Shown here piece after piece: positions 1-64,000 of a stretch of 64,000 nt of DNA (positions are counted from its first letter, which is position 1; each line of letters opens with the position of its first letter). Location of the stretch: positions 9,827-73,826 of the forward strand of contig JBFOMH010000032.1 of NCBI GenBank assembly GCA_040830765.1. Direction: 5' to 3'. The DNA comes from Puniceicoccaceae bacterium (GTDB taxonomy: Bacteria > Verrucomicrobiota > Verrucomicrobiia > Opitutales > Oceanipulchritudinaceae). The notes beneath the pieces were generated by a model. The model was not told where the DNA came from, searched no databases, and saw only the letters and a list, made by a program, of their open reading frames with translations. The position numbers and the translations under genes were made by a program.

Positions 1-1
1 C

Positions 2-442
2 AGTTATACTTCCAAGTCACGTCGCCAGCCATTGGTGGGCAACGATCCCATCGGGCCAACCTCGGACGAGCTGGCTGCCGGTGGTGTCAACTTCAACTAC
101 AGGCGGATCAGTGCCCGGGTAAATGCCACCTGGCGCTCGGAACAAGTCAGTGGAGGCCAGCAATTGCGGGTGCTTATCGACCCGACCCAGAAGGCAGGTG
201 ACGACAATTACACCACGGTGGCGGCCTTTACGGAGACGCCGGCCGAGTTGAAGGTGGATGTCAATTTGAGCTACCGCATCGGGGACCGTTATTCAATCGA
301 CCTGACGGCCAAGAACATCACCAACACCAAGACCGAACGCTTCTTCAAGTCAGTGGATGACACTTATCCCATCTATGCCCAGTTGCAGGAGCAGCGCCAG
401 TTTGGTGTCACCTACACGATTGGGTTCAGCGGGCAGTTCTAA
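2..442 (+). CDS. TonB-dependent outer-membrane receptor, C-terminal fragment (5' end outside window)
   Basis: Frame is open from base 2. Alternating beta-strand segments (VDVNLSYRI, SIDLTAKNITN) and terminal GVTYTIGFSGQF ending in Phe, typical of TBDR barrels. Confidence 0.85.
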   Translation, partial: SYTSKSRRQPLVGNDPIGPTSDELAAGGVNFNYRRISARVNATWRSEQVSGGQQLRVLIDPTQKAGDDNYTTVAAFTETPAELKVDVNLSYRIGDRYSIDLTAKNITNTKTERFFKSVDDTYPIYAQLQEQRQFGVTYTIGFSGQF

Positions 443-527
443 TCCAACCTTCAAGATTGTCATGCCAGATACCGGAAGCAATCCATCCGGCATCCAAATT
501 CATGGCTAGTGACTCTTTTCTCCCATC

Positions 528-1202
528 ATGTTGAAATTCAAAATACAACTCCTCTCGGCAATCTGTCTGGCCGCCCTTCTGCCGGCTAATGGATATGGCC
601 TCGATGCAGCAAGCGTCGATGAGTACAAGTCCGTAGCCACTGGACGGGCCGAAAAGATCGTGACCGGTATGCAGTTGGCTGATCCCGCAATCGCCCGGAA
701 ACTAGTGGAGGTGATAGCCGGCCAGTATTGTGACCTGTTCGCCATTCACGAAATCCGGGATGCTGCCCTGAAGCAGTTAACCGAGTACGATCATGGATTC
801 GAATCGCTCAACCGCCTGGCCCGTGAGGGAATTGAGGCGGGTGCACGGGAAGCCGTCGACAATGCGCATCGGCAGTTTGTGGCACGGGTAGAATCCCTTG
901 TCGGAAGCGATGGCCTTGAGGCGGTCAAGAATGGGATGACCTATCATGTGGCCCCAAACACGTATGGCGTCTACATGCAGATGCTCCCGGACCTCGACGA
1001 CGAAGGGAAGGCCCTGATCAAGGCCTGGCTGTGGGAAGCCCGCGAGTACGCCATGGATGCGGGCTCCTCGGATGAAAAACACAAGTGGTTCGGCAAGTAC
1101 AAGGGACGAATAAATAATTACCTTTCCTCCCGCGGGGTCGACTTGAAGGAAGCAGAGCGGGCAATGTGGGCCCGTTTGAAAGAGGAGAAGACCTCCCCGT
1201 AG
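528..1202 (+). CDS. DUF3826-like secreted protein
   Basis: Sec signal peptide. C-terminal AREYAMDAGSSDEKHKWFGKYKGRINNYLS matches the DUF3826 motif I recall from Bacteroidota RG-II loci. Confidence 0.8.
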   Translation: MLKFKIQLLSAICLAALLPANGYGLDAASVDEYKSVATGRAEKIVTGMQLADPAIARKLVEVIAGQYCDLFAIHEIRDAALKQLTEYDHGFESLNRLAREGIEAGAREAVDNAHRQFVARVESLVGSDGLEAVKNGMTYHVAPNTYGVYMQMLPDLDDEGKALIKAWLWEAREYAMDAGSSDEKHKWFGKYKGRINNYLSSRGVDLKEAERAMWARLKEEKTSP

Positions 1203-1211
1203 GACAGACCG

Positions 1212-3449
1212 ATGCCGATCTATCGAAACAAAACCAGGTTTCCCATCCTCCTTGCCGCCGGACTCCTGCCGGGGTTGCTTGTGGCGTTGCCGGTGCGGAT
1301 CGACCTCGGGATGGATACCGGGCGCAGTGATACCGCCCGTGATGGCTGGCTTGAGTGGCAGGTGCCCAACGGGACAGGGGCGGAAAGACAGTTTGGGGAA
1401 TTGACTCTGGAGCTGCGTTCTCGCGACGGCTTTACGGGAACGTGGTTCAAGAAGGGCCTGGCCTTTGATGCTGCCATGGCCACCGATGGAATCGCCTCAT
1501 CGGGCGCTGGCGGAAATTCAATCGAGGTCCGGATTAGTGGACTCAAGGAGGGGAGCCACTCAATAGTTACCTACCACAACTTTGTTGATGATTCCTCATC
1601 CGGGAATGTGGATATCGAAATCGGGGATCAGGCAATGCGGGTTCAACCGCCACTCAAGGTAAAGAGTGACCTCCAATCTGCCAGCGCTTATTTCGAGTTC
1701 AGTGTTGAGAACGGTCAGCCCGTGGTAGTACGTATCAGCGGGACCGATACAATTATCCTCAACGGCATTGAGATCAATGGCTCCGACCCCATGCGCAAGG
1801 CTTTTGGCCCTTACCCGGCCGACGGGGATTTGCATGCCGATGGCGATGCCGGGCAGGTTCGCCTGCAGTGGAGGAAGGCCGCGGGAACGAAGTCGCACCG
1901 GATCTATTACGCGACAGGAAATGACCTGGAGGACTTGAGGGAGCAGGTTTTTGCAGCTGATCCGAGTTCTTCCTTGGTCCGCGGAACCTTTCCCCATGAA
2001 ACCTTTGTCCAGAATGTGGAGACCGGCAACAGCCTGGCCTGGCATGCCTGGCGGGTTGACGCCATTGACACGGAGGGTGTTGTCACCAGGGGAGATGTCT
2101 GGACATTCCGGACCCGACAACTGGCGTTCCCCGGGGCTGAAGGCTATGGGCGATTCGCCATCGGGGGCAGGGGCGGCCGGGTTATCAAGGTGACCAACCT
2201 GAACGACAGCGGACCGGGTAGCCTGCGGGCGGCTGTCGAGGCAGAGGGACCACGGACGGTGGTCTTTGACGTCTCCGGAAGAATCGTCCTGGAGGAAAAA
2301 CTGGTTGTCCGGAATCCCTACCTTACCATAGCCGGCCAGACAGCTCCCGGGAAAGGTATCTGCATTTCCAACTACAACCTTGGAATGCTGGGGACCCATG
2401 ATGTCATTATCAGGCATATGCGGGTCAGGCCGGGTGACACCTCAGGTGACACGCTTGATGGCATGGGCATGGCCAGCAGCGACCACTGTATCATCGATCA
2501 CTGCTCGATTAGCTGGACCCATGACGAGGCATTCAGTTCGCGCGGTGCCGGCAACATCACCCTGCAGCGGACCTTGATTTCAGAAGCCTTGAACGAGGCC
2601 GGTCACCGCAAGTATGGCAAAGGGGCCCGGCACGGGTTTGCCGCCAGCATTTCCGGTGATATTGGCACCTTCCATCACAACCTCCTGGCACATTGTGCCG
2701 GACGCAATTGGAGCCTGGCCGGTGGTCTGGACAATGCCTCACGGCATGCGGGGCGCCTCGATATCCGCAACAATGTCGTCTATAACTGGGATTATCGGAC
2801 AACCGATGGAGGAGCCCGACAGGTCAATTTTGTCAACAACTACTACAAGCCCGGGCCGGCTAGCCGGGTCTTCCATGTCCTCAAGCCGGAACGCAAGCTG
2901 GTGGAGGCATTTGGGCCGCAGGACTATTTTGTCATGGGAAATGTCATGGAGGGTCACTACGGACCAGAGGAGCATTGGGTCGGGGTGGCCGAAGAGGGTG
3001 ACGAACCCAAGCAGGCTTACCTTGTTACAACCGCTTTTTTCCCATCTTTCGTGAATACGCAAACGGCCGCAGAGGCCTACGCTGATGTGCTGGATGACGT
3101 CGGGGCCAACGTCCCGGTGCTGGATGAACATGACAGCCGGGTTATTCGGGAAGTCCGGGAGGGCACCGTTACCTACAAGGGAAGCCGCTCTGGCCTTCCC
3201 GGATTGCCGGACTCCCAGGAGGATGTCGGCGGCTGGGAGAATTATCCGGAAGTGCATCGTCCCAAAGGCTGGGACTCCGATAACGATGGTATTCCCGACG
3301 ACTGGGAAACCGCCCGTGGCCTTGATCCGGAAAATGGGTCCGACGGTGCTGGAGATCCGGATGGCGATGGCTTCACTAACCTCGAAGACTATCTGAACTG
3401 GCTGGCTGCCGGAGGCAGTATGGCCGAAACAGGAGAGAAGCAAGCATGA
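1212..3449 (+). CDS. PL1 pectate/RG-II lyase with ~300-aa N-terminal extension
   Basis: AFPGAEGYGRFAIGGRGG, VTNLNDSGPGSLR, TIAGQTAPG, IIDHCSISWTHDE, HHNLLAHCAGRN. C-terminal DSDNDGIPDDWE and DPDGDGFTNLEDYLN Ca-binding-like motifs. Signal peptide. Confidence 0.9.
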   Translation: MPIYRNKTRFPILLAAGLLPGLLVALPVRIDLGMDTGRSDTARDGWLEWQVPNGTGAERQFGELTLELRSRDGFTGTWFKKGLAFDAAMATDGIASSGAGGNSIEVRISGLKEGSHSIVTYHNFVDDSSSGNVDIEIGDQAMRVQPPLKVKSDLQSASAYFEFSVENGQPVVVRISGTDTIILNGIEINGSDPMRKAFGPYPADGDLHADGDAGQVRLQWRKAAGTKSHRIYYATGNDLEDLREQVFAADPSSSLVRGTFPHETFVQNVETGNSLAWHAWRVDAIDTEGVVTRGDVWTFRTRQLAFPGAEGYGRFAIGGRGGRVIKVTNLNDSGPGSLRAAVEAEGPRTVVFDVSGRIVLEEKLVVRNPYLTIAGQTAPGKGICISNYNLGMLGTHDVIIRHMRVRPGDTSGDTLDGMGMASSDHCIIDHCSISWTHDEAFSSRGAGNITLQRTLISEALNEAGHRKYGKGARHGFAASISGDIGTFHHNLLAHCAGRNWSLAGGLDNASRHAGRLDIRNNVVYNWDYRTTDGGARQVNFVNNYYKPGPASRVFHVLKPERKLVEAFGPQDYFVMGNVMEGHYGPEEHWVGVAEEGDEPKQAYLVTTAFFPSFVNTQTAAEAYADVLDDVGANVPVLDEHDSRVIREVREGTVTYKGSRSGLPGLPDSQEDVGGWENYPEVHRPKGWDSDNDGIPDDWETARGLDPENGSDGAGDPDGDGFTNLEDYLNWLAAGGSMAETGEKQA

Positions 3450-4360
3450 CGGAAGCGCGTATCGGACGCAGGACCTTTTGCCTGAGCGGCGCATTGGCGG
3501 CAATCGGGTTGGCTGCCGGACCGTTATCTGGAAAGGCTTCCGCCCCGCGAACTGCACCAAGCCAACGCTACCGGATTGCGGTCTGCGACTGGATGATTTT
3601 GAAGCGCCAGAAACTGGGTGCCTTCAAGCGGACCCATGAGATCGGAGCCGACGGGGTGGAGCTGGATATGGGAGGACTTGGTAATCGGCCGACCTTCGAC
3701 AGCAAGCTGATGGACCCCATTGAGCGGGCAAGGTTCAAGGCAGAAGTTAGGAAGTACAATCTGGAGATTTGTTCCATGGCGATGTCCGGATTCTATGCCC
3801 AATCCTTTGCCGAACGGGAGACGGTTCCCCTCATGGTCAAGGACACCATCAATACGATGGAACTGATGGGCGTGAAGGTGGCGTTTCTTCCCCTTGGCGT
3901 CCAGGGGGATCTTGTGCAGAGGCCCGAGCTAAGGCCGCGCATCGTGGCCCGGCTCAAGGAGGTAGCTCCAATGGCCGAGGCAGCCGGTGTGATCATCGGT
4001 TTGGAGACTGCTTTGGACGCCCGGGGCGAGGTGGCCCTACTTGATGAAGTCGGCTCGCCTGCCATCCGGAGTTATTTCAACTTTGCCAATTCCCTGCAGG
4101 CGGGTCGCGATCTTCACAAGGAGCTGCGCATCCTTGGCCGGGACCGTATTTGCCAGATTCACTGCACCGATGAAGACGGCGTCTGGCTGCAAGACAACAA
4201 GCGCCTCGATATGCACCGGGTCAAGGACACCCTTGATGATCTCGGCTGGTCGGGCTGGCTGGTCATCGAGCGCTCGCGTGATGCCAACAATCCCCGCGAT
4301 GTTGTCGGTAACTTCGGGGCTAATACCCGATACCTTAAGTCTATTTTTCAATCCTCCTGA
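3446..4360 (+). CDS. Xylose-isomerase-like TIM-barrel (sugar phosphate isomerase/epimerase family) protein with Tat signal
   Basis: GRRTFCLSG twin-arginine signal, DGVEL, GLET, QIHCTD, WLVIER. ATGA overlap with the upstream gene. Confidence 0.85.
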   Translation: MTEARIGRRTFCLSGALAAIGLAAGPLSGKASAPRTAPSQRYRIAVCDWMILKRQKLGAFKRTHEIGADGVELDMGGLGNRPTFDSKLMDPIERARFKAEVRKYNLEICSMAMSGFYAQSFAERETVPLMVKDTINTMELMGVKVAFLPLGVQGDLVQRPELRPRIVARLKEVAPMAEAAGVIIGLETALDARGEVALLDEVGSPAIRSYFNFANSLQAGRDLHKELRILGRDRICQIHCTDEDGVWLQDNKRLDMHRVKDTLDDLGWSGWLVIERSRDANNPRDVVGNFGANTRYLKSIFQSS

Positions 4361-4412
4361 ACACTTCTAGCCTCTTGTTCATCTCACTTTATATAAGACA
4401 AGCCATTCCATC

Positions 4413-5957
4413 ATGAAGAAATTGCTTCCAGTGCTCGTCCTTTTCCTGGCCGCTGCCTCCGTATCTGCGGAGAGTTTTGGGGAGAAGTATGTCAAAGTCA
4501 CCCGGCCCGTTGTTGACGTTAAGCAGGTCTTTACACCAGGTGACCTTCCACAGTCAGACATTCCGGCCTTTCCCGGTGCCGAGGGTGGGGGAAAGTATAG
4601 CTTCGGCGGCCGTGGAGGTGAGGTTTTTGTTGTGACCACACTGGCGGACTCAGGGCCGGGTTCCCTGCGGGAAGCAGTTGAGGCACAGGTTCCTCGCATC
4701 ATCGTCTTCAATGTCGCAGGCATTATTGATCTCGAGTCACCACTGGTTATCGATTCTCCCTATATCACGATTGCCGGCCAGACTGCTCCGGGTGACGGGA
4801 TTTGCATCTCCGGTGAAACTGTCGACATCAGTACGCACGACGTGGTCTTGCGCTATCTACGGGTCCGCCGGGGCCTGATCACCGACCACATGAGCCGGGA
4901 TGATGCCGTTGGCGGCAACCCAGTGGGGAATATCATTATCGACCATTGCAGTTTCAGTTGGGGAATTGATGAGAATGTCTCCCTCTATCGCTATGCCTAC
5001 AATGCCGCGGAGGGCGGCAAACACCTGATTGGCCCGACCCGTAACATTACCATCCAGTGGTCCATTTCCAGCGAATGCCTCGATACGCACAACCATGGCT
5101 TTGGCGGAACCTGGGGTGGACGCAACACGAGCCTGCACCATAATCTCTTTGCCAACAACACCGCCCGCAATCCCAGCGTGGGGATGGGATTCGACTTCAA
5201 TTTCGTCAACAACGTCATCTTCAATTGGCGCCACCGGACCCTTGATGGCGGGGACTACCGTAGCCGGAAGAACATCATCAACAATTACTACAAGCCGGGA
5301 CCGGCGACCCAGGAAGGGATTATCCAGCGCCGTATTGGTCGCATCCAGCCCGGACCGGACCGCGCGGATAACAAATTGGGTCGTCCCCAGCACTGGTACG
5401 TTCATGGCAATATCGTTCATGGTGATGCCGAGGTCACCGCCGACAACTGGAATGGAGGTGTCCATTATGACGACTGGGGATTCATTCCGGAGGACCGGTT
5501 GCCCTTTATCAAGTCAGACGATCCCTTCCCGATGGCTCCCATAACCATCCATACCGCTGAACGGGCATTGGAACTTGTCCTTCAGCACGGTGGTGCCTCC
5601 CTGCCTCGTCGTGACCCTGTCGATACACGCATCATGGAGGAAGTCCGCACCGGTGAGGTGACTTACCGGAAGGGCAACGGGATCATTTCTGACATTCGGC
5701 AGGTAGGTGGATTTCCCGAATACAAGGGAACGCCCTACAAGGACCGCGACGGTGATGGAATGCCTGACTGGTGGGAAGAGCGCTTCAGCCTTGATCCGGA
5801 AAGCGCCGAGGATGCCCGGTTTGACATGAGTGGCGACGGCTACAGCAACATTGAGTGTTTCCTCAGCGGGCTGGACCCATGGCAATATATCGACTGGCGC
5901 GATCCGACCCGTAACTTCAATACGCTCCTTCTGCCCAACAACAGCCTTGTCCGTTAA
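4413..5957 (+). CDS. PL1 pectate lyase
   Basis: PAFPGAEGGG, GGRGG, IAGQTAPGDG, DHCSFSWGIDE, HHNLFANNTARNP, C-terminal DRDGDGMPDWWE. Signal peptide. Confidence 0.9.
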   Translation: MKKLLPVLVLFLAAASVSAESFGEKYVKVTRPVVDVKQVFTPGDLPQSDIPAFPGAEGGGKYSFGGRGGEVFVVTTLADSGPGSLREAVEAQVPRIIVFNVAGIIDLESPLVIDSPYITIAGQTAPGDGICISGETVDISTHDVVLRYLRVRRGLITDHMSRDDAVGGNPVGNIIIDHCSFSWGIDENVSLYRYAYNAAEGGKHLIGPTRNITIQWSISSECLDTHNHGFGGTWGGRNTSLHHNLFANNTARNPSVGMGFDFNFVNNVIFNWRHRTLDGGDYRSRKNIINNYYKPGPATQEGIIQRRIGRIQPGPDRADNKLGRPQHWYVHGNIVHGDAEVTADNWNGGVHYDDWGFIPEDRLPFIKSDDPFPMAPITIHTAERALELVLQHGGASLPRRDPVDTRIMEEVRTGEVTYRKGNGIISDIRQVGGFPEYKGTPYKDRDGDGMPDWWEERFSLDPESAEDARFDMSGDGYSNIECFLSGLDPWQYIDWRDPTRNFNTLLLPNNSLVR

Positions 5958-5993
5958 TTCATTCCCAGCCCGAACTTCTTGAGGACTCGATTA

Positions 5994-6977
5994 ATGAACC
6001 ATTCATTTGAGAAACGCATTTTAACCGGCATCAGCCTGCTGGCAGCTCTCCTGCCTGTCTCGCTTGGCGCTGAAATCTCCAGCGATGAGGCCTTCGCAAT
6101 TCCGGCCCGTCTCACCGTTCCCCGGGCCTGGACCCTCGAGCGGATCGTCATTGATGGTGACCTTCGCGACCGGGCCTGGGAGCAGGGAACCATGACCTAC
6201 GGATTCGTCAATGCGACCGGCGATAGCGCTCCGACGGAACCCACCCGGGCCCGCATCATTCATGACTACGACGCGCTCTACATTGCCTTCACAGTTGAAG
6301 AGGCGGATATGGACAGCCGGGTCTCCTCAATGGATGACAAGGTAGGACTAACCGGCGATTCCGTTGGGTTCGTACTGGAATACGAAAGCAATGGGACACT
6401 TTTTGTGACCCGGATCTCTGTCGACCATGAAGGTAATTTCATGCAGGAAGGTGGCCAACCCAGTGTCTGGGGCGGGCCGGGAGGAATTGAATCCGCCGTG
6501 GCCGAACGGCAGGGTGCCTGGGATGTGGAAATTGCAATTCCCTGGGCGCAGTTATCCACCGCATTTCCAAGCCCCGGGGACATTTGGCGGGTAAATTTTT
6601 ACAGGAACAGCACCTCCAACAAGGAAGGGAAACCGGAAAAGAGCTCCTGGTTGCCGGCGGGACAAAAGGGAGAGCTGCGTTTTGGCCGGGATTGCCTGGT
6701 CTATCTCTATTCAAAGCGGCCTTTCTACAGCTCTGACGAAATCATGGTCTACAACTACGCCGACCGCCTACATCGTCTGGTAGGAACCTATGTCAATGAC
6801 CAGGGTGAGGAAGTGCAGTCGGTTACTGTTCACTTGGGACCGGGTCACCGCCGTCAGCATTACAGGATGGAGGGACTCAAGCACGGCATGTATTATGTCA
6901 TCGTGCGGGACCGCGAGGCAGCACCGGGAACGGATGACGTGGTCATGGTTGTTCCCCGGCCCCAGTTCGGTAAATGA
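5994..6977 (+). CDS. Secreted protein with CBM9-like (DOMON-like) sugar-binding domain
   Basis: IVIDGDLRDRAW, YDALYIAF, WDVEIAIPW, WRVNFYR. ATG at 5994 preceded by GAGGA. Signal peptide. Confidence 0.7.
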   Translation: MNHSFEKRILTGISLLAALLPVSLGAEISSDEAFAIPARLTVPRAWTLERIVIDGDLRDRAWEQGTMTYGFVNATGDSAPTEPTRARIIHDYDALYIAFTVEEADMDSRVSSMDDKVGLTGDSVGFVLEYESNGTLFVTRISVDHEGNFMQEGGQPSVWGGPGGIESAVAERQGAWDVEIAIPWAQLSTAFPSPGDIWRVNFYRNSTSNKEGKPEKSSWLPAGQKGELRFGRDCLVYLYSKRPFYSSDEIMVYNYADRLHRLVGTYVNDQGEEVQSVTVHLGPGHRRQHYRMEGLKHGMYYVIVRDREAAPGTDDVVMVVPRPQFGK

Positions 6978-6992
6978 GGTAATCCTTGCGGG

Positions 6993-7021
6993 TTGAAATT
7001 CCGCGCCAGGAAGCTTATCTT
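6993..7021 (+). promoter_or_regulatory. Putative sigma70 promoter for the DUF3016 gene (probably leaderless)
   Basis: TTGAAA (6993-6998), 17-nt spacer, TATCTT (7016-7021), ATG at 7028. Confidence 0.45.
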
Positions 7022-7027
7022 GATTGC

Positions 7028-7537
7028 ATGAGGATAAAGGTTTGCAGTCTCCTGATTCTCAGCTTCTTCCTCCCGTCATTTGCTCGTGGCGGTGACCTGA
7101 CCGTCACCTTTGATCCGGTTGAGGACTTCACGGACTTCAGCCTGCACGAGCCCGAATCGGCAGAGGATGCGCGCATCATATTTGAGAAGGAGCTACAGGC
7201 CTACTGGGAACGACGTCTCGCTGAGCTGCTCCCGGAAGGCTCCTCATTGGAGTTCCATTTCACGGACATCGACATGGCCGGTGACCGCAACATGGCACGC
7301 GATGCCACCGGACGGCAGATCCGGCTCTACGATGACCGCTTCCTGCCTCGTCTTTTCTTCGCTTACACCATCAAAGACGCAGCAGGCGAAATCATCCAGT
7401 CAGGCGAGACCCTGGCCATGGACAAGCGCTACCAGTTCGGCGGCTCCGGACGCATTGCCCACGAGGAGTTTGCCTTTGCCTTCGAACTGGAGGCCCTGCG
7501 CAAATGGCTGCGCGGTCTGAATCTGGCGAAAGAGTAA
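7028..7537 (+). CDS. DUF3016 family secreted protein
   Basis: FDPVEDFTDF, LEFHFTDIDMAGD, PRLFFAYT. Signal peptide begins at ATG 7028. Confidence 0.8.
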   Translation: MRIKVCSLLILSFFLPSFARGGDLTVTFDPVEDFTDFSLHEPESAEDARIIFEKELQAYWERRLAELLPEGSSLEFHFTDIDMAGDRNMARDATGRQIRLYDDRFLPRLFFAYTIKDAAGEIIQSGETLAMDKRYQFGGSGRIAHEEFAFAFELEALRKWLRGLNLAKE

Positions 7538-7550
7538 TTGAGCATACCCT

Positions 7551-7610
7551 CCAACCTCAATTATCCTTCTCGAACCTCACCTATCCTTCCTGAATCCTAC
7601 CTATTCGTCT
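7551..7610. repeat. Degenerate 20-bp tandem repeat, three copies
   Basis: ccaacctcaattatccttct / cgaacctcacctatccttcc / tgaatcctacctattcgtct. Neighbouring units match 16/20 and 13/20. Confidence 0.4.
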
Positions 7611-7651
7611 CGAAGAGACGATATAAACTAGCCCGGGGATTCATCCCCGGG
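7605..7651. repeat. Twin hairpins (REP-like element or terminator between convergent genes)
   Basis: TCGTCTC-GAA-GAGACGA (7605-7621) and CCCGGGGA-TTCA-TCCCCGGG (7632-7651). No U-tract. Confidence 0.55.
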
Positions 7652-7671
7652 TCTGGGAGGGCGAACGGTAA

Positions 7672-9057
7672 TCAATCCCCATCCACCCAGAGGATATTCC
7701 GGGTCATGTTCTTCGAAGCCGGTTTTTCCCCTGAGGGGGTAATGATCTTAACATTCTTGAGAAGAATATTTTCGGCGTTGGAAATCACCCCGGGAGCCGC
7801 CGCCTCAATGGTCACGTTTTCGAAAAAGATGTTGCGCACCGGAGCATCCTCCAGTCCGTAAATTTCCAGACCTTCGTCGGGGCAGGCTTCCACCTTCAGG
7901 TTGCGGATGGTGATGTTGCGGAAGAAGGGCAGGCCGTCCTCCGGGGGCACCGGTTCGGCCAGCTTGTGCCAGTGGTCCGGGTACTCCTTTCCTTCCTCAA
8001 GCACTTCCCCATAGCTGTAGGCGGGGAACCAATTGGACTCAAACTTGACCGGGTTCTTTACGTTGACCATCTCATTGTCGAAAATATCGATGGCTTCGAC
8101 GACGCCACCGCGCGTACGGGCTGACTTGAAGCGGATTCCGAAGATCGTTCCGATGGCCTTGTTGTTGTAGACCTTGACATTGCGGATGCTGCCGGAGGTT
8201 TCGCTGCCACAGGTGAACATGCCCATTCCCCGCCGAGCGATGTTATTGCGGATGATGATATTTTCCGTCGGCAGGTTGACCGCGATACCATCCGAGTCGC
8301 GACCCGACTTGAGGGTTATATTGTCGTCATTGCAGTCGATGTCACAGTTCTGGACGATGACATTCCTTGAGGAGTCCATGTTGACCCCGTCCGTGCTGGG
8401 CCCGAATCCTTCCTTCTCCGGGACACCGTCGATATTGTTGCGTATCGTCAGCCCATCAACGAGGACGTTCTGGGAGTAGACGATGTGACACGTCCAGAAG
8501 GCGGACAACTTCAGGTGCAGGTCGCGGATTTCCACATTTTCGCAGTTGTAGATCTGGATCAGCAGCGGACGTCCGACATCGTAGTCAACAACCCAGCGCA
8601 ACCCCTTGGCGGAGTATTCCTCCTGCATCTCCCAATACCATGGCCAGAAGTATTCATTGCCCCGGCCATTGATGGTGCCCGTTCCGGAAAGCTTCACGTT
8701 GTGCCGGCCGCGCGCATTGATGAGGGCGGCTGGCCACTCCATTTCAATCCCTGCCACACGTGTCCAAAGCTTCGGGTAGTCCTCGGGGTCGATGGAACCG
8801 ACCAGCTCCGCTCCCTCGGCGACATGAAACTCGACGTTGCTTTTCAGGAAGAGGGGGGAAACAAGGTACTTGCCCGGGCCGACTACCACCCGTCCGCCAC
8901 CGTCCCGTGCGCAGACATCGATGGCACGCTGGATGTGCTCAGTCGTCAGGGTGGAACCGTCGGAGATGGCCCCGAAGTCAGAGACAGGGTAGTCCCGGGC
9001 GTTGAGGCCTGTGCAGCAAGTCATTAGGAGGATAGTAATAAATTGAAGGGATTTCAT
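7672..9057 (-). CDS. GH28 alpha-galacturonidase (BT1018-like)
   Basis: STDGVNMDSS, NDDNITLKSG, CGSETSG, GIRFKS. TRVAGIEMEWP and GLRWVVDYD resemble the RG-II GH28 as recalled. Signal peptide. Confidence 0.9.
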   Translation of the reverse strand: MKSLQFITILLMTCCTGLNARDYPVSDFGAISDGSTLTTEHIQRAIDVCARDGGGRVVVGPGKYLVSPLFLKSNVEFHVAEGAELVGSIDPEDYPKLWTRVAGIEMEWPAALINARGRHNVKLSGTGTINGRGNEYFWPWYWEMQEEYSAKGLRWVVDYDVGRPLLIQIYNCENVEIRDLHLKLSAFWTCHIVYSQNVLVDGLTIRNNIDGVPEKEGFGPSTDGVNMDSSRNVIVQNCDIDCNDDNITLKSGRDSDGIAVNLPTENIIIRNNIARRGMGMFTCGSETSGSIRNVKVYNNKAIGTIFGIRFKSARTRGGVVEAIDIFDNEMVNVKNPVKFESNWFPAYSYGEVLEEGKEYPDHWHKLAEPVPPEDGLPFFRNITIRNLKVEACPDEGLEIYGLEDAPVRNIFFENVTIEAAAPGVISNAENILLKNVKIITPSGEKPASKNMTRNILWVDGD

Positions 9058-9072
9058 GACACGTAATCGAGT

Positions 9073-10200
9073 TTACTGCGTTGAGAAGCGATGGATGGTT
9101 TTTGTGCGATAGGTCTCACCCGGATTGAGACGGGTTGAGGGAAAGTTTGCCTGGTTGGGTGAATCCGGAAAGTGCTGGGTCTCGAGACACAATCCGTAAC
9201 GGAAGTGGTAGATCGCGCCTCCTTTGCCTTTCAGCGTCCCGTCGAGGAAATTGCCGCTGTAGAACTGGATGCCCGGTTCTTCTGTCCAGATTTCCATCTC
9301 CCTCCCGCTGTCGGGATCATAGAGGCGGGCGGCAAAGTTCAGCGTCGCCTCCTCGTCGGTGTTGAGCACCCAATTGTGGTCGTAGCCACCTCCGAGGAGA
9401 AGCTGTTCAAAGTCGGATTCAATACGCGATCCAATGGGCCGTGCCATGCGGAAGTCCATTGGAGTGCCTTCCACGGGTGCCAGTTCCCCGGTCGGGATAA
9501 GCCCGCTGTCCACTGGCGTGTAGCGGTCCGCATTGAGGGTCAGTTCATGGTCGAGGATGGTCCCGCGTCCCTGGCCGTGGAGATTGAAATAACTGTGATG
9601 GGTCAAATTGACGACGGTGGGCTGATCACTGGTGGCCTCGTAGGTAATGACAAATTGATTCTTGTCGTCGAGTGTGTAGACAACCGTGGCGGACAGGTTT
9701 CCGGGATAACCTTCTTCTCCATCCGGACTGGTATAGCGGAAGGTAACCGAGGCGGAATCTTCTGTGCTGGAGGGTTCGGATTGCCACAAGACCTTGTCAA
9801 ATCCCTGGTTCCCCCCATGGAGGTGGTTTTCGTTGTTGTTGATCGTCAATTGGTAGGAAATTCCGTCGATCTCGAACTGTCCCTTGCCGATGCGGTTACC
9901 GTAGCGACCCACGACACAGCCAAAGTAAGGCGTTTCGATCAGGTAATCCTCCAGCTTCTCATAGCCGAGAACGACATCACCCAGGTTGCCATCCCGGTCG
10001 GGGACATGCAGTTCGGTAACGATGGCCCCGTAGTCAGTGACCTTGAGGACCAGCCCGTTGCTGTTGGTCAGGGTGTAGAGGCGCGCTTCGCTGCCATCGG
10101 GAAGTTGACCATAGGTGGCTTCCTTGATGCTGGGCGCTGAATGAAGGAGCGTACCAATGAGGAGGCAGGAGATACAGGCGAGTGGTTTGAGTGTATTCAT
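9073..10200 (-). CDS. galM: Aldose 1-epimerase (mutarotase) with signal peptide
   Basis: GRYGNRI, HLHGG, EEGYPGNL, VNLTHHSYFNL, GYDHNW, CLETQHFPD. Confidence 0.95.
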   Translation of the reverse strand: MNTLKPLACISCLLIGTLLHSAPSIKEATYGQLPDGSEARLYTLTNSNGLVLKVTDYGAIVTELHVPDRDGNLGDVVLGYEKLEDYLIETPYFGCVVGRYGNRIGKGQFEIDGISYQLTINNNENHLHGGNQGFDKVLWQSEPSSTEDSASVTFRYTSPDGEEGYPGNLSATVVYTLDDKNQFVITYEATSDQPTVVNLTHHSYFNLHGQGRGTILDHELTLNADRYTPVDSGLIPTGELAPVEGTPMDFRMARPIGSRIESDFEQLLLGGGYDHNWVLNTDEEATLNFAARLYDPDSGREMEIWTEEPGIQFYSGNFLDGTLKGKGGAIYHFRYGLCLETQHFPDSPNQANFPSTRLNPGETYRTKTIHRFSTQ

Positions 10201-11489
10201 GATTCAGTAGTGGATGATTCTTGTTTGGGAGGGTTGTTTTTCCAATAATTGGCCAGGATGGATCCGGAAATATTCATCCATGGACTAAAGACCGCCGAGG
10301 CCAGGCCGAGTGTTCCCAGCTTGCCCATCGAACCGGCAATGCCGGAGGCCATGCCACCATTTTGCAGGCCGACCTCCAGCGCCATCGCCCGGGCAGATTG
10401 CTGGTCGAGACCAAGCAGGCGGCTGAGCCAGAACCCAAGGACATATCCGGTGGCGTTGTGAAGGACCGAGGCAAGGAAGAGAAGGAGTCCTATCTGCAGC
10501 AGCTGTTCACGGCCGGCGGCAGTCGTCACGGTAGTGAAATAAACGATACCGGCCATTGAAATATACGGCATGAGGCTGTCGAGGCGCCGGATCAGCAGGG
10601 TAGCGCCGTGGTAGAGGAGCCCGAACAGGACGGCGCCGGCAAAGTAGCCCAGGATGGCGAGGGAGGCTGCAGCCTGCTCATTGAAGCTGGCCTTGATCCA
10701 CGCAGCACCGCCCGCAAGGAGGATAACCAGATAGGCTGCAGAGAATCCCGCCAGCACATAGACATTGCGCCTGCCTTGACTACTGCAATGGCGCAGGAAG
10801 TCGTGCAGCAGTGCAGCCCCAATGGGGACCAGGACAATCTTGATGATCTGCAGCATCATCTTCAGGAAATCGATCTCGATAAGCGTCCCGGCCAGCATCT
10901 TCATCAGGAAGGGGGTGCAGAAGGGCGCCAGCAAAGTGGCGCAGGCCGTAACCGTGATCGAGAGGACAAGGTTGGCCCGGGCCAGGTAGGTCATGACGTT
11001 CGAGGCGAGGCCGCTGGAACAGGAACCAATGAGAATGATACCCGCCGCGATCTCCGCCGGAAAACTGAAGACCTTTGTCAAAATCAAGCCGGAAACCGGC
11101 ATGATGGAGAACTGGCACAGGAGGCCAACAAATACCCCTCTTGGTGAGCGGCTGATGCCCTTGAAATCCGTGGTGTGCATCTGCGTCCCCATGCCGAACA
11201 TGACCGCCTGGACGACCAACAGGACCAGGACCGGGTTGCGCAAGTCAAATTCGCCCCAGCTCAGGAAGGCGGCAGGGTAGGCCAGTCCTGCGACAACAGC
11301 GGTGACGATCCAGGCGGTGTACTGGTATCCTTTCCATTTCTCAAGCGCTCCCAGTCCAAGGGAGAGGCAGACACTGGATGCCAGCAGGGCCGCGTTCCAC
11401 AGGGTCTGGTTCTGGAGGAACAGGCCGAGCAGGACTGTCAGGCCGGCAAGGGCGCTGGCATAGAGACAGGACTGGCGTAGAACCTTCAT
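10197..11489 (-). CDS. Bile acid:sodium symporter (BASS) family transporter
   Basis: Multi-TM protein. VMFGMG, QFSIMP, GSCSSGLASNVMTYLA, EVGLQNGG. Confidence 0.9.
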   Translation of the reverse strand: MKVLRQSCLYASALAGLTVLLGLFLQNQTLWNAALLASSVCLSLGLGALEKWKGYQYTAWIVTAVVAGLAYPAAFLSWGEFDLRNPVLVLLVVQAVMFGMGTQMHTTDFKGISRSPRGVFVGLLCQFSIMPVSGLILTKVFSFPAEIAAGIILIGSCSSGLASNVMTYLARANLVLSITVTACATLLAPFCTPFLMKMLAGTLIEIDFLKMMLQIIKIVLVPIGAALLHDFLRHCSSQGRRNVYVLAGFSAAYLVILLAGGAAWIKASFNEQAAASLAILGYFAGAVLFGLLYHGATLLIRRLDSLMPYISMAGIVYFTTVTTAAGREQLLQIGLLLFLASVLHNATGYVLGFWLSRLLGLDQQSARAMALEVGLQNGGMASGIAGSMGKLGTLGLASAVFSPWMNISGSILANYWKNNPPKQESSTTES

Positions 11490-12154
11490 TTATCAGAATC
11501 GAGTTGGCCCGCCAGCCATTGCATGGCCAGGGCGGGACTGGATAAAATTGGAACCCGGCACTCCTCTGCCGGAATGGTGTCCACGACACGAGCCATCGAG
11601 GCTTGGGCAAGGAGGATGACATCACAGTCCGCCATCAAGGCGAAGAGACCCTCACGGACGCTTGCGTCATGCGCTTCAGGATCGCCTGACATGAGTGCCT
11701 CAAACGCGCCTTCGCAGAGATGCGATTGAACGTCGATTTCCTTGAGGGCAGTCTTGGCTACCCGTTCGACGAGATTCCTGGTCGGCTCAAGAGTGGTGGG
11801 CAGTGTGGCAATAACTCCAATCCGACTGCCGCTGGCAACGGCCTTTTCGGCCATCGCCTGATCCACCCGGTAGACTGGCACGGAGACAAAGAGGCGCGAG
11901 GCCTCAACAGCTGCCCCTATGGAAGAACAGGTGACAAGGATCCGCGTGGCCCCGCTCCCTTCCGCCTGTCGCACAAGTTCTGCCACCCGCCAGGCGACAT
12001 CCGGGGTCAGGCATCCGCTGGCGATGACATCCTTGATAAGGCTGTCGTTGGCGATGTGGAAGGTTGCCACTCCTGGAAGGGAATTGCTGGCCAGGTCCGT
12101 GAATAAGGGAACCAGGGTGGCGGAGGTGTGGATAAAGGCTATTTTCTCTTCCAT
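11486..12154 (-). CDS. Asp/Glu/hydantoin racemase superfamily protein (one canonical Cys)
   Basis: AFIHT, LVTCSSIG, VYRVDQAM, IGVIATLPTT, VILLAQASM. ATG at 12154 lies just after the kinase stop. Confidence 0.85.
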   Translation of the reverse strand: MEEKIAFIHTSATLVPLFTDLASNSLPGVATFHIANDSLIKDVIASGCLTPDVAWRVAELVRQAEGSGATRILVTCSSIGAAVEASRLFVSVPVYRVDQAMAEKAVASGSRIGVIATLPTTLEPTRNLVERVAKTALKEIDVQSHLCEGAFEALMSGDPEAHDASVREGLFALMADCDVILLAQASMARVVDTIPAEECRVPILSSPALAMQWLAGQLDSDK

Positions 12155-12156
12155 AA

Positions 12157-13560
12157 TTACAAGGTCAGGAGGTGGCATTGGCTATGGGATGCGGCTTTGA
12201 TGAAGTAATCTGGCGTTCCGATTTGGCCGCCCTTGAAATTGATTTCTTTTCCATCAAGCTTAGATCCGGCGGCGTGTATGCGGCAAAACGGGGCCCCGCG
12301 GACAAAGGGCTGACTGACAGTCATGGCCTCAATGCCCATGGCGGCTGCGACATGTCCGGACGTGTCCCCACCGGCCACTACGATACGTTCCAAGCCCGTT
12401 TGCTCGATCACTTGATGTGCGATCGATCCCATGGCTGTCCCGAGAATACGCGGCACTTCAGACCCAGCTGCCTGCTCGCTGAAACGTTTCCGGATGGCTG
12501 CCCGGGTGTAACGGGTGCGTCCGTCATCCGGACCGGAATAGGTGTGCAGAATGGCACTCTTTTTGTCCCGCATCATCCGGTTAATTCGTTCCACTGTGTT
12601 GGAAATGACCGCCTCTTCATTACCGGCAAATATCCCGACGGTATCAAGGGCCAGCTCGGCAAAGCCGGCCTTCGTCGCTTCCTGGATCTGATTGACAGTC
12701 ACTGGCGAGCAACTGCCTGAGAGGACGAGGATTGGTTCATCGTAAGCCCCTTCTGCAGTAGCGGGTTCTGGCGGTGTCGGCCGGTTATCACGCCATGCAT
12801 GAGCCAGGGCGTATTCCACAGCGGATGAACCGACCGAAAAAAGTGTCCCCTCTTCCGGCACATTGTCTTCCATCAAGAAACCGGGAATCGACAAGTCAGA
12901 CTCGACAAATGCGTCGAAGAGAACCGCCTCGGTATAGCCGTCTGCGAGCAAGGTTGCCAGGGCCTCGGAGGCTTGAGCTCGCTCCATCCGGCAGTGGAAG
13001 ATATCGAAAAGAGCCGTTTCCCAGCCAGCTTGTTCCTTCAATCTCAGGCGGATATCACTTTCCCGTGCCGGTGTCACTGGATGATGGGCCATCGACGGGT
13101 GCCGGTCCAACCGGTAGACAGGGCTGATATCCCCGGTACCAAGTCGCGCAAACAAGTGTCCGAAAATGCAATACCGCCCGAGGTCAGGAACCCCGATCAG
13201 GACAGGGACAAACTTCGATTTGAAACAGGCAGCACCAACCCGCATGGCAACCCCAATATTGCCCGTTTCCGGGGATGAATCAAAAGTTGAGCATACCTTG
13301 TAATGGCAGTGCCTTGGATTGATGGAGCGGATGAAATCAAAGACCGGCTCGAGGGTTTCCCGCATCCTGTCCGGTCCCATGGTCCGGGTTGTCCCTGCGA
13401 TGCCAAACGCCTCGAGATCCTCAAATGCGGCTAGTTGCTCTTTGGTCGGGACATTCGGAAAAAGCGCTGTCCGGATTCCGGCAAGATGTAATAATTCCAA
13501 GGCGTCCGTGGACCCGGTGAAGTCGTCCCCGTAGAACACAAGTTGGTTTCGCGTGGGCAT
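12157..13560 (-). CDS. DUF1537 four-carbon acid sugar kinase family (3-oxo-isoapionate kinase OiaK-like)
   Basis: YGDDFTGSTD, HYKVCSTFDSSP, RLDRHPSMAHHPVTP, SGSCS, AGGDTS, KGGQIG. Directly follows the RLP gene. Confidence 0.9.
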   Translation of the reverse strand: MPTRNQLVFYGDDFTGSTDALELLHLAGIRTALFPNVPTKEQLAAFEDLEAFGIAGTTRTMGPDRMRETLEPVFDFIRSINPRHCHYKVCSTFDSSPETGNIGVAMRVGAACFKSKFVPVLIGVPDLGRYCIFGHLFARLGTGDISPVYRLDRHPSMAHHPVTPARESDIRLRLKEQAGWETALFDIFHCRMERAQASEALATLLADGYTEAVLFDAFVESDLSIPGFLMEDNVPEEGTLFSVGSSAVEYALAHAWRDNRPTPPEPATAEGAYDEPILVLSGSCSPVTVNQIQEATKAGFAELALDTVGIFAGNEEAVISNTVERINRMMRDKKSAILHTYSGPDDGRTRYTRAAIRKRFSEQAAGSEVPRILGTAMGSIAHQVIEQTGLERIVVAGGDTSGHVAAAMGIEAMTVSQPFVRGAPFCRIHAAGSKLDGKEINFKGGQIGTPDYFIKAASHSQCHLLTL

Positions 13561-13561
13561 C

Positions 13562-14812
13562 TTAATTCTGGCTCCCTCCAAATTTTTCCATAGCCTTGCG
13601 CAGTTCAGGTTTTTCGGTTGCCGCCTCTTCCAGGGGAATACCGGCAATGGCACATTCCCAGGCCTGGCGAATGGCCGTCACGCCTCCAGCCGGACCGTCC
13701 GGGTGGGCCATGATTCCCCCTCCAGCAAGGTAAAGGAGGTCTGTGGTCTGAGTCAGCTTGTAGGTTTCCGGGGCCTGGCCGCCCCATTGACCCGAGGAAA
13801 TGACTGGCATGACCGGTCTCAGGTTATGCCAGTCCTTACGGCACTCAGTGATGGATGCGACCACGGACTCGTCGGGTTCCCAGAACTTGTTCGCGATACC
13901 ATTGACATGCAGTTGGTCGATTCCGGCCAGGCGCCAGAACTTCTGGTAGGCGGCAAAACCCATGCCTGTTGCCGGTTGACGGTTGAGCATACCCCAGCCA
14001 TTCCGGTGACCGTGGAGAACGAAACGGCCCTCGTCGGCTATTGCCTTGACGGCGGCAAAGCCGAGGGGATTCACGCTGAGCATGGCGCAGGTCCCGCCAA
14101 GGGATTCCAGATGGTCACAGTTACGCCGCATGACATCCAGTTCATCCGTGATGTTGGCGGCGTAGATAACCTTCTTGCCCGTTTCATCGAAGTGCCGCCG
14201 GATTTCCCCGAGGATGGCTCGTGTCCGTTCCTTGAAAGGCGAGTGGGGAGGATTGCCCATGAGTTCGTCGTCCTTTATGAAATCAATCCCCGCCGGCAAC
14301 AACTGCCGTACCAAGGCAGCAGTGGCTTCTGGTGAAAGGCCCACACTGGGCTTGATGATGGTGCCGACGAGTGGGCCTTCCTGGCGTCCTGCTGCGGCAA
14401 GTGTTCCCGCAATTCCGTGGGAAGGACCCTTGAACCGGGCGCTTACCTCTGCTGGCAAATCAAAATCCAGCAACCGGATACCGGAGAGTTGTGCCAGCTC
14501 ATAAAGGTTCCCCTGCAGGGTGGAGAGGAGGACAGGAATATTGTCACCCACATTTTCCGCGGGCCAGGAAATGCGCACATGGGCCCGGTTGTAAGTCCCT
14601 GCTGCGGGCCGGGAACCGGGCAGGGAAGGTTCATTGACCGAATCAAGGACCTCCACTTCCTCCACCCGGGCGGCGAACTTCTCTTTCAGGGAAGTCGTCT
14701 CACCCGGCACCTCGACGAAGGTCCCGCTCGATTGCTCGCCGGCAATCGATTCAGCGGCCTTCTTCGGCTCCAGTGGGGTCTCAATCCAGTAAGTGGCTGA
14801 TATGCGGTTCAT
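13562..14812 (-). CDS. RuBisCO-like protein (form IV), OiaT/OiaX-like
   Basis: AGEQSSGTF, GTIIKPSVGLS, DFIKDDE, LHGHRNG, HVNGIANKF, AGGGIMAHPDG. No rbcS or prk in the window. Start taken as ATG 14812. Confidence 0.92.
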   Translation of the reverse strand: MNRISATYWIETPLEPKKAAESIAGEQSSGTFVEVPGETTSLKEKFAARVEEVEVLDSVNEPSLPGSRPAAGTYNRAHVRISWPAENVGDNIPVLLSTLQGNLYELAQLSGIRLLDFDLPAEVSARFKGPSHGIAGTLAAAGRQEGPLVGTIIKPSVGLSPEATAALVRQLLPAGIDFIKDDELMGNPPHSPFKERTRAILGEIRRHFDETGKKVIYAANITDELDVMRRNCDHLESLGGTCAMLSVNPLGFAAVKAIADEGRFVLHGHRNGWGMLNRQPATGMGFAAYQKFWRLAGIDQLHVNGIANKFWEPDESVVASITECRKDWHNLRPVMPVISSGQWGGQAPETYKLTQTTDLLYLAGGGIMAHPDGPAGGVTAIRQAWECAIAGIPLEEAATEKPELRKAMEKFGGSQN

Positions 14813-17576
14813 GGTTCTTGTCCGGATGGTCGGGTTCGCAGGGAATGCGGAAAGTGTAATGCCCGGATGGCAAATGGACTGTGAGGCCTCCATCCGCTTG
14901 CTCAGTTACCTTACCTTCAGCGTCATCCTTGAGCGGCTGCCCCGACTCGGTTATGAGCTCTGCTGTTCCCCAAGGGAAACAAACGTCCGCCGAGCTGTTG
15001 GCCGGGATCTCAACGGACCACTCGAGCAGGGTGTCCTCTACATACCTCCAGTGACTACGGATGCGTCCATAGGGAGAGGTGTATTCTCCCTCGGCCCATT
15101 GCAGGGAGGGATGAGGATGCGGTTTTAAAATAAAGGTCTGGAAACCGGGTTCGTTCGGTTTGTAGTTAATACCCGCTACATGGCTGTAGAGCCATTCCCC
15201 GATGGAGCCGAGTGAGTAATGGTTGAAGGAATTCATGTGGGCATCGAGGAAGCCATCCTCCTCAGTCCAGGCATTCCAGCGCTCCCAGATGGTAGTGGCC
15301 CCGTGCCGGACAGGATAGAGCCACGACGGATAGTCATCCTTTAGCAGCAGCTCGTAGGCAAGGTCGGCATGGCCATAGTCGGTTAGGATCGGGTTGAGGA
15401 AACGGATTCCGATGAATCCCGTACTGAGGTGCTTATCGAGCGAACGGATATTGTCGACAAGGTGGCCAACGGCCTTCGCCCGGAGTTCCGCCGGGAGGAG
15501 GTCCATGGCCAAGGCAAGCAGGTAAGCGGTCTGGGTATCGACCTCAAGCGATCCATCCGGCCGAACGTAGGCTTCCTGGAAGGCATCCCGGACGCGGGTA
15601 AAGGTCTGCTCGAAGCGTACGGCTTCCTCTTCCCGTCCGAGTTCCCTGGCCATTTCCGCCATCTTGCTGGCATCATCGGCCCAAAAGGCCGTAGCGAGCA
15701 GATTCTTCAGCGGCGAATGGGTCCGGAACGTTGTATCCGATGGTATGCTGAGCCAGTCCCCGTAGTTGTTGGCTAGTTCGTTGATCCGCAGGCCGTCCGG
15801 GTTGGTCCGTTCAATGTAATCGAGCCAGGCGGTCATGGCATTCCAGTGGCGCTCGATGATGCGGCGGTCACCATAGACCTTCCAGATGGTCCACGGGATG
15901 ATAACCCCGGCATCCGCCCAACCGGGACTTCCGCCAAGGCCATCGAGGCCAATGAAATTGCCATCCTCCGGAAGGCGGGGAGCGGTGTCGGGAAAGATGC
16001 CATTCTCCGTCTGGGCATCCTCAACATCGACCATCCATTTGGTAAAGAACGCGGCCACATCCATGTTGAAGGCAGCTGTGCGGATAAAGACTTGGGCATC
16101 TCCCATCCATCCAAGGCGTTCGTCGCGCTGGGGACAATCGGTCGGGACACTGAGGAAATTATCGATCTGCGACCACAGGCCGTTGAGCCAGAGTCTGTTG
16201 ACCCCCTCATGTGAGCAGGAAAAGCTGCCGCTTTGCGGCGTGGCCGACTGGACCACGCAGGCAGTCAGGTCGCCGCTCGAGGGTGCCTTGGAGAGACCGG
16301 AAATTTCGAAATACTGGAACCCGTGAAAAGTAAAGGACGGTTCCCAGGTTGCAGGACCCTGCCCATCACAGATGTACGTATCGGTCGCCCTGGCCCGGCG
16401 AAGATTTTCCGTGAAGAGGCTACCGTCGGCCTTGAGGCGTTCCCCGTGGCGGAGGACGATTGACTTACCAGCCGGCTCATCGACCCGTATCCGCATCCAG
16501 CCGGCGATGTTTTGACCGAGGTCACAGAGCCAGGTATCTTCACCGGTTTGGCGGATGGAAACGGGCTCCAGTTCCTTGATCACCCGCACTGGCTGCGATT
16601 GCTGGGCGACCAGAGGCACATCTGGTTGGTCGACTTCCAGAACCGGCAGCCAGTCCTGTTCATCGAACTGTGGCTGGTCCCACCCCTCCACCTGGCGGCG
16701 GTTGTCGCAGGTCTCGCCCATCATGAAGTCAGAGAAGAGGATGGGGCCGGTGTTACAGCGCCAGGATGAGTCGGTGCTAACGGTCGTAACCGTGCCATCA
16801 TCCATTTCCAGCTCCAGCTGGCAGATAAAGCTGTTGGTGAGTCCATACTGGCCCCGCGTTTCCTGCCAGCCGACATAACCGCTGAACCAACCATCACCAA
16901 GAATGGCTGCGAGCACATTCTCTCCTTCCTGCAGCAGGGAGGTAACGTCGAATGTCCGGTAATGGATCCGTTTGCGGTAATCGGTCCACTCGGGCAGGAA
17001 GCGGTCCTCTGTTACTTCCGTCCTATTGATCCGGAGTCGCAGCAAGCCGCGGCCACTCGCATAGAGGATTGCCCGCTTCGGTCTGGCTGATGCAGTGATA
17101 TTTTTCCGGAAGTAACCCGGGCTGGAACAGGTTGTCCAGTCGGATGGACTTGCCTCCTTGTCCCGGGCAATTGCCTCCGGATTCAATCCGATCCAATCCG
17201 TATTCCAGTCAGATGTCTCCAGCAGGCCGATGCTAAAGAAGGCGGGCCCGGAAGCGACTTCCAACCCAGTCTCGTCCCTGACGACAACCCTCCAATAAAC
17301 GTTGGCTCGCGAGGTCAGCGCCTTTCCCTCGCAGGCAATCTGGGTGCTCTGGCTACCTTCGATCCAGCCGCTGTCCCAGATGTCAGTTTCCCCGGATTCA
17401 AGTAACCCTGCCTCGCTGGCGGCGAGGATACGATAGGCTACCTGTCGCTTGCCCCGCTGGTCGGACTGCATCCGCCATGCCAGGCGCGGTTGGACCGTGT
17501 CAATGCCCAACGGGTTGACAAGATATTCGCAGGTCAGATCCGAGAGGGTAAAGGATTGCTGGGAGTCGGTAGCCAT
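14781..17576 (-). CDS. GH78 alpha-L-rhamnosidase (no signal peptide)
   Basis: LTCEYLVNPLGID, FTFHGFQY, TDCPQRDERLGWMGD, GATTIWERW, NSFNHYSLG. Confidence 0.93.
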   Translation of the reverse strand: MATDSQQSFTLSDLTCEYLVNPLGIDTVQPRLAWRMQSDQRGKRQVAYRILAASEAGLLESGETDIWDSGWIEGSQSTQIACEGKALTSRANVYWRVVVRDETGLEVASGPAFFSIGLLETSDWNTDWIGLNPEAIARDKEASPSDWTTCSSPGYFRKNITASARPKRAILYASGRGLLRLRINRTEVTEDRFLPEWTDYRKRIHYRTFDVTSLLQEGENVLAAILGDGWFSGYVGWQETRGQYGLTNSFICQLELEMDDGTVTTVSTDSSWRCNTGPILFSDFMMGETCDNRRQVEGWDQPQFDEQDWLPVLEVDQPDVPLVAQQSQPVRVIKELEPVSIRQTGEDTWLCDLGQNIAGWMRIRVDEPAGKSIVLRHGERLKADGSLFTENLRRARATDTYICDGQGPATWEPSFTFHGFQYFEISGLSKAPSSGDLTACVVQSATPQSGSFSCSHEGVNRLWLNGLWSQIDNFLSVPTDCPQRDERLGWMGDAQVFIRTAAFNMDVAAFFTKWMVDVEDAQTENGIFPDTAPRLPEDGNFIGLDGLGGSPGWADAGVIIPWTIWKVYGDRRIIERHWNAMTAWLDYIERTNPDGLRINELANNYGDWLSIPSDTTFRTHSPLKNLLATAFWADDASKMAEMARELGREEEAVRFEQTFTRVRDAFQEAYVRPDGSLEVDTQTAYLLALAMDLLPAELRAKAVGHLVDNIRSLDKHLSTGFIGIRFLNPILTDYGHADLAYELLLKDDYPSWLYPVRHGATTIWERWNAWTEEDGFLDAHMNSFNHYSLGSIGEWLYSHVAGINYKPNEPGFQTFILKPHPHPSLQWAEGEYTSPYGRIRSHWRYVEDTLLEWSVEIPANSSADVCFPWGTAELITESGQPLKDDAEGKVTEQADGGLTVHLPSGHYTFRIPCEPDHPDKNHEPHISHLLD

Positions 17577-17597
17577 GGGTCCGGAAGCGGGGACTTC

Positions 17598-17780
17598 CTA
17601 ATTGTCGTCAAGACTGGTACTGTGCATCCAGAAAGGAGCGGAGGAAAACCAGGCAACCATGCCAATCAGCATCAGGGTATACTGGAGGGAGTTGTCGATA
17701 ACGCCGATGAGGACAAGCGCCCCGGGAATCAAGGTCAGGGCAAGACCGGTAAATGAGATAAGTTTCAATATGTTATTCAT
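17598..17780 (-). CDS. Small two-TM membrane protein (60 aa)
   Basis: Fills the gap between the NCS1 and GH78 genes on the operon strand. Two hydrophobic helices. Confidence 0.7.
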   Translation of the reverse strand: MNNILKLISFTGLALTLIPGALVLIGVIDNSLQYTLMLIGMVAWFSSAPFWMHSTSLDDN

Positions 17781-17794
17781 GGGAATGTAATTTA

Positions 17795-19255
17795 TTAGGA
17801 GTTAGTCGATGCAGGATGACGACGCTGTTGCAGCCAGGAGAAGAAGAGATACAGGGAGACGGCGAGGATCCATTCCGGGCCAACCATGAACAGCAGGTCT
17901 ACCTTGATGGCAGCCAGCCAGTCCGGTTGCCAGGGAGCGACCAGCTTGTTCATCCAAGCGTAGTGGTCCTTGGCGTACATGAAGAATGAAAATCCGAACG
18001 AGATGATCCAGGCCAGCAGGGCAGGCCAGCTTAACAGCTTGCCTGTTTTCTCGATGTAGTTACTGACCATGCCAAGGCGGGGAAGGATCCAGACATCAAT
18101 GAAGATACAGGCTCCCAGAGGCATGAAGAAAAGGCCGTAGAAGCCTACGATCCGGTCGAGGTTCCGGTTGACGTCGGGAATGCAGGCCGTGATGACCATG
18201 AAGGCCCCGGCGGCAAAGGTTACCTTCCAGCGCTGCCAGTTGGGTGTCGCCACCTGAATGGCGAGGCCGGCCCGGTAGAGGGTCGGATTGGCGGTTGTCC
18301 ACCCGGCAATGACAACACAGACCGCACCGGCGACGCCCGCCCCAAGCAGGGCGATTTCACCGGGGGTTGTATTCCCCATGGCGGCGGCGCAGAGGATGGC
18401 GGAAGCGATCCAGGCAAGAAAGTGTCCGATGTACATGCCGAAGGCGGAAGCAAAGCCACTGGTCCACTTTCTGGCGTAGCGGAAAATGGTGACATCCGAC
18501 ATTCCGATGTGCTGGGTGGCATTGCAAAGCCAGGCAAAACCCATCACATGCCAGAAGGTGTACTTGGAGAATCCGGGTAACGGTTCCCCGGTAAAGATCC
18601 GTTCCTTGAAGGCCGGCCAGATTTCCCCGAACGAATGGACGTCCAGCATCGGGAGGACAGCCATGCCGGCGGAGAGAAAGACCAGTGCCATCCAGGGGGC
18701 GCAAATCTTGGAGAACTGGGCCAGTTTCTCGAAACCGAGGACGGCCAGGATGGCGATGACGGAACCGACCACCAGCGCCAGCAGCATCCATGGCACGCTG
18801 GGGAACATGTCCTGCGGCCCCGGATTCTGGATGCCGGGAAAGACCAGGGAAACGGCGGTTACCGAGACGTTGACCATGGCACCAGCCAGCAGGCAGAGGA
18901 CGATGGCATAAAAGACGCTATAGGCGACGGTAATGTAGGGACCACACATCTTGCGCAGCTGCCAGTAGATGGTGAGGCGGGTCCTGACCGCAACCGGGGC
19001 ACAGAGGAGCGCCCAACTGAGGACGGCAAGAAGGTTGCCGACAAGCAAGCCTCCGAGGAAGTCGGTCGCCGTTACCCCGTGGGCCAGCATGAGCGGACCG
19101 AGGACAAATTCCGTTCCGGCAACGTGCTCGCCGGCGAACATGGCGATAAAGGTCTTGTGTCCATGTAGCTTTTTTCCGGCAACAGGTTCCCGGTCGTATT
19201 CGTAGAGGGCGTCCAGGCGCTCTACGATTGTGTGTTGGGATTCATCATGACTCAT
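17795..19255 (-). CDS. NCS1 / purine-cytosine permease-like transporter
   Basis: About 12 TM segments. YDREPV, FAGEHVAGTEF, LLVGNLLAV, AGWTTANPTLY. Confidence 0.75.
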   Translation of the reverse strand: MSHDESQHTIVERLDALYEYDREPVAGKKLHGHKTFIAMFAGEHVAGTEFVLGPLMLAHGVTATDFLGGLLVGNLLAVLSWALLCAPVAVRTRLTIYWQLRKMCGPYITVAYSVFYAIVLCLLAGAMVNVSVTAVSLVFPGIQNPGPQDMFPSVPWMLLALVVGSVIAILAVLGFEKLAQFSKICAPWMALVFLSAGMAVLPMLDVHSFGEIWPAFKERIFTGEPLPGFSKYTFWHVMGFAWLCNATQHIGMSDVTIFRYARKWTSGFASAFGMYIGHFLAWIASAILCAAAMGNTTPGEIALLGAGVAGAVCVVIAGWTTANPTLYRAGLAIQVATPNWQRWKVTFAAGAFMVITACIPDVNRNLDRIVGFYGLFFMPLGACIFIDVWILPRLGMVSNYIEKTGKLLSWPALLAWIISFGFSFFMYAKDHYAWMNKLVAPWQPDWLAAIKVDLLFMVGPEWILAVSLYLFFSWLQQRRHPASTNS

Positions 19256-19300
19256 AGGGGTGTTTTTTGGTGTTATTGTTTATGAGGTACCGGAACGGAT

Positions 19301-21364
19301 TCAGCGGAGTGGTATCCAGACGGTCATGTCGTGGTCGCCGCGGTTTCCCCATGCATAATAGGGTATCCAGCGGGTATCGATTGATTTCAGCTTCTGCGGG
19401 CGCAGTGGGCGGTAAAGTTGATTCTCGTCCCACTGGGAGCGGTCGATGACCGTGGCAGGCAGCTCGATGGAGAGCATCTCCGCATCCTCGACCTTGACCG
19501 GCTTGAGCCCGGCGGAGCCGGTGGAGTCCACCTCGAGGGCGACGTCGAGAATATTGACGCCCTCCGGCAGGTCGACGGATTCAAGGCAATAGACCAGGGG
19601 ACCGTACTTGAGGGCTACCTGGTTGGCTGTTTCCTCGACAAGGGGATTGGCCTCCCAAAGCTCCGGCTGCAGCTGCAGTTGCAGGCTGATGGAGTCGCCC
19701 GGTTGCCACTGGCGTTCAATGGAGTGGTAGGTGCCGGGGAGCAATGCCTCCCCGCAGTCTTCCCCGTTGACGGAGAGGGAGGCGCCTCCGGTGGCCAGCC
19801 ATCCGGGAATTCTCAGCTTGATGGTTGCCGGATGGTCCGGGGCTTCCTTGATGGAGAGTTTGATGGAACCGTTCCAGGGATAGCCCGTTTCCTGAATCAG
19901 ATGCAAGGGGCTGCCGTCGGGCAGGACAGTATCCAGTTCGCTGGGACCGTAGAGGTTCACCCAGACGGTGTCTTCCGACAGGCTGTAGACGTAGTTTTGG
20001 ACCTGTGCCAGCGTCCGGATGACATTGGGAGGGCAGCAGAAACTGCGGGGAATGTTGGGCTCACGCGTGCGCGACCAGCGCAGGGGCCAGTCAAAGGCGT
20101 CTACCTTCTGAAGGGCGTTGACGTAGAAGTAGTGGGTGCCATCGAGGCTGATTCCCGGCAGAACTCCATTATAAAGCGAGTTCTCGAACAAGTCGGCATA
20201 GCGGGCTTCGCCTGTCAGCATCAGCATGCGCCAGTTCCACATGGCGTAGCCGATGGTGGCGCAGGTCTCGTTGTAGGCCGTCTTGTTTGGTAGTTGATAA
20301 TCGATACCATAAGCCTGGTGGGTGGTCTTGATGCCTTCGTGGTCCTTGGTGCCGTACGGGGAGGCACCATCGTAGAGGGCCCCGGTCATGCCGGTGATAT
20401 AAAGCTTCTGCCCGGCGACGTCGTCGGCGATTGTCTCCAGCGTCTCGAGAATCGTGTCATCACCGGACTCCGTGTAGACATCCGCCGCCCCGGCATAGAG
20501 ATAGTTTGCGCGGACGGCATGGCCGACAGCCTCCTCCATTTCACGGAACGGTACACGGTCCTGGTTGTGGTCGGAACCGTCATCGACAAGGTCCCGGATC
20601 TCGATGAGCTGCTTTGCCAGTTCGAGGTAACGGGGCTCCCGCGTGGTGCGGTACAGCTCAACAACTCCCATGTAGTGGGACGGGCAAATGGCATTTCTGG
20701 CTAATTCCGGGGAGGAGGTCTCGTAGAAATTGTAGAGGTAGTCCGCCGCCTTTCGAGCCAGTTGCAGCATGCTGGTCTTGCCCGTGGCCCGGTAATGGAC
20801 GCAGGCCGTCGTCATGAGGTGCCCCATGTTGTAGGTCTCGAAGTGGTAGCGGTCGAGAAACTGGTTGGCCCGGGTCTGTCCCTGTCGTTCCGGAATGATG
20901 TTCTGGGTATGAAGATACCCGTCTTCCCGCTGGGCGAGGCCGACCACATGAATGATCCGGTCCATGAGGCTGTCGATCTCCGGATCCCGGGTTATGGCAT
21001 AGACACTGGCCATGCCCTCGAACCACTTGAGAAAGTCACCATCATTAAAGGGAGGGCCATGGAACTTGCCATCCCGGCCATCATCAAGTCCGGCGGCGAG
21101 GAGGAAGTTGGCCCAGGCATGGCTTCCATGCTCGTCCTGGAATATTTCCCACATGTAAGGAATCATGGTGTCCTGGAGGACCTGAAAGCGGTCACCCCAG
21201 AGGCCGCCGGTCCAGTGGGCGTCATCCAGCTCCACCATCCGCATGACAGCCATGGGCGAATGGGTGGTATCGATGAGGCAGTTTTGGCCGGCCTGAAGGC
21301 CTGTGGAGAGGACCACCGGAAAGGTTAGAAGAAGTGTAACTCGATGCAGAATAGATTTGGTCAT
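19301..21364 (-). CDS. GH127, aceric acid hydrolase (BT1003)-like
   Basis: ARNAICPSHYMG, GHAVRANYLYAG, HQAYGIDYQLPN, YNETCA, CCPPN, IPYYAWGNRG. Signal peptide. Confidence 0.88.
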   Translation of the reverse strand: MTKSILHRVTLLLTFPVVLSTGLQAGQNCLIDTTHSPMAVMRMVELDDAHWTGGLWGDRFQVLQDTMIPYMWEIFQDEHGSHAWANFLLAAGLDDGRDGKFHGPPFNDGDFLKWFEGMASVYAITRDPEIDSLMDRIIHVVGLAQREDGYLHTQNIIPERQGQTRANQFLDRYHFETYNMGHLMTTACVHYRATGKTSMLQLARKAADYLYNFYETSSPELARNAICPSHYMGVVELYRTTREPRYLELAKQLIEIRDLVDDGSDHNQDRVPFREMEEAVGHAVRANYLYAGAADVYTESGDDTILETLETIADDVAGQKLYITGMTGALYDGASPYGTKDHEGIKTTHQAYGIDYQLPNKTAYNETCATIGYAMWNWRMLMLTGEARYADLFENSLYNGVLPGISLDGTHYFYVNALQKVDAFDWPLRWSRTREPNIPRSFCCPPNVIRTLAQVQNYVYSLSEDTVWVNLYGPSELDTVLPDGSPLHLIQETGYPWNGSIKLSIKEAPDHPATIKLRIPGWLATGGASLSVNGEDCGEALLPGTYHSIERQWQPGDSISLQLQLQPELWEANPLVEETANQVALKYGPLVYCLESVDLPEGVNILDVALEVDSTGSAGLKPVKVEDAEMLSIELPATVIDRSQWDENQLYRPLRPQKLKSIDTRWIPYYAWGNRGDHDMTVWIPLR

Positions 21365-21380
21365 GGATCAGAGAGGGAGG

Positions 21381-22859
21381 TTAATGGAGAAGGGCTTGGC
21401 GGATGGCCGAAGACCATCCTGCGTAAAGTTTCTGTTTTTGTTGGTCGTCCATCGCCGGGGAATAAACCGGCTCATTACCGGCAGGTTCGGGCAGTGATTC
21501 CAAGTCGGCTATGGTGCCGGTCCCGATCATTCCCATGAGGGCGGAACCGAGTGGTGAACCGTCGGCGACACTGCTCACGCGGACCGGAATCTGTGTCATG
21601 TCGGCTATGAACTGCATGAGGAACCGGTTTGCAGTGGGGCCTCCATCGGCATGGACCGCTTTGAGTTCGAGGGAGGAGCTGGCTGCCATGGCATCGAGGG
21701 CATCCTTCAACTGGTAGGCAATGGCCTCAAGGGCTGCGCGGACAACATGCCGGCGGTCGCTATGGCTGCTCAATCCGGTAATCAAGGCGCGTGCATTGGG
21801 GTCCCAGTGCGGCAAGCCGAGCCCGGTAAAGGCCGGTACGAGGTAGACACCCCCGTTGTCATCGATCTCGGTGGCCAATGATTCGGACTCGGCGGCATCA
21901 GCAAGGATGCCCAGTTGTGATTTCAGCCACGCCAGAGTGGAGGCGGAGCTGACAATGATCCCCTCCAGGGCATAGGTGGCCTTGTTCGAGCGGACCCAAC
22001 CAAGGGTGGTCAGGACACCATTGTCCGAGAGGGAGGCCGCCTCACCAATGTTCATGAGAATCGATGAGCCGGTGCCGAGGGTTACCTTGGTCATTCCCGG
22101 GCTGAAGCAGCGCTGGGCGAATAGGGAAGCATGGGAGTCTCCCATAACGCCGCAAATGGGTGTTCCGTTCAGGGGTTCACAGTCCGCCACTTCGCCGAAC
22201 GTGGCATCGCAATCCCTGATTTCCGCAAGGGCTTTACGGGGAACTCCCCAGAGATCGCAAAGGTGGTCATCCCAATCCCGCTCCGTGATGTTGTAGAGAA
22301 GGGTGCGGCAGGCGTTAGTGTGGTCCGTCGCGAAGACCCTGCCCCGGGTGAGGCGATAGATGAGATACGTGTCGATCGTCCCGACGAGGGCCCGGCCCTC
22401 CTCGAGTTGTTGAGTCAGTCCGGGGTTGGCCTCAATCAACACCTGTAACTTGCTGGCGGAAAAGTAGGGATCGAGCGTCAATCCTGTCCGTTGGTGGACA
22501 TCGGGCTCCGCGCCACTTTCCTTGAGCTTCTGGCAGGCATCTGTTCCCCGGCGGCATTGCCAGACGATGGCAGGGTAGAGCGGTTCTCCGGTTTCGCGGG
22601 AGAAGACAACGACCGTTTCGCGCTGATTGGAAATGCTGAGACAGCGCACGCCGGACGGGTCGTTGCACTGGGCCGCTGCTTCTTCCAGGACGGCCAGGGT
22701 GTTGGCGTAGATTTCCCCGGCATCCTGCTCAACGTATCCAGGTTGTGGATACGATTGCCCGTGTTCCTTGGATGCCCGGGCCAGGACGCTGGCATTCCCG
22801 TCTAGGAGAATGGCCTTGGTGGCGGAAGTACTTTGGTCAATGGAGAGGAAACAGGGCAT
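21381..22859 (-). CDS. FGGY / glycerol-kinase-like carbohydrate kinase (apulose kinase-like by context)
   Basis: SIDQSTSATK, ISNQRET, AIVWQCRR, DPYFSASK, TDHTNACRT, VPAFTGLG, DGG. Confidence 0.88.
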   Translation of the reverse strand: MPCFLSIDQSTSATKAILLDGNASVLARASKEHGQSYPQPGYVEQDAGEIYANTLAVLEEAAAQCNDPSGVRCLSISNQRETVVVFSRETGEPLYPAIVWQCRRGTDACQKLKESGAEPDVHQRTGLTLDPYFSASKLQVLIEANPGLTQQLEEGRALVGTIDTYLIYRLTRGRVFATDHTNACRTLLYNITERDWDDHLCDLWGVPRKALAEIRDCDATFGEVADCEPLNGTPICGVMGDSHASLFAQRCFSPGMTKVTLGTGSSILMNIGEAASLSDNGVLTTLGWVRSNKATYALEGIIVSSASTLAWLKSQLGILADAAESESLATEIDDNGGVYLVPAFTGLGLPHWDPNARALITGLSSHSDRRHVVRAALEAIAYQLKDALDAMAASSSLELKAVHADGGPTANRFLMQFIADMTQIPVRVSSVADGSPLGSALMGMIGTGTIADLESLPEPAGNEPVYSPAMDDQQKQKLYAGWSSAIRQALLH

Positions 22860-22878
22860 GGGGTATGTCAGGATGGAC

Positions 22879-23883
22879 TCATGTCTTGGGGATCAGCTTC
22901 ATGGCTGCCTGGGAAAGGCCTTCCATGGATATGCCATAGTGACGGAATATATCGGCCTGGCTTCCGGTTACGGTGTATTCGTCAGGAATGCCAATACGTT
23001 GGAACGGCTTGTGGACACCGGCTTCCATGAACAAGCCAGCGCAGGCTTCCCCGAGTCCACCGTTGACCATGTGTTCCTCAACGGTGACCACGGCGCTGCA
23101 GGTGCGGGCGCCTTCCAGAATGGCCTCCGTGTCGAGGGGCTTGATGGTCGGAAGACTGAGGACAGATGCCTCGATTCCGGCCTCCTTGTGCAGTAGCTCG
23201 GCTGCCAGCCAGGCATGGATGACCGTTTCGCCGGTGGCAATAAAGAGGATGTCCTTGCCGCTGCGCAGAGGCCGCGCTTGGCCGATTTGGAAAGGCTTAT
23301 TCCCGGGAAGATCATATTGGGCCGCTTTCCCAAAGCGCAGATAGACAGGACTTTCCAGGTTGACTGCCTGCCTGACCGCTTCGGCGGTCTCGAAGTTGTC
23401 CGCGGGGACGAGGATGGTGAGATTGTTGATAGCCCGCAAGGCCGCCAAGTCATGCAGGGAATGGTGAGTCGAACCGAGGGCACCATAGCTGACACCGGCA
23501 CTGATGCCAACGAGCGTTACGGGGTTGTCTGAGTAGGCGACGTCGTTCTTGATCTGTTCCAGCGCTCGTGCCGAGAGGAAGCAGGCGGGTGAGACTGCCA
23601 GGGTTTTCTTGCCTGTTGAGGCAAGGCCGGCTGCGACGCCGACGAGGTTTTGTTCGGCAATGCCCATCTCGACAATCTGGTCCGGCAGAGCTTCCCCGAA
23701 GGGCTTCAGTTTGCCTGAACCGCGGGAGTCACTGGTCACGACCAGCACATCGCGATCGGCTCTTGCCAACTCGAGGGCGGTCTCAGCAAAAACCTCGAGG
23801 TTGGGCCGTCCGAGCTTGAGGCCAGTCTCCTTAATCAGGCTGGCTGCCGCTTCGCTGAACAGGGATGGGGCGGGTGCGCTCAT
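22879..23883 (-). CDS. Split transketolase, C-terminal subunit (AptB-like)
   Basis: EMGIAEQNL, RALEQIKND, GSTHHS, PVYLR, TVEEH, GGLG. Confidence 0.93.
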   Translation of the reverse strand: MSAPAPSLFSEAAASLIKETGLKLGRPNLEVFAETALELARADRDVLVVTSDSRGSGKLKPFGEALPDQIVEMGIAEQNLVGVAAGLASTGKKTLAVSPACFLSARALEQIKNDVAYSDNPVTLVGISAGVSYGALGSTHHSLHDLAALRAINNLTILVPADNFETAEAVRQAVNLESPVYLRFGKAAQYDLPGNKPFQIGQARPLRSGKDILFIATGETVIHAWLAAELLHKEAGIEASVLSLPTIKPLDTEAILEGARTCSAVVTVEEHMVNGGLGEACAGLFMEAGVHKPFQRIGIPDEYTVTGSQADIFRHYGISMEGLSQAAMKLIPKT

Positions 23884-24722
23884 GTGGTTAACCTCCCCTT
23901 AGCTGCTTCAAGTTTCTTGTCCAGTTCAGCCATGGCCGTTTGCAATTGTTCCTCGCTCGGGACGCCATGATGCCAGCTCCCGACATCTTCCATGAAAGAG
24001 ACACCCTTGCCCTTTGTTGTCCTCGTGATGACAACCGTTGGCTTGCCAACTTCAAGGGGTGAAGCCATGGCCTCCTCCAAGGCTTGGAAATCGTGCCCGT
24101 CCACTGTCGTTACCGCCCAGCCAAAAGAGCGGAACTTATCCTCCAGTGGTTCATGGTTCATGACCTCGCAGGTGCGGCCGGTTATCTGCAGGGTGTTGAC
24201 ATCGAGAATCGCAGTCAGGTTGTCCAGCTTGTAGTGGGATGCTGCCATGGCCGCTTCCCAGTTGGAGCCTTCCGCCAGCTCGCCATCCCCGAGAAGGGTG
24301 AACACGCGATAGTCCTTATTATCCAACTTGCCGGCAATGGCCATGCCGACCGCAATGGGCAGTCCATGGCCAAGGGCACCGGTGTTTTGTTCGATTCCGG
24401 GAATCTTGCGGGTCGGATGGCCGACAAAGTGCGATTGGTATTGGCAAAGGGTATCGAGTTCAGCCGCCGGAAAAAATCCCCGGTTGGAAAGGACTACGTA
24501 AAGTGCCTCGACCGAGTGTCCCTTGCTTTGGACATAGCGGTCACGGTCTGGATCATCGGGCCTTTCGGGGGAAATCCTCAGGATGCGGTTATAAAGGACA
24601 ATCAGGATGTCGAGGCAGGAGAGGCTTCCACCCGTATGACCGGCGCCAGCTTGGTAAATGGCGCCGAGCATCTGCTTGCGCAACTCAAGCGACTTGATCT
24701 GGAGGTCTTCGCTAACGGACAT
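23880..24722 (-). CDS. Split transketolase, N-terminal ThDP-binding subunit (AptA-like)
   Basis: GHTGGSLS, DRDRYVQSKGH, TGALGHG, GDGELAEGSNWE, KGKG, WHH. Start taken as ATG 24722. Confidence 0.93.
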   Translation of the reverse strand: MSVSEDLQIKSLELRKQMLGAIYQAGAGHTGGSLSCLDILIVLYNRILRISPERPDDPDRDRYVQSKGHSVEALYVVLSNRGFFPAAELDTLCQYQSHFVGHPTRKIPGIEQNTGALGHGLPIAVGMAIAGKLDNKDYRVFTLLGDGELAEGSNWEAAMAASHYKLDNLTAILDVNTLQITGRTCEVMNHEPLEDKFRSFGWAVTTVDGHDFQALEEAMASPLEVGKPTVVITRTTKGKGVSFMEDVGSWHHGVPSEEQLQTAMAELDKKLEAAKGRLTT

Positions 24723-24730
24723 CGGTTTGT

Positions 24731-26149
24731 TTACTTGGCGGGATGTCGGTGGATTTCCCATCCGAGGTAAATCTCACAGGCTTCGATCATGACGTCCGCG
24801 GTATGGGAGGCATTCATGACCACATGGTGCTCGAATCCCTCACGACAGACAAAGCGCATCAGGTCCTGCAGGTCCTTGACTTCCGCGACCGCGCGGTTGC
24901 CGAAGGTCTTCAATTCGTCGTTGGTCAGCTGGCCCTCACCGAAGTATCCCTTGATGGTCCCGGTTGCGTCGTCTGTGCTCAGACGGCCAAACGTCAGGGG
25001 CGCGGCCGGTGTCCGCCCATCCAGCGCGCCGTAGGTGTTCTCCTCGCCAACAGAGGTTCCGAGAATGGGGGCTGTGCTCACCTTGGCATCGTCGAGGAAC
25101 GACTTCGCCCAGTTTCCGCAATGGAAGAGGACACATTTGTCATCCTCGTCGCCGTAGTTGTTGTTCCAGTCGACCAATGCGCTGGGGCTGGAGGAGGCCA
25201 ATTGCATGGCATACATGGTCAGGACGCCGGTTACATCGACTTCACAGGCGCTCGGCGCCAGCTCCTCGCTCATCATGCTCATGCTGGTGCAGAAGTTGCA
25301 GCCATGGTTCAGCTGGACGCTGGTCCAGCACTGGATGGCGGTGGCGTCGAGGTCGTTGTCGGCAATAAATTTGTCAAGGACTACACCCAGCCGGGCCATC
25401 TTTTCCAATCGGTCGGCAGGAACGCCGGTTGTATCGGCGTATCCCTCGATTTCAGCGACCTTGGCTTTCAAGGTAGCGTCGGAAGCCTCCAGCTTGTCGG
25501 CTGCCCCGAGGACTTCTGAGAGATCGACTGTGGTTACACTGATCCCGTTACGCTCAAGGATCTTTTCACTGTAGCGGACGGTATTGAATGCCCCGGGCCG
25601 TGCCCCGACGGCCCCGATGCGCAGGTTGCGCAAGCCATTGACCACCCGGCAGACGGAAAGGAATCGTGACAGGTCCTTCCGGAAGGAGGGATCTGAGGGA
25701 TGGACAACGTGTTTATTGGTCAGGCTATAGGGGATGCCGGCCTGGCGAAGGTTGTTGCAAACCGATATCTTGCCGCAATAAGCATCGCGGCGACGGACAA
25801 CGTCAAGGCGGTCCAGGGAGTCAGGGTAGGCGTGGATCAGGACCGGGACGTTCAGCCCAGCCAGCTTGAGGGTTTCCAGCACGCCTTTCTCATCACCAAA
25901 GTTGGGAAGGACCACGATAATTCCCCCAATTTCATCGGCGTGGGCCTTGAATAGCTGGGCACAAGCCTTGGCTTCGGCATGGGTTTCCACTCCTCCCAGC
26001 TTGGTCGCCTCGGGATCGAGTTGGATGGTCTTGAGATTGAGCTCTTCGGCCAGTTGTTGATAGTCATTTCGCGCTTCCTCGACGAGGCTATCGGGAAAAA
26101 AGTCACGATTTCCAAAAAGGAGTCCAAGTGATTCTTTGCTGTTTTTCAT
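24731..26149 (-). CDS. L-fucose/L-arabinose isomerase family protein
   Basis: GNRDFFP, LPNFGDE, RRDAYCGK, AIQCW, ACEVDVTG, VLFHCGN, GFEHHV. Confidence 0.88.
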   Translation of the reverse strand: MKNSKESLGLLFGNRDFFPDSLVEEARNDYQQLAEELNLKTIQLDPEATKLGGVETHAEAKACAQLFKAHADEIGGIIVVLPNFGDEKGVLETLKLAGLNVPVLIHAYPDSLDRLDVVRRRDAYCGKISVCNNLRQAGIPYSLTNKHVVHPSDPSFRKDLSRFLSVCRVVNGLRNLRIGAVGARPGAFNTVRYSEKILERNGISVTTVDLSEVLGAADKLEASDATLKAKVAEIEGYADTTGVPADRLEKMARLGVVLDKFIADNDLDATAIQCWTSVQLNHGCNFCTSMSMMSEELAPSACEVDVTGVLTMYAMQLASSSPSALVDWNNNYGDEDDKCVLFHCGNWAKSFLDDAKVSTAPILGTSVGEENTYGALDGRTPAAPLTFGRLSTDDATGTIKGYFGEGQLTNDELKTFGNRAVAEVKDLQDLMRFVCREGFEHHVVMNASHTADVMIEACEIYLGWEIHRHPAK

Positions 26150-26198
26150 GAAATAAAATCTTTAAAAGCGATATTTGCATGTTTTTCAATGAAATAAA
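26141..26198. promoter_or_regulatory. Tandem putative operators at the leftward catabolic operon
   Basis: gtttttcatgaaataaa (26141-26157, covering the isomerase start codon) and gtttttcaatgaaataaa (26181-26198), 40 bp apart in an AT-rich divergent region. Confidence 0.6.
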
Positions 26199-26404
26199 TT
26201 CGATTAAGGAAATTTATCAGGTTTCATAATGATTGCCTGAGCGAGATGTTCGAAAATTCAGTGCCCGATTATTCATTTCCGTAATAAAATTCATAAGTGA
26301 CTAATAAACAGTATATTAAGGAATGATTGTTCGAGCTTTCCTTGATTCCATGTACGATTTCCAAGGGGGAACGGGAAAGCAAATCCAGTCGGGTCCCGAA
26401 AACA

Positions 26405-26433
26405 TTGACAACTTTAATGAAATTGAGTGAATT
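26405..26433 (+). promoter_or_regulatory. Putative promoter for GH141 with a degenerate operator in the spacer
   Basis: TTGACA at 26405-26410, then TTTAATGAAAT (26413-26423). The -10 match is weak. Confidence 0.4.
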
Positions 26434-26463
26434 AAAAATACAATTTCCACCCTTTTAATATCC

Positions 26464-28398
26464 ATGCGAACACAAGAATTTATCTTTTCCTACCGCTCCA
26501 GGACTATTCTGGGCCTGCTATCCGCCGCTTTGGCTTGGCAACAAACGGCCCTTGCCGATCCGTCTCACATCATCGAGGTAGATGGTGGCGTCCATTGGGA
26601 ACAATGGACGGAAGCAAACCCCTATGTTCTCCGGGAGGCTCTGAGGAAAGCCCGCGAAATCAGGCGTACCAGCGAGGAGAACCTTAGCGGCGAGATTCAA
26701 ATTGTCCTTGGTGATGGATTCTATCCGCTGGTTGATTCCGTCCTGATTCGGCCTGAAGACTCCGGAACGCTGGACTCTCCGACGGTTATCATGGCGGCAC
26801 CCGGTACGCGTCCGGTAATCAGCGGGGGAATCGCCCTGGCTGGCTGGCGCCTGGCCGAGAATCTTCCCGCTGGCTTCCCGGCCACCGCCCTTGGGAAAGT
26901 CTGGGTAGTGGAGGCACCGATGAGCGCTGGTCGACCGGTTGAATATCGCCATATGTGGTTGAATGGAAATCGCGTAGCGAAGGCCCGCGATAATTTTGGC
27001 GAGGAGATGCAGCGCATTCTTGAGTGGGATAAGCCGGGCCAAGTCTGTTGGATCCCGGCTGAGGCGGTTGTGGATATTAAAGAGATTGGCCGGATGGAGA
27101 TGGTCATCCACCAAATGTGGGCCATCGCCATCCTGAGGGTAAAGTCGCTCGAGGTTGTCGAGGACCGGGCCCGCCTGACCTTCCATGAACCTGAGGGCCG
27201 GATACAGTTCGAGCACCCCTGGCCACCGGTTGTGATATCGGAGGAAGGCAATTCGGCCTATTACCTGACAAACCATCCAGCTTTCCTTAACCAGCCCGGG
27301 GAATGGTATCAGGATTTGACCTCCGGAAAAATCTACTACTGGCCGCAGGAGGGTGAGTCGATGCCGGAGGCGCAGGCCATCGTTCCGTCGATGGAGACAT
27401 TGCTCAACGTGGCGGGTACGGTTGACCGTCCGGTGGAGCATGTTCGTTTCGAGGGAGTCACTTTTTCACACACCAACTGGTTGCGTCCGTCGAGGGCTGG
27501 GCACGTTCCCCTGCAGGCAGGGATGTATTTGCTGGATGCCTACAAGCTTCGGCCTGCGGGAACCCCGGACAAGGCCGGATTGGAAAATCAGGCATGGATT
27601 GGGCGGCAACCGGCCGCAGTACAGGTCGAGGGGGCCCGCGATCTGCTATTTGAGGATTGCCGGTTTACCCAGCTCGGGGCATCCGGACTGGACTTGATTG
27701 AGGGCGTGAGGGACAGCACCATCCGTGGCAGTCTCTTCCGGGACATTGGCAGCAACGGGCTTGTCATGGGTACATTCCAGGAAGGTGGTATTGAAACACA
27801 TCTGCCTTTTGATCCCGCGGATGCGCGTATCCTTTGCCAGGCTATCAACGTCAGCGACAATCTGTTCACTGACATTGCCAATGAGGACTGGGGCTGCGTG
27901 GGCATTGTCACCGGCTTTGTCCGCGATGTAACCATTGCCCACAACGAAATTTGCGATGTTTCCTATACCGGAATCAGTCTAGGATGGGGATGGACAAAGT
28001 CCGTCAATGTGATGCAGGACAACCGGATCCACGCCAACCATATCCACCATTTTGGAAAGCGGATGTATGACACGGGAGGGATCTACACGCTTTCTCCCCA
28101 GCCGAGCTCGGTTATCTCGGAGAATTTCATCCACAGCATCTATCGTCCGTCGTACGTCCACGACCCGAACCACTGGTCCTACATCTACCTCGATGAAGGA
28201 TCCTCATACTTTACGGTTAGGGACAACTGGACCGAGGGGCTGAAGTACTCAACCAATGCCAATGGTCCGGGAAATACCTGGACCAACAACGGGCCAAGCG
28301 TCTCAGCCAGGATCCTGCAACGGGCAGGCATCCGGGAGGAGTTTGCGGGGTTGATTAACTTCCGGACAGTACAACCGGATGACCCGGTGGTTCCCTGA
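26464..28398 (+). CDS. GH141 (BT1002-like alpha-L-fucosidase), right-handed beta-helix
   Basis: RPEDSGT, HQMWAIAILR, QFEHPWP, GHVPLQAGM, YTGISLGWGW, YLDEGSS. Signal peptide. Confidence 0.85.
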   Translation: MRTQEFIFSYRSRTILGLLSAALAWQQTALADPSHIIEVDGGVHWEQWTEANPYVLREALRKAREIRRTSEENLSGEIQIVLGDGFYPLVDSVLIRPEDSGTLDSPTVIMAAPGTRPVISGGIALAGWRLAENLPAGFPATALGKVWVVEAPMSAGRPVEYRHMWLNGNRVAKARDNFGEEMQRILEWDKPGQVCWIPAEAVVDIKEIGRMEMVIHQMWAIAILRVKSLEVVEDRARLTFHEPEGRIQFEHPWPPVVISEEGNSAYYLTNHPAFLNQPGEWYQDLTSGKIYYWPQEGESMPEAQAIVPSMETLLNVAGTVDRPVEHVRFEGVTFSHTNWLRPSRAGHVPLQAGMYLLDAYKLRPAGTPDKAGLENQAWIGRQPAAVQVEGARDLLFEDCRFTQLGASGLDLIEGVRDSTIRGSLFRDIGSNGLVMGTFQEGGIETHLPFDPADARILCQAINVSDNLFTDIANEDWGCVGIVTGFVRDVTIAHNEICDVSYTGISLGWGWTKSVNVMQDNRIHANHIHHFGKRMYDTGGIYTLSPQPSSVISENFIHSIYRPSYVHDPNHWSYIYLDEGSSYFTVRDNWTEGLKYSTNANGPGNTWTNNGPSVSARILQRAGIREEFAGLINFRTVQPDDPVVP

Positions 28399-28399
28399 T

Positions 28400-31300
28400 T
28401 CATTCAACCTGCAGTTGGGCAAAGCTGAGCTTATTGAGGTCGTCTGCCTGAAGCCGGATAAAGTAAGTCCCGGCATTGATATCATCGCAGGTCCGGTTGC
28501 GGGAAACTTCCCAGTCATTGCCTTTGGAAGGTGAGAAGGTGAGGGTATCCTCGCATACCAGCCGGTCGTCACGGGTGGAGATGATTTGCAGGGTCGCTTC
28601 AATGGGCTCCTTTAGCGGGGAGCGATAAGTGAAGTTCAATCCGTATCGGTCGCCAACGCCGACTTTGATGATCCAGTCCATCCGGTTCCCTTCAATCTCG
28701 GGCGGTTGATAAACCTGGTCAGGGCGTACCTGCCTCGCCAACACGCAGTACATGGAAGCAGGGCTTCCATCAGGAAGGCTTGGATTCTGGAAAAGGCTGA
28801 CCGGCTCCCCGGGCTTCAGGCGGCGCTTGAGAAGGTCGAAGCTGCCACCATCCTCACTCGTTGCTTCCAGCGACCAACCGGTGGGAATCCAGTCCTTTAA
28901 CCAGTCCGGCAACTGTTCAACCCGGGCATCGATCCCGACAAATACCTCCGCGTGGCCTTCCACCATGAATGTGGCCTTGATATTCGGATTGGCCGCATCA
29001 GTGATGGGCGTGCGAATCCAGTCACAACCGCCGAGCCGGGTTGTGTATCTGCTGATGACCGCTCCACCATCACTATAGAGTCGTCGTCCGGCCTTTAGGT
29101 TGCCGAATGGCTTCCATCCATTTGGATCAGAACTTGAATAAACAGCAAACCCGTTAATGGCTGCGGCGGGCGGGGGCGGAGAATGGGGTTTCACAATGAC
29201 CGTGTACATGTCGGCGGATCCCGCTGGGGAATGTCCGGTTTGTCCGGTGGTAACGGTTTCGCCAGCCTTGAAGTGTTTCCGGAAAACGGCATGGCGGATG
29301 TCCGGGGCTCCGCTCGTCGAGAGAGAGTGGGTGGTCTTGTCCCAGCTCTGGAGCCAGTCTGGAAGCTCTTGAAGGCGGGGATCCAAGGTAACAAAAACAT
29401 CGGCATCCGATGTCAGTTCGAATTGCAGCAGATCTCCGTAATTGAAATGGGGGACGGTTCTCGCGGTTTGAATCCATTCGGACTCCCGCAACTCCCAGGA
29501 AAGGGAATGAATGGTCTCATCATCGTCGGAGTAACGGGAAACCCCCGTGTCGAGGAATGTCCGGACCTGCGTCTTTCCTTGTAGCGATGCGGTAGCGACA
29601 AGATTTTTGATGAGCCGTGACGCTTCGACTGGAACAGGATTTATCTCAGCGGAAGAAATGGCAATGGCACACAGGATGGCCTGGCTTGCCTTGACGGAGG
29701 GGAAGCTGATTTCGAGAACGCCTCCGGAAACTTGCGTCACCACGGTCTTGCGCAAGGCGGTGTCGTGTCCGGCCTCCTTCCAGATATCAAGTTCGGCAAG
29801 TGCGACTTGTCCGTTGACCGCTACGTCAAACAAGCGCCATCCCGTGCAATCCATCCCGCCTCCTGTCCCGTACCAAGGCTCGATGAAGTAGAGATCGACT
29901 GCGTACTGTCCGTCTGGAATCTCAAACGTGTAGGCCAGTTCATGGCGACCATAGCGGAAGGACTGGAACAGAGGGTCGTCGACCGTTCCCCTGACGGGGT
30001 CATAGGTTTCCCGCTTGCTGCCAAATTGCGGGGGAAGATTGGGAAAGGCGGATGCCCACGAGCGGGCTCCCCATGTTCTTCCGGGACCATGCTCCTGATC
30101 GCTCATCCAGGTACTGCCATGGCTGTCCACAAAGGTGGGTCCCCCAACATTGACCCGGTAAAGGTAGTGGCGCCCGGCTATCGGCTGGCAGGGATTTGCC
30201 GGATCGGGATCCCAGTCCGGCAGGTTTGGATCCCCGGGCAAGTGATGCAGGGTAATGATGTCGGTGGCGACGGTCCGGCCCTGGATGCGTGCCTCCGCGT
30301 AGAGGACATTGGTCTTGATCAAGGCCTTGTCCCACCGGAAATGCGTCCCGGTTCCGTTCTTGCGCTGAATGCCCAGTGAGCGACCCTTGTAGCCATTGAA
30401 TAACTCAACCTCCTCGGCGTTGGAATAGACGATTATCCCATCCTTCAATCCCGGCTCCGTCCAACGGTCTGGCCAGGTGTGGGATACAATGTAGACCATG
30501 GGCTCTGTTTCCGCGGGGACAAAGTTGCTGCGGTACATGTAGTAGACATCGAGGGGCTCTCCCCATATGGTCAGGAGCCCCTTGTTGTTGGCCGGACCGA
30601 TACGGTCCCATTCGCGAATCCCGTCACTGGCCTGTTGCAGCTTGCTGCCGATATTCCTTCCCGGATTATTGTGGGTCACCAGTGGCCAGGCGAAGTGGCC
30701 GATAGCCTGCTCCCGGACTGTATCCGCAAGGCGGACTTTCGTTTCCATGAGGGCAGCCATCCGGTCCTCGGTGAGTGGGCCCTCTTCAATGAAGCCGCCT
30801 TCCGAATGATATCCGATGCTGCGCCATGCACCGTATTCACCGACCAGCCTTTGTTGGACCAGCTCCCTGTTGTAGGCCTGGAGATCCCCACCATAGGTTC
30901 CGGACCAGTTTTGCGGGACATCCCAGTCCGTGCCTTCGCCCCCGTTGCAGGTGACGATGGGTCGCTGAATCGAGGCTGTGGGGTCCATTTCACGCATGAT
31001 TTCAACGCACTCCCGGGCAAAGTCCGCCGGAAGCTTGCTTTCATTTTGAAGCCCGTAGAGGAAGAGGGAAGGGCTGTTGCGCCGCTCCCGAATCCAGTCC
31101 CGTAGCAGGGCTTTGTAGTTATCCTTGAAGGCCTCGTTTTCAAACCAGATGTGGGCCCCGAATTGGGTCCACCAGAGGATGCCTTCCCGGTCCCAGATCT
31201 TGTTGAACCTCAAGTTGTGGGGGTGATGGGCATCCCGGAAGGCGTTGAAGCCGGCTGCCCTGACTTGGTTGGCCCGGATGTCCACCATCTCCGCCGAAAA

Positions 31301-32344
31301 GGCGTGGCTGCCTCCGAGAAGATGCTCGTAGTCGGCGACCCCATTGATGAAGACGGGCTCTCCATTCAGCTTGAAGGGTTGTCCCGGAGGGCCATTGAGG
31401 TCCGGCCACTCGAGCCAGCGGACCCCGTAGCCTGTTTCACAGGAGTCGGTCACTCTATCCGCCTCAACCAGTTCTGTCTTGAGGGTATACAGGCAGGGAT
31501 CCTCCAGTGACCACAAGCGGGGATTCTCGAGGACCGGACTTTCGCTGGTAAAGGTCTTCTTTTCCCCCGGTTCCAGCATTTCCTCGGATTCACCAATCCA
31601 GCAGACTGTACCGTCTGGAGATATCAACAAATGCCGGAGGACGAAAGTTCGCGGCGTGTTGCTGTAATTGCGGATTTCCGCCGTGATGTTCAGTTCGGCC
31701 CGATCGGCCGAGATGTTGCTTCCATTCCAGATATGGATGCCCCATGGTTCAATCCGTAGCGACCGGGTGATGACAAGATGAGCCGGACGAAAGATACCAA
31801 ATGGCTGGGAACCCTCGGAGAATCCGTATGCCTGCTCACACCCGCCGCATACCCATGGGAGGTCGCGAATACCTGCCGGGTGATGAGCCCGAACCAGGAG
31901 GCTGTTGGGCCTCCCGGGGATGGCCAGGTCTGTTGCGTCAAGGGTGAAGGTTGTCAGGCCACCGGCGTGGCTGCCGGCGTGCTTTCCATTGAGGTAAATG
32001 TCGGCATAGGAGCCGATCCCTTCGAAATATAGGAAGGCCCGCTGGTCCGGGTCCATTTCGGGAATCATGACTTGCCTGCGGTACCATGCCGTCCCGTGAA
32101 GATTACCATGCTTCAGCTGGCGATATCCAAAATAGTCATCCCAGTTATGGGGGACCGTCACGGATTTCCAGTTATCCACTGTCTCAAGGTCGGTCAGCTG
32201 GGTTTCCTCAGCCGAAAGGACCGTTTGCCAGTTATCCTCAAGTGGAATGACCCATCGGGCCGCTTCTCCAGGTAAAGCAAAGGCAAGAAGGGTCAGGAAA
32301 TTGACGACAAGATGACTACGGGCGCGACTCAATGGAAACATCAT
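28400..32344 (-). CDS. GH2 with malectin (CBM57) and further C-terminal modules (resembles the GH2 part of BT0996)
   Basis: VPHNWD, LYFEGIGSYA, GIFRP, AFRDAHHPH, GLQNES, GEYGAW. Malectin: RVNVGG, LFQSFRYG, YFIEPW, RLFDV. Signal peptide. Confidence 0.88.
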   Translation of the reverse strand: MMFPLSRARSHLVVNFLTLLAFALPGEAARWVIPLEDNWQTVLSAEETQLTDLETVDNWKSVTVPHNWDDYFGYRQLKHGNLHGTAWYRRQVMIPEMDPDQRAFLYFEGIGSYADIYLNGKHAGSHAGGLTTFTLDATDLAIPGRPNSLLVRAHHPAGIRDLPWVCGGCEQAYGFSEGSQPFGIFRPAHLVITRSLRIEPWGIHIWNGSNISADRAELNITAEIRNYSNTPRTFVLRHLLISPDGTVCWIGESEEMLEPGEKKTFTSESPVLENPRLWSLEDPCLYTLKTELVEADRVTDSCETGYGVRWLEWPDLNGPPGQPFKLNGEPVFINGVADYEHLLGGSHAFSAEMVDIRANQVRAAGFNAFRDAHHPHNLRFNKIWDREGILWWTQFGAHIWFENEAFKDNYKALLRDWIRERRNSPSLFLYGLQNESKLPADFARECVEIMREMDPTASIQRPIVTCNGGEGTDWDVPQNWSGTYGGDLQAYNRELVQQRLVGEYGAWRSIGYHSEGGFIEEGPLTEDRMAALMETKVRLADTVREQAIGHFAWPLVTHNNPGRNIGSKLQQASDGIREWDRIGPANNKGLLTIWGEPLDVYYMYRSNFVPAETEPMVYIVSHTWPDRWTEPGLKDGIIVYSNAEEVELFNGYKGRSLGIQRKNGTGTHFRWDKALIKTNVLYAEARIQGRTVATDIITLHHLPGDPNLPDWDPDPANPCQPIAGRHYLYRVNVGGPTFVDSHGSTWMSDQEHGPGRTWGARSWASAFPNLPPQFGSKRETYDPVRGTVDDPLFQSFRYGRHELAYTFEIPDGQYAVDLYFIEPWYGTGGGMDCTGWRLFDVAVNGQVALAELDIWKEAGHDTALRKTVVTQVSGGVLEISFPSVKASQAILCAIAISSAEINPVPVEASRLIKNLVATASLQGKTQVRTFLDTGVSRYSDDDETIHSLSWELRESEWIQTARTVPHFNYGDLLQFELTSDADVFVTLDPRLQELPDWLQSWDKTTHSLSTSGAPDIRHAVFRKHFKAGETVTTGQTGHSPAGSADMYTVIVKPHSPPPPAAAINGFAVYSSSDPNGWKPFGNLKAGRRLYSDGGAVISRYTTRLGGCDWIRTPITDAANPNIKATFMVEGHAEVFVGIDARVEQLPDWLKDWIPTGWSLEATSEDGGSFDLLKRRLKPGEPVSLFQNPSLPDGSPASMYCVLARQVRPDQVYQPPEIEGNRMDWIIKVGVGDRYGLNFTYRSPLKEPIEATLQIISTRDDRLVCEDTLTFSPSKGNDWEVSRNRTCDDINAGTYFIRLQADDLNKLSFAQLQVE

Positions 32345-34130
32345 CAATCAGGTATGTTTGCAGGGTGGCCTTCCTATCGGATCCGGGGAGCTCATGTCCT
32401 CCGTCGCCCCGATGGCGGTACTTTCCGGTACGGAATACCAGTCTTTCCACCTCCGGGATAAAATCCGTGAAGTAGGCGATGCGGTAAAGGACTTCCTTCC
32501 CGTCGACGCGGAGTTGGAACCGTTCTGTATTGGAGTCCGGGTTGACGTCGATTTCAATTTCAGTCCAGCGGTTGGCCTCATAGGTCCCGCCCGGTTTCCA
32601 AATTCCCTCATGACGGGCTTCGATTTTTCCCTCTTCTGTCAGGGCAATTTGTACCGGACGCCCGCCATTCGGGCCCACCACGTCAATTTCCAGACGTCCG
32701 TCAATCCGGGAAGGTTTGACCTTGAAGCGGATCAACGCACTCCGGTTCCTCGGGAAGACCTTGGTAACGGCTGCATAATCATAGGGATCCGCATCGGAAA
32801 GCCTGAGAGCCATTTCCTGTTGGCCCTGAGTGTCGTGAACTTCAACCGGTGCCCACAGGGGGCGGTAGACATTCCATCCAACGGGCATCCCGCCTTCGGC
32901 AAAGGACTCGAAGTCTTCCTTGAAGGCGTTGTACTGGACGGTTCCGTTGACCGGAACCGGAACCCGGCTGACCCAGATGTCCTCTTTGTTGACCGAGTAG
33001 GTCAGCCAAAGGTCATCGCCTGGAGGGTTGCCGTTGCCCGGGAAGATTCCCCGCACATACTGGGGTCCCATGTTCTTGTAGAGTCCGGGGAAACGCTGCA
33101 CGGGCAATTCACCGTGGACCGTCAGCAGGTTGCCGAAATGGCGACCGTCTTCACTCAGGGCGACAGCGAGCGGGTGCCGCAGACGGCTGGTCGGGTTAAA
33201 GACAAGGACATAGTGGCCATCATCCGTTTGCTGGGCCCAATACTTGGACGAATTGACGGGAAGGTTTTCCGCGAATCCCGTGCGAGTGAATGTTTCTCCC
33301 TCATCGATCGATATGGATGCCTGGGCATCCTTGGCTATTCCGACGACTTTCCCCTCGGGATTGCGGTAGAATGAGAAGGCCTTCCCCTTGACGCGGTAAA
33401 ACCCGTCCTCGGAGCGGTCTTCTTCCCACCATTGAGCTGTTGCCAGGCGATCTCCCAGCAGGGCCTCACAGGCGGTAACGAATCCCTCGTCGGGAGATTC
33501 CTCATAAAACGGATAAGCCTCCGTCAAATCGGCGTCCAAGTCCTCATGCTGGTTGTAGCGAATAAAAAATACAGGACCGAGCGACCCGTCGGGATAAATT
33601 TCCCGGACAACCCGGCCGATCCCACTCCCATCGTTCGGGCGGGGATAGAGTCCGTGGAAAGCCGTTGCCAGCAGGCGGCCGTTTGGAGCGACATAAAACA
33701 CCATCCGCTGGTGGGTGATGGTCTGCTTGCCATCAGGCAGCTGGATTGCCGGGAAAAGCAATCGTGGTGCTTCCCAGTGGACACCGTCCGTTGAGGAGGT
33801 GAAGGAGGTGTCCGTCGGCATGTCATGTTCATTGACCGGTGCGCTGAGATAGGCGAGGTAGAAGCGCTCGTTCCAATAGGCAAGGTTTGGAGCGTGCAGA
33901 TAGGTGTGGGCGAGCTTGTCGACATGCTCCGGAAAGGAACGGTTGGCCCGGTAGACTTGAATATTGTGGGTCCCCACTGCCGGCGCCAGGCCACCATCGG
34001 CGGCCGTACTTACTTCCTGTGTGCCGGTATAGACAATCGGGGAGGGGGTCTCATTAGAGACGCAGCCGGTTGTCCCGAGAAGTATCGAGAGGAACGGAAG
34101 GGTCCATTTCTTGAACATCAATTCAGGCAT
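32316..34130 (-). CDS. GH143 Dha (3-deoxy-D-lyxo-heptulosaric acid) hydrolase-like, probable lipoprotein
   Basis: PAVGTHNIQVYRANR, HAPNLAYWN, HQRMVFY, GIGRVVRE, GPQYVRGI, YSVNKEDIW resemble the BT1020 N-terminal domain as recalled. LLGTTGC lipobox-like. Start 34130 or 34118. Confidence 0.82.
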   Translation of the reverse strand: MPELMFKKWTLPFLSILLGTTGCVSNETPSPIVYTGTQEVSTAADGGLAPAVGTHNIQVYRANRSFPEHVDKLAHTYLHAPNLAYWNERFYLAYLSAPVNEHDMPTDTSFTSSTDGVHWEAPRLLFPAIQLPDGKQTITHQRMVFYVAPNGRLLATAFHGLYPRPNDGSGIGRVVREIYPDGSLGPVFFIRYNQHEDLDADLTEAYPFYEESPDEGFVTACEALLGDRLATAQWWEEDRSEDGFYRVKGKAFSFYRNPEGKVVGIAKDAQASISIDEGETFTRTGFAENLPVNSSKYWAQQTDDGHYVLVFNPTSRLRHPLAVALSEDGRHFGNLLTVHGELPVQRFPGLYKNMGPQYVRGIFPGNGNPPGDDLWLTYSVNKEDIWVSRVPVPVNGTVQYNAFKEDFESFAEGGMPVGWNVYRPLWAPVEVHDTQGQQEMALRLSDADPYDYAAVTKVFPRNRSALIRFKVKPSRIDGRLEIDVVGPNGGRPVQIALTEEGKIEARHEGIWKPGGTYEANRWTEIEIDVNPDSNTERFQLRVDGKEVLYRIAYFTDFIPEVERLVFRTGKYRHRGDGGHELPGSDRKATLQTYLIDDVSIESRP

Positions 34131-35127
34131 CGTTGGGTCCTTTTTGTCGCGCCATGCTGGCAGCCATGCGGATTGCCTCGAGGAGACTGCGGGGATCGGA
34201 TTTGCCGGTTCCGGCAAGGTCAAAGTTGGTTCCATGTTCTACAGAGGTTCGGATGATGGGGAGTCCCAAAGTAATATTCACCCCAAGCCAGATGCCGAGC
34301 ATTTTCACCGCGACATGTCCCTGGTCATGGTACATCGCCACTGCGGCATCAAACTCACCTTGCAGGGTCCGGAAGAAGACGGTGTCTCCCGGGTAGGGAC
34401 CGCTGACGTTGAAGCCTTCCTTGGTGGCCTGTTCAATCGCCGGCTCAATAAACTCGGATTCCTCGCTGCCAAAGAGTCCATGTTCTCCCGCGTGCGGATT
34501 GAGCCCGGCCACCGCAATTGATGGATTTTCGATGCCCATCTGCTGCAAGGCCTCACGGGTCAAGGCAATGACCTTGAGTATCCGTTCCGGTTGGACGCGG
34601 TCCACTGCCTCGCGAAGGGAAACATGTGTGGAAACATGACTTACCCGGAGCTTTCCTGCAGCCAGCATCATGGTGGCCCCGGGTGACTTGCAGAGGTGGG
34701 ACAAGAGGCCCGTATGGCCGTCGAAGGTATGGCCGGCAAGATTCAGCGATTCCTTGTTGATGGCATTGGTAACCATGGCACCGGCCTGCCCGTTGAGGCA
34801 CAATTCACCGGCCTTGCAGATGTATTGATAAGCTGCTTCACCTGCTTCAGGCGCAACTTTGCCAATATTCAGTGTTCCGGTATCCACATTGGCCATGTCG
34901 AGAACACGAATAACCTGTGGAGATGAGCCTTCGTCAGGAATCCCTGTAACTGGTTCGACCGTCGATCCTGTTCCAGTGTACTCTTGCGCGCGCTCAATGA
35001 TTGTCGCATCGCCGATGACAATGGGATTGCAGATGCGGTGGATATCTTCCTCTTGCCAGGCTTTTGTTATTAATTCGGGACCTGTCCCGGCAGGGTCCCC
35101 CATGGTGATAGCTATGGTTGGGCGCAT
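34123..35127 (-). CDS. pdxA: PdxA family dehydrogenase (PdxA2, D-threonate 4-phosphate dehydrogenase-like)
   Basis: ITMGDPAGTGPE, GHTG, STHVSL, GLNPHAGE, AMYHDQG, GVNITLGLPIIRTS. Coupled to a DUF1537 kinase gene. Confidence 0.93.
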   Translation of the reverse strand: MRPTIAITMGDPAGTGPELITKAWQEEDIHRICNPIVIGDATIIERAQEYTGTGSTVEPVTGIPDEGSSPQVIRVLDMANVDTGTLNIGKVAPEAGEAAYQYICKAGELCLNGQAGAMVTNAINKESLNLAGHTFDGHTGLLSHLCKSPGATMMLAAGKLRVSHVSTHVSLREAVDRVQPERILKVIALTREALQQMGIENPSIAVAGLNPHAGEHGLFGSEESEFIEPAIEQATKEGFNVSGPYPGDTVFFRTLQGEFDAAVAMYHDQGHVAVKMLGIWLGVNITLGLPIIRTSVEHGTNFDLAGTGKSDPRSLLEAIRMAASMARQKGPNDA

Positions 35128-36323
35128 TATTGAATGGTTTGGTCGTGGATATTGCTTAGCTCGGGCCAGACTTCCCTGGTAATGGTATCCGGCCAGGGAT
35201 AGCTGCCCGGCTTGATGGTGAAGTTAACCTTATGTTGCTTCAAGGGTGCAAGGGTGACCACCCCCGGTCCCCAGGCATGCATCATTTCGAATTCTTCCCA
35301 GCCTAGTTGCATGGCTATCGAGGCAGCGGTAGCCCCTCCTTCAACAATCAGATGGTCGACATGACCGGACTGGAGCGCTATTGAGGTAGCCAGGGCAAGT
35401 TGCTGGGCCACCCAGGTGGCGTTTCCGGAGTTCGGCTTGGCCTCGGATTGCATCCGCAGGACACAGCCCCTTGACTGGGTTTCACCTTGGAGAAGTTGCT
35501 TGCCCCATCGCTCTCCTGCAGCCTCGGTCGTGTCCTCTGTAGTGCCCTTGACGGTGACAATATTGGAGGTTTCCAACTGGTCCAGAAATGCCTGCTGCCC
35601 AATGTGGGTTGTGCCAGATACAAGGAGGTATTGCCCTTGGTTGAAAGTGGGTTCCGGAAAGTCAACTGGGGAGCGTTTCAGGGTCTTGACCAGCGCTTGG
35701 AAAAGGCCACCCCCACCAGCTAATAAGGTGGCATCATCCCACAGGCCGGCCCAACTATCCAAATCCTCCTCTGTTCGGGCATCACCAATAATAATCCCCT
35801 TCGTGGGTAATGTGTCCCCGGGCCTGGCCGTATGAACCTCGATACCGGGAACCGCACCTAAAAGATTAACTACAGCAGCGGACTTTGCCGGATGATGCAG
35901 GTCATCAGCGAAGGGTGTCTCGTCCAGGGGAACGCCATCAATGCGGTAAATTCCATCCTCGATTGTCCGACCCAGATGTGGATTGGCCGGGACGAGAATG
36001 GTCCGTTGCATGCCCATGACCCGCATCAGTGTAGAGAGTTCCGCGGCGATGGGTCCACGCATCACTGAATCGGTTTTCTTGAATAGAAAACGGGTGTTTC
36101 CCTGGTCACTCAGTTTTTCGGCAAGATGGCGAACCTGGGCTACTGCTGCCTCCTCCCCGCAGAGCCGGGTTTCGGTATCATATACGACAAGGTCCGCCTT
36201 TTCCTCCACGGGCTGCTGGCTCATGCTGACAATTGACCGCAGGCCCGGCCTGTGCCCGATGGCGGCAATCTCGCAGGCGCCAGTCAGGTCATCGGCCAGG
36301 GCCGTGAAGGATTTCCTGCTCAT
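35127..36323 (-). CDS. DUF1537 four-carbon acid sugar kinase (D-threonate kinase-like)
   Basis: ADDLTGA, DTETR, KKTDSVMRG, PANPHLGR, EGGATA, KPGSY. Confidence 0.9.
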   Translation of the reverse strand: MSRKSFTALADDLTGACEIAAIGHRPGLRSIVSMSQQPVEEKADLVVYDTETRLCGEEAAVAQVRHLAEKLSDQGNTRFLFKKTDSVMRGPIAAELSTLMRVMGMQRTILVPANPHLGRTIEDGIYRIDGVPLDETPFADDLHHPAKSAAVVNLLGAVPGIEVHTARPGDTLPTKGIIIGDARTEEDLDSWAGLWDDATLLAGGGGLFQALVKTLKRSPVDFPEPTFNQGQYLLVSGTTHIGQQAFLDQLETSNIVTVKGTTEDTTEAAGERWGKQLLQGETQSRGCVLRMQSEAKPNSGNATWVAQQLALATSIALQSGHVDHLIVEGGATAASIAMQLGWEEFEMMHAWGPGVVTLAPLKQHKVNFTIKPGSYPWPDTITREVWPELSNIHDQTIQ

Positions 36324-37233
36324 CAGTCAAGAAAGGGCAAAGGGCGGTTATCTGGTTCTTGATGTCTTCTGCTTCCTCGCCGCCCAATGTCTGAAGTGGC
36401 GGAAGAACATCGCTCCGGCAGAGGCCGATACCTGCCATGGCTGCCTTCAATGCCGCCAGGGATTGTCCCAAAGTGCGGTTTACCTGGGTGACAGCGGCAA
36501 CCGCATCCAATTGCCTCTGCAGGTTTTCCGCCTTTTCCCATTGGCCTTGAAGGGCGGCATCGTAGAGTTGCTCCCACAGTTGGGGTACCAGGTTGCCACT
36601 GCTTGGTACGAGACCGTCATATCCAAGCTTCAGGGAATCGACGGAGAGAATAGCTGAACCCATGAAGAGGGCGAAATCGTCCCGTCCGCCCAGGGCGTTG
36701 AAGACTGCTTCCATCCTGCCAGGTGCGTTTTCGGAATCCTTGAATCCGACACAAAGGGGAAGATCGGACAGGGCCACAACAACCTCGGGGGGAATCGACA
36801 TCCGCGTTGTCGCGGGGATGTTGTAAATCATGTAGGGCCCGGTGACTTGCTTGTCCAGAAGCAGAAAGTAATCCCGCATCTCGTTTTCGGTCAGGGGATA
36901 ATAAGCCGGGAGATGGGCCACCACGGCAGCAACCCCGAGGTCATGATAACGCTGGGCTGCGATAAGGGAATTGGAGAGACAATTGTCGCCGATTCCGGCA
37001 TATATTGGGACCTTGCCGTCTGCCGCCTTGACCGCAGCCTCAACCAGTAGTTGCCGATCCTGGCGCGGGATGGATGCAGTTTCACCTGTGGTTCCAAGAA
37101 CAAAGACGCCAAGGTTATGGCGGGCGATTCGTTGGACTATCCGACCGGCGGCCGCTAAATCGATAGCACCGTCCGCGGTGAACGGGGTGGTTAGGGGGAC
37201 GATTACTCCGGAGTGATTCATATTCGCCTTCAT
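36289..37233 (-). CDS. DapA/NAL family class I aldolase
   Basis: PLTTPF, GTTGE, YNIP, Schiff-base Lys in GFKDS. Confidence 0.92.
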   Translation of the reverse strand: MKANMNHSGVIVPLTTPFTADGAIDLAAAGRIVQRIARHNLGVFVLGTTGETASIPRQDRQLLVEAAVKAADGKVPIYAGIGDNCLSNSLIAAQRYHDLGVAAVVAHLPAYYPLTENEMRDYFLLLDKQVTGPYMIYNIPATTRMSIPPEVVVALSDLPLCVGFKDSENAPGRMEAVFNALGGRDDFALFMGSAILSVDSLKLGYDGLVPSSGNLVPQLWEQLYDAALQGQWEKAENLQRQLDAVAAVTQVNRTLGQSLAALKAAMAGIGLCRSDVLPPLQTLGGEEAEDIKNQITALCPFLTDEQEILHGPGR

Positions 37234-37236
37234 GAT

Positions 37237-38409
37237 TCAAAAAGCTTCCTCATAGATTGACATTGCAGCTGCCCGGTCGATGGGCCGGGGGTTGTTGTTT
37301 AATAAACGGGTAACCTGGAGTGCCTGGTCAGCCAGTTCAGGCAGGGCCTCGGATGGAATACCGAGACTGCCGAGGCCTGTTTCCAGGGAGCAGTCGCGGA
37401 GCATTTGCTGGATATGTCCGACGGCAGCTTCCGCCATTTCCATATCCGTCCCGGAATGCGCCACTCCCATGGCACGGGCGACTTCTGCGTAGCGCGTGGT
37501 CGCGGAGGGGAGATTGTACCGCATGACGGGAGCCAGCAGGACGGCATTGGCAAGGCCATGGGGGACCTTGTAGCGGGACCCTACAGGATAGGAAAGGGCA
37601 TGGACGGCGGCGGTATTGACTGGTCCCAGGCATAGACCGCCCAAGTAGCTGCCGAGGGCAAGTGCGCTCCTGGCAATAAGATCGTTCCCGTCCTTGATCG
37701 CTGCCACAAGTTGACTCGAAATCAGGGAAATTCCCTGGAGTGCGAAGGCATCGACGAGAACATGGGCATGCAGATTGGTATAGGCCTCGATACAATGGGA
37801 GAGCGCATCAAAGCCAGTGGCTGCGGTTACAGCCGGCGGCAGCGAACGGGCCAGCTCGGGATCAATAACAACGAGGTCCGGCACCAGGTAGGGACTGATT
37901 ACCGCCTGTTTAAGTCCGCTGGCTGGTTCCAGAAGGATGGCGTTTGGCGATGCCTCACTGCCGGCACCAGCGGTTGTGGGGAGACAAATCAATCTACGTT
38001 GGCGTTCCGGCAGAAGGTTTTTGCCAAAGTAGTGGGGCAACCGCGAGGGCTGATCCCCGATGGCCGCGACAAGCTTGGCGATGTCGAGAACGCTTCCACC
38101 ACCGATACCAATAATGGTGTCACATACGGAGGCGGGTTCCTCACTGCAGACTGCCTGGAAATCAGCAACTGTCGGTTCTGCCGGAAGGTCGCTCTTGATG
38201 AAGGCCTCAATCCCGCATTCAGCGAAAGCCGTAGCCAGTGTATCGGCTGTTTCAATACAAAAGTCAGCTGTCAGGATCCAAGCCTTGCGGCTTCCAAGTC
38301 CTTGCAAACCTTCAGCAAGCCGCGTGCGTTCACCACAGCCAAACCACAGTGCGGCAGGCGTGTTCAGGTGAATGGCCCCAAGGGCAGTTGCGGTTTGCGT
38401 CGGGATCAT
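37237..38409 (-). CDS. Iron-containing alcohol dehydrogenase
   Basis: GIGGGSVLDIAK, PTTAGAGSE, DALSHCIE, HALSY, VPHG. Confidence 0.93.
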   Translation of the reverse strand: MIPTQTATALGAIHLNTPAALWFGCGERTRLAEGLQGLGSRKAWILTADFCIETADTLATAFAECGIEAFIKSDLPAEPTVADFQAVCSEEPASVCDTIIGIGGGSVLDIAKLVAAIGDQPSRLPHYFGKNLLPERQRRLICLPTTAGAGSEASPNAILLEPASGLKQAVISPYLVPDLVVIDPELARSLPPAVTAATGFDALSHCIEAYTNLHAHVLVDAFALQGISLISSQLVAAIKDGNDLIARSALALGSYLGGLCLGPVNTAAVHALSYPVGSRYKVPHGLANAVLLAPVMRYNLPSATTRYAEVARAMGVAHSGTDMEMAEAAVGHIQQMLRDCSLETGLGSLGIPSEALPELADQALQVTRLLNNNPRPIDRAAAMSIYEEAF

Positions 38410-39953
38410 GCGGCACTCCTTTCCCCGGATGCTTTCCCGTAGATGGTCAGCTGCTCAACCTCCTCTGGCCGGTAACCACCAAAGATCAGGCTGGCTGCAT
38501 AGCCGACCCCGAAAAGGACAATGTGGCTAAGGACGCCAATGATGATCGGGTTGAGGCCGAAATTTAACGGCAGGTCAAGAATGTTGTTCTTGGGCTCGGT
38601 GAGCAGGGCCCAACCAGTGAACAACAGGCAGCTGATGATGCCTATGTAACAACCGGTTCGTGTGGCCCTGCGTGTGAGGAATCCGAGGAAGAACAGGCCC
38701 AGCATTCCCCCTGAGAGGATGGCAGCAATGGTTACCGCCCGCTCCATGACAGAGGCCAGTCCTTGTTCCGGTATTAAAAGAATGGCGATCAGCATGGTCA
38801 CGATGCCGGCCACCACGACCATGAGGCGGCCAAAAATGAGTTGAAACCTGTCCGAGGCTTCTGGCCGGAGGTAGTTCAGGTAATCGCGGGTCAGTACGGT
38901 GGCGATGCTGTTAAGGTCCCCGCTGACCGAGGACATCGAGGCCGCAAGGATGGCTGCAAGGATCAGGCCGACAATCCCCGCCGGCATGTTGTTAACGATG
39001 AAGTAGGGGACGACATTGTCGACCAATTGCGGCGGCGGTTGTTCCGTAAGGGCATAGTAGCCGAAGAGGCAGGCGCCGATAAACATGAAAATGCAGTAGA
39101 TGGGCACGCAGAGGAGGGCGTTCCAGATTGCTCCACGGCTGGCTTCACGGTCAGACTTGGCGATCAGGTAACGCTGCACCATGTGCTGGTCGGAAATGTA
39201 ACGCCTTCCCCAGTTGACCATGTAGGCAAGGATAAAGAGCCATTGGGAGGTCAGCATTGGATCACCTAGAGAGGTCAGGTCGAAGGATCCCAGGGTGAAC
39301 TTGCCCGCGCTCCAGGCTTCCCCGACAACAGCCCCGAAGGGACCTGCTTCCGGAGCGAACAGTAAACGGGCCACAATAAGCACAGCCGCCCCGACGAAAA
39401 TAAAGCCCTGCACCACGCTGGCCCAGACCACCGCACTGATACCGCCAATCATGGTGTAGAAGACGGTGAAAAGGGAGCTCCAGAAGATGACGCTGGGCAA
39501 GGGCCAGCCTGTCATCACATTGAGGGCGATAGCCGTGGTCAAAAGGGTCAGTCCGAGATCAAAGAGGCGGTCAGCAAGAAATCCGAAAGATGCATAGAAC
39601 CGCCCTCCCAGTCCAAATCGCTTGCCAATGTACTCGTAGGCACTCATGCCCACCGTTCGTCGGTAGAAGGGAACGATGTAACGGGCGACGAAGAGCAGCA
39701 CAATGACCAGGGTCAGGTTACCCAGGAGCAAAATCATGCCGCTTTGGTAGACCGTGGCCGGATGACCGACGACGGTACCGCTCCCGATGAGGACAGCCAT
39801 CAGGGTCATGGCTACGGCCCATCCCGGCATGGATTTGCCGGCTATGAAATACTGGCGGGTATCCTTCTGTCGCCTGGAGAGAAATACGCTCATTCCCAGG
39901 ATACCCAGCCCGTAGACGATAAGAATGCTGTAATCTAGTGCGGATAAGGTCAC
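38406..39953 (-). CDS. Sodium:solute symporter (SSS, SiaT-like)
   Basis: YFIAGKSMPGW, SAYEYIGKRF, DQHMVQRYL, LAASMSS. GTG at 39953 is preferred over ATG 40010, which overlaps the predicted -10. Confidence 0.9.
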   Translation of the reverse strand: MTLSALDYSILIVYGLGILGMSVFLSRRQKDTRQYFIAGKSMPGWAVAMTLMAVLIGSGTVVGHPATVYQSGMILLLGNLTLVIVLLFVARYIVPFYRRTVGMSAYEYIGKRFGLGGRFYASFGFLADRLFDLGLTLLTTAIALNVMTGWPLPSVIFWSSLFTVFYTMIGGISAVVWASVVQGFIFVGAAVLIVARLLFAPEAGPFGAVVGEAWSAGKFTLGSFDLTSLGDPMLTSQWLFILAYMVNWGRRYISDQHMVQRYLIAKSDREASRGAIWNALLCVPIYCIFMFIGACLFGYYALTEQPPPQLVDNVVPYFIVNNMPAGIVGLILAAILAASMSSVSGDLNSIATVLTRDYLNYLRPEASDRFQLIFGRLMVVVAGIVTMLIAILLIPEQGLASVMERAVTIAAILSGGMLGLFFLGFLTRRATRTGCYIGIISCLLFTGWALLTEPKNNILDLPLNFGLNPIIIGVLSHIVLFGVGYAASLIFGGYRPEEVEQLTIYGKASGERSAA

Positions 39954-40008
39954 GGGAGCGAGGATTGTGGAATGGTCGCGGGATGTGGAGACAGATGAAT
40001 TACATGTC

Positions 40009-40057
40009 ATAGAATTTCATGAAATAGGTTCTGTCAACTCTCTTATTTCATAAAATA
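40009..40057 (-). promoter_or_regulatory. Promoter and two putative operators for the SSS-ADH-aldolase operon
   Basis: Minus-strand TTGACA (40037-40032), 17 nt, TTCTAT (40014-40009). Palindrome ATTTCATGAAAT (40014-40025) in the spacer. TATTTCATAAAATA (40044-40057) centred 31 bp away. Confidence 0.65.
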
Positions 40058-40063
40058 GCCATA

Positions 40064-40094
40064 GAAAAACCGGGCCGAAGCAATCGGCCCGGTT
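40064..40094 (-). terminator. Rho-independent terminator of the LacI gene
   Basis: Stem AACCGGGCCGA / TCGGCCCGGTT with a 5-nt loop, ending in a T5 run on the minus strand, about 35 nt after the lacI stop. Confidence 0.8.
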
Positions 40095-40129
40095 CTGTTA
40101 TTCAAGACGATTGAAAGAAGTCAGCCTCT

Positions 40130-41218
40130 TCAGGGATTGGTAACCGATTCCCCGCGAATGAGTGATGGCTTGATGAGGATCTCCATGTCCGTCTCCACGT
40201 TCGGGTGGGCTATCCGCCAGAGGAGCTGGTCGACTGCCCGGTGGCCAATGAGTTCCGCATGCACATCGATGGAAGCGAGTGCCGGATGGAGATTGGCGGT
40301 CATGGATTTTTCATTGTTACAGGAGATGATGCTAACATCCCTTCCGGCACGTAAGCCCTTGCGCTCGAGCGCAGTGTAGAGCTGGATCGACGTCCTGTCC
40401 GAGGGCACGAATAGGCCGGTCGGCCGTTGCTCCTTGGGGATGGCCAGCCAGTCCTCAACCAGATGGAAGACGTTCTCCGTCTGGGTGATGGCCGGAAGCG
40501 GCCATTGCAGTTCAGTTGGAGGCTCAACCTCCAGCAGGCTGGAGTCCACTCCCTTTTCCTGGCAGGCGACAAGAAAGGTGGACTTCAGGCGCTCGAACTG
40601 GGTCTGGCCGGGCTTGGGATTGAAGAAAGCGACATGCTTGTGCCCCTTTTCGGCGAAATAATCGACAGCCAGGTGGCTGGCTTCCCACGTGTCGAAGTTG
40701 CAGTGATCGCCCTCGGCACCGGACAGTTTGCCCATGAGCCAGATGTGGGGGAGGCGGTAGATATACTTCAGGAGCTCGTAATTCTGGACCGGTGGCAGTT
40801 TTCCCTGGTTGGGTCCTTTGAGGATGAGGCCCTCAACCTTTCCCTCGACGAGGAAGGGTGGAATGCGGTCGCCCCGCGGGATGTTGGCAATCATCAGGTT
40901 TCTGCCCTCATTAGAAAGGGAATGCTCCACTCCCTGGAGGGCCCGGCTGATGATCGGTATCTGGATCAGGGTGTCTTCCATCCCGAAGCAAATGATTCCG
41001 ATATTTCCCTGTTTCTGGCTGACGCCGCTACGGGTCGACTTGCGTTGGCGGAGGCGAACGTAGCCCAGTTCATTGGCTGCTGCCAAAACCCTCTGGCGGA
41101 TCTCCTCATTAACGTCGGCATGTCGGTTAAACACCCGTGAAACAGTGCCGGTAGCGACCCCGGCGGCCTTGGCCACATCGGTTATGGTGGCCTTCTTTTT
41201 TGGTTCAAGCTTGCTCAT
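40130..41218 (-). CDS. LacI-family transcriptional regulator
   Basis: HTH ATITDVAKAAGVATGTVSRVFN followed by a periplasmic-binding-protein-like domain (GRDVSIISCNN, LASID). Confidence 0.93.
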   Translation of the reverse strand: MSKLEPKKKATITDVAKAAGVATGTVSRVFNRHADVNEEIRQRVLAAANELGYVRLRQRKSTRSGVSQKQGNIGIICFGMEDTLIQIPIISRALQGVEHSLSNEGRNLMIANIPRGDRIPPFLVEGKVEGLILKGPNQGKLPPVQNYELLKYIYRLPHIWLMGKLSGAEGDHCNFDTWEASHLAVDYFAEKGHKHVAFFNPKPGQTQFERLKSTFLVACQEKGVDSSLLEVEPPTELQWPLPAITQTENVFHLVEDWLAIPKEQRPTGLFVPSDRTSIQLYTALERKGLRAGRDVSIISCNNEKSMTANLHPALASIDVHAELIGHRAVDQLLWRIAHPNVETDMEILIKPSLIRGESVTNP

Positions 41219-41409
41219 ATAAATTGTTGAATCAGGAGGATTTTAATCTAGTTCAACTGAAACTTGGTGAAATAAAATCGGTTTGACAACCCGAATTGTC
41301 AGATTTGCGCATTTTCCAAGTAGCGCACTGCCAATGGGAAAGAGAACGGATTAGGGGATGAGGGTGGTGTCCCCGCAGGTGAACGGGTCAGGTGTCGGGA
41401 AAATAAGCC

Positions 41410-41425
41410 TTTCATATGAAATAAT
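41410..41425. promoter_or_regulatory. Putative operator (distal copy)
   Basis: TTTCATATGAAATAAT, identical to 41552-41567. Confidence 0.6.
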
Positions 41426-41509
41426 CCAGCTGGCTGGAAGAGGAAATACCTCGTTAAAGCCTTTACTAAAGGGCATTCAGGCTGGCACAAGGGTATCCGC
41501 TAATTCTTG

Positions 41510-41567
41510 TTGACAATGCCTGCCGGGGCAACCTTTATGAAAAAGGCTATATTTCATATGAAATAAT
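41510..41567 (+). promoter_or_regulatory. Putative promoter and operator for the rightward CAZyme operon
   Basis: TTGACA at 41510-41515 with a weak -10. Perfect 16-bp palindrome TATTTCATATGAAATA at 41550-41565. Confidence 0.6.
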
Positions 41568-41644
41568 TGACTCATTCGCTTTCTTCCAGAGAGAATACAC
41601 TTCATTGTTTTCACTCTACCGACTATATATTACCCTTCTTTCTC

Positions 41645-44554
41645 ATGCGCTGGCTTTGTTTCATCTCCCTTGTCCTGTTGACTGCTTTAAATGCCCCTGC
41701 CGGAAGTCCCGAAATTCCATCATTTCCGGGAGCGGAAGGAGCTGGCGGACTGACACCTGGAGGTCGCGGGGGCCGGGTCCTGTTTGTCACCAACCTTCAG
41801 GATCGAGGTCCAGGCAGTTTCCGGGCGGCGGTTGAGGCAGCGGGTCCGCGCATCGTCGTCTTCCGGGTCAGTGGGCGGATCCAGTTAGAATCCCCGGTGG
41901 AGATCGAGCATCCCTACCTGACGGTGGCTGGCCAAACGGCACCGGGCGATGGCATCTGCATCAGTGGAGAGACCGTTTCCATCAATGCGGAGCATGTCAT
42001 TATCCGCTACCTCCGGTTTCGACGGGGCAGCCTCGAACGGCGGGACGACGCCCTGAACGCGGTCCATTCGCCGGGCAACGTGATAATCGATCACTGTTCG
42101 TTCAGCTGGGGCCTTGACGAGAATGTCTCGCTATACCGGTACATGGTGCCGGACGGGGAGGGCGGATTCATCAAGAAGCCGATTGAGAACCTGACGATCC
42201 AGTGGTGCATATCCAGCGAAGGCTTGAACCTGCACAATCATGCCTTTGGCGCGACCTGGGGAGGGCGCAATGCCAGTTTTCATCACAATCTCTTTGCCAA
42301 CAACACTGGCCGCATTCCCAGCATCGGCTGGGGGGACCATATTGATTTCAGGAACAATGTCTTGTTCAACTGGCGGCACCGCAATATCGACGGCGGCGAC
42401 TCCTCCTCACGGATCAACATAATCGCCAATGCCTACAAGGCGGGTCCGGCAACGCGTCCGGGTGATTTGCAGTTCCGTATCGCCAAGCCGGAAGTATTCC
42501 GGTCCTTCAAGGAATCGGACCAAAGCGGCCAGTGGTACATTTCGGAGAATCTCGTTTTTGGATATCCTGACATAAGCGCCGACAACTGGAATGGAGGGGT
42601 GCAGTTTGAGGATGGTGTTCCGGACCAGAAAGTTGCCGCCTATGTCGATAAGATGCGGCAAGCGGATCCGGTGCCGATGGTTCGACCGTTAGTGCATGAA
42701 GCAGCAGATGCGGCGTATGCCGCAGTACTTGCCGGGGCGGGAGCAACCCGTCCGGTCCGCGACCCGGTTGACCGCCGGATCATTGATGAGGTTGCCTCGG
42801 GCGAACCGACATATGGCAACGGGATCATCAATACACCGGAGGAGGTCGGAGGCTGGCCTGAGTACCGTTCCCTGACTCCGGTCGTGGACCGGGACAACGA
42901 CGGGATGGCGGATGCATGGGAGAGGCGGTTCGCCCTTAATTGGAATAATCCTGCCGATTATGTCCACGATCCCGACGGGGATGGCTATGGAAACCTTGAG
43001 GAGTACATCAACGGAACGCAGCCGCGCATCAATGACTTGGAAACCGATAGTGGGCAGTCCTTAACCAGCACGGAGATCAGCCTGGAGGAAACGTTGCGGC
43101 GTCATGTGGAATTCTTCAATGCCAATGATCCGGAACGGATAGTAAACCTGGTCTCCAACCGGGATTCGATGGATTGGCTGAAGGATTCCATCCCACTCTT
43201 TGAATGTTCAGACTCGGAGATCGAGGAAATCTACTATTTCCGCTGGTGGGCCCTGCGGAAGCACTTGAAGGTCGTCGGGGACTACTTTGCCTACACGGAG
43301 TTCATTGAACTGGATACCAAGGCTCCATTCATTCCTCCGGAACGCACCATTGCCAGTGCGCTGGGTCATCATTTCCGGGAGACCCGCTGGTTAAGTGAGC
43401 AAAAATGGGATGACAGCTACATCCGCTATTGGCTGCAGGGGAAGGGCGGCGAGCCACAAGGACATTTTCATCGATACAGCAGCTGGCTAATTGAGTCCCT
43501 CTGGCATCGAGCCATGGTGACCGGGGATTGGGATGATCTCCTTGAATTGTATCCATTGCTTCTGGCGGACTACGAGCGCTGGAAGGAGGAAAAGCAGCTC
43601 CAGTCCGGACTTTACTGGCAGTATGACGTCTGGGATGCGATGGAGGAATCCATCAGCGGTTCGCGCCATGAGAAAAACCTGCGGCCGACGATCAACAGCT
43701 ACATGTACGGAAATGCCCGGGCGCTTGTCGCGATGGCCCGCCTGGCCGGTGACGAGGAGACTGCATCTGACCTCGAGGTGGAAGCGGCCGAGTTGAGGGA
43801 ACGGGTCCTGGTCCAATTGTGGAATGAGGAGAGGAGTTTCTTCGAGGTCCGGAGTCCGGAAGGCGGATTCGCTAATGTCCGGGAAGCGATTGGATTCATT
43901 CCGTGGTATTTTCATTTGCCTCCCGACGAGGCAGAATACGGAGAGGCCTGGAAGCAACTGGTGGACCCGGAAGGATTCTGGGCACCTTGGGGACTCACGA
44001 CCGCTGAAAGGCGTCATCCGGAATTCCGATCCCATGGGGTGGGAACCTGTGAATGGGATGGTGCCATCTGGCCTTATGCGACGTCGCAGACCTTGCACGC
44101 GATGGGGAACCTCTTGCGGGATTATGAGCACACTCCTGTCACCCGGGATGATTACTTCGATGCCTTTGTCACCTACACCCGTTCCCAATATTATGACGGA
44201 ATCCCCCATATTGGTGAGTATCAGGATGAGACGACCGGCCAATGGTTGAAGGGGCGCAATCCCCGCAGTGCCTTTTATCATCACTCTACCTATGCTGACC
44301 TGCTGATAACGGGCCTGATCGGCCTGCGACCGCGGGCGGACTCCATCATTGAAGTTGATCCGCTCCTTCCTGCAGGGCGCTGGGAGTGGTTCCGGCTCGA
44401 AAACGTAAGCTATCGCGGGCACAACTTGAGCATCGTCTGGGATGCAGACGGGCAGCGCTACGGCTTGGGTCCGGGCATGCATCTGATGGTTGACGGTGAA
44501 AAGGTTGCTTCATCGTCCTCTCTTGAGCCCTTGACGGGGGAACTGCCGGAATGA
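41645..44554 (+). CDS. Fusion: PL1 lyase + GH142-like (alpha/alpha)6 beta-L-arabinofuranosidase
   Basis: N-half has PL1 motifs (SFPGAEGAG, GQTAPGDG, DHCSFSWGLDE). C-half has YYFRWWALRKH, ALGHH, DAMEESISG, RPTINSYMYGNA, CEWDGAIWP, YHHSTY. Signal peptide begins at ATG 41645. Confidence 0.85.
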   Translation: MRWLCFISLVLLTALNAPAGSPEIPSFPGAEGAGGLTPGGRGGRVLFVTNLQDRGPGSFRAAVEAAGPRIVVFRVSGRIQLESPVEIEHPYLTVAGQTAPGDGICISGETVSINAEHVIIRYLRFRRGSLERRDDALNAVHSPGNVIIDHCSFSWGLDENVSLYRYMVPDGEGGFIKKPIENLTIQWCISSEGLNLHNHAFGATWGGRNASFHHNLFANNTGRIPSIGWGDHIDFRNNVLFNWRHRNIDGGDSSSRINIIANAYKAGPATRPGDLQFRIAKPEVFRSFKESDQSGQWYISENLVFGYPDISADNWNGGVQFEDGVPDQKVAAYVDKMRQADPVPMVRPLVHEAADAAYAAVLAGAGATRPVRDPVDRRIIDEVASGEPTYGNGIINTPEEVGGWPEYRSLTPVVDRDNDGMADAWERRFALNWNNPADYVHDPDGDGYGNLEEYINGTQPRINDLETDSGQSLTSTEISLEETLRRHVEFFNANDPERIVNLVSNRDSMDWLKDSIPLFECSDSEIEEIYYFRWWALRKHLKVVGDYFAYTEFIELDTKAPFIPPERTIASALGHHFRETRWLSEQKWDDSYIRYWLQGKGGEPQGHFHRYSSWLIESLWHRAMVTGDWDDLLELYPLLLADYERWKEEKQLQSGLYWQYDVWDAMEESISGSRHEKNLRPTINSYMYGNARALVAMARLAGDEETASDLEVEAAELRERVLVQLWNEERSFFEVRSPEGGFANVREAIGFIPWYFHLPPDEAEYGEAWKQLVDPEGFWAPWGLTTAERRHPEFRSHGVGTCEWDGAIWPYATSQTLHAMGNLLRDYEHTPVTRDDYFDAFVTYTRSQYYDGIPHIGEYQDETTGQWLKGRNPRSAFYHHSTYADLLITGLIGLRPRADSIIEVDPLLPAGRWEWFRLENVSYRGHNLSIVWDADGQRYGLGPGMHLMVDGEKVASSSSLEPLTGELPE

Positions 44555-47500
44555 AGCTCGGCTTTGCCAGTCGAGTTGTCTGCCTCACCAGCCTTGCCGG
44601 ATTGGTTCTATCCACGAATGGAATTGCCGAACAAGTGGGGCAGGTGGTCCATCTGGATCGGACCGGTAGCCTGGTTTACGAGGTGGATGATAGAGGGAAC
44701 CGCTTACCCGACTTTTCCCATGCCGGTTACATGGGAGGCGGCGTGCCCTTGCCGGAAGTTGGTGCCGTCGTCCGGGTCTCTCCGGTTGACGGGGATGATA
44801 CGGCCCGCTTGCAGGCAGCTATCGACCACGTATCCGGCTTGCCTGCAGGTCCTGATGGATGGCGCGGAGCTGTCTTGCTGGAGGCAGGCACATTCGAGGT
44901 TAGTGAATCGCTCTTTATTCGGGATAGCGGTGTCGTCCTTCGTGGCCACGGTTCAGGTGAGGACGGAACCATCCTGTTAGCCATTGGGCCGGGTAGATAC
45001 ACGTTGCTGCGAATCCTGGGGGACGCCTCCATTGACTTCGCAGGGGAAGCCGTGGCCATCAAGACGCCTTGCACTGTTGGAGCCACTTCCGTGGAACTGG
45101 CGGATGCCAGTGGATTTTCCAAGGGCGATCGCATCCGGGTATTCCGGCCTTCAACTATGGAATGGATTGAGGAGGTCGGCATGGACACAGCCCCCGCGCG
45201 CACCCCCTACAAGTGGAAACCCGGCACGGTGGATCTGGCATGGCACCGGGTCGTCGAATCGACACAAGGGAACACGCTTGTTCTCGATGCCCCTCTTACT
45301 TCCGCCCTCGATGATGGAGCAGGGAGTGGGACGGTTCAGCGCATCGATTCCATGGGAAGAATTACACAGGTGGGAATTGAGCACTTGCGCATGGTCTCAT
45401 CCTATGACCGGGAAAATCCCAAGGACGAGAATCATCCTTGGATGGCCGTCGAGCTGGACCATGTCGAGAACGCCTGGATCGACGACCTGACGGGTGTTCA
45501 TTTTGTCAGTTCCATCGTGGATGTTGGAGTCGATTGCCGTGCCATCACCGTCTCCAATTGCCGCTCCCTGGAACCGGTATCGGAAGACGGCGGTTACCGG
45601 CGGCATGCCTTTCACTCATCCGGTGAACTGGTTCTTTTCAATCGCTGCTACTCGGAATACGGCCGTTGTGATTTCACTACCGGTTACCAGACTGCCGGTC
45701 CGGTTGTCTTTCTTGACTGTGAGGCCCGTCACTCCAGCGGCAGGAGCGGGTCCCTGGGCAGTTGGTCCTCGGGTATCCTCTTTGACAATGTTACCATAGA
45801 CGGTGGCCAGTTGGCGCTCGACAATCTTGAAATCCGGTTTGGCGGGGCGGGTTGGTCCGCGGCAAATTCCATTCTCTGGCAGTGTTCCGCTTCCCAGATT
45901 GTTGTCCAGTCCCCACCAGGGGCCAGGAATTGGGGAGTCGGTGTATGGGGAGAGTTCTACGGGGATGGCCGCTGGCAGCAATCCAACGAGTTTGTCACGC
46001 CGCAAAGCCTGTACCTGGCCCAATTGAGGGAGCGTCTTGGCCAGAAAGCGGTCCTTGCCACCAAGGACCGTCAGCGGTGTATAGACAATCTGGATGTCAT
46101 TCCGGTCTTTGAGGAGGTTGTGCCTGCGATCGCAATGCCGGTTGTCGAGGAAAAGCATCCTATGACCATCCGCAATGGCTGGCTGACCGATCCGGATGGC
46201 CTCATGACGGGTGGACGATCCCCGGTCTCCTGGTGGAGGGGAAATCTGGCCCCGGCACGAACCCGCCAGCACAATGCCGCCCTGACTCGATTCCTGCCCG
46301 GCCGATACGGGCAGGGTGCCACCGATGACCTGCATGAGCTAGCCAAAATGATGAAGGCGCGTAGTGAAATTCAACTACGCCATCATTACGGGCTCTGGTA
46401 CGACCGCCGCCGGGAGGACCACCAGATGATCCGTCGTCACTCCAATGATGTCTGGCCGCCTTTCTTCGAGCAGCCCTATGCCCGCAGCGGTAGGGGAATC
46501 GCCTGGGATGGATTGAGCAAGTACGACCTTGAGCGCTTCAATCCCTGGTATTTCAGCCGACTGGAGCAGTTTGCGGAAATTGCCGGGACGGAGGGGCTGG
46601 TCCTGGTCAATGAGATGTTTTTCCAGCATAACATCATTGAATCCGGCGCTCACTGGGTGGATTGCCCATGGCGGCCGGTCAACAACATCAACGACACTCC
46701 CTTCCCGGAGCCACCGCCATTTACGGGCGACACGGTGAAGATAGGAAACATGTTTTATGATGTTGAGAATGATAAGCTGCGGGCGATTCATAAAGCCTAT
46801 ATCCGCCAGTGTCTCGCGAATCTTTCCGGGCAATCGAATGTCATCCACACGACAGGGGATGAGTTCACCGGCCCGTTGCACTTTGTTGAATTCTGGCTGG
46901 ATACCATCATCGCCTGGACAGGGGAGGGTAATCCGGATCCTGTGGTGGCCCTGAGTGTAACCAAGGATGTCCAGGATGCCATTCTCAAGGATCCGGCGCG
47001 CGAGCCGGCAGTCGATGTCATTGAAATCAAGTACTGGTTCAATACCGCCGCCGGGCTTTTCACACCTGCCGGTGGAGAGGAACTGGCGCCCCGGCAACAC
47101 CTCCGCAAGTGGAAAGGCGGTCGCTCCACGCCACGGGATGTGGCGATGATGATCCGGGACTACCGGGAGGCCTTTCCGGACAAGGCCATCATCTGTTCCG
47201 AAATCGCCGGCCTGGATGGCTGGGCCGTGCTTGCCGGGGGTGGCTCATTGCCTAACCTGCCACCGACTCTTGATAACGAACTGCGGCGTCAACTACCGGA
47301 CGCAAAGGTCATCAATCCTCCATTATCGGTCCGCTCCAAGCAGTGGACGCTGGGTCAACCGGGCGAATTCTACTTCATCTACTCCCTGGATGGTGATTGC
47401 AGCCTCCTGGACCTGCGGGGCCATCCGGGCGCTTACAGTGTCCACTCCATCGATCCCTCGACCGGGCAATTGCATCCCTCCGGACTGACAATGCAAGGGG

Positions 47501-47574
47501 ACGAACTGGTGGAGATTAAGAACAATGAGACAAACCCCTCCCTTTTCTGGATAAAACGTCAATCCGCCCCCTAG
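44551..47574 (+). CDS. DUF6298-like protein with N-terminal beta-helix (lyase-like) domain
   Basis: GNRLPDFSHAGYMGGG, GGYRRHAF, SSGILFDNV, then YGLWYDRRREDH, PFFEQPYARSG, NIIESGAHWVD, EFTGPLHFV, LAPRQH. Confidence 0.7.
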   Translation: MKLGFASRVVCLTSLAGLVLSTNGIAEQVGQVVHLDRTGSLVYEVDDRGNRLPDFSHAGYMGGGVPLPEVGAVVRVSPVDGDDTARLQAAIDHVSGLPAGPDGWRGAVLLEAGTFEVSESLFIRDSGVVLRGHGSGEDGTILLAIGPGRYTLLRILGDASIDFAGEAVAIKTPCTVGATSVELADASGFSKGDRIRVFRPSTMEWIEEVGMDTAPARTPYKWKPGTVDLAWHRVVESTQGNTLVLDAPLTSALDDGAGSGTVQRIDSMGRITQVGIEHLRMVSSYDRENPKDENHPWMAVELDHVENAWIDDLTGVHFVSSIVDVGVDCRAITVSNCRSLEPVSEDGGYRRHAFHSSGELVLFNRCYSEYGRCDFTTGYQTAGPVVFLDCEARHSSGRSGSLGSWSSGILFDNVTIDGGQLALDNLEIRFGGAGWSAANSILWQCSASQIVVQSPPGARNWGVGVWGEFYGDGRWQQSNEFVTPQSLYLAQLRERLGQKAVLATKDRQRCIDNLDVIPVFEEVVPAIAMPVVEEKHPMTIRNGWLTDPDGLMTGGRSPVSWWRGNLAPARTRQHNAALTRFLPGRYGQGATDDLHELAKMMKARSEIQLRHHYGLWYDRRREDHQMIRRHSNDVWPPFFEQPYARSGRGIAWDGLSKYDLERFNPWYFSRLEQFAEIAGTEGLVLVNEMFFQHNIIESGAHWVDCPWRPVNNINDTPFPEPPPFTGDTVKIGNMFYDVENDKLRAIHKAYIRQCLANLSGQSNVIHTTGDEFTGPLHFVEFWLDTIIAWTGEGNPDPVVALSVTKDVQDAILKDPAREPAVDVIEIKYWFNTAAGLFTPAGGEELAPRQHLRKWKGGRSTPRDVAMMIRDYREAFPDKAIICSEIAGLDGWAVLAGGGSLPNLPPTLDNELRRQLPDAKVINPPLSVRSKQWTLGQPGEFYFIYSLDGDCSLLDLRGHPGAYSVHSIDPSTGQLHPSGLTMQGDELVEIKNNETNPSLFWIKRQSAP

Positions 47575-47584
47575 CCGAAATTCC

Positions 47585-48559
47585 ATGCGTTACCTTGTCT
47601 ACCTCCTCTCCTTTCTCCTTGCTTCCAGTCAGTTTCTCGCGGCGGAAGAGGAAACCGTCCTGCCTGAGACCTGTTACCTGTTCGCGCACTTTTATTTGAA
47701 CGGTGACAGCGGCCTGCATTTGGCATGGAGTCCGGATGGCCTCAAGTGGACCATGCTCAACGGGGGCGAAAGTTTTCTCGTTCCGGCGGTCGGGGAGTCC
47801 GGACTTATGCGCGACCCCAGTTTGACGGTTGGCCCGGACGGGCGCTTCCACATGGTCTGGACAACTTCCTGGACCGGTCAGACCATAGGCTATGCTTCTT
47901 CGGACGACCTCCTTAACTGGAGCGAGCAGAAGGCGATCCCGGTCATGGGGCATGAGCCTGAGGTCTGGAACTGCTGGGCCCCAGAGGTCATCTGGGTCCC
48001 GGAGGATGAGCACTTTCTCATTATCTGGTCGTCCACCATAACCGGCAGGTTTCCCGAGACCGGCCTGACCAACAGGCGACCGCCAAGAAACCACCGTATC
48101 TATCGTACAACTACAAAAAATTTCGTAACATTTACCCCGACGGAGCTGCATTACGATGGGGGCTTCAATGTGATTGACGCGGTGCTGACTCCGTTCGGCG
48201 ACGAATGGATGATGTTTGTCAAGCATGAGGCGGTCAGTCCGCATACGCAGAAGAATATTCGCTCGATCCGTTGCCGGACACCTTACGGGCCATTCTCGGC
48301 GAGCTCCGCTCCCATCTCCGGGGAGCACTGGTCGGAGGGACCGTCGGTCCTCAAGGTCGGGGACGCCTGGTTGCTATATTACGACCAGCATATGATCGAT
48401 GTATATGGCTGTCGCCGGACGGTGGATTTCCAAAACTGGGACAACCTTGATGCCGAAGTGGAGTTTCCCCACCGGGCGAAGCACGGGAGCTTTGTTGCCG
48501 TCGACCGGGCATTCCTGCTGCAACTTATGGAAGCGACAGGCGACACTACAAAACAATAA
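47585..48559 (+). CDS. GH43 family hydrolase (probable arabinofuranosidase)
   Basis: GLHLAWSPDG, MRDPS, HMVWTTSW, WAPE, VIDA, EGPS. Signal peptide. Confidence 0.85.
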   Translation: MRYLVYLLSFLLASSQFLAAEEETVLPETCYLFAHFYLNGDSGLHLAWSPDGLKWTMLNGGESFLVPAVGESGLMRDPSLTVGPDGRFHMVWTTSWTGQTIGYASSDDLLNWSEQKAIPVMGHEPEVWNCWAPEVIWVPEDEHFLIIWSSTITGRFPETGLTNRRPPRNHRIYRTTTKNFVTFTPTELHYDGGFNVIDAVLTPFGDEWMMFVKHEAVSPHTQKNIRSIRCRTPYGPFSASSAPISGEHWSEGPSVLKVGDAWLLYYDQHMIDVYGCRRTVDFQNWDNLDAEVEFPHRAKHGSFVAVDRAFLLQLMEATGDTTKQ

Positions 48560-48565
48560 CTTGTC

Positions 48566-50134
48566 ATGAATAACAAACAGCTGATAACCGGCCTTACCGG
48601 CCTATTCCTTGCCATGCTTTCTTGCCATGGTGCCGATTTCAACGTGCTCGACCATGGGGCAACCGGCGATGGGGAGACCCTCGACACCGCAGCCATCCAT
48701 GCGGCGATCGATGCCTGTTCCGAGGCAGGTGGGGGAAGAGTGGTTGTCCCGGCGGGTCGCTATCTCACCGGATCCATTCACCTCGAGGACAACGTTAACC
48801 TCTACCTCGCCGGTGGAGCTGAACTGCTGTACAGCGGGGACCCTGAGGATTCGCCGCTCGTGCAAACCCGATGGGAAGGGACACGCGTCTATACCCATGG
48901 GCCGCTGATTTACGCCAACGGGAAAAAGAATATCAGTGTCACCGGACGCGGGCGCATCAATGGGCAGGGAGTCAACTGGTGGTGGAGAAATACCGAAGAT
49001 CCTGCCCGCGTGCATATTTCCCAACCGGCAAAGGATGCATGGTTAGCGCTTTTCAAACGCATCCAGGCTGGGGAACCCTTCGAGAAGGCCGACTTCGAGT
49101 TGCCCTCCAAGTTCCTTCGCCCGTCGCTGGTTGTCTTCTACGAGTGCGAAAACGTTCTCGTGGAAGGAGTCACCTTGCTGGATTCCCCGATGTGGATGCT
49201 GCATCCCATTTTCTGTGAGAATGTCCTCATCAACGGTGTATCGTTCGTCTCCTACGGTCCCAACGGGGACGGGATTGATATCGATTCCTGCAGGAATGTC
49301 CGGGTCTCGGACTGCTACTTCGACACCGAGGACGACTGCATCGTCATCAAGTCCGGACGTGATGCCGATGGACGGCGGGTCGGACGGGCTTCCGAATTCA
49401 TCACGATCACCAATTGTGTCATGTACCGCGGCCATGGGGCAGTGGTCATTGGTAGCGAGATGTCCGGTGGCGTGCGGGATGTCAGCGCCTCCAATATTGT
49501 CTGCTTCGGAACGGATCGGGGGATTCGCCTGAAGACTGCTCGTGGCCGGGGCGGGGTGGTGGAGAACCTCCGCTTCGACAATTGGGTCATTCATGATTCC
49601 CCGCAGGAAGCCATCCAGATTAGCAGCAATTACGTGGACTTGCCGGAGGAACCATTCACCGAGCGGACACCGACGATGCGCAATGTCTCGATCAGCAACG
49701 TCACAGTCAATGGTGCGCGGACCGTCATCAACATCGGTGGTTTAGCGGAGCAACCGATTGAGGGCCTGCGTTTCAGTGACATCCGGGGCCGTGGCCAGGC
49801 GGGAATGGTCTGCAACCTGGCGCGCGATGTTGAAGTGCACGATGTCCGCATTGACGCGGAGGAGGGCCCGGCCTTTTTCTTCAGCGATGTCGAGGACATC
49901 CATCTGGATAATGTCGGTACCCGGACCTCCCGGAGGGAACCGGTCATTGCCCTGCACAATGCGCGCAATGTCTGGTTGCACGATTCCCTGGCCGTCCGTG
50001 GTAACCGGACATTTGTCCAGGTCCAGGGTGCGGCCTCCAATGGTATCATTATGAGTGGTAACGAGCTCTCCGCTGCTACCAAGTCCGTCATTCTCGGCCC
50101 GGATGTACACCCGGAGGCAGTACGGGAAGATTAG
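48566..50134 (+). CDS. GH28 polygalacturonase family
   Basis: PNGDGIDIDSC, EDDCIVIKSG, GHGAVVIGSE, GIRLKT. Signal peptide. Confidence 0.92.
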   Translation: MNNKQLITGLTGLFLAMLSCHGADFNVLDHGATGDGETLDTAAIHAAIDACSEAGGGRVVVPAGRYLTGSIHLEDNVNLYLAGGAELLYSGDPEDSPLVQTRWEGTRVYTHGPLIYANGKKNISVTGRGRINGQGVNWWWRNTEDPARVHISQPAKDAWLALFKRIQAGEPFEKADFELPSKFLRPSLVVFYECENVLVEGVTLLDSPMWMLHPIFCENVLINGVSFVSYGPNGDGIDIDSCRNVRVSDCYFDTEDDCIVIKSGRDADGRRVGRASEFITITNCVMYRGHGAVVIGSEMSGGVRDVSASNIVCFGTDRGIRLKTARGRGGVVENLRFDNWVIHDSPQEAIQISSNYVDLPEEPFTERTPTMRNVSISNVTVNGARTVINIGGLAEQPIEGLRFSDIRGRGQAGMVCNLARDVEVHDVRIDAEEGPAFFFSDVEDIHLDNVGTRTSRREPVIALHNARNVWLHDSLAVRGNRTFVQVQGAASNGIIMSGNELSAATKSVILGPDVHPEAVRED

Positions 50135-50176
50135 GCCGACCCTTATCCCAAAAACCCACGGCAACACTTCTATTTC

Positions 50177-51691
50177 ATGTCATCACACATATCAGCACTC
50201 GATCTCTGGGTACTCGGTATCTACTTCCTCGCTGTATTGGGAATTGGATACGGTTTCCGTCGTAAAAGCAGTTCTGTGGACGGCTTCACCGCGGCTGGAA
50301 GAAGCCTTCCCGGATGGCTGACCGGGCTTTCCATATTGGGAACCTACGTCAGTAGCATCAGCTTCCTGGCCTTGCCGGGAAAGGCCTTTATCGACAACTG
50401 GAATCCCTTTGTTTTCAGCCTTTCCCTGCCCATCAGTACCTGGATTGCCGTGCGCTGGTTTCTTCCGTTCTACCGGAACTCGTCTCATGTCTCGGCCTAT
50501 GAGCACCTGGAGGAACGGTTCGGCACCTGGGCGCGTATCTACGCCAGTTTCTGTTATTTGCTGACCCAGCTGGCCCGCATGGGAACGGTGATGTATCTCA
50601 TGGCCTTGCCGATGAGCGTCCTGCTGGGTTGGGATATCCGCATTATCCTCCTGATAACGGGGATCTCAGTCACCATCTACACCTTCCTTGGTGGATTGGT
50701 GGCCGTTATTTGGACGGACGCCCTGCAGACGGTGATTCTCATCCTTGGGGCCTTGGTTTGTGCATTCCTGATGGTCAGTGGATTGCCGGAGGGTCCCGGC
50801 CAGTTGATTGATATCGCTGTCGAGCATGGCAAGTTCAGCCTGGGGAGCTTTGGACTGACGCTCTTCGAATCAACCTTCTGGGTGACCCTTGTTTACGGCC
50901 TGGTCATCAACCTGCAGAATTTCGGTATCGATCAGAACTACATCCAGCGTTACTTTGCCGCCCGTTCCGACGCCGAAGCGCGCAAGAGTATCTGGATTGG
51001 CGGCCTGCTTTATATTCCAGTTTCCGCCGTTTTCTTCTTCATCGGAACAGCGCTTTTCGCCTACTACAGCGTCTACCCGCAGGAGTTGCCGGTTTCCTAC
51101 ACCGAGGGTGGCATGGCTGATTCGGTATTCCCGCACTTTATTGTCTCTGTCCTGCCGGCCGGAATAACCGGATTGTTGATTGCGGCTGTTTTCGCCGCCG
51201 CCATGAGCACGGTCTCCACCAGTCTCAATTCCTCGGCGACGATCATCATGAATGATTATTTTATCCGGCTTTTCCGGCCCAATGCCACCGAGAAGCAATC
51301 GATGCGCATGCTGCACGGAACGACCATCGTATGGGGAGCCCTCGGCACCCTTATTGCCATTGCGATGACGACCGTCCGCAGCGCGCTCGATGCCTGGTGG
51401 ACCCTGGCCGGTATTTTCGGCGGGGGAATTCTCGGGCTATTCCTGCTGGGCTTTCTTTCCCGGAAACCGAAATCGAGCTGTGCCCTGTGGGGTGTTGTTG
51501 CCGGCGTCACGATCATCCTGTGGATGACCCTTTCGCCGAAAATGGAGTTTCTTCCACAATTCCTCAAGAGCCCCTTCCACAACTTTCTCATTATTGTCTT
51601 TGGGACCGCGACCATTCTTGGCGTTGGCTTTCTGCTGACCCGTTTCTTGAGCGGGGCCAAAGCTGTACCACAACCCTCTTCCAATGAATAA
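50177..51691 (+). CDS. Sodium:solute symporter (SSS, SiaT-like)
   Basis: GTYVSSISFLALPG, SAYEHLEERFG, DQNYIQRY, FAAAMST. Confidence 0.92.
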   Translation: MSSHISALDLWVLGIYFLAVLGIGYGFRRKSSSVDGFTAAGRSLPGWLTGLSILGTYVSSISFLALPGKAFIDNWNPFVFSLSLPISTWIAVRWFLPFYRNSSHVSAYEHLEERFGTWARIYASFCYLLTQLARMGTVMYLMALPMSVLLGWDIRIILLITGISVTIYTFLGGLVAVIWTDALQTVILILGALVCAFLMVSGLPEGPGQLIDIAVEHGKFSLGSFGLTLFESTFWVTLVYGLVINLQNFGIDQNYIQRYFAARSDAEARKSIWIGGLLYIPVSAVFFFIGTALFAYYSVYPQELPVSYTEGGMADSVFPHFIVSVLPAGITGLLIAAVFAAAMSTVSTSLNSSATIIMNDYFIRLFRPNATEKQSMRMLHGTTIVWGALGTLIAIAMTTVRSALDAWWTLAGIFGGGILGLFLLGFLSRKPKSSCALWGVVAGVTIILWMTLSPKMEFLPQFLKSPFHNFLIIVFGTATILGVGFLLTRFLSGAKAVPQPSSNE

Positions 51692-52787
51692 CATGAATAG
51701 CATCCGTATTAGTTCTCTGAAGAAACTCTACCTCACGCTAACCATAGCCGGCTTAAGCCTGTTGTTGACGCATGCCGGGACAGCTGGAACAACCAGCGAC
51801 TGCGCGGTAGTCCAGTCGGGCTTTATTTATGAAACGGCATCCTATCCCTCCTGCCATGCTTCCACGATAGCGGAAGTGAGCGGGGGCCAGTTGGTGGCTG
51901 CCTGGTTTGGCGGGACCCACGAACGTCATCCCGATGTGGGCATCTGGGTGGCCCGAATGGTTGATGGCAAATGGGAGGAAGCAACGGAAGTGGCCAACGG
52001 GCTACAAGAGGACGGTGAACGCTTCCCGACCTGGAATCCGGTCTTGTTTCAGCCGGAGAAGGGCGACTTGTTTCTTTTCTACAAGGTCGGCCCAAATCCC
52101 CGCGAGTGGTGGGGGATGGTCATGACCTCCCCGGACGCCGGCCAGACCTGGACCGAGCCGGTACGATTACCGGACGGTATTCTCGGGCCCATCAAGAACA
52201 AGCCGGTCATCCTTCCGGACGGCACATGGATGTCGCCATCCAGCACGGAAACCCCGGGGATTGGATGGAGAGTGCATTTCGAACTCAGCCGGGATCAAGG
52301 GACCACTTGGGAAAAGATTGGCCCGGTTGGACCCGGAGTTGGATTTGATGCCATTCAGCCGAGCATCCTTTTTCATCCTGACAATACCCTGCAGGCCCTT
52401 TGCCGGACCAAGCAAGGCGTTGTCGGAATGACCTGGTCCTATGACGGCGGGCAAACCTGGACCGACATCTCGGCGTCCGAGTTACCCAATCCAAGTTCCG
52501 GCACAGATGCGGTTACCCTGGCCGACGGCCGCCAGTTGATCGTCTACAACCACTTTGGCCATCTTCCCGAGCGCTCCGGCAAGGGATTGCGCTATCCCCT
52601 GAACATTGCCCTTTCCGACGACGGCATTCACTGGCGGCGGGTGCTTGACCTTGAAACGGAAGCCAAGCCCGCCGGGTATGCCTATCCTGCCGTCATTCAA
52701 ACCAGTGACGGGCTTATCCACGTGACTTACACCTGGGACCGGAAACGGATTAAGCACCTCGTCATCGATCCAACGAAAATCAAATAG
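51684..52787 (+). CDS. GH33-like sialidase / BNR-repeat protein (candidate Kdo hydrolase)
   Basis: CHASTI, WFGGTHE, WNPVLF, GPIKNKP and Asp-boxes SPDAGQTW, SRDQGTTW, SYDGGQTW, SDDGIHW. YAYP. Signal peptide. Confidence 0.85.
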   Translation: MNNMNSIRISSLKKLYLTLTIAGLSLLLTHAGTAGTTSDCAVVQSGFIYETASYPSCHASTIAEVSGGQLVAAWFGGTHERHPDVGIWVARMVDGKWEEATEVANGLQEDGERFPTWNPVLFQPEKGDLFLFYKVGPNPREWWGMVMTSPDAGQTWTEPVRLPDGILGPIKNKPVILPDGTWMSPSSTETPGIGWRVHFELSRDQGTTWEKIGPVGPGVGFDAIQPSILFHPDNTLQALCRTKQGVVGMTWSYDGGQTWTDISASELPNPSSGTDAVTLADGRQLIVYNHFGHLPERSGKGLRYPLNIALSDDGIHWRRVLDLETEAKPAGYAYPAVIQTSDGLIHVTYTWDRKRIKHLVIDPTKIK

Positions 52788-52801
52788 GAGTCGCCGTTTA
52801 C

Positions 52802-55561
52802 ATGAATCTCCCCGGATACACGCGCCTCGCCTACAGATGCCTCCTGATCCTTCTGGGCGGCTCCGGATTCTTGTCCGGGATGGTCGTTGTCGAGGACCTG
52901 ACCTGCGGGTATTCCACCAACCCGCTCGGGGTTGATAATGCCCGGCCGCATCTGTTCTGGCGCCTCACCAGCGATGAACAGGGCCAGCGACAGACAGCGT
53001 ATAGGATTCTTGTAGCCTCGGACAAGGAGGCCCTGGCCAGCGATGTGGGCGACTTGTGGGACAGTGGTATTGTCAAGAGTGACCAGACAACCCATGTGAA
53101 GTATGACGGTGTGCCCCTGACCTCCTCCCAAAATGTATACTGGAAGGTGCAGGCGTGGGATCGTAATGGGAATCCGACCGCTTGGAGTGAGCCCGCCCAA
53201 TGGACCATGGGCATATTGGAGTCGGATGAGTGGCAAGGAAACTGGATCACGTCTCCCGAGCAACACGAGTCCATTCTTCTTCGGCGTGACATTGAGTTGA
53301 GCGGGACCCTGACCCGCGCTGTGATGCATGTCAGCGGACTTGGGCACTGTGTTGTTTCCATCAATGGCCAGCGGGTTGGACAAAAGTTGCTCGCGCCTGG
53401 CTGGACCGACTATGACAAGACAACCCTTTACGATACCTACGACATAACAAACCTGTTGCAGAACGGCGACAATGCAATTGGGGCTTTGCTGGGCAACGGC
53501 ATGTATCATGTTGAGCGTCGCGGTCGCTTCGCCAAATTTGTAGGTTCATTCGGGCCCAAGCGGCTGATGGCCCATATCCTGTTGGAGTTTGAAGATGGAA
53601 GTCGTGAAATTGTCTCTACAGATGAACAGTGGCTGACCCATTCCGGGCCAATTACCTTTTCCAGCATCTACGGGGGCGAGGACTATGATGCCCGGCTCCT
53701 TCCTGATGGTTGGGATCTTCCGGGATTCAATTCAGCGGATTGGGATCCCGCGGTCATCCTTGATGCGTATGACACCTCCACCCTGAAAGGTCATTCCGCA
53801 TCTGCCCATCCAGTGGTCGAGATTGAGGCCCGCCTGCCGGTCGAGGTGCGCCCGCTTGCCGCCCCTGGGGCAGCCTTGTATGACTTTGGTCAAAACACCT
53901 CCTACATGCCCCGGTTGACCGTCACAGGGCCCAAGGGTAGCCGTGTAATCCTGACTCCGGGTGAACTGATTTATCCGGACGGTTATATCACACGCTCGTC
54001 GATGGGCGGTGTCTACCGGGGATATTCCTGGTGTGAATACATCAAGGCGACCGATGATGCGGAGACATGGATGCCGGAGTTCTTTTATATCGGCAGCCGA
54101 TACATCCAGACCCAGGCGGTTGCTGCGGAGGAAGGCGGACCGTTGCCCGTTATCGAGACACTGGAAGGGGTTATTGTCCACTCATCGGCAGAACCGCTAG
54201 GTCGATTCACTACCTCAAACAATCGCTTGAACCAGACCCGGGAGTTGGTCCGCTGGGCCCAACGTTCGAACATGGTTTCCGTGCTCACCGATTGCCCCCA
54301 TCGAGAGAAACTGGGCTGGCTGGAGCAGTATCATCTCAATGGTCCGGCCATCCGCTATGAATTTGATGTGGCGAAAATCTACACCAAGGGCATGAACGAC
54401 ATGGCCGACGGGCAGACGGCGGACGGACTGATTCCGAACATTGCTCCCGAGTATACGCAGTTCCGTGGCACTTTCCGGGCGGCCGCGGAGTGGGGGGCGG
54501 CCTTCATCCTGGTGCCCTGGCAGCAGTATCGCTTTTCGGCGGATACCTCCCTCATCCGGAAACATTACCCCGCCATGAAGCGCTACTTCGCCTACCTTGA
54601 GTCAAAGGCGGTTGATAACATCCTCGAAGAAGGACTGGGCGACTGGTATGACCTCGGTCCCCGAGCACCCGGGCGATCCCAGCTGACCTTCCCCCCGTTG
54701 ACCGCAACGGCGTTTCTCTATCGGGACGCGGTAGCTCTCTCAAAAATGGCTTCCCTCGTGGGGCAGGAGGAGGATTCCGCCTATTTCAATGAGCGTGCCG
54801 AAGAAATCCGGGAAAGCTTCAACGCGACTTTTTTCAACAGGGAGGCTGGCTTCTATGGCGGCAACTCACAAGCGGCCAACGCCATTCCGCTGGTCTTTGG
54901 AATCGTGGAACCGGAATACCGGAAAGTCGTCCTCGAGAATTTGGTCCAGGATGTCGTTGAAAATGACTACCGGATGACGGCAGGGGACGTCGGCTTCCGT
55001 TTCCTGATTCAGGCCTTGTCTGAAGGTGGCCGGGATGGGGTTGTCTACCGGATGATCAACCATGATCGGAATCCGGGTTACAGGTATCAATTGAAGATGG
55101 GGGCAACTGCATTGACGGAGTCATGGGACGCTGATCGCAACAGCTCCAACAACCACTTCATGTTGGGCCATATCACGGAGTGGTTTTATGAAGACTTGCT
55201 GGGGATTGAGGCCATGGAAGACTACCCTGGATTCAAGCGGGTCCGTATCAACCCCTCGGTTATTGACGGCCTGTCATGGGTCGAGGGAGGTTATGAATCG
55301 CTCCATGGTCCCATACGTGTCCGCTGGGACATAAAGAATGCTGTTTATCGCCTGGCAGTGGAAATCCCTGCCAATACGTCGGCGGAGGTCCATTTGCCTG
55401 CTATGGAACCGGACAGGGTTAGGGTCAATGGACGGGCCATTGCCGATATCGAATGGATTCAGGAAATGAAACAGGACTCTGGCAAACTGGTTCTTCTTGT
55501 CGCTTCCGGCAGCTATGTTTTCGAGGTGAACAAACCGGAGCTTCCTGAGCAGACAGACTGA
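52802..55561 (+). CDS. GH78 alpha-L-rhamnosidase
   Basis: NPLGVD, YGGEDYDAR, TDCPHREKLGWLE, GATALTESW, NNHFMLG. Signal peptide. Confidence 0.92.
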   Translation: MNLPGYTRLAYRCLLILLGGSGFLSGMVVVEDLTCGYSTNPLGVDNARPHLFWRLTSDEQGQRQTAYRILVASDKEALASDVGDLWDSGIVKSDQTTHVKYDGVPLTSSQNVYWKVQAWDRNGNPTAWSEPAQWTMGILESDEWQGNWITSPEQHESILLRRDIELSGTLTRAVMHVSGLGHCVVSINGQRVGQKLLAPGWTDYDKTTLYDTYDITNLLQNGDNAIGALLGNGMYHVERRGRFAKFVGSFGPKRLMAHILLEFEDGSREIVSTDEQWLTHSGPITFSSIYGGEDYDARLLPDGWDLPGFNSADWDPAVILDAYDTSTLKGHSASAHPVVEIEARLPVEVRPLAAPGAALYDFGQNTSYMPRLTVTGPKGSRVILTPGELIYPDGYITRSSMGGVYRGYSWCEYIKATDDAETWMPEFFYIGSRYIQTQAVAAEEGGPLPVIETLEGVIVHSSAEPLGRFTTSNNRLNQTRELVRWAQRSNMVSVLTDCPHREKLGWLEQYHLNGPAIRYEFDVAKIYTKGMNDMADGQTADGLIPNIAPEYTQFRGTFRAAAEWGAAFILVPWQQYRFSADTSLIRKHYPAMKRYFAYLESKAVDNILEEGLGDWYDLGPRAPGRSQLTFPPLTATAFLYRDAVALSKMASLVGQEEDSAYFNERAEEIRESFNATFFNREAGFYGGNSQAANAIPLVFGIVEPEYRKVVLENLVQDVVENDYRMTAGDVGFRFLIQALSEGGRDGVVYRMINHDRNPGYRYQLKMGATALTESWDADRNSSNNHFMLGHITEWFYEDLLGIEAMEDYPGFKRVRINPSVIDGLSWVEGGYESLHGPIRVRWDIKNAVYRLAVEIPANTSAEVHLPAMEPDRVRVNGRAIADIEWIQEMKQDSGKLVLLVASGSYVFEVNKPELPEQTD

Positions 55562-55564
55562 CCA

Positions 55565-58500
55565 ATGACAACTTCCTGGCAGTCCGGATTGTCCAGAGGG
55601 AGGCAGGTAGCAGTATTTATTCTTGGCCTGCTCCTGAGTCCGCTCAACCTGGTGGCAACTGGACCGGACTGGCTGCCGGAGGACTTTCCCGAACCGCCTG
55701 AAGAAGGCCCCTGGCTTTGCCAAGGGAGATACCTGACCCCGGAACAGGGGAAGGCGACCCTTGATGCGTTCCTGCGCCAGTGCGCTTCAAGGAAAGAGTG
55801 GGAAGCCTACTCCAGACAGGCCCGGGCCCATATCCTGCAAGCGCTCGATTTGGATCCGTTGCCTGACCGCACGCCGCTCACTCCCGTCATCACCAGCAAG
55901 AGGACCTACGATGGCTACACTGTTGAGAATGTGCGCTTCCAATCCATCCCCGGGTACTGGATTACCGGCAACCTCTACCGGCCGCTTGGCGAAGGCCCAT
56001 TTGCTGCAGTCCTGCATACCCATGGACACTCTTCCTCCGTCAAGGGACTTGAAAGCTGGATCCGGCACGGCCGTTTCAAGGAAGATGTGCAATTACGGGC
56101 TGCTGCCCTGGCCCGCATGGGGGCCGTATCCTTGACCATCGACATGGTTGGCTACGGTGATTCCGGCCAGATTCTTATCGAAGATGTGCACCATACCCCC
56201 CTTGCCCTGACCTTGCATGTTTGGAACGCAATGCGGGCTGTTGATTTCCTTAGCGGACTGGATGGTGTGGATCCGGACAGGATTGGTGTGACCGGTCACT
56301 CCGGCGGGGGGACCCAAGCCTTCCTGCTCACCGCCCTCGACAAACGTATCAAGGTGTCCGTTCCGGTGGCCATGGTTTCCTCATGGTTCTTTGGCGGATG
56401 CGACTGCGAAAGCGGATTGCCCATACATGCCGGGGACGAGCATTTTGCCAACAATGCGATGATTGCGGCCATGGCCGCTCCCCGGCCGATGATGGTTGTT
56501 TCGGATGGTGGGGATTGGACGGCCCATACTCCCGAGATTGAATTCCCCTTTATAAAGCAGATTTATGACTATCATGGTGCTGCTGGACAGCTTGGGCATG
56601 TGCATCTAGCTGAAGAAGGTCACGACTACGGCCAGTCCAAGCGTCTTGCCATTTATCCCTTCATGGCGAAGCACCTGGGTCTGTCGATGGATGCAATCAG
56701 TGATGCAAACGGCGAAATCGATGAGTCGGTTCTGATGATTGAGGATCCCATCGTGATGCGCAACTTTCCCGGTGGCTGGGATATTCCCCATGGCAGCTTG
56801 CGGACGGAAGTGGATATCCGTTCGGCATGGGAAAGATTGACGCATGGAGATTCCGCCGAACTGCAGGCACTTCAACCTTACGAGTTGCGATGCGATGGAA
56901 TGGTCAACCCGGTGGGTGTGGATTTAGAGACAGTCTCCTTGTCATGGAAGCTCAGGGCGGGCTACCGTGGTGCGTCCCAGACAGCTTACCAGGTCCAACT
57001 GGCGGACAGCGAGGAAGCTTACGACGCAGGGACAGTGTTCCTGGACAGCGGCAAGGTGGAAGGGAACCAGCAAATTGGTATCCAGCAGTCCCTTGCCGGA
57101 ATCGGAGATAGCCAGAAAGTTTATTGGCGTGTCCGCGTCTGGGACGAACAGGGCAGGGTTTCCCAATGGAGCCCGATTGCTCAACTCACGACCGGTCTTT
57201 CTGACTGGTCGGCCGAGTGGATGGCGCATCCCGACTGGCTCCAGTTCAACCGTCCACACCTGGGATACCGTTCCCTGCCGTCTGATTCCACTGAAGTAGA
57301 AAAGTGGATACAATTGGATCTGGGTAAGTTGTTTTCGATCGACGAGGTAATCCTGCGCGGCCTGCGGCATACCGTCGCCGAGCGCCTTGGTTTTCCCCAG
57401 TCGTTCAGGGTGGATCTGGCAACAAAGCCGGACCTCAGTGATGCGCTCCCCATCGTCGACTACACCAGGGAACCATACTCAAACACTTGGAAAGCCAGCC
57501 ACCGGATTCCCGCTAACGGACACTTGGCACGCTATGTCAGGGTGACGGCCAACCGCTTGCGGGAGTTGAACGGGGAAATCTGTCTGGCCTTCAGCCAGAT
57601 CGAGGTTCACGCAAATGGAGCCAATGTCGCCGTGGGGGCAACGGTCACAGCATCGGATTCCCTTGAGGATGACACTTGGAGCACCAGTGCCGTTGTTGAC
57701 GGAAAGGGCGTACCAGGGAGCAATCCGATGGAAAACAGGACCTGCGTACTGCGCCGGGAATTCAATCTCGAGAAAACACCGGAGCAGGCCTTGCTGCATG
57801 TGAGTGGACTGGGACAGTACGTCTTGTACATCAACGGACAAAGGGTCGGGGAGGACAAGCTCTCACCGGGCTGGACTAACTCCGGGAAGACAGTCCTCTT
57901 TGATTCAATTGATGTCAGGCCGTACCTGAGGAAAGGGGCCAATGCCGTCGGCATCGCGCTGGCAGGAGGCATGTACAGCGTGCCCGATCCGGACGGACGA
58001 TACACGAAATTCATTGGCCGGTTCCGTCCATTGCAGGCCATTCTCCAGATGGACATGGACTTTGAAGATGGGACCCGGCAATCGCTGGTTTCAGACCGGA
58101 AGTGGAAAAGTCATTACGGACTGACAACCTACAGCCACGTCTATGGAGGTGAGGATTACGACGCCCGCAAACTGGATCCTGGGTGGACCCTGGCAGGCTA
58201 CGATGATTCCTCATGGCCATCCGCAGCAACGGTGGATGGTCCGGGAGGTACCCTCAAGGGGACATCACATGGGGCTCCGCCCATACGGACAACACAGGTC
58301 CTGCTGCCGGTGGCGGAAACCGTCCTCAATGACAAGACATCTGTTTATGACTTTGGCCAAAATGCCTCCTTGATGGCAAGGATTCGGGTATCCGGGCCGC
58401 GGGGCTCGGGGATTCGTATCTCTCCGGCTGAGTTGCAGGGAGAAGATGGCAGCATCGACCGTGCCTCCGGCGCCCCGGGCAATCGTCCGGCATGGTGGCA

Positions 58501-60007
58501 CTACACCCTTGCCGGCGAAGGGGAGGAGACTTGGGAAGCCGAGTACTTTTATCATGGCGCCCGGTACTTTGAGGTCGAGCGCTTCTCGGCGGAGGATGGG
58601 GAAGAACTTCCGGAACTGGTAGCGGTTTATGGATTAGTCACGCATGCGACGGCAGAGCCTGCGGGGCAGTTGCGGACCTCAAGTTCCCTGTGGAACCAAA
58701 CACGTGACCTCATCCGCTGGGCGCAGCGCAGCAACATGATGAGCGTTCTCACCGATTGCCCACACCGGGAGCGACTTGGCTGGCTGGAACAATATCACCT
58801 TAACGGGCCGTCGCTTCGTTACGAGTTTGATGTCAGCAACCTCTACCGGAAAACCTTTCAGGACATGGTGGATGCCCAGACTGTCGACGGATTGGTGCCG
58901 AATATTGCTCCCGAATTTATTGTCTTTCCGGAAGCTTTCCGGGATTCGCCGGAGTGGGGCAGCGCGCTTATCCTTGCGGCATGGCAACAATACGAGTTTT
59001 CCGGAGATAAGGAAACGCTCTCTGTCTTATATCCGGCCATGCAGAGGTACTTCTCCTACCTTGAATCAGCTTCCGACGAAAACCTCCTCAACCATGGTCT
59101 CGGGGACTGGTATGACCTTGGCCCGGAACGACCGGGATTCTCCCAGTTAACTCCGGTCGGCTTAACAGCCAGCGCAACCTATTATCAGGTGGCAAGCCGG
59201 CTTGCCGACATTGCTTCGGTCATTGGAAAGCATGAAAACTCCCGGTTCTACACCGACAAAGCGGATCGTATAAGCGAGGCATTCAACGGGCTCTATTTGA
59301 ACGCGGACGCCGCAACCTACGCTACAAATAGTCAAACAGCGAACGCCATGCCTCTCGCATTGGGCATGGTCCCGCAGGGAGACACAGAGAGGGTGATGGA
59401 TGCCCTGGTATCGGGCATCCGAAGCGGAGGGAATGCCTTGACCTCGGGGGATGTCGGGCACCGCTACCTGTTGCGGGCACTGGCGGATGGAGATCGGTCC
59501 GATGTCGTCTATGACCTGCATCACCAAACGGATAGGCCCGGTTATGGATACCAGTTGCAGAAAGGGGCCACTTCCCTGACCGAGGCATGGGATGCCGGTG
59601 AAAACGCTTCCCAGAATCACTTCATGCTGGGTCACATCACGGAATGGTTTTATCGCGATCTTGCCGGCATCGGACCACTTGCCGGTGAGCCAGGCTACTC
59701 GGTAATCCTGATTAGGCCGCAACCGGTCGGCGACCTGACATTTGCGGAAGCCCGGTACGAGTCGGTCCGTGGTCCGGTGGCAGTCTGCTGGGACAAGGGC
59801 GCAGGCTTGTTCCGTCTGGAGGTGACCCTGCCGGCCAACACCCGGGGCATTGTTCACCTGCCGGTCGGGAAGGATGATCTCGTTCTTGAATCCGGGATAC
59901 CCATCGACCGTCAGAAAGCACGAATGGAAAAGCTCCGCGATGATTTTGCCCTTATCGTTCCCATTGAGTCGGGCAGTTACGTTTTTGAAGTGGAAAAGAA
60001 AAAATGA
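55565..60007 (+). CDS. Fusion: CE19-like (BT1017-like) alpha/beta-hydrolase esterase + GH78 with an inserted discoidin-like domain
   Basis: N-terminal ~430 aa: GHSGGGTQ nucleophile elbow, GGCDCESG, SDGGDWT, HDYG. Insert: WIQLDLG, GFP, ARYVRV. GH78: TDCPHRERLGWLE, GATSLTEAW, QNHFMLG. Confidence 0.85.
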   Translation: MTTSWQSGLSRGRQVAVFILGLLLSPLNLVATGPDWLPEDFPEPPEEGPWLCQGRYLTPEQGKATLDAFLRQCASRKEWEAYSRQARAHILQALDLDPLPDRTPLTPVITSKRTYDGYTVENVRFQSIPGYWITGNLYRPLGEGPFAAVLHTHGHSSSVKGLESWIRHGRFKEDVQLRAAALARMGAVSLTIDMVGYGDSGQILIEDVHHTPLALTLHVWNAMRAVDFLSGLDGVDPDRIGVTGHSGGGTQAFLLTALDKRIKVSVPVAMVSSWFFGGCDCESGLPIHAGDEHFANNAMIAAMAAPRPMMVVSDGGDWTAHTPEIEFPFIKQIYDYHGAAGQLGHVHLAEEGHDYGQSKRLAIYPFMAKHLGLSMDAISDANGEIDESVLMIEDPIVMRNFPGGWDIPHGSLRTEVDIRSAWERLTHGDSAELQALQPYELRCDGMVNPVGVDLETVSLSWKLRAGYRGASQTAYQVQLADSEEAYDAGTVFLDSGKVEGNQQIGIQQSLAGIGDSQKVYWRVRVWDEQGRVSQWSPIAQLTTGLSDWSAEWMAHPDWLQFNRPHLGYRSLPSDSTEVEKWIQLDLGKLFSIDEVILRGLRHTVAERLGFPQSFRVDLATKPDLSDALPIVDYTREPYSNTWKASHRIPANGHLARYVRVTANRLRELNGEICLAFSQIEVHANGANVAVGATVTASDSLEDDTWSTSAVVDGKGVPGSNPMENRTCVLRREFNLEKTPEQALLHVSGLGQYVLYINGQRVGEDKLSPGWTNSGKTVLFDSIDVRPYLRKGANAVGIALAGGMYSVPDPDGRYTKFIGRFRPLQAILQMDMDFEDGTRQSLVSDRKWKSHYGLTTYSHVYGGEDYDARKLDPGWTLAGYDDSSWPSAATVDGPGGTLKGTSHGAPPIRTTQVLLPVAETVLNDKTSVYDFGQNASLMARIRVSGPRGSGIRISPAELQGEDGSIDRASGAPGNRPAWWHYTLAGEGEETWEAEYFYHGARYFEVERFSAEDGEELPELVAVYGLVTHATAEPAGQLRTSSSLWNQTRDLIRWAQRSNMMSVLTDCPHRERLGWLEQYHLNGPSLRYEFDVSNLYRKTFQDMVDAQTVDGLVPNIAPEFIVFPEAFRDSPEWGSALILAAWQQYEFSGDKETLSVLYPAMQRYFSYLESASDENLLNHGLGDWYDLGPERPGFSQLTPVGLTASATYYQVASRLADIASVIGKHENSRFYTDKADRISEAFNGLYLNADAATYATNSQTANAMPLALGMVPQGDTERVMDALVSGIRSGGNALTSGDVGHRYLLRALADGDRSDVVYDLHHQTDRPGYGYQLQKGATSLTEAWDAGENASQNHFMLGHITEWFYRDLAGIGPLAGEPGYSVILIRPQPVGDLTFAEARYESVRGPVAVCWDKGAGLFRLEVTLPANTRGIVHLPVGKDDLVLESGIPIDRQKARMEKLRDDFALIVPIESGSYVFEVEKKK

Positions 60008-63000
60008 AGCGAATTATTCAATACACCTTTGTCCTGTGGGGTCTGCTTGGCAATGCCAGCGCTAGCCCTGCCGCAACAACCATCGTGGTCAAGCCAGACG
60101 GCACGGGAGATTATCCCACTCTTGAGGCGGCAGTCTTTTCCGCACCCTATGGCACGGAGGACGAACCGGTGACCATCATCCTGAAGCCGGGTGTCTATGA
60201 GGAGGTGGTCTATGTCCAGCGGGAGCGTCGTTACATGCGGATTATCGGGGAGGACCCGGAAACGACCATCATTCGTTACGGCCTGCACGCCAACATGATG
60301 GGTAACGACGGGGAGAAAATCGGGACCTTCCGGACACCGACCCTTATTGTCGACGCGGACAATTTCACGATGGAGAACATCACTGTCGAAAACACGGCAG
60401 GTCCGGTCGGGCAGGCCCTTGCCCTTCGCGTCGACGGGGACCGGGTCGTCTTCCGCAACTGCGTTTTCTACGGCTGGCAGGATACAATCTTTGTCAACCG
60501 GGGCCGGCACTACTTCAAGGACTGTTCCATCAGCGGGAGCACTGACTTTATTTTCGGTGGAGCGACTGCCTTCTTTGAAGGCTGTGATATTCGCATCCGC
60601 CGTGGTCATTACATAACCGCTGCGGCAACGCCTCCGACCAGTGAATACGGACTGGTTTTTGTCGACTGCGATATCCGGGCGGAAACGGATGATGCCTCCA
60701 CCTACCTGGGGCGTCCCTGGCGGGACAATGCGGCGACTATTTTCGCCAATTGCCGGATGTCCGATGTCGTCAAGCCGGAAGGCTGGCACAATTGGGGCAA
60801 GCCGGAAAGGGAAAGGACAACGCGGTACTTTGAATATGGCAATTCAGGCCCGGGGGCCTCGATGGATGGCCGGGTCGACTGGGTGGGTTCCCTGGATGCG
60901 ACCACTGCCGGGCACCTGCGTCCGGAAATTGTTCTTGCGGGCGAGGATGGTTGGGATCCCAACAAGGGCTGGTTTGTCCCATTGACCTCGAGCAGCCTGT
61001 GGTATGAACAACCGGCCCAAGTGTGGACAGAGGCCCTTCCGGTCGGAAATGGCGGATTCGGGGCCATGATCTTCGGCAATCCCTCCCAAGAGCGCCTGCA
61101 ATTCAATCTCGATACAATCTGGGGCGGTACCATTCATTCCTATCACCGCCCGGGCGCATGGAAGCACCTTGAGCGCATTCGCCAATTGCTTCTGGCTGGA
61201 AAGCAGGATGAGGCGGAACAGCTGGCGATGGAGCGGTTCATGAGCATTCCCTTGCGGCAGATGAAGTACAAGCCGTTCGGTGATATCTACATCAAGCATC
61301 CCGGGCATGATGAGGCGGTATCCTACAAGCGCGAGTTGGACCTCTCGACTGGTGTCGCGACTGTCCGATACAAAGTCGGGGAAACTGTCTTTCTGCGGGA
61401 GACCTTTGCCAGTCATCCAGATAACCTGATTGTCCATCGAATCCATGCGGAAGGCCCGGATCCGGTGAATATTTCCATAAAGCTTGATTCCCCGCATGAG
61501 GCCAGCGGGGTTACCGTCATCGATGGGGAGTCACTTTGGCTGACAGGCGTCGTGCAGTTGCCTGACGGGGTCCGATTTGCTGCTGCAGTAACGGTCCATG
61601 CGGAACAGGGGTCGGTCACTCAATCCGACAATTCCCTGGTTGTTGAAGGAGCCCGGTCTGTAACGATTAAGCTCGCGGGTGCCAGCTCTTACATCAATTT
61701 CCGGGACCTGTCCGCTGATCCTGTCCACAAGGTGCGCGAAATTCTTGGTGAGACTGCTGATCTGGATTTCATGGCCCTGCTGCAACGGCATCTCGATGAC
61801 TATCAGGCGCTCTACAATCGGGTCAGCCTTGAACTGGGAAGCTCTCCCTATGCGGCCTTGCCGACCGATCAGCGACTGGAAAATCCTGACAAGGCAAAGG
61901 ACCACGATTTGGCGGCATTACTGTTCCATTACGGACGTTATCTCCTGATCTCTAGTAGCCGTCCAGGAAGTCAGCCGGCTAATCTGCAAGGCATCTGGAA
62001 CCATGAGATGGAACCGAGCTGGGGAAGTAAATACACCCTGAACATCAATGCCGAAATGAACTATTGGCCCGCCCTTGTGACCGGGCTGGCGGAGTGTGCC
62101 GAGCCCCTCTATGCCATGATAGACGACTTGGTCGTTAGCGGGCGGGAAACGGCCCGGGCCCACTACAACCTGGACGGGTGGGTCGTTCACCACAACACCG
62201 ACCTGTGGCGTGGCACGGCTCCCATAAATCACTCCAACCATGGAATCTGGCCGACCGGGGGCGCCTGGCTCAGTTTGCACCTCTGGGAGCATTACCTCTA
62301 CACCAGGGACAGCCGATTCTTGCGGGAACGCGCTTACCCGGTGATGCGTGAGTGTGCCCGCTTTTTTGAAGGATTCCTGATCGAAGATCCCGAAACTGGC
62401 TGGCTGATCAGCGGGCCCTCAAATTCCCCTGAAAACGGAGGCTTGGTCATGGGCCCGACAATGGACCATCAATTGATCCGGCAATTGTTTGAGGCGACGG
62501 TAGAGGCGGCGGGAATTCTTGGATTGGATAATTCGGATACCGGGCAACTGGAGGAACTGATGGAGCGGATTGCCCCGAACCAGATTGGCCGGCATGGTCA
62601 GCTCCAGGAATGGCTCCGGGATATCGATGATCCCAACAACACCCATCGCCATGTCTCGCATCTCTGGGGAGTCTTTCCCGGAAGCGACATTACCTGGACG
62701 GAACCGGACATGATGGAGGCAGCCAGGCAGTCCCTCCTCTTCCGGGGGGATGGTGGGACCGGATGGGCCCTGGCGTGGAAAATCGCCCTCTGGGCGCGGT
62801 TCCTTGATGGCGACCATGCCCATCATATGATTCAACAACAGCTGAATCTTGTCCGCGAACGGCCAGACGGAAGCCATTCCGGGCCCGGCGGGGTTTATCC
62901 GAACCTTTTCGATGCCCATCCGCCATTCCAGATTGATGGCAATTTCGGGGCTACTGCCGGCATTGCGGAAATGCTCCTCCAGAGCCACGGGGATGAAATT

Positions 63001-63216
63001 GTTGTCCTGCCGTCCTTGCCCGCAGCCTGGCCGGATGGATCGGTCAGTGGCCTGAGGGCCCGGGGTGGCTTCGAAATGGCTTTCTCCTGGCAGGACGGAA
63101 AACTGGTCGACCTCAGTATATCCGCTGCCAAGGGCGGTACTGCCCGGTTGCGCTATGGCGACCATTCTGAGACAATCAGCCTCGCTGCTGGTGAAACCCG
63201 CAACTGGAATCCTTGA
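60004..63216 (+). CDS. Fusion: CE8 pectin methylesterase + GH95 alpha-L-fucosidase/galactosidase
   Basis: CE8: GVYEE, QALAL, QDTIF, DFIFG, LGRPW. GH95: EALPVGNG, YGRYLLISSSR, PANLQGIWN, HRHVSHL, HPPFQIDGNFG. Confidence 0.92.
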   Translation: MKRIIQYTFVLWGLLGNASASPAATTIVVKPDGTGDYPTLEAAVFSAPYGTEDEPVTIILKPGVYEEVVYVQRERRYMRIIGEDPETTIIRYGLHANMMGNDGEKIGTFRTPTLIVDADNFTMENITVENTAGPVGQALALRVDGDRVVFRNCVFYGWQDTIFVNRGRHYFKDCSISGSTDFIFGGATAFFEGCDIRIRRGHYITAAATPPTSEYGLVFVDCDIRAETDDASTYLGRPWRDNAATIFANCRMSDVVKPEGWHNWGKPERERTTRYFEYGNSGPGASMDGRVDWVGSLDATTAGHLRPEIVLAGEDGWDPNKGWFVPLTSSSLWYEQPAQVWTEALPVGNGGFGAMIFGNPSQERLQFNLDTIWGGTIHSYHRPGAWKHLERIRQLLLAGKQDEAEQLAMERFMSIPLRQMKYKPFGDIYIKHPGHDEAVSYKRELDLSTGVATVRYKVGETVFLRETFASHPDNLIVHRIHAEGPDPVNISIKLDSPHEASGVTVIDGESLWLTGVVQLPDGVRFAAAVTVHAEQGSVTQSDNSLVVEGARSVTIKLAGASSYINFRDLSADPVHKVREILGETADLDFMALLQRHLDDYQALYNRVSLELGSSPYAALPTDQRLENPDKAKDHDLAALLFHYGRYLLISSSRPGSQPANLQGIWNHEMEPSWGSKYTLNINAEMNYWPALVTGLAECAEPLYAMIDDLVVSGRETARAHYNLDGWVVHHNTDLWRGTAPINHSNHGIWPTGGAWLSLHLWEHYLYTRDSRFLRERAYPVMRECARFFEGFLIEDPETGWLISGPSNSPENGGLVMGPTMDHQLIRQLFEATVEAAGILGLDNSDTGQLEELMERIAPNQIGRHGQLQEWLRDIDDPNNTHRHVSHLWGVFPGSDITWTEPDMMEAARQSLLFRGDGGTGWALAWKIALWARFLDGDHAHHMIQQQLNLVRERPDGSHSGPGGVYPNLFDAHPPFQIDGNFGATAGIAEMLLQSHGDEIVVLPSLPAAWPDGSVSGLRARGGFEMAFSWQDGKLVDLSISAAKGGTARLRYGDHSETISLAAGETRNWNP

Positions 63217-63225
63217 ACCTTTCCG

Positions 63226-64000
63226 ATGAAAAATTCCACTACATCTCACAAATCCCTGTTTCTCTTAACCAGCTGTCTCCTGATGGCAGCAGCTACTGTT
63301 ACCGCAGAGAAAGTGGTAGCCGCCGACGAGTTGCCCGGGCCCATTTCCCTGAATGGGGACTGGCAGTTTCAATTGGCTCCCAATGCGGATGCCGCATCCG
63401 CTCTTGGAGGCTTTGCCAGTCCGGATTTCGACGCTTCCGGCTTTGTCGCTATCCCTGTTCCCGCCAACTGGAATATGCTCGGATTCGAGGATCCCCATTA
63501 TGTCAACGGCACTCCTTCGGAGGGATTTTACCGCACCACTTTCACGGCGCCTGAGGACCTCGAGGGAATCCTCACAACCTTACACTTTGGCGGAGTCTGG
63601 GTCTCGGCGGAAGTCTGGCTCAACGGTCAACTCCTTGGCCAGCATGACAGCGGCTTTACGGCCTTTGCTTTTGACCTCACCGACGCCATCAAGGCCGGTG
63701 AGGAAAACCTCCTCGCCGTGCGTGTCCGTCAGCAATTGCCAAACAACCTTTTCAAGTTTGATGCCAATGACGACTGGGGACTGGCTGGCATCTACCGCGA
63801 CGTCTGGATCGATTTCAAGCCGGAGTTCTTCTACATCGGCGGGGTCGGGGTTGGGACCGACTTTTATGCCTCCTTCCCTAATGCGGATCTCCAACTGCGG
63901 GGGTTTACTTTTCGTCATGCTAAAGATGACTACTTTTCTCCATCACCGCCTTTTGTGGGAACGGCACCGCTTTTCGCCAGAGACGGAGGACGTGTTACGG
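63226..64000 (+). CDS. GH2 family glycosidase, N-terminal fragment (runs off the window, absent from the ORF track)
   Basis: Hand translation from ATG 63226: MKNSTTSHKSLFLLTSCLLMAAATVTA, ISLNGDWQF, IPVPANW, LHFGGVWVSAEVWLNG, HDSGFTAFAFDLT, DDWGLAGIYRDV. Confidence 0.85.
   Translation, partial: MKNSTTSHKSLFLLTSCLLMAAATVTAEKVVAADELPGPISLNGDWQFQLAPNADAASALGGFASPDFDASGFVAIPVPANWNMLGFEDPHYVNGTPSEGFYRTTFTAPEDLEGILTTLHFGGVWVSAEVWLNGQLLGQHDSGFTAFAFDLTDAIKAGEENLLAVRVRQQLPNNLFKFDANDDWGLAGIYRDVWIDFKPEFFYIGGVGVGTDFYASFPNADLQLRGFTFRHAKDDYFSPSPPFVGTAPLFARDGGRVT

Follow-up and report, generated by a model that had tools for sequence, protein, structure and literature searches.

DUF1537 kinases are acid-sugar kinases, and two described pathways that use them are the closest parallels to the locus presented here. 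Routes 1 and 2 for oxidative degradation of D-apiose and D-apionate were reportedly established by Carter et al. in 2018, and lead from ApnO via the kinase OiaK to a RuBisCO-like protein (RLP), either OiaX or OiaT. The 3-oxo-tetronate pathway for four-carbon acid sugars, which Zhang et al. are said to have described in 2016, consists of a dehydrogenase, the isomerase OtnI, the kinase OtnK and the decarboxylase OtnC. L-aceric acid (3-C-carboxy-5-deoxy-L-xylose) is a branched acidic sugar of side chain B of rhamnogalacturonan II (RG-II). According to one source, OiaX of the D-apiose and D-apionate routes is a decarboxylase and OiaT a transcarboxylase/hydrolase, ApnO is common to all three oxidative apiose routes, and ApnL and ApnO genes lie beside those of the kinase and the RLP in genuine apionate loci (PMC13753588).

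The window, i.e., the whole stretch of 64,000 nucleotides that was analysed, contains a cassette of four genes encoding an RLP, a DUF1537 kinase (KIN), a protein of the racemase fold (RAC) and a BASS-family symporter (BASS). As in the oxidative apiose routes the kinase and RLP genes are adjacent, and OiaK and OiaX are the top curated models for the pair. The substrate proposed below would also be a branched 2-hydroxy-3-oxo acid with a terminal CH2OH, and the chemistry would be as for 3-oxo-isoapionate 4-phosphate. However, both proteins score well below the equivalog cut-offs and no ApsD, ApnL or ApnO was found in the window; in their place the cassette loci have an anion symporter and a racemase-fold enzyme that would need no cofactor. 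They furthermore lie inside RG-II loci, adjoining a probable aceric acid hydrolase gene, and the proposed substrate would carry CH(OH)CH3 in place of CH2OH. The 3-oxo-tetronate pathway would share with the cassette an isomerisation to a 3-oxo acid with a free CH2OH, phosphorylation by a DUF1537 kinase and subsequent removal of the carboxylate, and KIN matches the 3-oxo-tetronate kinase model with 171 bits. The last enzyme of the cassette is, however, an RLP and not a class II aldolase-fold decarboxylase, its isomerase would be of another fold, and no dehydrogenase would be required.

The RG-II supercluster of the window

The original prediction described a co-directional run of eight genes from GH127 to BASS. 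This run is real, as all eight ORFs were located on the minus strand at the positions given in that prediction (Table 1 has the revised starts of the RLP and kinase genes). It forms the middle part of a unit of 14 co-directional minus-strand genes reaching from 26149 to 7672, where neighbouring genes overlap or are separated by at most 45 nt (-31 to +19 nt in the upstream part), and the best terminator-like hairpin is found directly past the last gene. The unit is embedded in an RG-II degradation supercluster, and the RG-II degradome of the window comprises GH141, a BT0996-like GH2, a BT1020-like protein, DUF6298, GH95, three GH78, GH28 and a PL1-like protein. A candidate Dha/Kdo operon is found at 34123-40010.

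Table 1. Features of the 14-gene unit, in the order of transcription
Feature	Position	Strand	Basis
FGGY kinase, split transketolase (two genes) and FucI-like isomerase	21381..26149	-	Pfam, NCBIfam
GH127, probable aceric acid hydrolase (BT1003-like)	19301..21364	-	Pfam GH127 catalytic, middle and C domains
486-aa polytopic membrane protein	17795..19255	-	Language-model look-alikes
60-aa hydrophobic ORF, putative gene, two membrane spans predicted by eye	17598..17780	-	Translation
GH78 alpha-L-rhamnosidase	14781..17576	-	Five GH78 Pfam domains; N-terminus MATDSQQSFTLSDL
RLP, 416 aa, related to OiaX/OiaT	13562..14812	-	PF00016 + PF02788
KIN, DUF1537 acid-sugar kinase, 3-oxo-acid kinase branch	12157..13560	-	PF07005 + PF17042
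RAC, Asp/Glu/hydantoin-racemase-fold protein	11486..12178	-	PF01177, 75.9 bits
BASS/SBF-family organic-anion:sodium symporter	10197..11489	-	PF01758
Aldose 1-epimerase, exported	9073-10200	-	Pfam, NCBIfam; downstream in the unit
GH28, exported	7672-9057	-	Pfam, NCBIfam; downstream in the unit
Terminator-like hairpin	7651-7632	-	Past GH28, end of the unit

A separate non-oxidative, apiose-like route had been predicted upstream of the run, and a FucI-like isomerase, a split transketolase and an FGGY kinase were indeed identified there. Together they resemble the isomerase-kinase-transketolase route described for D-apiose, from which we infer that apiose is the substrate. The predicted families of the genes in the run also hold, except that the name NCS1 for the 486-aa membrane protein comes from a look-alike search and has no family model behind it: the protein matched nothing in Pfam or NCBIfam even at E 0.01, including the NCS1 model PF02133. 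In the language-model look-alike (Atlas) search it scored 0.98 to clusters automatically named purine-cytosine permease, and 18% of the proteins in the top cluster carry PF02133. It is possibly a very divergent NCS1-type permease. No homologue of it was found in 80 related loci, and the 60-aa ORF had no family match in Pfam or NCBIfam and no tblastn match in the same loci, where neither the aldose 1-epimerase (GalM) nor the GH28 gene recurs beside the cassette. The GH78 has no signal peptide and is probably cytoplasmic; the 3' end of its gene overlaps the start of the RLP gene by about 32 nt.

The proteins of the cassette

The RLP start lies near 14812, as in the 416-aa database copy (P0001), versus a longer ORF of 13562-14893. 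The protein has the PF00016 and PF02788 domains of the superfamily, and the carbamate lysine, the metal ligands and the loop-6 lysine motif are kept. The motifs IIKPS, DFIKDDE, HGHRNGWG, HVNGIANK, SSGQWGG and GGGI show no variation in 14 relatives, and residues of the first four presumably correspond to K175, K201, D203, E204, H294 and K334 of RuBisCO. OiaX was the top NCBIfam model (474 bits, cut-off 700); 28 related RLPs, RAC-linked and ApnL/ApnO-linked alike, scored 445-544 bits on it, all below the cut-off. No curated OiaT model was among the RLP matches, and the source names of the homologues are generic. The best PDB match was 3nwr, 'a rubisco-like protein', at 438 bits.

KIN probably starts near 13560 rather than 13653, since residue 32 is the first that aligns with the models. 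It has the two-domain DUF1537 architecture and scores best on two 3-oxo-acid kinase models, that of OiaK (NF042436, 372.5 bits versus a cut-off of 700) and the 3-oxo-tetronate kinase model mentioned above, with 80 bits for D-threonate kinase. Eighteen related kinases gave 366-528 bits on the OiaK model, also below 700. The PDB relatives of KIN are 5dmh, 3dqq and 1yzy. BASS matches its Pfam family with 114 bits (cut-off 24.3), while PanS (199.8 bits) and TIGR00841 (196.9 bits, cut-off 326) were both below their cut-offs; it is proposed to be the importer of aceric acid.

The true start of RAC may be Met9 at 12154. The AF2 model of RAC has a pLDDT of 96.3, and its best Foldseek matches were glutamate, aspartate and allantoin racemases, with TM scores of 0.70-0.76 and 13-20% identity. 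RAC thus shares the fold of the PF01177 racemases and keeps their first catalytic cysteine, C84 in a TCSS motif, but its identity to any solved member is at most 20%. Racemisation requires two catalytic cysteines (or Cys/Thr), whereas the second position in RAC is occupied by a glutamine, Q192; neither C84 nor Q192 varied in 34 sequences. H17, R104, D106, H170, D171 and R197 do not vary either and are specific to the family, and the gene context is sugar-acid catabolism rather than amino acid or ureide metabolism. The retention of one of the two cysteines would fit a one-base isomerase, and RAC is proposed to be a cofactor-free aldose-ketose isomerase of aceric acid, although we know of no such isomerase in the Asp/Glu racemase fold. 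Arylmalonate decarboxylases were also among the Foldseek matches. Arylmalonate decarboxylase is a single-cysteine enzyme, and by analogy RAC could equally be a decarboxylase.

GH127 has a signal-peptide-like N-terminus, MTKSILHRVTLLLTFPVVLSTGLQAG. Its single NCBIfam match is the aceric acid hydrolase model NF049879, at 942.5 bits and thus 7.5 short of the cut-off of 950, and the top PDB match is 5mqo_A (693 bits, runner-up 378). We take 5mqo to be BT1003 of Bacteroides thetaiotaomicron, which would make this enzyme the closest structural relative of the window GH127, even though the latter falls just under the family cut-off. To our knowledge, the RG-II loci of B. thetaiotaomicron contain no RLP cassette. 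Two sources present BT1003 as the characterised aceric acid hydrolase (PMC13501991, PMC10850190), and the oligosaccharide AceA-Rha-Api accumulates in a BT1003 deletion mutant (bioRxiv 10.64898/2026.03.13.711244).

Conservation of the cassette and alternative substrates

The comparison set consisted of 80 related loci fetched with an RLP alignment, with Bacteroidota, Verrucomicrobiota and Planctomycetota represented. KIN is present in 75 of them, in each case following the RLP, RAC in 58 and BASS in 47; 44 loci have the order RLP-KIN-RAC-BASS, and three have RAC-BASS-RLP-KIN. RAC adjoins an anion transporter in 52 of its 58 loci (BASS in 46, a galactonate-type MFS protein in six). The window RLP falls within a clade of 55 rows (SH-aLRT 98), where 49 of the 54 other loci have RAC. 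Four of the remaining five are short contigs, while L007 has full flanks and lacks both kinase and RAC. Across the RLP tree the RAC state switches eight times.

At least one RG-II-type CAZyme is found in 48 of the 58 RAC loci versus two of the 13 loci that have only ApnL- or ApnO-like genes, and a GH127 of at least 40% identity in 26 versus none. In 18 loci GH127 directly precedes the cassette in the same orientation, at a distance of 0-197 nt. Of the 26 cassette-linked GH127s, 21 score 1028-1198 bits, above the aceric acid hydrolase cut-off, and the other five 814-943 bits, which is the range of the non-Bacteroidota ones. Eight loci from Acidobacteriota and Pseudomonadota have a second, independent architecture, where the gene immediately before that of the RLP encodes a divergent member of the GH127/GH146 clan; several of these loci also have RAC and an MFS transporter. 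It had been suggested that the RLP/kinase clade be checked for co-occurrence with either BT1003-like GH127 or apnO, and across the 80 loci the outcome was on the GH127 side: BT1003-like GH127 genes are found in 27 loci of the window RLP clade, and the clade has no locus with ApnL-like or ApnO-like genes.

In 32 of the 58 RAC loci no GH127 was found within 10 kb, and where GH127 does lie nearby, the reason could be general membership of RG-II loci rather than a link between substrate and product. The cassette might thus serve another acidic sugar or sugar-acid derivative of pectin, with RAC as an epimerase or a decarboxylase of the beta-keto-acid or malonate type. Ten RAC loci have no clustered RG-II CAZyme, the divergent Acidobacteriota GH127 has a GH146-type enzyme and not BT1003 as its closest structure, and the arylmalonate decarboxylases among the fold matches of RAC point the same way. 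We still consider this reading unlikely. The other acids of RG-II, GalA, GlcA, Kdo and Dha, are linear or 3-deoxy-2-keto acids with aldolase-type routes and do not have the tertiary carboxylate of the OiaK and OiaX substrates, and the window already has a candidate operon for Dha/Kdo. If RAC were a decarboxylase, KIN and the RLP would be redundant, yet all three travel together.

The original prediction that ApsD, ApnL and ApnO are absent from the window was borne out: no match was found among 39 window proteins with NCBIfam and Pfam, nor by tblastn (E<=1e-3) using ApnL-like, ApnO-like and two Gfo/Idh/MocA dehydrogenase queries taken from related loci. ApnL-like or ApnO-like genes occur in 15 of the 80 loci, on other RLP branches and mostly without RG-II enzymes, and RAC is present in just two of these 15 (L073 and L079, where it is found together with an ApnO-like gene). 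The 80 loci are thus divided into 56 with RAC only, 13 with ApnL-like/ApnO-like genes only, two with both and nine with neither, six of the last being short contigs. L071 combines a divergent GH127 with ApnL/ApnO-like genes and lacks RAC. The raw association gives a Fisher value of 1.3e-7 when relatedness is ignored. The phylogenetically independent-pairs test had only six usable pairs and was underpowered, with significance out of reach: when RAC was set against ApnL/ApnO, none changed the same way, about three in opposite directions and about three were unchanged (median p 0.25). The same test, again with six usable pairs, gave essentially no signal for RAC and the GH127 family.

These data bear on whether the cassette is simply part of an ordinary oxidative D-apiose route, where KIN and the RLP act on 3-oxo-isoapionate, the genes of ApsD, ApnL and ApnO lie at another place in the genome, and the roles of RAC and BASS are accessory. 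OiaX and OiaK are after all the best NCBIfam matches, apiose is freed from the same glycan, and the search for feeder genes in the source genome covered the 64-kb window. RLPs from RAC loci and from ApnL/ApnO loci share 51-62% identity with the window RLP and interleave on the tree; those of ApnL/ApnO loci (51-57%) are as close as many RAC-linked ones, L048 and L056 branch among ApnL loci, and a residue comparison of the two groups gave no set of positions that separates them convergently. Nevertheless, we regard an ordinary apiose route as quite improbable. The OiaX and OiaK scores are far below 700, 56 of the 58 RAC loci have no ApnL-like or ApnO-like gene within 10 kb, as is the case for the 64-kb window, and in genuine apionate loci the feeder genes adjoin the kinase and RLP genes. 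Moreover, RAC is tied to an anion transporter and not to a sugar ABC system, and the transketolase-type route beside the cassette, in the window and in seven of the 58 RAC loci, would make a second apiose route there redundant.

Three candidate isomerases had been named, starting at 11486 (RAC), 24731 and 3446, of which RAC is conserved with the cassette and the other two are not. It is very improbable that one of these two, the FucI-like protein (24731-26149) and the xylose-isomerase-like TIM barrel (3446-4360), forms the ketose of aceric acid and that RAC handles a later or side product: both folds include known aldose-ketose or keto-acid isomerases and L016 has a TIM-barrel homologue directly upstream of the RLP, but FucI-like genes occur in only seven RAC loci, always with transketolase genes, and the TIM-barrel cluster in three loci counting the window (two of the 80), against RAC in 58 of 80, adjoining the importer in 52.

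A proposed route for aceric acid

Given its conservation and gene neighbours, the RLP-KIN-RAC-BASS cassette is somewhat more probably than otherwise a cassette for L-aceric acid catabolism. The original prediction of such a pathway gained support from the co-occurrence with GH127 in the 80 loci, and the isomerisation chemistry holds on paper. No described aceric acid pathway was found in the literature, and the cassette probably represents a previously undescribed bacterial route for consumption of this sugar.

In the proposed route the exported GH127, assigned by homology, would free aceric acid from AceA-Rha-Api oligosaccharides, and the anion would be imported by BASS, or by an MFS anion symporter in Acidobacteriota and Sphingomonas. 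The single conserved cysteine of RAC would then act as the base in a suprafacial 1,2-proton shift, converting the aldose to the 2-ketose HOOC-C(OH)(CHOH-CH3)-CO-CH2OH, the methyl homologue of 3-oxo-isoapionate. The formation of 3-oxo-isoapionate from apionate is an NAD-dependent oxidation, while that of the 2-ketose from aceric acid is a redox-neutral isomerisation; the RAC step would thereby stand in for the dehydrogenase, the lactonase and the oxidoisomerase needed for apiose. KIN would add a phosphate to the new primary alcohol, and the RLP is proposed to act on the phosphorylated keto-aceric acid. It could either cleave this beta-keto acid to 3-phosphoglycerate and lactate by an OiaT-like transcarboxylation/hydrolysis, or decarboxylate it in the manner of OiaX to a 5-deoxypentulose 1-phosphate, later yielding DHAP and acetaldehyde. 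The first mode is slightly favoured because the cassette is self-contained.

In the operon of the window the transketolase-type route would take care of the apiose, and the cytoplasmic GH78 would release rhamnose. Since the cassette, the apiose route and GH78 are found in one operon, the unit may dispose of the whole AceA-Rha-Api core of side chain B. The full scheme, in which the Asp/Glu racemase fold gains its first aldose-ketose isomerase in RAC, the RLP produces 3-phosphoglycerate and lactate by transcarboxylation/hydrolysis, and the 14-gene operon is a dedicated AceA-Rha-Api disposal unit, is put forward tentatively, as it is more likely to be wrong in some part than right in all. KIN and the RLP may also be naturally bispecific, because in loci where RAC and ApnO-like genes occur together this one pair of enzymes could serve the breakdown of both apiose and aceric acid. 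If the proposal is true, four genes would take the rarest sugar of plant cell walls directly into glycolysis.

Gene run and surroundings

All eight open reading frames of the original prediction were found on the minus strand at the coordinates claimed for them, and Pfam and NCBIfam upheld the families GH127, GH78, RuBisCO-like protein (RLP), DUF1537 kinase, racemase-fold protein (PF01177, here RAC) and BASS/SBF transporter. The 486-aa protein that had been called an NCS1 permease is indeed a polytopic membrane protein, but the family name is not supported; there was no Pfam or NCBIfam match and no relative in the related loci (best 80 of 577). It resembles purine-cytosine permeases in a language-model look-alike search only, and as this is the sole pointer, the NCS1 label counts as a lead, not as a finding. 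The 60-aa open reading frame is hydrophobic, with no family match in Pfam or NCBIfam and no relative in the same best 80 of 577 loci. The RLP has a true length of 416 aa (database copy P0001), and the likely start of the kinase is residue 32 of its open reading frame.

The eight genes form the middle of a longer co-directional unit, and the top-scoring terminator-like hairpin is found directly 3' of the last gene of this unit. A promoter scan was uninformative (7 sites seen against 7.4 expected). Both gene overlaps listed in the table suggest translational coupling, of GH78 with the RLP and of the RLP with the kinase. GH127, GalM, and GH28 have a signal peptide while the GH78 has none, and in five Verrucomicrobiota loci (L005, L012, L013, L028, L051) an MFS transporter (cluster c17) adjoins GH78. 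The missing signal peptide and the neighbouring permease or MFS genes suggest that a rhamnoside (Rha-Api?) is imported and then cleaved in the cytoplasm.

Positions in the window of the gene run and of neighbouring features
Feature	Position	Strand	Content or remark
14-gene unit	26149 to 7672	(-)	gaps of at most 45 nt, or overlaps
Upstream part of the unit			FucI-like isomerase, split transketolase, FGGY kinase
Eight-gene run	10197-21364	(-)	middle of the unit
Unclassified permease and 60-aa membrane ORF	17598-19255	(-)	precede GH78
GH78	14781-17576	(-)	directly upstream of RLP
GH78 stop/RLP start	14781-14812	(-)	overlap of about 32 nt
RLP stop/likely kinase start	13560-13562	(-)	overlap of a few bases
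Downstream part of the unit			exported aldose 1-epimerase, GH28
Second operon	34123-41218	(-)	LacI regulator, SSS transporter, Fe-alcohol dehydrogenase, DHDPS-family aldolase, DUF1537 kinase, PdxA-family dehydrogenase

The RG-II degradome of the whole 64 kb comprises GH141, a BT0996-like GH2, a BT1020-like protein, DUF6298, GH95, three GH78, two GH28, and a PL1-like protein. The second operon adjoins the BT1020-like (Dha hydrolase-type) gene, and its DUF1537 kinase (398 aa) is D-threonate-kinase-like. From these families we infer a fit to the breakdown of 3-deoxy-lyxo-heptulosaric acid (Dha), in which the aldolase would yield pyruvate and a C4 aldehyde-acid. Reduction of the latter would give a tetronate, whose phosphorylation and oxidative decarboxylation would lead to DHAP. 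The FeADH-DHDPS-PdxA grouping recurs in one of the best 80 of 577 loci (L021).

The RLP cassette in related loci

One-genome-per-species contigs were searched with an alignment of 14 RLPs (A1), and the best 80 of 577 confirmed matches, with 51-62% identity, were kept; the locus counts in the following refer to these best 80 of 577. The 1,226 proteins from called open reading frames were clustered, and key features were re-scored by tblastn to offset miscalled frames. The kinase is found in 75 of the 80 loci, RAC in 58, and BASS in 47. The gene order is RLP-kinase-RAC-BASS in 44/80 and RAC-BASS-RLP-kinase in 3/80. This cassette is widespread in Bacteroidota, Verrucomicrobiota, and Planctomycetota, and a variant form occurs in Acidobacteriota and Sphingomonas. 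In 52 of 58 loci RAC has an anion transporter as its neighbour (BASS 46, MFS 6), and FucI-like/transketolase genes adjoin the cassette in seven RAC loci, as they do in the window.

The absence of the apiose feeder enzymes from the window, as originally proposed, held in two kinds of search: 39 window proteins gave no match to ApnL, ApnO, or Gfo/Idh/MocA models in NCBIfam and Pfam, and tblastn of the window at E<=1e-3 found nothing for ApnL-like, ApnO-like, and two Gfo/Idh/MocA queries from related loci. In the neighbourhoods, one cluster scores 345 bits with the ApnL model (D-apionate lactonase), the cut-off being 750. Another, c14 (280 aa), matches PF16896 (PGDH_C), and more weakly the NAD(P)-binding F420_oxidored and PDH_N (prephenate dehydrogenase) families N-terminally. 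The structural relatives of ApnO include prephenate dehydrogenase and 6-phosphogluconate dehydrogenase, according to PMC13753588, and c14 was treated as ApnO-like because these two relatives belong to the families it matches. ApnL-like or ApnO-like genes are present in 15/80 loci: 56 loci have RAC only, 13 have ApnL/ApnO-like genes only, two have both (L073, L079), and nine have neither, six of these nine being short contigs. At least one RG-II-type CAZyme cluster accompanies 48 of 58 RAC loci vs. 2 of 13 ApnL/ApnO-only loci. A D-2-hydroxyacid dehydrogenase (c49) is found in the ApnL/ApnO-type loci L052, L058, L068, and L076. It resembles the "putative dehydrogenase/reductase" adjoining apionolactonase that PMC13753588 reports as a candidate new apiose dehydrogenase.

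A tree of 81 RLPs (IQ-TREE, "quick" search, SH-aLRT support only) places the window RLP within a clade of 55 rows (support 98) made up of Bacteroidota, Verrucomicrobiota, and Planctomycetota. RAC is found in 49 of the 54 other loci of this clade, the exceptions being four short contigs and L007, and none of the clade's loci has an ApnL-like or ApnO-like gene. In L007 the gene just upstream of the RLP codes for an aceric acid hydrolase (1145 bits), and kinase and RAC are absent within 10 kb. Loci with ApnL/ApnO-like genes sit on other branches, and the RAC-BASS loci L048 and L056 branch among those.

A further check concerned the co-occurrence of BT1003-like GH127 or apnO with the RLP/kinase clade. 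It bore out the association with GH127: a GH127 with at least 40% identity to that of the window occurs in 26/58 RAC loci and 0/13 ApnL/ApnO-only loci. In 18 loci it is the co-directional gene just before the RLP, with gaps of 0-197 nt, and in two more it lies divergently upstream. The NCBIfam aceric acid hydrolase equivalog (cut-off 950) is the sole match for every GH127 scanned; 21 of the 26, all from Bacteroidota, score 1028-1198 bits, while the five from Planctomycetota and Verrucomicrobiota score 814-943, the window's own 942.5. The nearest PDB entry to the window GH127 is 5mqo (693 bits; next 378), which we take to be BT1003. BT1003 is the characterised aceric acid hydrolase (PMC13501991, PMC10850190), and its deletion mutant is reported to build up AceA-Rha-Api (bioRxiv 10.64898/2026.03.13.711244).

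A separate Acidobacteriota/Pseudomonadota clade has a divergent GH127/GH146-clan gene directly upstream of the RLP in eight loci (L063, L064, L069, L071, L074, L078, L079, L080; Acidobacteriota, Sphingomonas-type), several of which also carry RAC adjoining a galactonate-type MFS anion symporter. The 610-aa protein (best PDB match 5opj, 124 bits; aceric acid hydrolase model, 101 bits) could represent a so far unrecognised lineage of aceric acid hydrolases, or else a beta-L-arabinofuranosidase.

Two other gene sets recur. In Chitinophagaceae-type loci (L014, L015, L017, L022, L025, L035, L036, L050, L055; about 1-10000) a block of GH141, a Gfo/Idh/MocA dehydrogenase (c7), an SSS transporter (c10), and a GH78-like protein (c13) precedes GH127-RLP-kinase-RAC-BASS. 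The substrate of c7, which was not found in the window, is perhaps fucose or 2-O-methyl-fucose. Upstream of GH106/GH127 in L006, L009, L018, and L026 (also L004, L033, L049), an SBP-like protein, a Gfo/Idh/MocA protein, a MaoC-like hydratase, a FucP-type permease, and two CaiB/Frc-type CoA-transferases recur together (c31, c15, c16, c22, c30, c40), a putative CoA-dependent sugar or sugar-acid route inside RG-II loci.

A candidate route for aceric acid

The sequence evidence is consistent with a cassette that would constitute a catabolic route for aceric acid. In its open-chain form this sugar has an aldehyde at C1, a methyl group at C5, and no primary alcohol, and because of this it offers the DUF1537 kinase no primary alcohol to phosphorylate. 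Aceric acid is an isomer of its 2-ketose (both C6H10O6), and isomerisation would create both a primary alcohol for the kinase and a beta-keto acid for the RLP. The conversion of apionate to 3-oxo-isoapionate involves the loss of two hydrogens to NAD+. While the oxidative apiose routes, all three of which proceed via D-apionate and ApnO to 3-oxo-isoapionate (PMC13753588), require this oxidation to a 3-oxo acid, aceric acid would need isomerisation only. The best-scoring models for the kinase are two 3-oxo-acid kinase models of NCBIfam. The RLP retains the carbamate lysine, metal-ligand, and loop 6 motifs, as mapped by RuBisCO numbering.

The isomerisation would be carried out by RAC, the sole enzyme conserved in the cassette that would be able to do so, and one that adjoins the putative importer. 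Its AlphaFold model (34 sequences; pLDDT 96.3, pTM 0.90) resembles glutamate, aspartate, and allantoin racemases with TM 0.70-0.76 at 13-20% identity. In a HMMER alignment with hydantoin/allantoin racemases C84 (motif TCSS) takes the position of the first catalytic cysteine and Q192 (motif LAQASMAR) that of the second; both, together with H17, R104, D106, H170, D171, and R197, are invariant in 34 family members. Racemases use two bases on opposite faces, whereas RAC keeps one catalytic cysteine position and has glutamine at the other. Such a predicted one-base site suits a suprafacial proton shift, as in aldose-ketose isomerisation, or a decarboxylase-type protonation. RpiB is a precedent for cysteine-based aldose-ketose isomerisation. 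An aceric acid isomerase would be a new activity for the racemase fold, though the enzyme kinds themselves are known. The RAC profile matches 7,817 cluster representatives at E<=1e-10, with generic source names for all 120 among the matches listed.

Two outcomes of the RLP reaction may be envisaged. The phospho-keto acid would either react with water to give 3-PGA and lactate or release CO2 to give a 5-deoxypentulose 1-phosphate, and the mass balance closes for both. We lean slightly towards 3-PGA and lactate, since the cassette has no conserved aldolase. Apiose route 2 consists of ApnO-OiaK-OiaT. In the ApnL/ApnO-like loci the recurrent neighbours (clusters in at least three loci) include no erythrulose-phosphate isomerase, so that these loci look like this route, and this weakly favours the same outcome. 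Database names did not distinguish the OiaX from the OiaT mode; in a second homology search the homologues of an alphaproteobacterial ApnO-linked RLP were all generically named.

Several observations weaken the case. The raw Fisher values, 1.3e-7 for RAC vs. ApnL/ApnO and 0.0014 for GH127, both ignore relatedness. Six independent pairs, too few for the test to reach 0.05, gave none changing the same way, about three opposite, and about three unchanged for RAC vs. ApnL/ApnO (median p 0.25), and no signal for RAC vs. the GH127 family. In 32/58 RAC loci no GH127 lies within 10 kb. RLPs from RAC and from ApnL/ApnO loci interleave on the tree, where the RAC state changes eight times. OiaX and OiaK scores (28 RLPs, 18 kinases) were rejected as a substrate discriminator: they are alike in both locus types, hence uninformative on substrate, and all below cut-off. 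Twenty-three columns separate RAC-linked from ApnL/ApnO-linked RLPs, and the minority residues in these columns appear to fit clade history rather than convergence, so that no conclusion on specificity is drawn. L073 and L079 have RAC plus an ApnO-like gene, while L071 has the divergent GH127 and ApnL/ApnO-like genes without RAC. These three loci are compatible with a bispecific kinase and RLP, and also with an apiose reading.

Aceric acid in RG-II catabolism

For RG-II breakdown in gut and soil bacteria the glycosidases are well mapped, the fate of aceric acid far less so. No described catabolic pathway for this sugar was found in the literature on aceric acid, RLPs, and DUF1537 kinases (among the matches listed), and NCBIfam (June 2026) has no model naming the RLP, kinase, or RAC of the window's clade. 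The 2026 JBC paper on ApnO does not use the words aceric, RuBisCO, or racemase, and according to it no further analysis of the apiose enzymes has been made since 2018 (PMC13753588).

Soil Flavobacterium strains grown on RG-II are reported to secrete both apiose and Kdo unmetabolised (bioRxiv 10.64898/2026.03.13.711244). Four Flavobacterium loci (L027, L034, L042, L044) have RLP-kinase-RAC-BASS, and cultured carriers include Pedobacter, Mucilaginibacter, Niabella, and Flavobacterium (L009, L008, L015, L027). If the strains grown on RG-II also carry the cassette, a role in apiose catabolism is unlikely. The aceric acid hypothesis lends itself to a direct test, which needs three soluble proteins and a substrate obtainable from RG-II by enzymatic release. 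If it is true, the marker genes would predict which microbes consume and which secrete aceric acid in pectin fermentation, and a large branch of the racemase superfamily, so far without a name, would obtain a function. The physiological substrates of the RLPs would grow by one, perhaps in a reaction context that is new as well, and the cassette would fill the aceric acid gap in RG-II catabolism.

Follow-up and report, generated by a model that had tools for sequence, protein, structure and literature searches.

What does a bacterial operon do that joins a symporter and four catabolic enzymes to an exported glycosidase homologue? This question is raised by a locus of a Puniceicoccaceae bacterium (contig JBFOMH010000032.1), which we analysed in a window, i.e. 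the whole stretch of DNA studied, of 64,000 nucleotides. [quoted passage not shown] Specifically, the operon is a candidate route from Dha to pyruvate, DHAP and CO2, which we judge plausible and favour with moderate confidence. The initial annotation knew of no characterised Dha pathway, and our literature search likewise found no published one; as far as this search extends, the Dha route of this operon has not previously been described.

Layout of the operon and its control regions

The features of the locus are, with coordinates in the window:

28400..32347, minus strand: exported GH2 with malectin domain, last operon gene (NF049877, Pfam GH2 domains)
32316..34130 (ORF 32316-34235), minus strand: exported GH143 homologue with sialidase-like CBM (PF24067, PDB 5mqr)
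34123..35127, minus strand: PdxA-family oxidative decarboxylase (PF04166, TIGR00557)
35127..36323, minus strand: divergent DUF1537 acid-sugar kinase (SBD_N, NBD_C)
36289..37233, minus strand: class I DHDPS/NAL-superfamily pyruvate aldolase (PF00701)
37237..38409, minus strand: iron-type alcohol dehydrogenase, full length (PF00465 and PF25137)
38406..40010, minus strand: sodium:solute symporter (PF00474, TIGR00813)
40011..40129, minus strand: LacI terminator hairpin and catabolic-operon control region (ATTTCATGAAAT, 1-mismatch copy, TTGACA)
40130..41218, minus strand: LacI-family repressor (PF00356 and PF13377)
41219..41566, no strand: divergent control region between the LacI and GH142 genes (two exact TTTCATATGAAA palindromes)
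41567..44554, plus strand: exported GH142 fusion protein with pectate-lyase-like N-terminal half (PDB, Pfam, signal-peptide-like N-terminus)

The six genes from 40010 to 32316 on the minus strand, encoding the sodium:solute symporter (SSS), the iron-type alcohol dehydrogenase (Fe-ADH), the DHDPS/NAL aldolase, the DUF1537 kinase, PdxA and the GH143 homologue, lie where the initial annotation had placed them and their identities are borne out by ORFs and by Pfam, NCBIfam and PDB matches. The ORF coordinates also agree with the claim that the genes abut or overlap: SSS and ADH overlap by 4 nt, ADH and aldolase are separated by 3 nt, aldolase and kinase overlap by at most 35 nt, kinase and PdxA overlap by 1 nt, and the PdxA/GH143 junction is either an 8-nt overlap (GH143 start at Met36, 34130) or a 4-nt gap (Met40, 34118). 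The operon had been taken to end at GH143; it extends further, since the GH2 gene (28400-32347) comes next with overlapping ends. The symporter matches PF00474 (1.5e-39) and passes the TIGR00813 cut-off of 184 with 201.9 bits; SSS is a transporter family for small solutes.

For comparison, 80 loci were retrieved by means of the aldolase, and their neighbours were scanned within 10 kb for RG-II markers. Chance does not account for the gene order, since it recurs in related genomes.

The LacI protein presumably regulates the two divergent units, and homologues scoring >200 bits are present in 18 of the 80 loci, all of the Opitutales type. Its gene carries its own strong hairpin terminator (40068-40094) ahead of the catabolic operon. 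The palindrome TTTCAT(AT)GAAA is common to the control regions on the GH142 side and of the catabolic operon and recurs in related loci: ATTTCATGAAAT is located at 40014-40025, 3 nt upstream of the SSS start codon, with a 1-mismatch copy at 40045-40056, while TTTCATATGAAA is found at 41410-41421 and 41552-41563 (2 exact matches vs 0.09 expected; 0 of 100 shuffles reached 2). The 12-mer TTTCATATGAAA is present in 12 of the 80 related loci, between or beside the GH142 and LacI genes, and TTTCATGAAA, also in 12 of 80, at or near the junction between LacI and the first cassette gene. A LacI repressor binding these palindromes would probably control the GH142 unit as well as the catabolic operon. 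Of the promoter and operators that had been ascribed to the operon, operator-like palindromes are present; a canonical -35/-10 pair was not found by a consensus scan of the operon strand (5 sites vs 7.2 expected, none at the operon), and reading of the control-region sequence gave TTGACA alone at 40032-40037.

Exported glycosidases and the RG-II context

The operon is part of a bacterial cluster of genes for the digestion of RG-II, a plant pectin. Its GH143 homologue matches PF24067 (BT_1020-like propeller, 3.4e-85) and PDB 5mqr, i.e. BT1020 of Bacteroides thetaiotaomicron (E 2.9e-113, query residues 62-608 on chain residues 22-576), and by homology appears to be the Dha-releasing half of BT1020; from Met40 its N-terminus reads as a lipoprotein-type signal peptide. 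The GH142 gene is divergent and located 1.5 kb upstream of the operon. Residues 459-989 of its product match chain residues 580-1101 of 5mqr (E 2.4e-158), its N-terminal half matches the pectate lyase 9buj (E 3.8e-54, query 52-467), and it carries the Pfam domains MGH1-like_GH and GH65C as well as a signal-peptide-like N-terminus, the likely true start being Met27 at ~41645. According to PMC13501991, the GH142 half of BT1020 is a beta-L-arabinofuranosidase, which removes the cap from Dha in side chain D of RG-II, and the GH143 half is the Dha hydrolase.

The cassette in the window consequently has one half of a split BT1020 homologue on either side: with GH143 in the operon and GH142 divergent upstream, both side chain D-dedicated enzymes bracket the regulator and the cassette. 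Both halves of BT1020 are present here and both are exported, but BT1020 is one protein whereas here its halves are encoded by two genes on either side of the regulator and catabolic genes, and the GH142 half is, unlike in BT1020, fused to a pectate-lyase-like domain. The accessible text of the literature searched describes no catabolic genes beside BT1020.

The GH2 enzyme has a signal-peptide-like N-terminus, matches profile positions 364-1281 of NF049877 with 1216 bits (cut-off 1800) and is related to the beta-glucuronidase part of BT0996, which concerns RG-II side chain A. Since the operon also holds this side chain A-type enzyme, operon membership is not specific to side chain D. Signal peptides are present on GH143, GH142 and GH2 and on none of the four catabolic enzymes; this compartment logic, with exported glycosidases and a transporter in the operon, would favour the Dha reading.

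Predicted steps from Dha to pyruvate and DHAP

Outside the cytoplasm, judging from homology, the GH142 domain would take off the arabinofuranose cap, after which the lipoprotein GH143 would free Dha. We propose that the SSS symporter is the importer of free Dha, which would make import the third step.

In the cytoplasm, the proposed class I (Schiff-base) Dha aldolase would use K165 to form a Schiff base at C2 and cleave C3-C4 to give pyruvate and D-threuronate. Working through the stereochemistry advanced in the initial annotation shows that it holds: D-threuronate would derive from the D-lyxo centres C5 and C6 of Dha, and its reduction would give D-threonate. The aldolase matches PF00701 (4.5e-50), scores below the NCBIfam cut-offs for DapA, NanA, KDG aldolase and KdgD, and keeps the catalytic set T48, T49, Y111, Y137 and K165 together with the conserved motif G47-T-T-G-E51. 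It is without the DapA or NanA specificity residues, and has conserved basic residues of its own beside known pocket positions (of 34 sequences, 30 have R/H at 144 and 32 have R253). Arg138 of DapA, which binds the substrate carboxylate, corresponds to Thr142 in the aldolase and in 28 of 34 relatives, which counts against the Dha reading.

Chemically, Dha corresponds to the C7 dicarboxylate product of DHDPS, of which it is the oxygen analogue. DapA is the closest curated family by score (TIGR00674, 149.8 bits, under the cut-off of 206), and DHDPS entries are the best PDB matches. DHDPS joins pyruvate to a 4-oxobutanoate (aspartate semialdehyde), and the proposed reaction would be the reverse aldol on the trihydroxy analogue; unlike DapA, the aldolase has a catabolic operon setting and belongs to a clade separate from E. 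coli DapA, NanA and YagE (SH-aLRT 99). The same logic is seen in sialic acid catabolism (sialidase, Neu5Ac transporter and NanA lyase; E. coli nan operon), in which a 2-keto-3-deoxy acid sugar is released by a sialidase-fold hydrolase and imported by a transporter, and a class I DHDPS/NAL-family lyase then removes pyruvate. NanA and the aldolase share the catalytic Lys and Tyr and the GxxGE motif, but at the NanA specificity positions D191 and E192 the aldolase has Ala and Ile, and NanA models give 74-93 bits against cut-offs of 281-382. The aldehyde would here be a C4 uronic acid, to be reduced, phosphorylated and decarboxylated, rather than an N-acetylhexosamine.

For the fifth step, we propose that Fe-ADH is a D-threuronate (2,3-dihydroxy-4-oxobutanoate) reductase, which would use NAD(P)H to convert the aldehyde to D-threonate. 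Its relatives reduce acid aldehydes, e.g. succinate semialdehyde, and its best NCBIfam models are aldehyde reductases, all below cut-off (lactaldehyde reductase 237.6, sulfoacetaldehyde reductase 227.9 and 4-hydroxybutyrate dehydrogenase 201 bits).

The DUF1537 protein, the proposed D-threonate 4-kinase, would then make 4-phospho-D-threonate. It has SBD_N (125.7 bits) and NBD_C (26.3 bits, slightly below the cut-off of 28.3), and DUF1537 structures in PDB match it at E ~1e-11. Its best NCBIfam model is D-threonate kinase (108 bits, cut-off 450), followed by 3-oxo-tetronate kinase (85.8); the former is on top in 8 of 8 cassette kinases tested (93-137 bits) and the latter gives 54-99. The second DUF1537 protein of the window is OiaK-like instead. 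PdxA, the proposed 4-phospho-D-threonate dehydrogenase, would oxidise C3, and the resulting beta-keto acid would lose CO2 to give DHAP. It matches PF04166 (1.7e-104) and passes TIGR00557 (364 bits, cut-off 290), whereas the D-threonate-4-P dehydrogenase model NF002891 gives 324 bits, below its cut-off of 583. The generic biosynthetic model is also passed in 7 of 7 other cassettes, and sequence alone therefore cannot tell the two roles apart.

Zhang et al. (2016, PNAS) are reported to have shown that DtnK, a DUF1537 kinase, and PdxA2 turn D-threonate into DHAP and CO2, which are also the end products proposed here, and in both systems a DUF1537 kinase gene adjoins a PdxA-family gene. The cassette proteins score far below the DtnK and PdxA2 equivalog cut-offs (kinase 93-137 vs 450, PdxA 284-345 vs 583), which counts against the Dha reading, and, unlike in that system, the pair is joined to an aldolase, a reductase, a symporter and glycosidases in a longer pathway. 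The net reaction, Dha + ATP -> pyruvate + DHAP + CO2 + ADP, would be redox-neutral.

The D-glucarate/galactarate pathway (GarL, GarR and GarK) applies the same three-step logic to an aldaric acid derivative: a 2-keto-3-deoxy-aldarate is split into pyruvate and an acid aldehyde, and reduction of the latter gives a hydroxy acid that is phosphorylated in turn. As Dha is one carbon longer, a fourth step is needed, i.e. the PdxA-type oxidative decarboxylation. All of the enzyme families differ, with a DHDPS-type class I instead of an HpcH-type class II aldolase, Fe-ADH instead of a beta-hydroxyacid dehydrogenase (GarR, tartronate semialdehyde reductase) and DUF1537 instead of glycerate kinase (GarK).

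Distribution of the cassette and alternative functions

At least one of ADH, kinase and PdxA is located beside the aldolase in 69 of the 80 loci, which span Verrucomicrobiota, Planctomycetota, Bacteroidota, Lentisphaerota and others. Aldolase, kinase and PdxA are together in 53, of which 45 also have Fe-ADH, and 30 of these 45 full-trio loci have an SSS homologue on the aldolase strand within 7 kb. No Fe-ADH was detected within 10 kb in the Planctomycetota loci L027, L030, L053 and L055, though aldolase, PdxA, kinase and SSS are present, and L034 has the aldolase alone, yet its nearest relatives bear the cassette; both observations count against the Dha reading.

GH143 is present in 18 loci, i.e. 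in the Opitutales clade and in Pirellulales L053, where it is fused to GH142 as in BT1020. GH142 domains are likewise found in 18 loci, among them Tepidisphaeraceae L027, where the domain directly follows the cassette SSS. Taken together, 21 of the 80 loci have GH143 or GH142 nearby, in three separate aldolase clades, and the cassette became linked to side chain D on more than one occasion. Independent cases of GH143 adjacency are few (a single Opitutales clade and a single Pirellulales locus), which counts against the Dha reading; eight loci of the Opitutales clade have no GH143, and 7 of them are cut <2.3 kb downstream of the aldolase. Some loci adjoin other RG-II genes, and in L070 the neighbour is a GH78/Kdo-hydrolase fusion resembling BT1013, along with a second DHDPS gene. 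Among well-flanked loci (at least 5 kb upstream and at least 8 kb downstream, n=41), an RG-II marker is present in 20 of 30 full cassettes vs 0 of 6 aldolase-alone loci; none was found within 10 kb in the other 10 (L035, L036, L037, L041, L042, L043, L045, L048, L059 and L062). The co-occurrence with GH143 proposed as a check was borne out in part: conservation across phyla and the GH143/GH142 link in three clades speak for it, and these 10 cassettes against it.

The same 10 cassettes would fit a role in degrading other or broader acid sugars from sialidase-fold enzymes, e.g. a further ulosaric or ulosonic acid of algal or bacterial glycans, with the GH143 link in Opitutales as a secondary recruitment. 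GH143 is absent within 10 kb outside Opitutales and L053, and the cassette adjoins other sialidase-fold genes, FGE-sulfatase and BNR_2 in L042 and L045 and BNR_2 in L058. We nevertheless regard this as unlikely, given that the GH142/GH143 links occur in three aldolase clades and that the kinase and PdxA module would require a C4 acid sugar with a free terminal CH2OH, which among known 2-keto-3-deoxy acids only a heptulosaric acid should yield upon aldol cleavage and reduction; cleavage of Kdo to D-arabinose would leave ADH, kinase and PdxA without a role. Moreover, PMC10762512 reports Dha from the scales of prasinophytes and the theca of Tetraselmis; the absence of RG-II genes near a cassette is therefore compatible with Dha as its substrate.

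Two unrelated functions might instead share the operon, the aldolase and Fe-ADH ending a non-phosphorylative deoxy-sugar route in which 2-keto-3-deoxy-L-fuconate or -rhamnonate goes to pyruvate and L-lactaldehyde, and the latter on to 1,2-propanediol, and the kinase and PdxA using free threonate or erythronate from another source. L-Fuc and L-Rha are abundant in RG-II, some sources label aldolase homologues '2-dehydro-3-deoxy-D-pentonate aldolase', and lactaldehyde reductase is among the best Fe-ADH models, but its 237.6 bits are less than half of the cut-off of 523. No sugar dehydrogenase, lactonase or dehydratase is present in the operon or its conserved neighbours, and the coupling of the aldolase to kinase and PdxA in 53 loci across phyla, tighter than that to ADH, is unexpected if they are unrelated, which makes this division of labour quite improbable. 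Finally, a fortuitously placed vitamin B6 pair (4-hydroxy-L-threonine kinase and biosynthetic PdxA) is very hard to credit: TIGR00557 is passed and DUF1537 members can phosphorylate 4-hydroxythreonine according to PMC7954711, but the pair is embedded between aldolase and glycosidase in a LacI-controlled sugar operon, the arrangement around it is conserved across phyla, and neither pdxJ nor another B6 gene turned up in the scanned neighbourhoods.

We therefore return to Dha as the favoured substrate; this pathway, if true, would provide D-threonate with a defined natural source.

The operon, its control regions and the surrounding RG-II genes

The entire 64-kb window is an RG-II degradation cluster, with GH141, GH127, four GH78, GH95 with pectin methylesterase, GH28 and pectate-lyase-like genes as well as DUF3826, DUF6298 and a transketolase-type apiose cluster. 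[quoted passage not shown] All six were recovered where it had placed them, as open reading frames with Pfam and NCBIfam support (first six lines below).

38406-40010, minus strand, SSS symporter
37237-38409, minus strand, Fe-ADH
36289-37233, minus strand, DHDPS/NAL-family aldolase
35127-36323, minus strand, DUF1537 kinase
34123-35127, minus strand, PdxA
32316-34235, minus strand, BT_1020-like propeller protein (GH143)
28400-32347, minus strand, exported GH2, a relative of BT0996 in its glucuronidase part, overlapping the GH143 gene at their ends
40130-41218, minus strand, LacI gene upstream of the operon, closed by a strong hairpin at 40068-40094

Operon genes overlap by 1-35 nt or are spaced by 3 nt, and the likeliest start of the GH143 gene is Met36 (34130) or Met40 (34118), with a lipoprotein-type signal peptide from Met40. 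The tight packing of the six genes agrees with the operon as first described, but the operon continues past GH143 into the GH2 gene. Likewise, operator-like palindromes are present but a canonical -35/-10 pair was not found; a consensus promoter scan gave 5 sites vs 7.2 expected, i.e. no enrichment, with none on the strand of the operon, and terminator-like sites within the operon (19 vs 13.9 +/- 3.7) were not above chance. The palindromes were spotted by eye in the control-region sequences and the statistics were computed afterwards: TTTCATATGAAA occurs as two exact copies between the LacI and GH142 genes (0.09 expected; 0 of 100 shuffles reached two), and ATTTCATGAAAT is found together with a copy carrying one mismatch directly before the SSS gene. 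The same palindrome is common to both control regions, and each form recurs at 12 of the 80 related loci, where it lies at or beside the corresponding junctions. An automatic inverted-repeat search of 39990-41600 found none. A looser window-wide search with ATTTCATGAAAT gave 6 matches vs 2.5 expected, and near-matches at 26143-26154 (one mismatch; start of the apiose-cluster isomerase gene) and 26412-26423 (two mismatches; intergenic region before GH141) could represent either a wider regulon or chance.

The GH143 protein is homologous to the N-terminal propeller and the next domain of BT1020, a two-domain GH143 and GH142 protein of Bacteroides thetaiotaomicron whose N-terminal domain founded GH143 (PF24067, 285.8 bits, cut-off 27), and it matches the BT1020 structure (PDB 5mqr) with E 2.9e-113 over the GH143 half only, chain residues 22-576. 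Divergent from LacI, 41567-44554 encodes a signal peptide, a pectate-lyase-like part and, fused to it, a domain of the beta-L-arabinofuranosidase family GH142 (residues 459-989 vs 5mqr 580-1101, E 2.4e-158). Passages of the review PMC13501991 that deal with BT1020 give its GH142 domain as the arabinofuranosidase and its GH143 domain as the Dha hydrolase, both for side chain D of RG-II. Given these domain roles, the regulator and the catabolic genes lie between the two enzymes dedicated to Araf-Dha, and by homology the product of 32316-34235 is a putative Dha hydrolase acting on the beta-Dha-(2,3)-GalA linkage.

A PDB search of candidate ORFs placed the GH142 of the window in the C-terminal half of 41567-44554. 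Three other candidates were rejected: 1212-3449 and 4413-5957 are both pectate-lyase-like, and 17795-19255 had no PDB match. The former two, in which Pfam gave no match, and 41567-42970 are paralogous plus-strand pectate-lyase-like domains (PDB 9buj, E 8e-45, 1e-48 and 4e-54, respectively).

Two further groups of genes in the window concern other sugars. At 50177-55561 on the plus strand, an SSS transporter, a 367-aa BNR_2 protein that is distantly GH33-like (PDB sialidase B, E ~3e-8) and a GH78 resemble BT1013, a GH78 rhamnosidase plus Kdo hydrolase for RG-II side chain C, in split form, and the transporter may import Kdo. A second DHDPS-type aldolase was not seen in the window. At 10197-14893 on the minus strand, an SBF-family transporter and an Asp/Glu-racemase-family protein accompany a DUF1537 kinase resembling OiaK (372 bits) and a RuBisCO-like protein resembling OiaX (474 bits), both well below their cut-offs of 700. 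With the transketolase-type apiose cluster also present (21381-26149), these genes may constitute a second apiose/apionate route. Since GH127, which we take to be the aceric-acid hydrolase family, is nearby at 19301-21364, one may instead speculate that they serve aceric acid, a branched acid sugar.

Cassette enzymes and the proposed route

The aldolase carries the catalytic set of class I DHDPS/NAL enzymes: in the alignment, K165, Y137, Y111 and G47-T48-T49-G50-E51 correspond to E. coli DapA K161, Y133, Y107, T44 and T45 and to NanA K165, Y137, S47 and T48. Among 34 relatives, no variation is seen at K165, Y137, G47, T48, T49, G50 or E51, and at least 90% keep Y111. Neither DapA nor NanA membership is indicated by the scores, which are 149.8 bits vs a cut-off of 206.15 for TIGR00674 and 93.1 vs 281 and 73.9 vs 382 for the NanA models. 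DapA Arg138 is the residue for the carboxylate of aspartate semialdehyde; its position is occupied by T142 in the aldolase (T in 28/34 and A in 6/34 relatives). NanA binds its sugar through D191, E192 and S208, of which the former two align with A194 and I195 and S208 is retained as S211. Conserved residues specific to the family are R/H at 144 (30/34), R253 (32/34; four residues past the position of NanA F252), H107 (31/34) and E168 (33/34), and the basic ones would bind a distal carboxylate. The protein falls under every curated NCBIfam equivalog cut-off, and its best PDB match has only E 2e-36. A tblastn search of 72,556 plasmids gave just two distant matches at ~30% identity, so these plasmids hold no orthologue.

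In the kinase, SBD_N scores 125.7 bits and NBD_C 26.3 bits, narrowly under the Pfam cut-off of 28.3, and PDB DUF1537 chains match with E about 1e-11 (3e-11 over residues 8-375), suggesting a very divergent DUF1537 protein. The DtnK equivalog NF047819 is the top-scoring NCBIfam model (108 bits), well short of its cut-off of 450. This D-threonate kinase model is also the best in 7/7 other cassette kinases from different clades, and cassette kinases score 93-137 bits on it vs 54-99 on the 3-oxo-tetronate kinase model; D-threonate kinase is accordingly the specificity that we propose as a prediction, in contrast to the second DUF1537 of the window (12157-13653), which is OiaK-like. PdxA belongs to its family, NAD-dependent enzymes that oxidatively decarboxylate 4-phospho-hydroxy acids (PF04166, 349.7 bits; TIGR00557, 364.4 bits, cut-off 290.35) and has the genomic hallmark of PdxA2, adjacency to a DUF1537 kinase. 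On the PdxA2 equivalog NF002891 it scores 323.9 bits vs a cut-off of 583 (284-345 bits in seven other cassettes), and the NCBIfam models do not separate biosynthetic PdxA from catabolic PdxA2 for these cassette proteins. Fe-ADH covers the whole of PF00465 (profile 1-168 of 168) and PF25137 (1-194 of 194); its nearest models are reductases of small acid or hydroxy aldehydes, with every score below cut-off and no equivalog reached. The symporter is an SSS family member (TIGR00813, 201.9 bits, cut-off 184) and Dha is its predicted cargo.

These assignments can be combined into a route. By homology, GH142 would remove the cap from Dha in side chain D and GH143 would set Dha free outside the cytoplasm, whereupon the SSS symporter would take it up. 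The aldolase would then split C3-C4; since C5 and C6 of the D-lyxo centres become a D-threo pair, the products would be pyruvate and D-threuronate. Reduction of the aldehyde would give D-threonate, as end-for-end renumbering of a threo compound preserves the D configuration. The kinase would form 4-phospho-D-threonate, and the PdxA-type enzyme would oxidise C3, with loss of CO2 to give DHAP. Tracing the D-lyxo centres in this manner leads to the same conversion of Dha to D-threuronate and D-threonate as the initial annotation had put forward. The route would be redox-neutral because the reductase uses NAD(P)H and the dehydrogenase restores reduced cofactor. The C7 dicarboxylate that DHDPS forms has Dha as its trihydroxy analogue, and succinate semialdehyde has D-threuronate as a dihydroxy analogue; the two new steps would thus be small departures from known family chemistry. 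Kdo was rejected as substrate on chemistry, its cleavage yielding D-arabinose. Taken together, we lean towards the view that the cassette adds a new branch upstream of the D-threonate module already known, and feeds into it.

Distribution of the cassette and rival readings

Relatives of the aldolase are mainly from Verrucomicrobiota, in particular Opitutaceae, Nibricoccus and Pelagicoccus. A genome scan with a 34-sequence aldolase alignment retrieved 80 loci with flanks of up to 10 kb (L001-L080), and the window proteins were compared with all ORFs of these loci by phmmer. At least one of ADH, kinase and PdxA lies beside the aldolase in 69/80 loci, kinase and PdxA in 53/80, the full trio in 45/80 and the trio plus SSS in 30/80; many other loci end at contig ends. 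Among the 41 well-flanked loci (5 kb or more upstream and 8 kb or more downstream), the trio is present in 30, of which 13 have GH143 and 20 some RG-II marker, and six others carry the aldolase alone, none of them with an RG-II marker. In domain-level searches, GH143 and GH142 were each found in 18/80 loci.

The association of cassette and GH143 anticipated in the initial annotation is borne out in part: GH143 or GH142 occurs in 21/80 loci, but ten of the 30 well-flanked trios (L035, L036, L037, L041, L042, L043, L045, L048, L059 and L062) have no RG-II marker. Loci devoid of GH143 would fit a cassette acting on another acid sugar freed by sialidase-fold enzymes. Against this, only a heptulosaric acid gives a C4 acid for kinase and PdxA, and Dha is also placed in prasinophyte scales and thecae in passages of PMC10762512; we regard this alternative as improbable compared with Dha breakdown.

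The maximum-likelihood aldolase tree has 83 rows (L063, L069 and L080 were excluded as short matches), and all locus aldolases are on one side of a branch with SH-aLRT 99, apart from E. coli DapA, NanA and YagE. GH143 rows other than L053 all fall inside one 25-row Opitutales clade (SH-aLRT 100). Of its eight rows without GH143, seven represent loci ending <2.3 kb downstream, and in the remaining one, L045, the place of GH143 is taken by an FGE-sulfatase/BNR_2 protein. The Pirellulales locus L053 encodes a BT1020-like GH143-GH142 fusion (104-3484, minus strand) 6.4 kb from the cassette, and in the Tepidisphaeraceae locus L027 a stand-alone GH142 (14529-16118, plus strand) directly follows the SSS gene of the cassette. 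Since L053 and L027 are in two other clades, the link to side chain D arose at least three times, which are still few events, and in these two Planctomycetota loci the pairing of cassette and side-chain-D enzymes is independent of that in Opitutales. The coupling of the aldolase to kinase and PdxA across phyla is left unexplained if the operon combines two unrelated modules, a deoxy-sugar aldolase with a lactaldehyde reductase on the one hand and tetronate use on the other; the upstream dehydrogenase, lactonase and dehydratase are absent as well, and we rate this reading as slightly less probable still. That kinase and PdxA serve vitamin B6 does not fit the operon context and is very improbable.

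The cassette also adjoins apiose, GH78, GH141 and GH95 genes (L057, L058, L060, L073, L078), SusC/SusD genes (L041, L070) and other BNR proteins (L042, L058). In L070, from a Chitinophagaceae MAG, 2354-8819 comprises a 1260-aa GH78/BNR fusion resembling BT1013 (rhamnosidase plus Kdo hydrolase), a second SSS (SSSb homologue) and a second DHDPS-family gene. The cassette comes next, its genes arranged Fe-ADH, aldolase, PdxA, kinase, SSS, and Kdo and Dha use may be combined at this locus. Fusions of an FGE-sulfatase-type domain with a BNR/sialidase-like propeller are encoded in L045 (13064-15583) and L042 (7890-9980 and 13061-16405), one of those in L042 inside the cassette. A PDB search with the L045 protein gave matches to the FGE-type part only. 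These fusions are candidate members of another hydrolase family, one that would act on the same acid sugar or a related one.

Four Planctomycetota loci (L027, L030, L053, L055) have aldolase, PdxA, kinase and SSS and no Fe-ADH within 10 kb, and in L027 and L053 the ORFs immediately upstream of the aldolase gave no Pfam match. In Opitutales the position of SSS varies, being first in the window operon and between PdxA and GH143 in the Nibricoccus-type loci L004, L013, L014 and L015; outside Opitutales, PdxA precedes the kinase. Aldolases of the MAGs L033, L042, L057, L067 and L073, labelled Bifidobacteriaceae, Candidatus Angelobacter (Acidobacteriota), Haliangiales and Methylacidimicrobium, nest in Verrucomicrobiota clades, possibly through mis-binning or gene transfer. 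In L042 the neighbours are type II secretion ATPases, Calx-beta and FGE-sulfatase, a set unlike bifidobacteria.

Implications for the use of Dha

Among plant glycans, RG-II counts as the most complex. Its depolymerisation has been worked out enzyme by enzyme, which to our knowledge does not hold for the fate of the rare acid sugars. In the full-text literature available without subscription, no description of Dha catabolism, a Dha aldolase or threuronate was found, and the initial annotation likewise knew of no characterised Dha pathway. According to passages of a 2026 preprint (10.64898/2026.03.13.711244), several sugars released from RG-II lack confirmed pathways, and these passages do not mention the fate of Dha.

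More tentatively, and with doubt prevailing, the four-enzyme cassette could be the missing Dha route over several phyla, with Dha derived from plant RG-II as well as from Dha-rich prasinophyte scales and thecae. If so, the DtnK/PdxA2-type pathway would have Dha as the natural source of its D-threonate, the aldolase would be the first of a new specificity class (Dha aldolase) within the DHDPS/NAL superfamily, and the FGE-sulfatase/BNR fusions of L045 and L042 would represent a second, undescribed family of Dha-releasing hydrolases. If the Dha reading is true, the cassette would constitute the first catabolic route for Dha and give functions to clades of DHDPS-family, Fe-ADH and very divergent DUF1537 proteins that are now only generically annotated. 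Aldolase, kinase and PdxA would then serve as a compact marker for those Verrucomicrobiota, Planctomycetota and Bacteroidota of soil, gut and aquatic settings that use Dha.

Follow-up and report, generated by a model that had tools for sequence, protein, structure and literature searches.

A candidate operon for the catabolism of Dha within a rhamnogalacturonan-II locus of an Opitutales-like genome

[quoted passage not shown] On the minus strand of a 64,000-nucleotide stretch of DNA (the window), we find a six-gene operon in the order sodium:solute symporter (SSS), iron-containing alcohol dehydrogenase (Fe-ADH), DapA-like aldolase, DUF1537 kinase, PdxA and GH143, which likely encodes a catabolic pathway for Dha, probably a new one, assembled from known enzyme families. 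This interpretation is based on gene context and chemistry: from the observed gene content, protein families, synteny, co-occurrence with GH143, sequence motif and stereochemical fit, we infer all substrate assignments and the regulation. The enzyme that frees Dha from rhamnogalacturonan-II (RG-II) is already known, and the proposed route of Dha use would be the new part.

Gene calls and Pfam domains confirm the six genes in the order originally predicted, all on the minus strand, and the junctions are overlapping or abutting as claimed: the SSS and Fe-ADH genes overlap in ATGA, a gap of 3 nt precedes the aldolase gene, aldolase and kinase genes overlap by 35 nt, kinase and PdxA genes meet in TAATG, and PdxA and GH143 genes overlap by 8 nt. 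The gene of a BT0996-like GH2 protein (28400..32347, minus strand; NF049877 1216 bits, below the cut-off of 1800) lies downstream and overlaps the GH143 stop, so that the transcription unit probably extends to position 28400. This protein, which comes after GH143 in many Opitutales loci, probably stands outside the catabolic chemistry, though likely on the same transcript. The operon sits inside an RG-II locus of an Opitutales-like genome, and profile searches of the window identified GH141, GH127, GH78, GH95, GH33 and the BT0996-like protein. In RNA data, the word share of the best run was 0.14, and two oligo-dT metatranscriptome contig sets held only short, patchy pieces in which neither transcription nor an operon was visible.

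In the proposed pathway, exported GH143 would release Dha from side chain D of RG-II, and the symporter would take it into the cell. The Schiff-base aldolase would cleave Dha between C3 and C4 into pyruvate and D-threuronate (D-tartrate semialdehyde), the aldehyde of which would be reduced to D-threonate by the Fe-ADH with NAD(P)H. The DUF1537 kinase would then form D-threonate 4-phosphate, and PdxA2, by oxidation at C3 and decarboxylation, would release DHAP and CO2; the net reaction, Dha + ATP -> pyruvate + DHAP + CO2, would be redox-neutral. The stereochemical argument behind this scheme, namely that D-lyxo Dha gives pyruvate and D-threuronate and that reduction of the latter gives D-threonate, held when checked by computation. 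In the GarL-GarR-GarK logic of glucarate and galactarate use, a keto-deoxy aldaric acid is likewise split into pyruvate and an aldehyde-acid, which is reduced and passed to a kinase. The aldolase-reductase-kinase logic is common to both, whereas the cassette substrate is C7 instead of C6 and makes a dehydratase unnecessary, a class I aldolase and an Fe-ADH replace GarL and GarR, and the final step is an oxidative decarboxylation.

The candidate Dha hydrolase (32316..34130, minus strand; PF24067, 286 bits) is a GH143-like protein with a beta-propeller of the BT1020 type. BT1020 (5MQR), a GH143/GH142 protein of Bacteroides thetaiotaomicron, is described in passages of PMC13501991 as a Dha hydrolase. 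Residues 20-566 of the cassette protein match residues 22-576 of 5MQR (E 2.4e-113), that is, its N-terminal half with the beta-propeller and the next domain, whereas the GH142 arabinofuranosidase half is absent and the cassette protein stands alone. The GPQY Tyr and the WxEE segment align with 5MQR, and their Tyr and Glu may be the catalytic residues of GH143. The N-terminus contains LLGTTGC, a putative lipobox, which would make it lipoprotein-like. Up to 13 copies of PF24067 occur in a single genome, so the family is possibly not monofunctional.

The candidate Dha aldolase (36289..37233, with the start at 37233 or 37221, minus strand; PF00701) has the features of DHDPS/NAL-fold class I enzymes, GTTGE, Tyr133 and the Schiff-base Lys161 being invariant across 81 family members. 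With N-acetylneuraminate lyase, Kdo aldolase and YagE it shares the GxxGE, Tyr and Lys Schiff-base machinery and the pyruvate-releasing retro-aldol reaction, but it belongs to a clade of its own (SH-aLRT 94 in a quick tree) and scores under every curated cut-off of the NCBIfam-type models. These include DapA (TIGR00674, 150 bits against a cut-off of 206) and NanA (NF003164, 93 against 281 bits; TIGR00683, 74 against 382 bits). YNIPATT stands in place of the YSIPGRC of the genome's own DapA, replacing the Arg that we take to bind the DapA substrate. The genome carries its own dapA outside the cassette, and another pdxA as well, so the cassette copies are dispensable for lysine or B6. The best PDB match, 4XKY (E 5.6e-36), matches a protein of another locus (L045) at E 8.6e-111 and, judged by sequence, groups with the sister group, not with the cassette aldolase clade.

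Since Kdo and Dha have an identical C4-C6 configuration, the aldolase may cleave Kdo, as a second substrate, in addition to Dha. That the cassette serves mainly Kdo, from side chain C of RG-II, seems improbable to us. The aldolase would in that case yield pyruvate and D-arabinose, and the latter would pass through D-arabinonate, phosphorylation and oxidative decarboxylation by PdxA2 to D-erythrulose 4-phosphate, a route for which the shared C4-C6 configuration and the D-threo arrangement of D-arabinonate at C2/C3 (established stereochemistry) both speak. Furthermore, the Kdo hydrolase-like GH33 adjoins 16 of the 70 cassette loci among the best 80 of 534 relatives, and in a Chlamydiia MAG a gene of the family abuts kdsB, directly upstream of it. 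On the side of Dha, a different aldolase clade, found at L143, L047, L049 and L045 beside genes for GH33, SSS2, FucI-like proteins or pentulose kinases, is a candidate for a dedicated Kdo route; on the side of Kdo, one genome (G000) with GH33 and SSS2 has only three DHDPS-family genes, none of them in that clade. Against a Kdo cassette stand the FucI-like isomerases beside GH33/SSS2, which indicate a separate D-arabinose route, and the Verrucomicrobiota cassettes, which are followed by GH143 and not by GH33. The closest Fe-ADH models are aldehyde reductases, the window's cassette contains neither a lactonase nor an erythrulose-phosphate isomerase, and the D-tartrate dehydratase variant described below requires a C4 diacid precursor. 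A DHDPS paralogue beside GH33/SSS2 (12 loci, 11 labelled Bacteroidota) was considered as a Kdo aldolase and dropped because of its CLSSE in place of GTTGE and its very long branch.

In the proposed pathway, the step after the aldolase would fall to the Fe-ADH (37237..38409, minus strand; PF00465/PF25137), the candidate D-threuronate reductase. It carries the features of group III enzymes, including the Pfam domains, GGGS and the Asp/His metal-ligand motifs, with the roles presumed for them. In the NCBIfam profile search it reached no named equivalog; its closest models, lactaldehyde and sulfoacetaldehyde reductases among them, were every one below cut-off. The DUF1537 four-carbon acid-sugar kinase (35127..36323, minus strand; PF07005) is the candidate D-threonate kinase. 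Its PF17042 domain falls slightly below cut-off, and the fold was confirmed by a predicted model (pLDDT 91.7) that has the two-domain architecture, with a TM of up to 0.80 to 5DMH. For this model, Foldseek ranked DUF1537-type chains in each of the top 8 places (E between about 1e-21 and 1e-23, identity about 20%), and the motifs ADDxTG, R53, KKxDSxxRG, GGxT and KxGS are kept in 27 orthologues. The PdxA2-like dehydrogenase/decarboxylase (34123..35127, minus strand; PF04166), the candidate D-threonate 4-phosphate dehydrogenase, matches the PDB entries 2HI1 (PdxA 2) at E 4e-85 and 6E85, a D-threonate 4-phosphate dehydrogenase, at E 9e-81, with 1PS6/1PS7 ranking lower (E 3e-62). It is thus nearer to PdxA2 than to the B6 PdxA structures, adjoins the DUF1537 kinase, and has a counterpart elsewhere in the genome (contig C4, 33% identical).

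A D-threonate pathway of DtnK (DUF1537) and PdxA2 was reportedly described by Zhang et al. in 2016. The cassette has in common with it the kinase fold and motifs, a PdxA2-like dehydrogenase and the proposed conversion of D-threonate to DHAP, but places three further enzymes ahead of these, namely aldolase, reductase and glycosidase, which would generate D-threonate intracellularly. The pathway is cited in parts of PMC10079672, PMC9997740 and PMC7954711. The cassette kinase, about 20% identical to solved members, lies far under the DtnK equivalog cut-off (NF047819, 108 against 450 bits) and scores 86 bits with the 3-oxo-tetronate kinase model, while a Pedobacter orthologue scores 135 bits with the D-threonate kinase model versus 76 with the 3-oxo-tetronate one. 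PdxA passes the general pdxA model TIGR00557 only, with 324 bits against the cut-off of 583 for NF002891 (D-threonate 4-phosphate dehydrogenase). Because both proteins score below their equivalog cut-offs, sequence does not tell whether the substrate is D-threonate or D-erythronate; the kinase would act like DtnK, though it is not filed as a DtnK member.

The operon might also combine two functions, which we consider unlikely. The aldolase and Fe-ADH would act on a GalA-, rhamnose- or fucose-derived 2-keto-3-deoxy acid (KDG to glyceraldehyde and glycerol, or KDR/KDF to lactaldehyde and propanediol), and the kinase and PdxA2 would separately use free D-threonate, D-erythronate or 4-hydroxythreonine. 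YagE among the PDB relatives of the aldolase, lactaldehyde reductase among the best Fe-ADH models and the galacturonan and rhamnose linkages also degraded by the locus are in keeping with this division, as is the ability of DUF1537 and PdxA proteins to use 4-hydroxythreonine, mentioned in passages of PMC7954711. However, the window's cassette has no dehydratase for KDR/KDF, and both the GH143 link and the tartrate variant would be left unexplained. Of the best 80 loci (among 534), which come from several phyla, 60 keep the four genes together, and this favors one pathway.

Among 300 other Verrucomicrobiota genomes, 11 carry an aldolase orthologue (at least 45% identity, the next tier being at or below 33% except for one 42% second copy), and all 11 are among the 15 with GH143; the other four GH143-positive genomes have no such orthologue. 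All 11 show Fe-ADH, aldolase, kinase and PdxA in this order, followed by GH143, and within one family (f4) the cassette is present in 10/12 genomes with GH143 versus 0/14 without it. Related genomes are not independent, and Fisher tests on this co-occurrence therefore overstate it. GTDB genomes yielded 534 relatives, of which the best 80 were followed up; six of these 80 loci repeat genomes of the Verrucomicrobiota sample, and the record titles are from Verrucomicrobiota, Bacteroidota, Planctomycetota, Chloroflexota and KSB1. Of the 80 loci, 70 have the kinase and/or PdxA nearby and 60 have all three partners. The symporter (38406..40010, minus strand; PF00474, TIGR00813 above cut-off), the candidate Dha importer, has an SSS-family counterpart in 57 of the 70 cassette loci. 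GH143 occurs within the locus in 32 and within the genome in 65 of the 70, compared with 4 of the 10 loci lacking the cassette; it was not found in 5/70 cassette genomes and G489, mostly drafts, with two loci ending at the expected GH143 site. Among 400 Bacteroidota genomes, 3 of 4 with the cassette carry GH143 (background 16/400), whereas the cassette is absent from 13 of the 16 with GH143, and in B. thetaiotaomicron GH143 occurs without any DUF1537 match. Hence the predicted co-occurrence stood in one direction, the cassette implying GH143, and failed in the reverse. As most GH143-bearing Bacteroidota are without the cassette, some GH143 degraders may leave Dha to others, and the cassette, if correctly interpreted, would be a marker that tells Dha-using pectin degraders from these. 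In single cases, PdxA and GH143 are both truncated (G108), or no Fe-ADH lies within 10 kb (L109). Long ORFs in orthologous loci looked like gene fusions, a reading that was rejected because their tblastn segments do not share a frame.

An Acidobacteriota locus (L074) contains an aldolase that is 47% identical and falls inside the clade in the quick tree. Kinase and PdxA are absent there, and the aldolase is accompanied by GH143, an aldehyde dehydrogenase and a D-tartrate dehydratase homologue of the enolase family that matches Bll6730, which we take to be TarD, the D-tartrate dehydratase of B. japonicum, over its full length (residues 2-383, E 2.5e-152). Computed stereochemistry gives D-tartrate on oxidation of D-threuronate, so this gene set is the one expected if D-threuronate is the C4 product of the aldolase. 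Bj.TarD is named as a D-tartrate enzyme in passages of PMC10079672. The variant comes from one genome: a search of another 120 genomes from its class and of 14 metagenome loci did not find it again, four other class members with the aldolase do not show it, and the contigs of two close relatives are too short to judge. Together with synteny and GH143 co-occurrence, its fit to the same C4 intermediate supports the pathway interpretation of the original prediction.

A second type of context, with a TonB receptor, sulfatase, BNR proteins and a metallophosphoesterase (L105, L137, L139, L042/L145), could suggest that the same chemistry serves a related 3-deoxy-heptulosonic or heptulosaric acid, or passes through another C4 stereoisomer such as D-erythronate, the source being a glycan of bacteria or algae and GH143 homologues releasing that sugar. 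The kinase profile scores, which do not settle D-threonate specificity, leave room for this, but we give it little probability: the window's locus is of RG-II type, and among eight heptulosarate configurations D-threonate and D-tartrate both arise only from D-lyxo and D-xylo. Prasinophyte sulfated walls contain Dha itself, according to passages of PMC3355719, so the second context requires no other sugar, and the sulfatase-type loci suggest a tie to green-algal wall turnover. Returning to Dha, a broader reading is, taken as a whole, tentative: the clade would consist of Dha aldolases marking Dha catabolism across phyla, with D-threuronate as a new branch point. From there, D-threonate would lead to DHAP in most genomes and D-tartrate to oxaloacetate in at least one, perhaps with a transketolase-linked third branch. 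Dha would be a natural intracellular origin of D-threonate for a DtnK/PdxA2 clade, and the sulfatase-rich loci would target sulfated Kdo/Dha walls and scales of prasinophytes, not plant RG-II.

A search of the open literature found no description of a Dha catabolic pathway, in agreement with the original prediction, and no match for threuronate/threuronic or for the combination of GH143, PdxA and DHDPS. The cassette offers a complete, directly testable five-protein pathway with cultured carriers, among them Pedobacter glucosidilyticus DSM 23534, Oleiharenicola lentus, and Mucilaginibacter or Niabella species. If the assignment is true, clades at present labelled DapA/PdxA would gain functions: the unnamed one of the aldolase, that of the Fe-ADH, and the divergent one of the DUF1537 kinase. 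The aldolase, run in reverse, could synthesize Dha; passages of PMC12168206 state that Dha standards are lacking and that plant Dha biosynthesis is unknown.

A LacI-family regulator (40130..41218, minus strand; PF00356 and PF13377), whose orthologues (53-63% identity) adjoin the cassette at several loci of Opitutales, probably represses the cassette and the neighboring RG-II operons, and would do so at TTTCA-N0-2-TGAAA. A GC-rich, terminator-like hairpin found by hairpin scan (40068..40094) separates lacI from the SSS gene. The claim that the operon has its own promoter and operators held in part: a consensus scan found no full minus-strand promoter there, but an exact TTGACA (40032-40037), followed by the palindrome TTTCATGAAA (40015-40024) immediately upstream of SSS, forms a candidate promoter element and operator (40015..40037, minus strand). 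TTTCA(N0-2)TGAAA occurs in five copies in the 64-kb window versus 0.18 expected. Copies of TTTCATATGAAA were located by motif scan upstream of lacI (41410..41421) and of a divergent pectate-lyase operon (41552..41563), and a matching palindrome, TTATTTCATATGAAATAA, lies upstream of lacI orthologues. Across 24 orthologous regions, the TTTCA(N0-2)TGAAA motif is present in 11 of 13 with a LacI homologue and in none of the 11 without one.

The cassette of Fe-ADH, DapA-like aldolase, DUF1537 kinase and PdxA genes probably catabolises 3-deoxy-D-lyxo-2-heptulosarate (Dha), a sugar of rhamnogalacturonan-II (RG-II), via D-threuronate and D-threonate. Synteny and co-occurrence speak for this reading of the sequence data, as do an alternative oxidative branch and stereochemistry. 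The cassette would work like the glucarate and D-threonate routes joined, and is probably a new pathway variant assembled from known enzyme families. The original prediction knew of no characterised Dha pathway, and none was found in full-text searches of the open literature; a prior mention may exist elsewhere. The accessible part of a 2026 RG-II preprint does not contain the word 'aldolase', and according to the available sections of a further source, Dha standards are lacking and the activated form is unknown (PMC12168206).

In the window, the SSS symporter, Fe-ADH, aldolase, kinase, PdxA and GH143 genes all lie on the minus strand in the predicted order, with abutting or overlapping ends. 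A LacI gene is located upstream, separated from the operon by a hairpin, and the GH143 stop is overlapped by a BT0996-like GH2 gene. The 64 kb in which the operon lies are of the RG-II degradation type, with GH141, GH127, three GH78, GH95/pectin esterase, two GH28, pectate lyases, a second symporter paired with a GH33-like BNR protein, and two more clusters for sugar catabolism. The closest relatives are Opitutales. Regarding the proposed promoter and operators, an operator-like palindrome is present, but of the promoter only an exact TTGACA was found on the minus strand, where no full promoter was called. The window holds five copies of the palindrome, TTTCA(N0-2)TGAAA, where 0.18 would be expected; one copy lies 5 bases ahead of the SSS start. 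Among 24 orthologous regions, the palindrome is present in 11 of the 13 which keep a LacI homologue and in none of the 11 without one. Since there are 30 copies genome-wide, other regulators may use it as well.

The predicted GH143-like hydrolase aligns with BT1020's N-terminal half (E 2.4e-113); a 2026 review describes this B. thetaiotaomicron protein as the GH143 Dha hydrolase (PMC13501991). In the aldolase, GTTGE, Tyr133 and Lys161 are kept in 81 of 81 aligned family members, the Arg of the genome's own DapA is absent, and no curated aldolase model is reached. This DapA is encoded on contig C18 of the same genome, adjoining an ORF which, from its N-terminus, we take to be DapB-like. The kinase has diverged in sequence from the solved members (E about 1e-10), but it keeps the DUF1537 family motifs and is predicted to adopt the DUF1537 kinase fold (pLDDT 91.7; top 8 Foldseek matches all of DUF1537 type). 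Among structure-database sequence matches, PdxA is nearer to PdxA2 structures than to other PdxA chains; a second pdxA lies on contig C4. DtnK and PdxA2 convert D-threonate to DHAP, as stated in the available part of PMC10079672. The cassette kinase and PdxA both score below the D-threonate equivalog cut-offs, and are therefore not filed as members of these named families.

Among 300 other genomes of the phylum, an aldolase orthologue (at least 45% identity) is found in 11, followed by a gap to 33% or less, except for one second copy at 42% (genome G282). GH143 is found in 15, including all 11 aldolase carriers, and in each of the latter the order Fe-ADH, aldolase, kinase, PdxA, GH143 is kept, with the symporter inserted ahead of GH143 in one and truncated forms of both PdxA and GH143 in G108. 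Four genomes have GH143 but not the aldolase: G291, where the gene sits at the start of a contig, G045, G122 and G254 (37-39% identity). A GTDB genome scan returned at least 534 aldolase relatives; of the best 80 loci, which include six from genomes of the 300-genome sample and several close kin, 70 show a kinase and/or PdxA close by, and 60 the full set of three partners. For these 70, GH143 is present in the locus in 32 and in the genome in 65, and 57 have at least one neighbour with homology to glycan-degrading genes of the window; GH143 is in the genome for four of the ten cassette-less loci. In metagenome loci, a kinase and/or PdxA adjoins the aldolase in 9 of 14. Among 400 Bacteroidota genomes, four carry aldolase and kinase, three of them with GH143, and 13 of 16 GH143 genomes are without the cassette; in the B. 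thetaiotaomicron control, GH143 is present and DUF1537 was not found. Therefore, the proposed co-distribution holds in one direction: the cassette nearly implies GH143, but GH143 does not imply the cassette.

Fischer bookkeeping bears out the proposed stereochemistry, whereby retro-aldol cleavage of the D-lyxo heptulosarate leaves D-threuronate, which on reduction gives D-threonate; oxidation of D-threuronate gives D-tartrate, and only the D-lyxo and D-xylo isomers yield this pair of products. An Acidobacteriota locus (L074, 1321-10888) comprises an aldolase, 47% identical to the window's and inside its clade in the tree, and a divergent operon of IclR, 2-hydroxyacid dehydrogenase, two enolase-family proteins, aldehyde dehydrogenase and GH143, in this order, with neither kinase nor PdxA at the locus. 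The second enolase-family protein matches Bll6730, presumably the B. japonicum D-tartrate dehydratase, over its full length (E 2.5e-152). The accessible part of PMC10079672 names this dehydratase and its substrate without a locus tag. As oxidation of the D-threuronate aldehyde leads exactly to D-tartrate, two different downstream gene sets are predicted to meet at one intermediate, D-threuronate. The oxidative variant was seen in a single genome and not in the four other aldolase carriers among 120 genomes of the class. The first enolase-family protein and the 2-hydroxyacid dehydrogenase have no assigned role in the predicted oxidative route.

Kdo, another RG-II sugar, is identical to Dha in configuration at C4-C6, and cross-reactivity of the aldolase is therefore plausible. 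GH33 is among the neighbours in 16 of the 70 cassette loci among the best 80 of at least 534 relatives. Outside the cassette clade, genomes carry a sister aldolase group, close to 4XKY, beside GH33, SSS2 (the second symporter), FucI-like and pentulose-kinase genes, and FucI-like genes adjoin GH33/SSS2 in four cassette loci, which suggests that Kdo-derived D-arabinose takes a separate route. However, the window's genome is without any member of the sister group, the additional DHDPS paralogue of 12 loci departs from the canonical aldolases, and a Chlamydiia aldolase-family member abuts kdsB; the cassette aldolase may therefore be bifunctional, taking Kdo as well as Dha. For the kinase, PdxA and Fe-ADH, the C4 acid still offers the best explanation.

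Within the window, the second symporter and GH33-like BNR protein (50177-52787, plus strand) are candidates for importing and releasing Kdo, respectively; no aldolase adjoins them, and their homologues elsewhere adjoin the 4XKY-like group. 4XKY itself was deposited as a dihydrodipicolinate synthase and may be a Kdo aldolase. Aldolase-family members in two Chlamydiota MAGs (L092:3897-5583 and L081:9986-10915), one directly upstream of kdsB, possibly serve Kdo turnover or synthesis. The very divergent DHDPS paralogue, with a CLSSE motif (L097, L098, L101-L103, L106, L115, L116, L123, L126, L129, L130), mostly sits between GH33/SSS2 and the cassette, and some loci add a FucI-like isomerase or FAH-family gene.

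Several loci give the cassette a second setting, among a TonB receptor, sulfatase, BNR proteins, metallophosphoesterase and LamG proteins. GH143 is usually there too (L105, L139, L042/L145); locus L137 has no match to PF24067, the GH143 propeller family. L042, the second cassette copy of G282, lies in such a sulfatase/BNR locus, where it has a GH143 of its own; its DUF1537 kinase is more distant. In L083, L158, L161, L164 and L173, a split transketolase accompanies an aldolase-family member, replacing or besides kinase/PdxA, as a possible third downstream route; L083 additionally holds a sulfatase and an SDR resembling gluconate 5-dehydrogenase. Two Sedimentisphaerales MAGs (G723, G725; loci L093/L096) have 9-13 BT1020-type propeller matches and an aldolase and symporter pair, with kinase/PdxA not nearby.

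Furthermore, a minus-strand cluster at 10197-14893 of the window encodes a RuBisCO-like protein, a second DUF1537 kinase, an Asp/Glu racemase-family protein and a bile-acid-type symporter. It is similar to the 3-oxo-isoapionate route, yet under the model cut-offs (474 bits on OiaX and 373 bits on OiaK, cut-off 700 for both), and is a candidate for serving a branched RG-II sugar, e.g. apiose or aceric acid. A FucI-like isomerase, split transketolase and glycerol-kinase-like FGGY kinase (21381-26149, minus strand), presumably resembling the apiose transketolase route, are preceded by two palindromes of the TTTCA(N0-2)TGAAA type (26144, 26184), and this gene set is met again next to the cassette in loci from Bacteroidota. 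Elsewhere in the genome, contig C27 (80-86 kb, L146) carries a third DUF1537 kinase, which has a cyclase-family domain fused to it and adjoins an isocitrate/isopropylmalate-type dehydrogenase, and contig C1 (23-26 kb) carries what we take, from N-termini, to be a glucarate-type dehydratase/DHDPS/reductase cluster.
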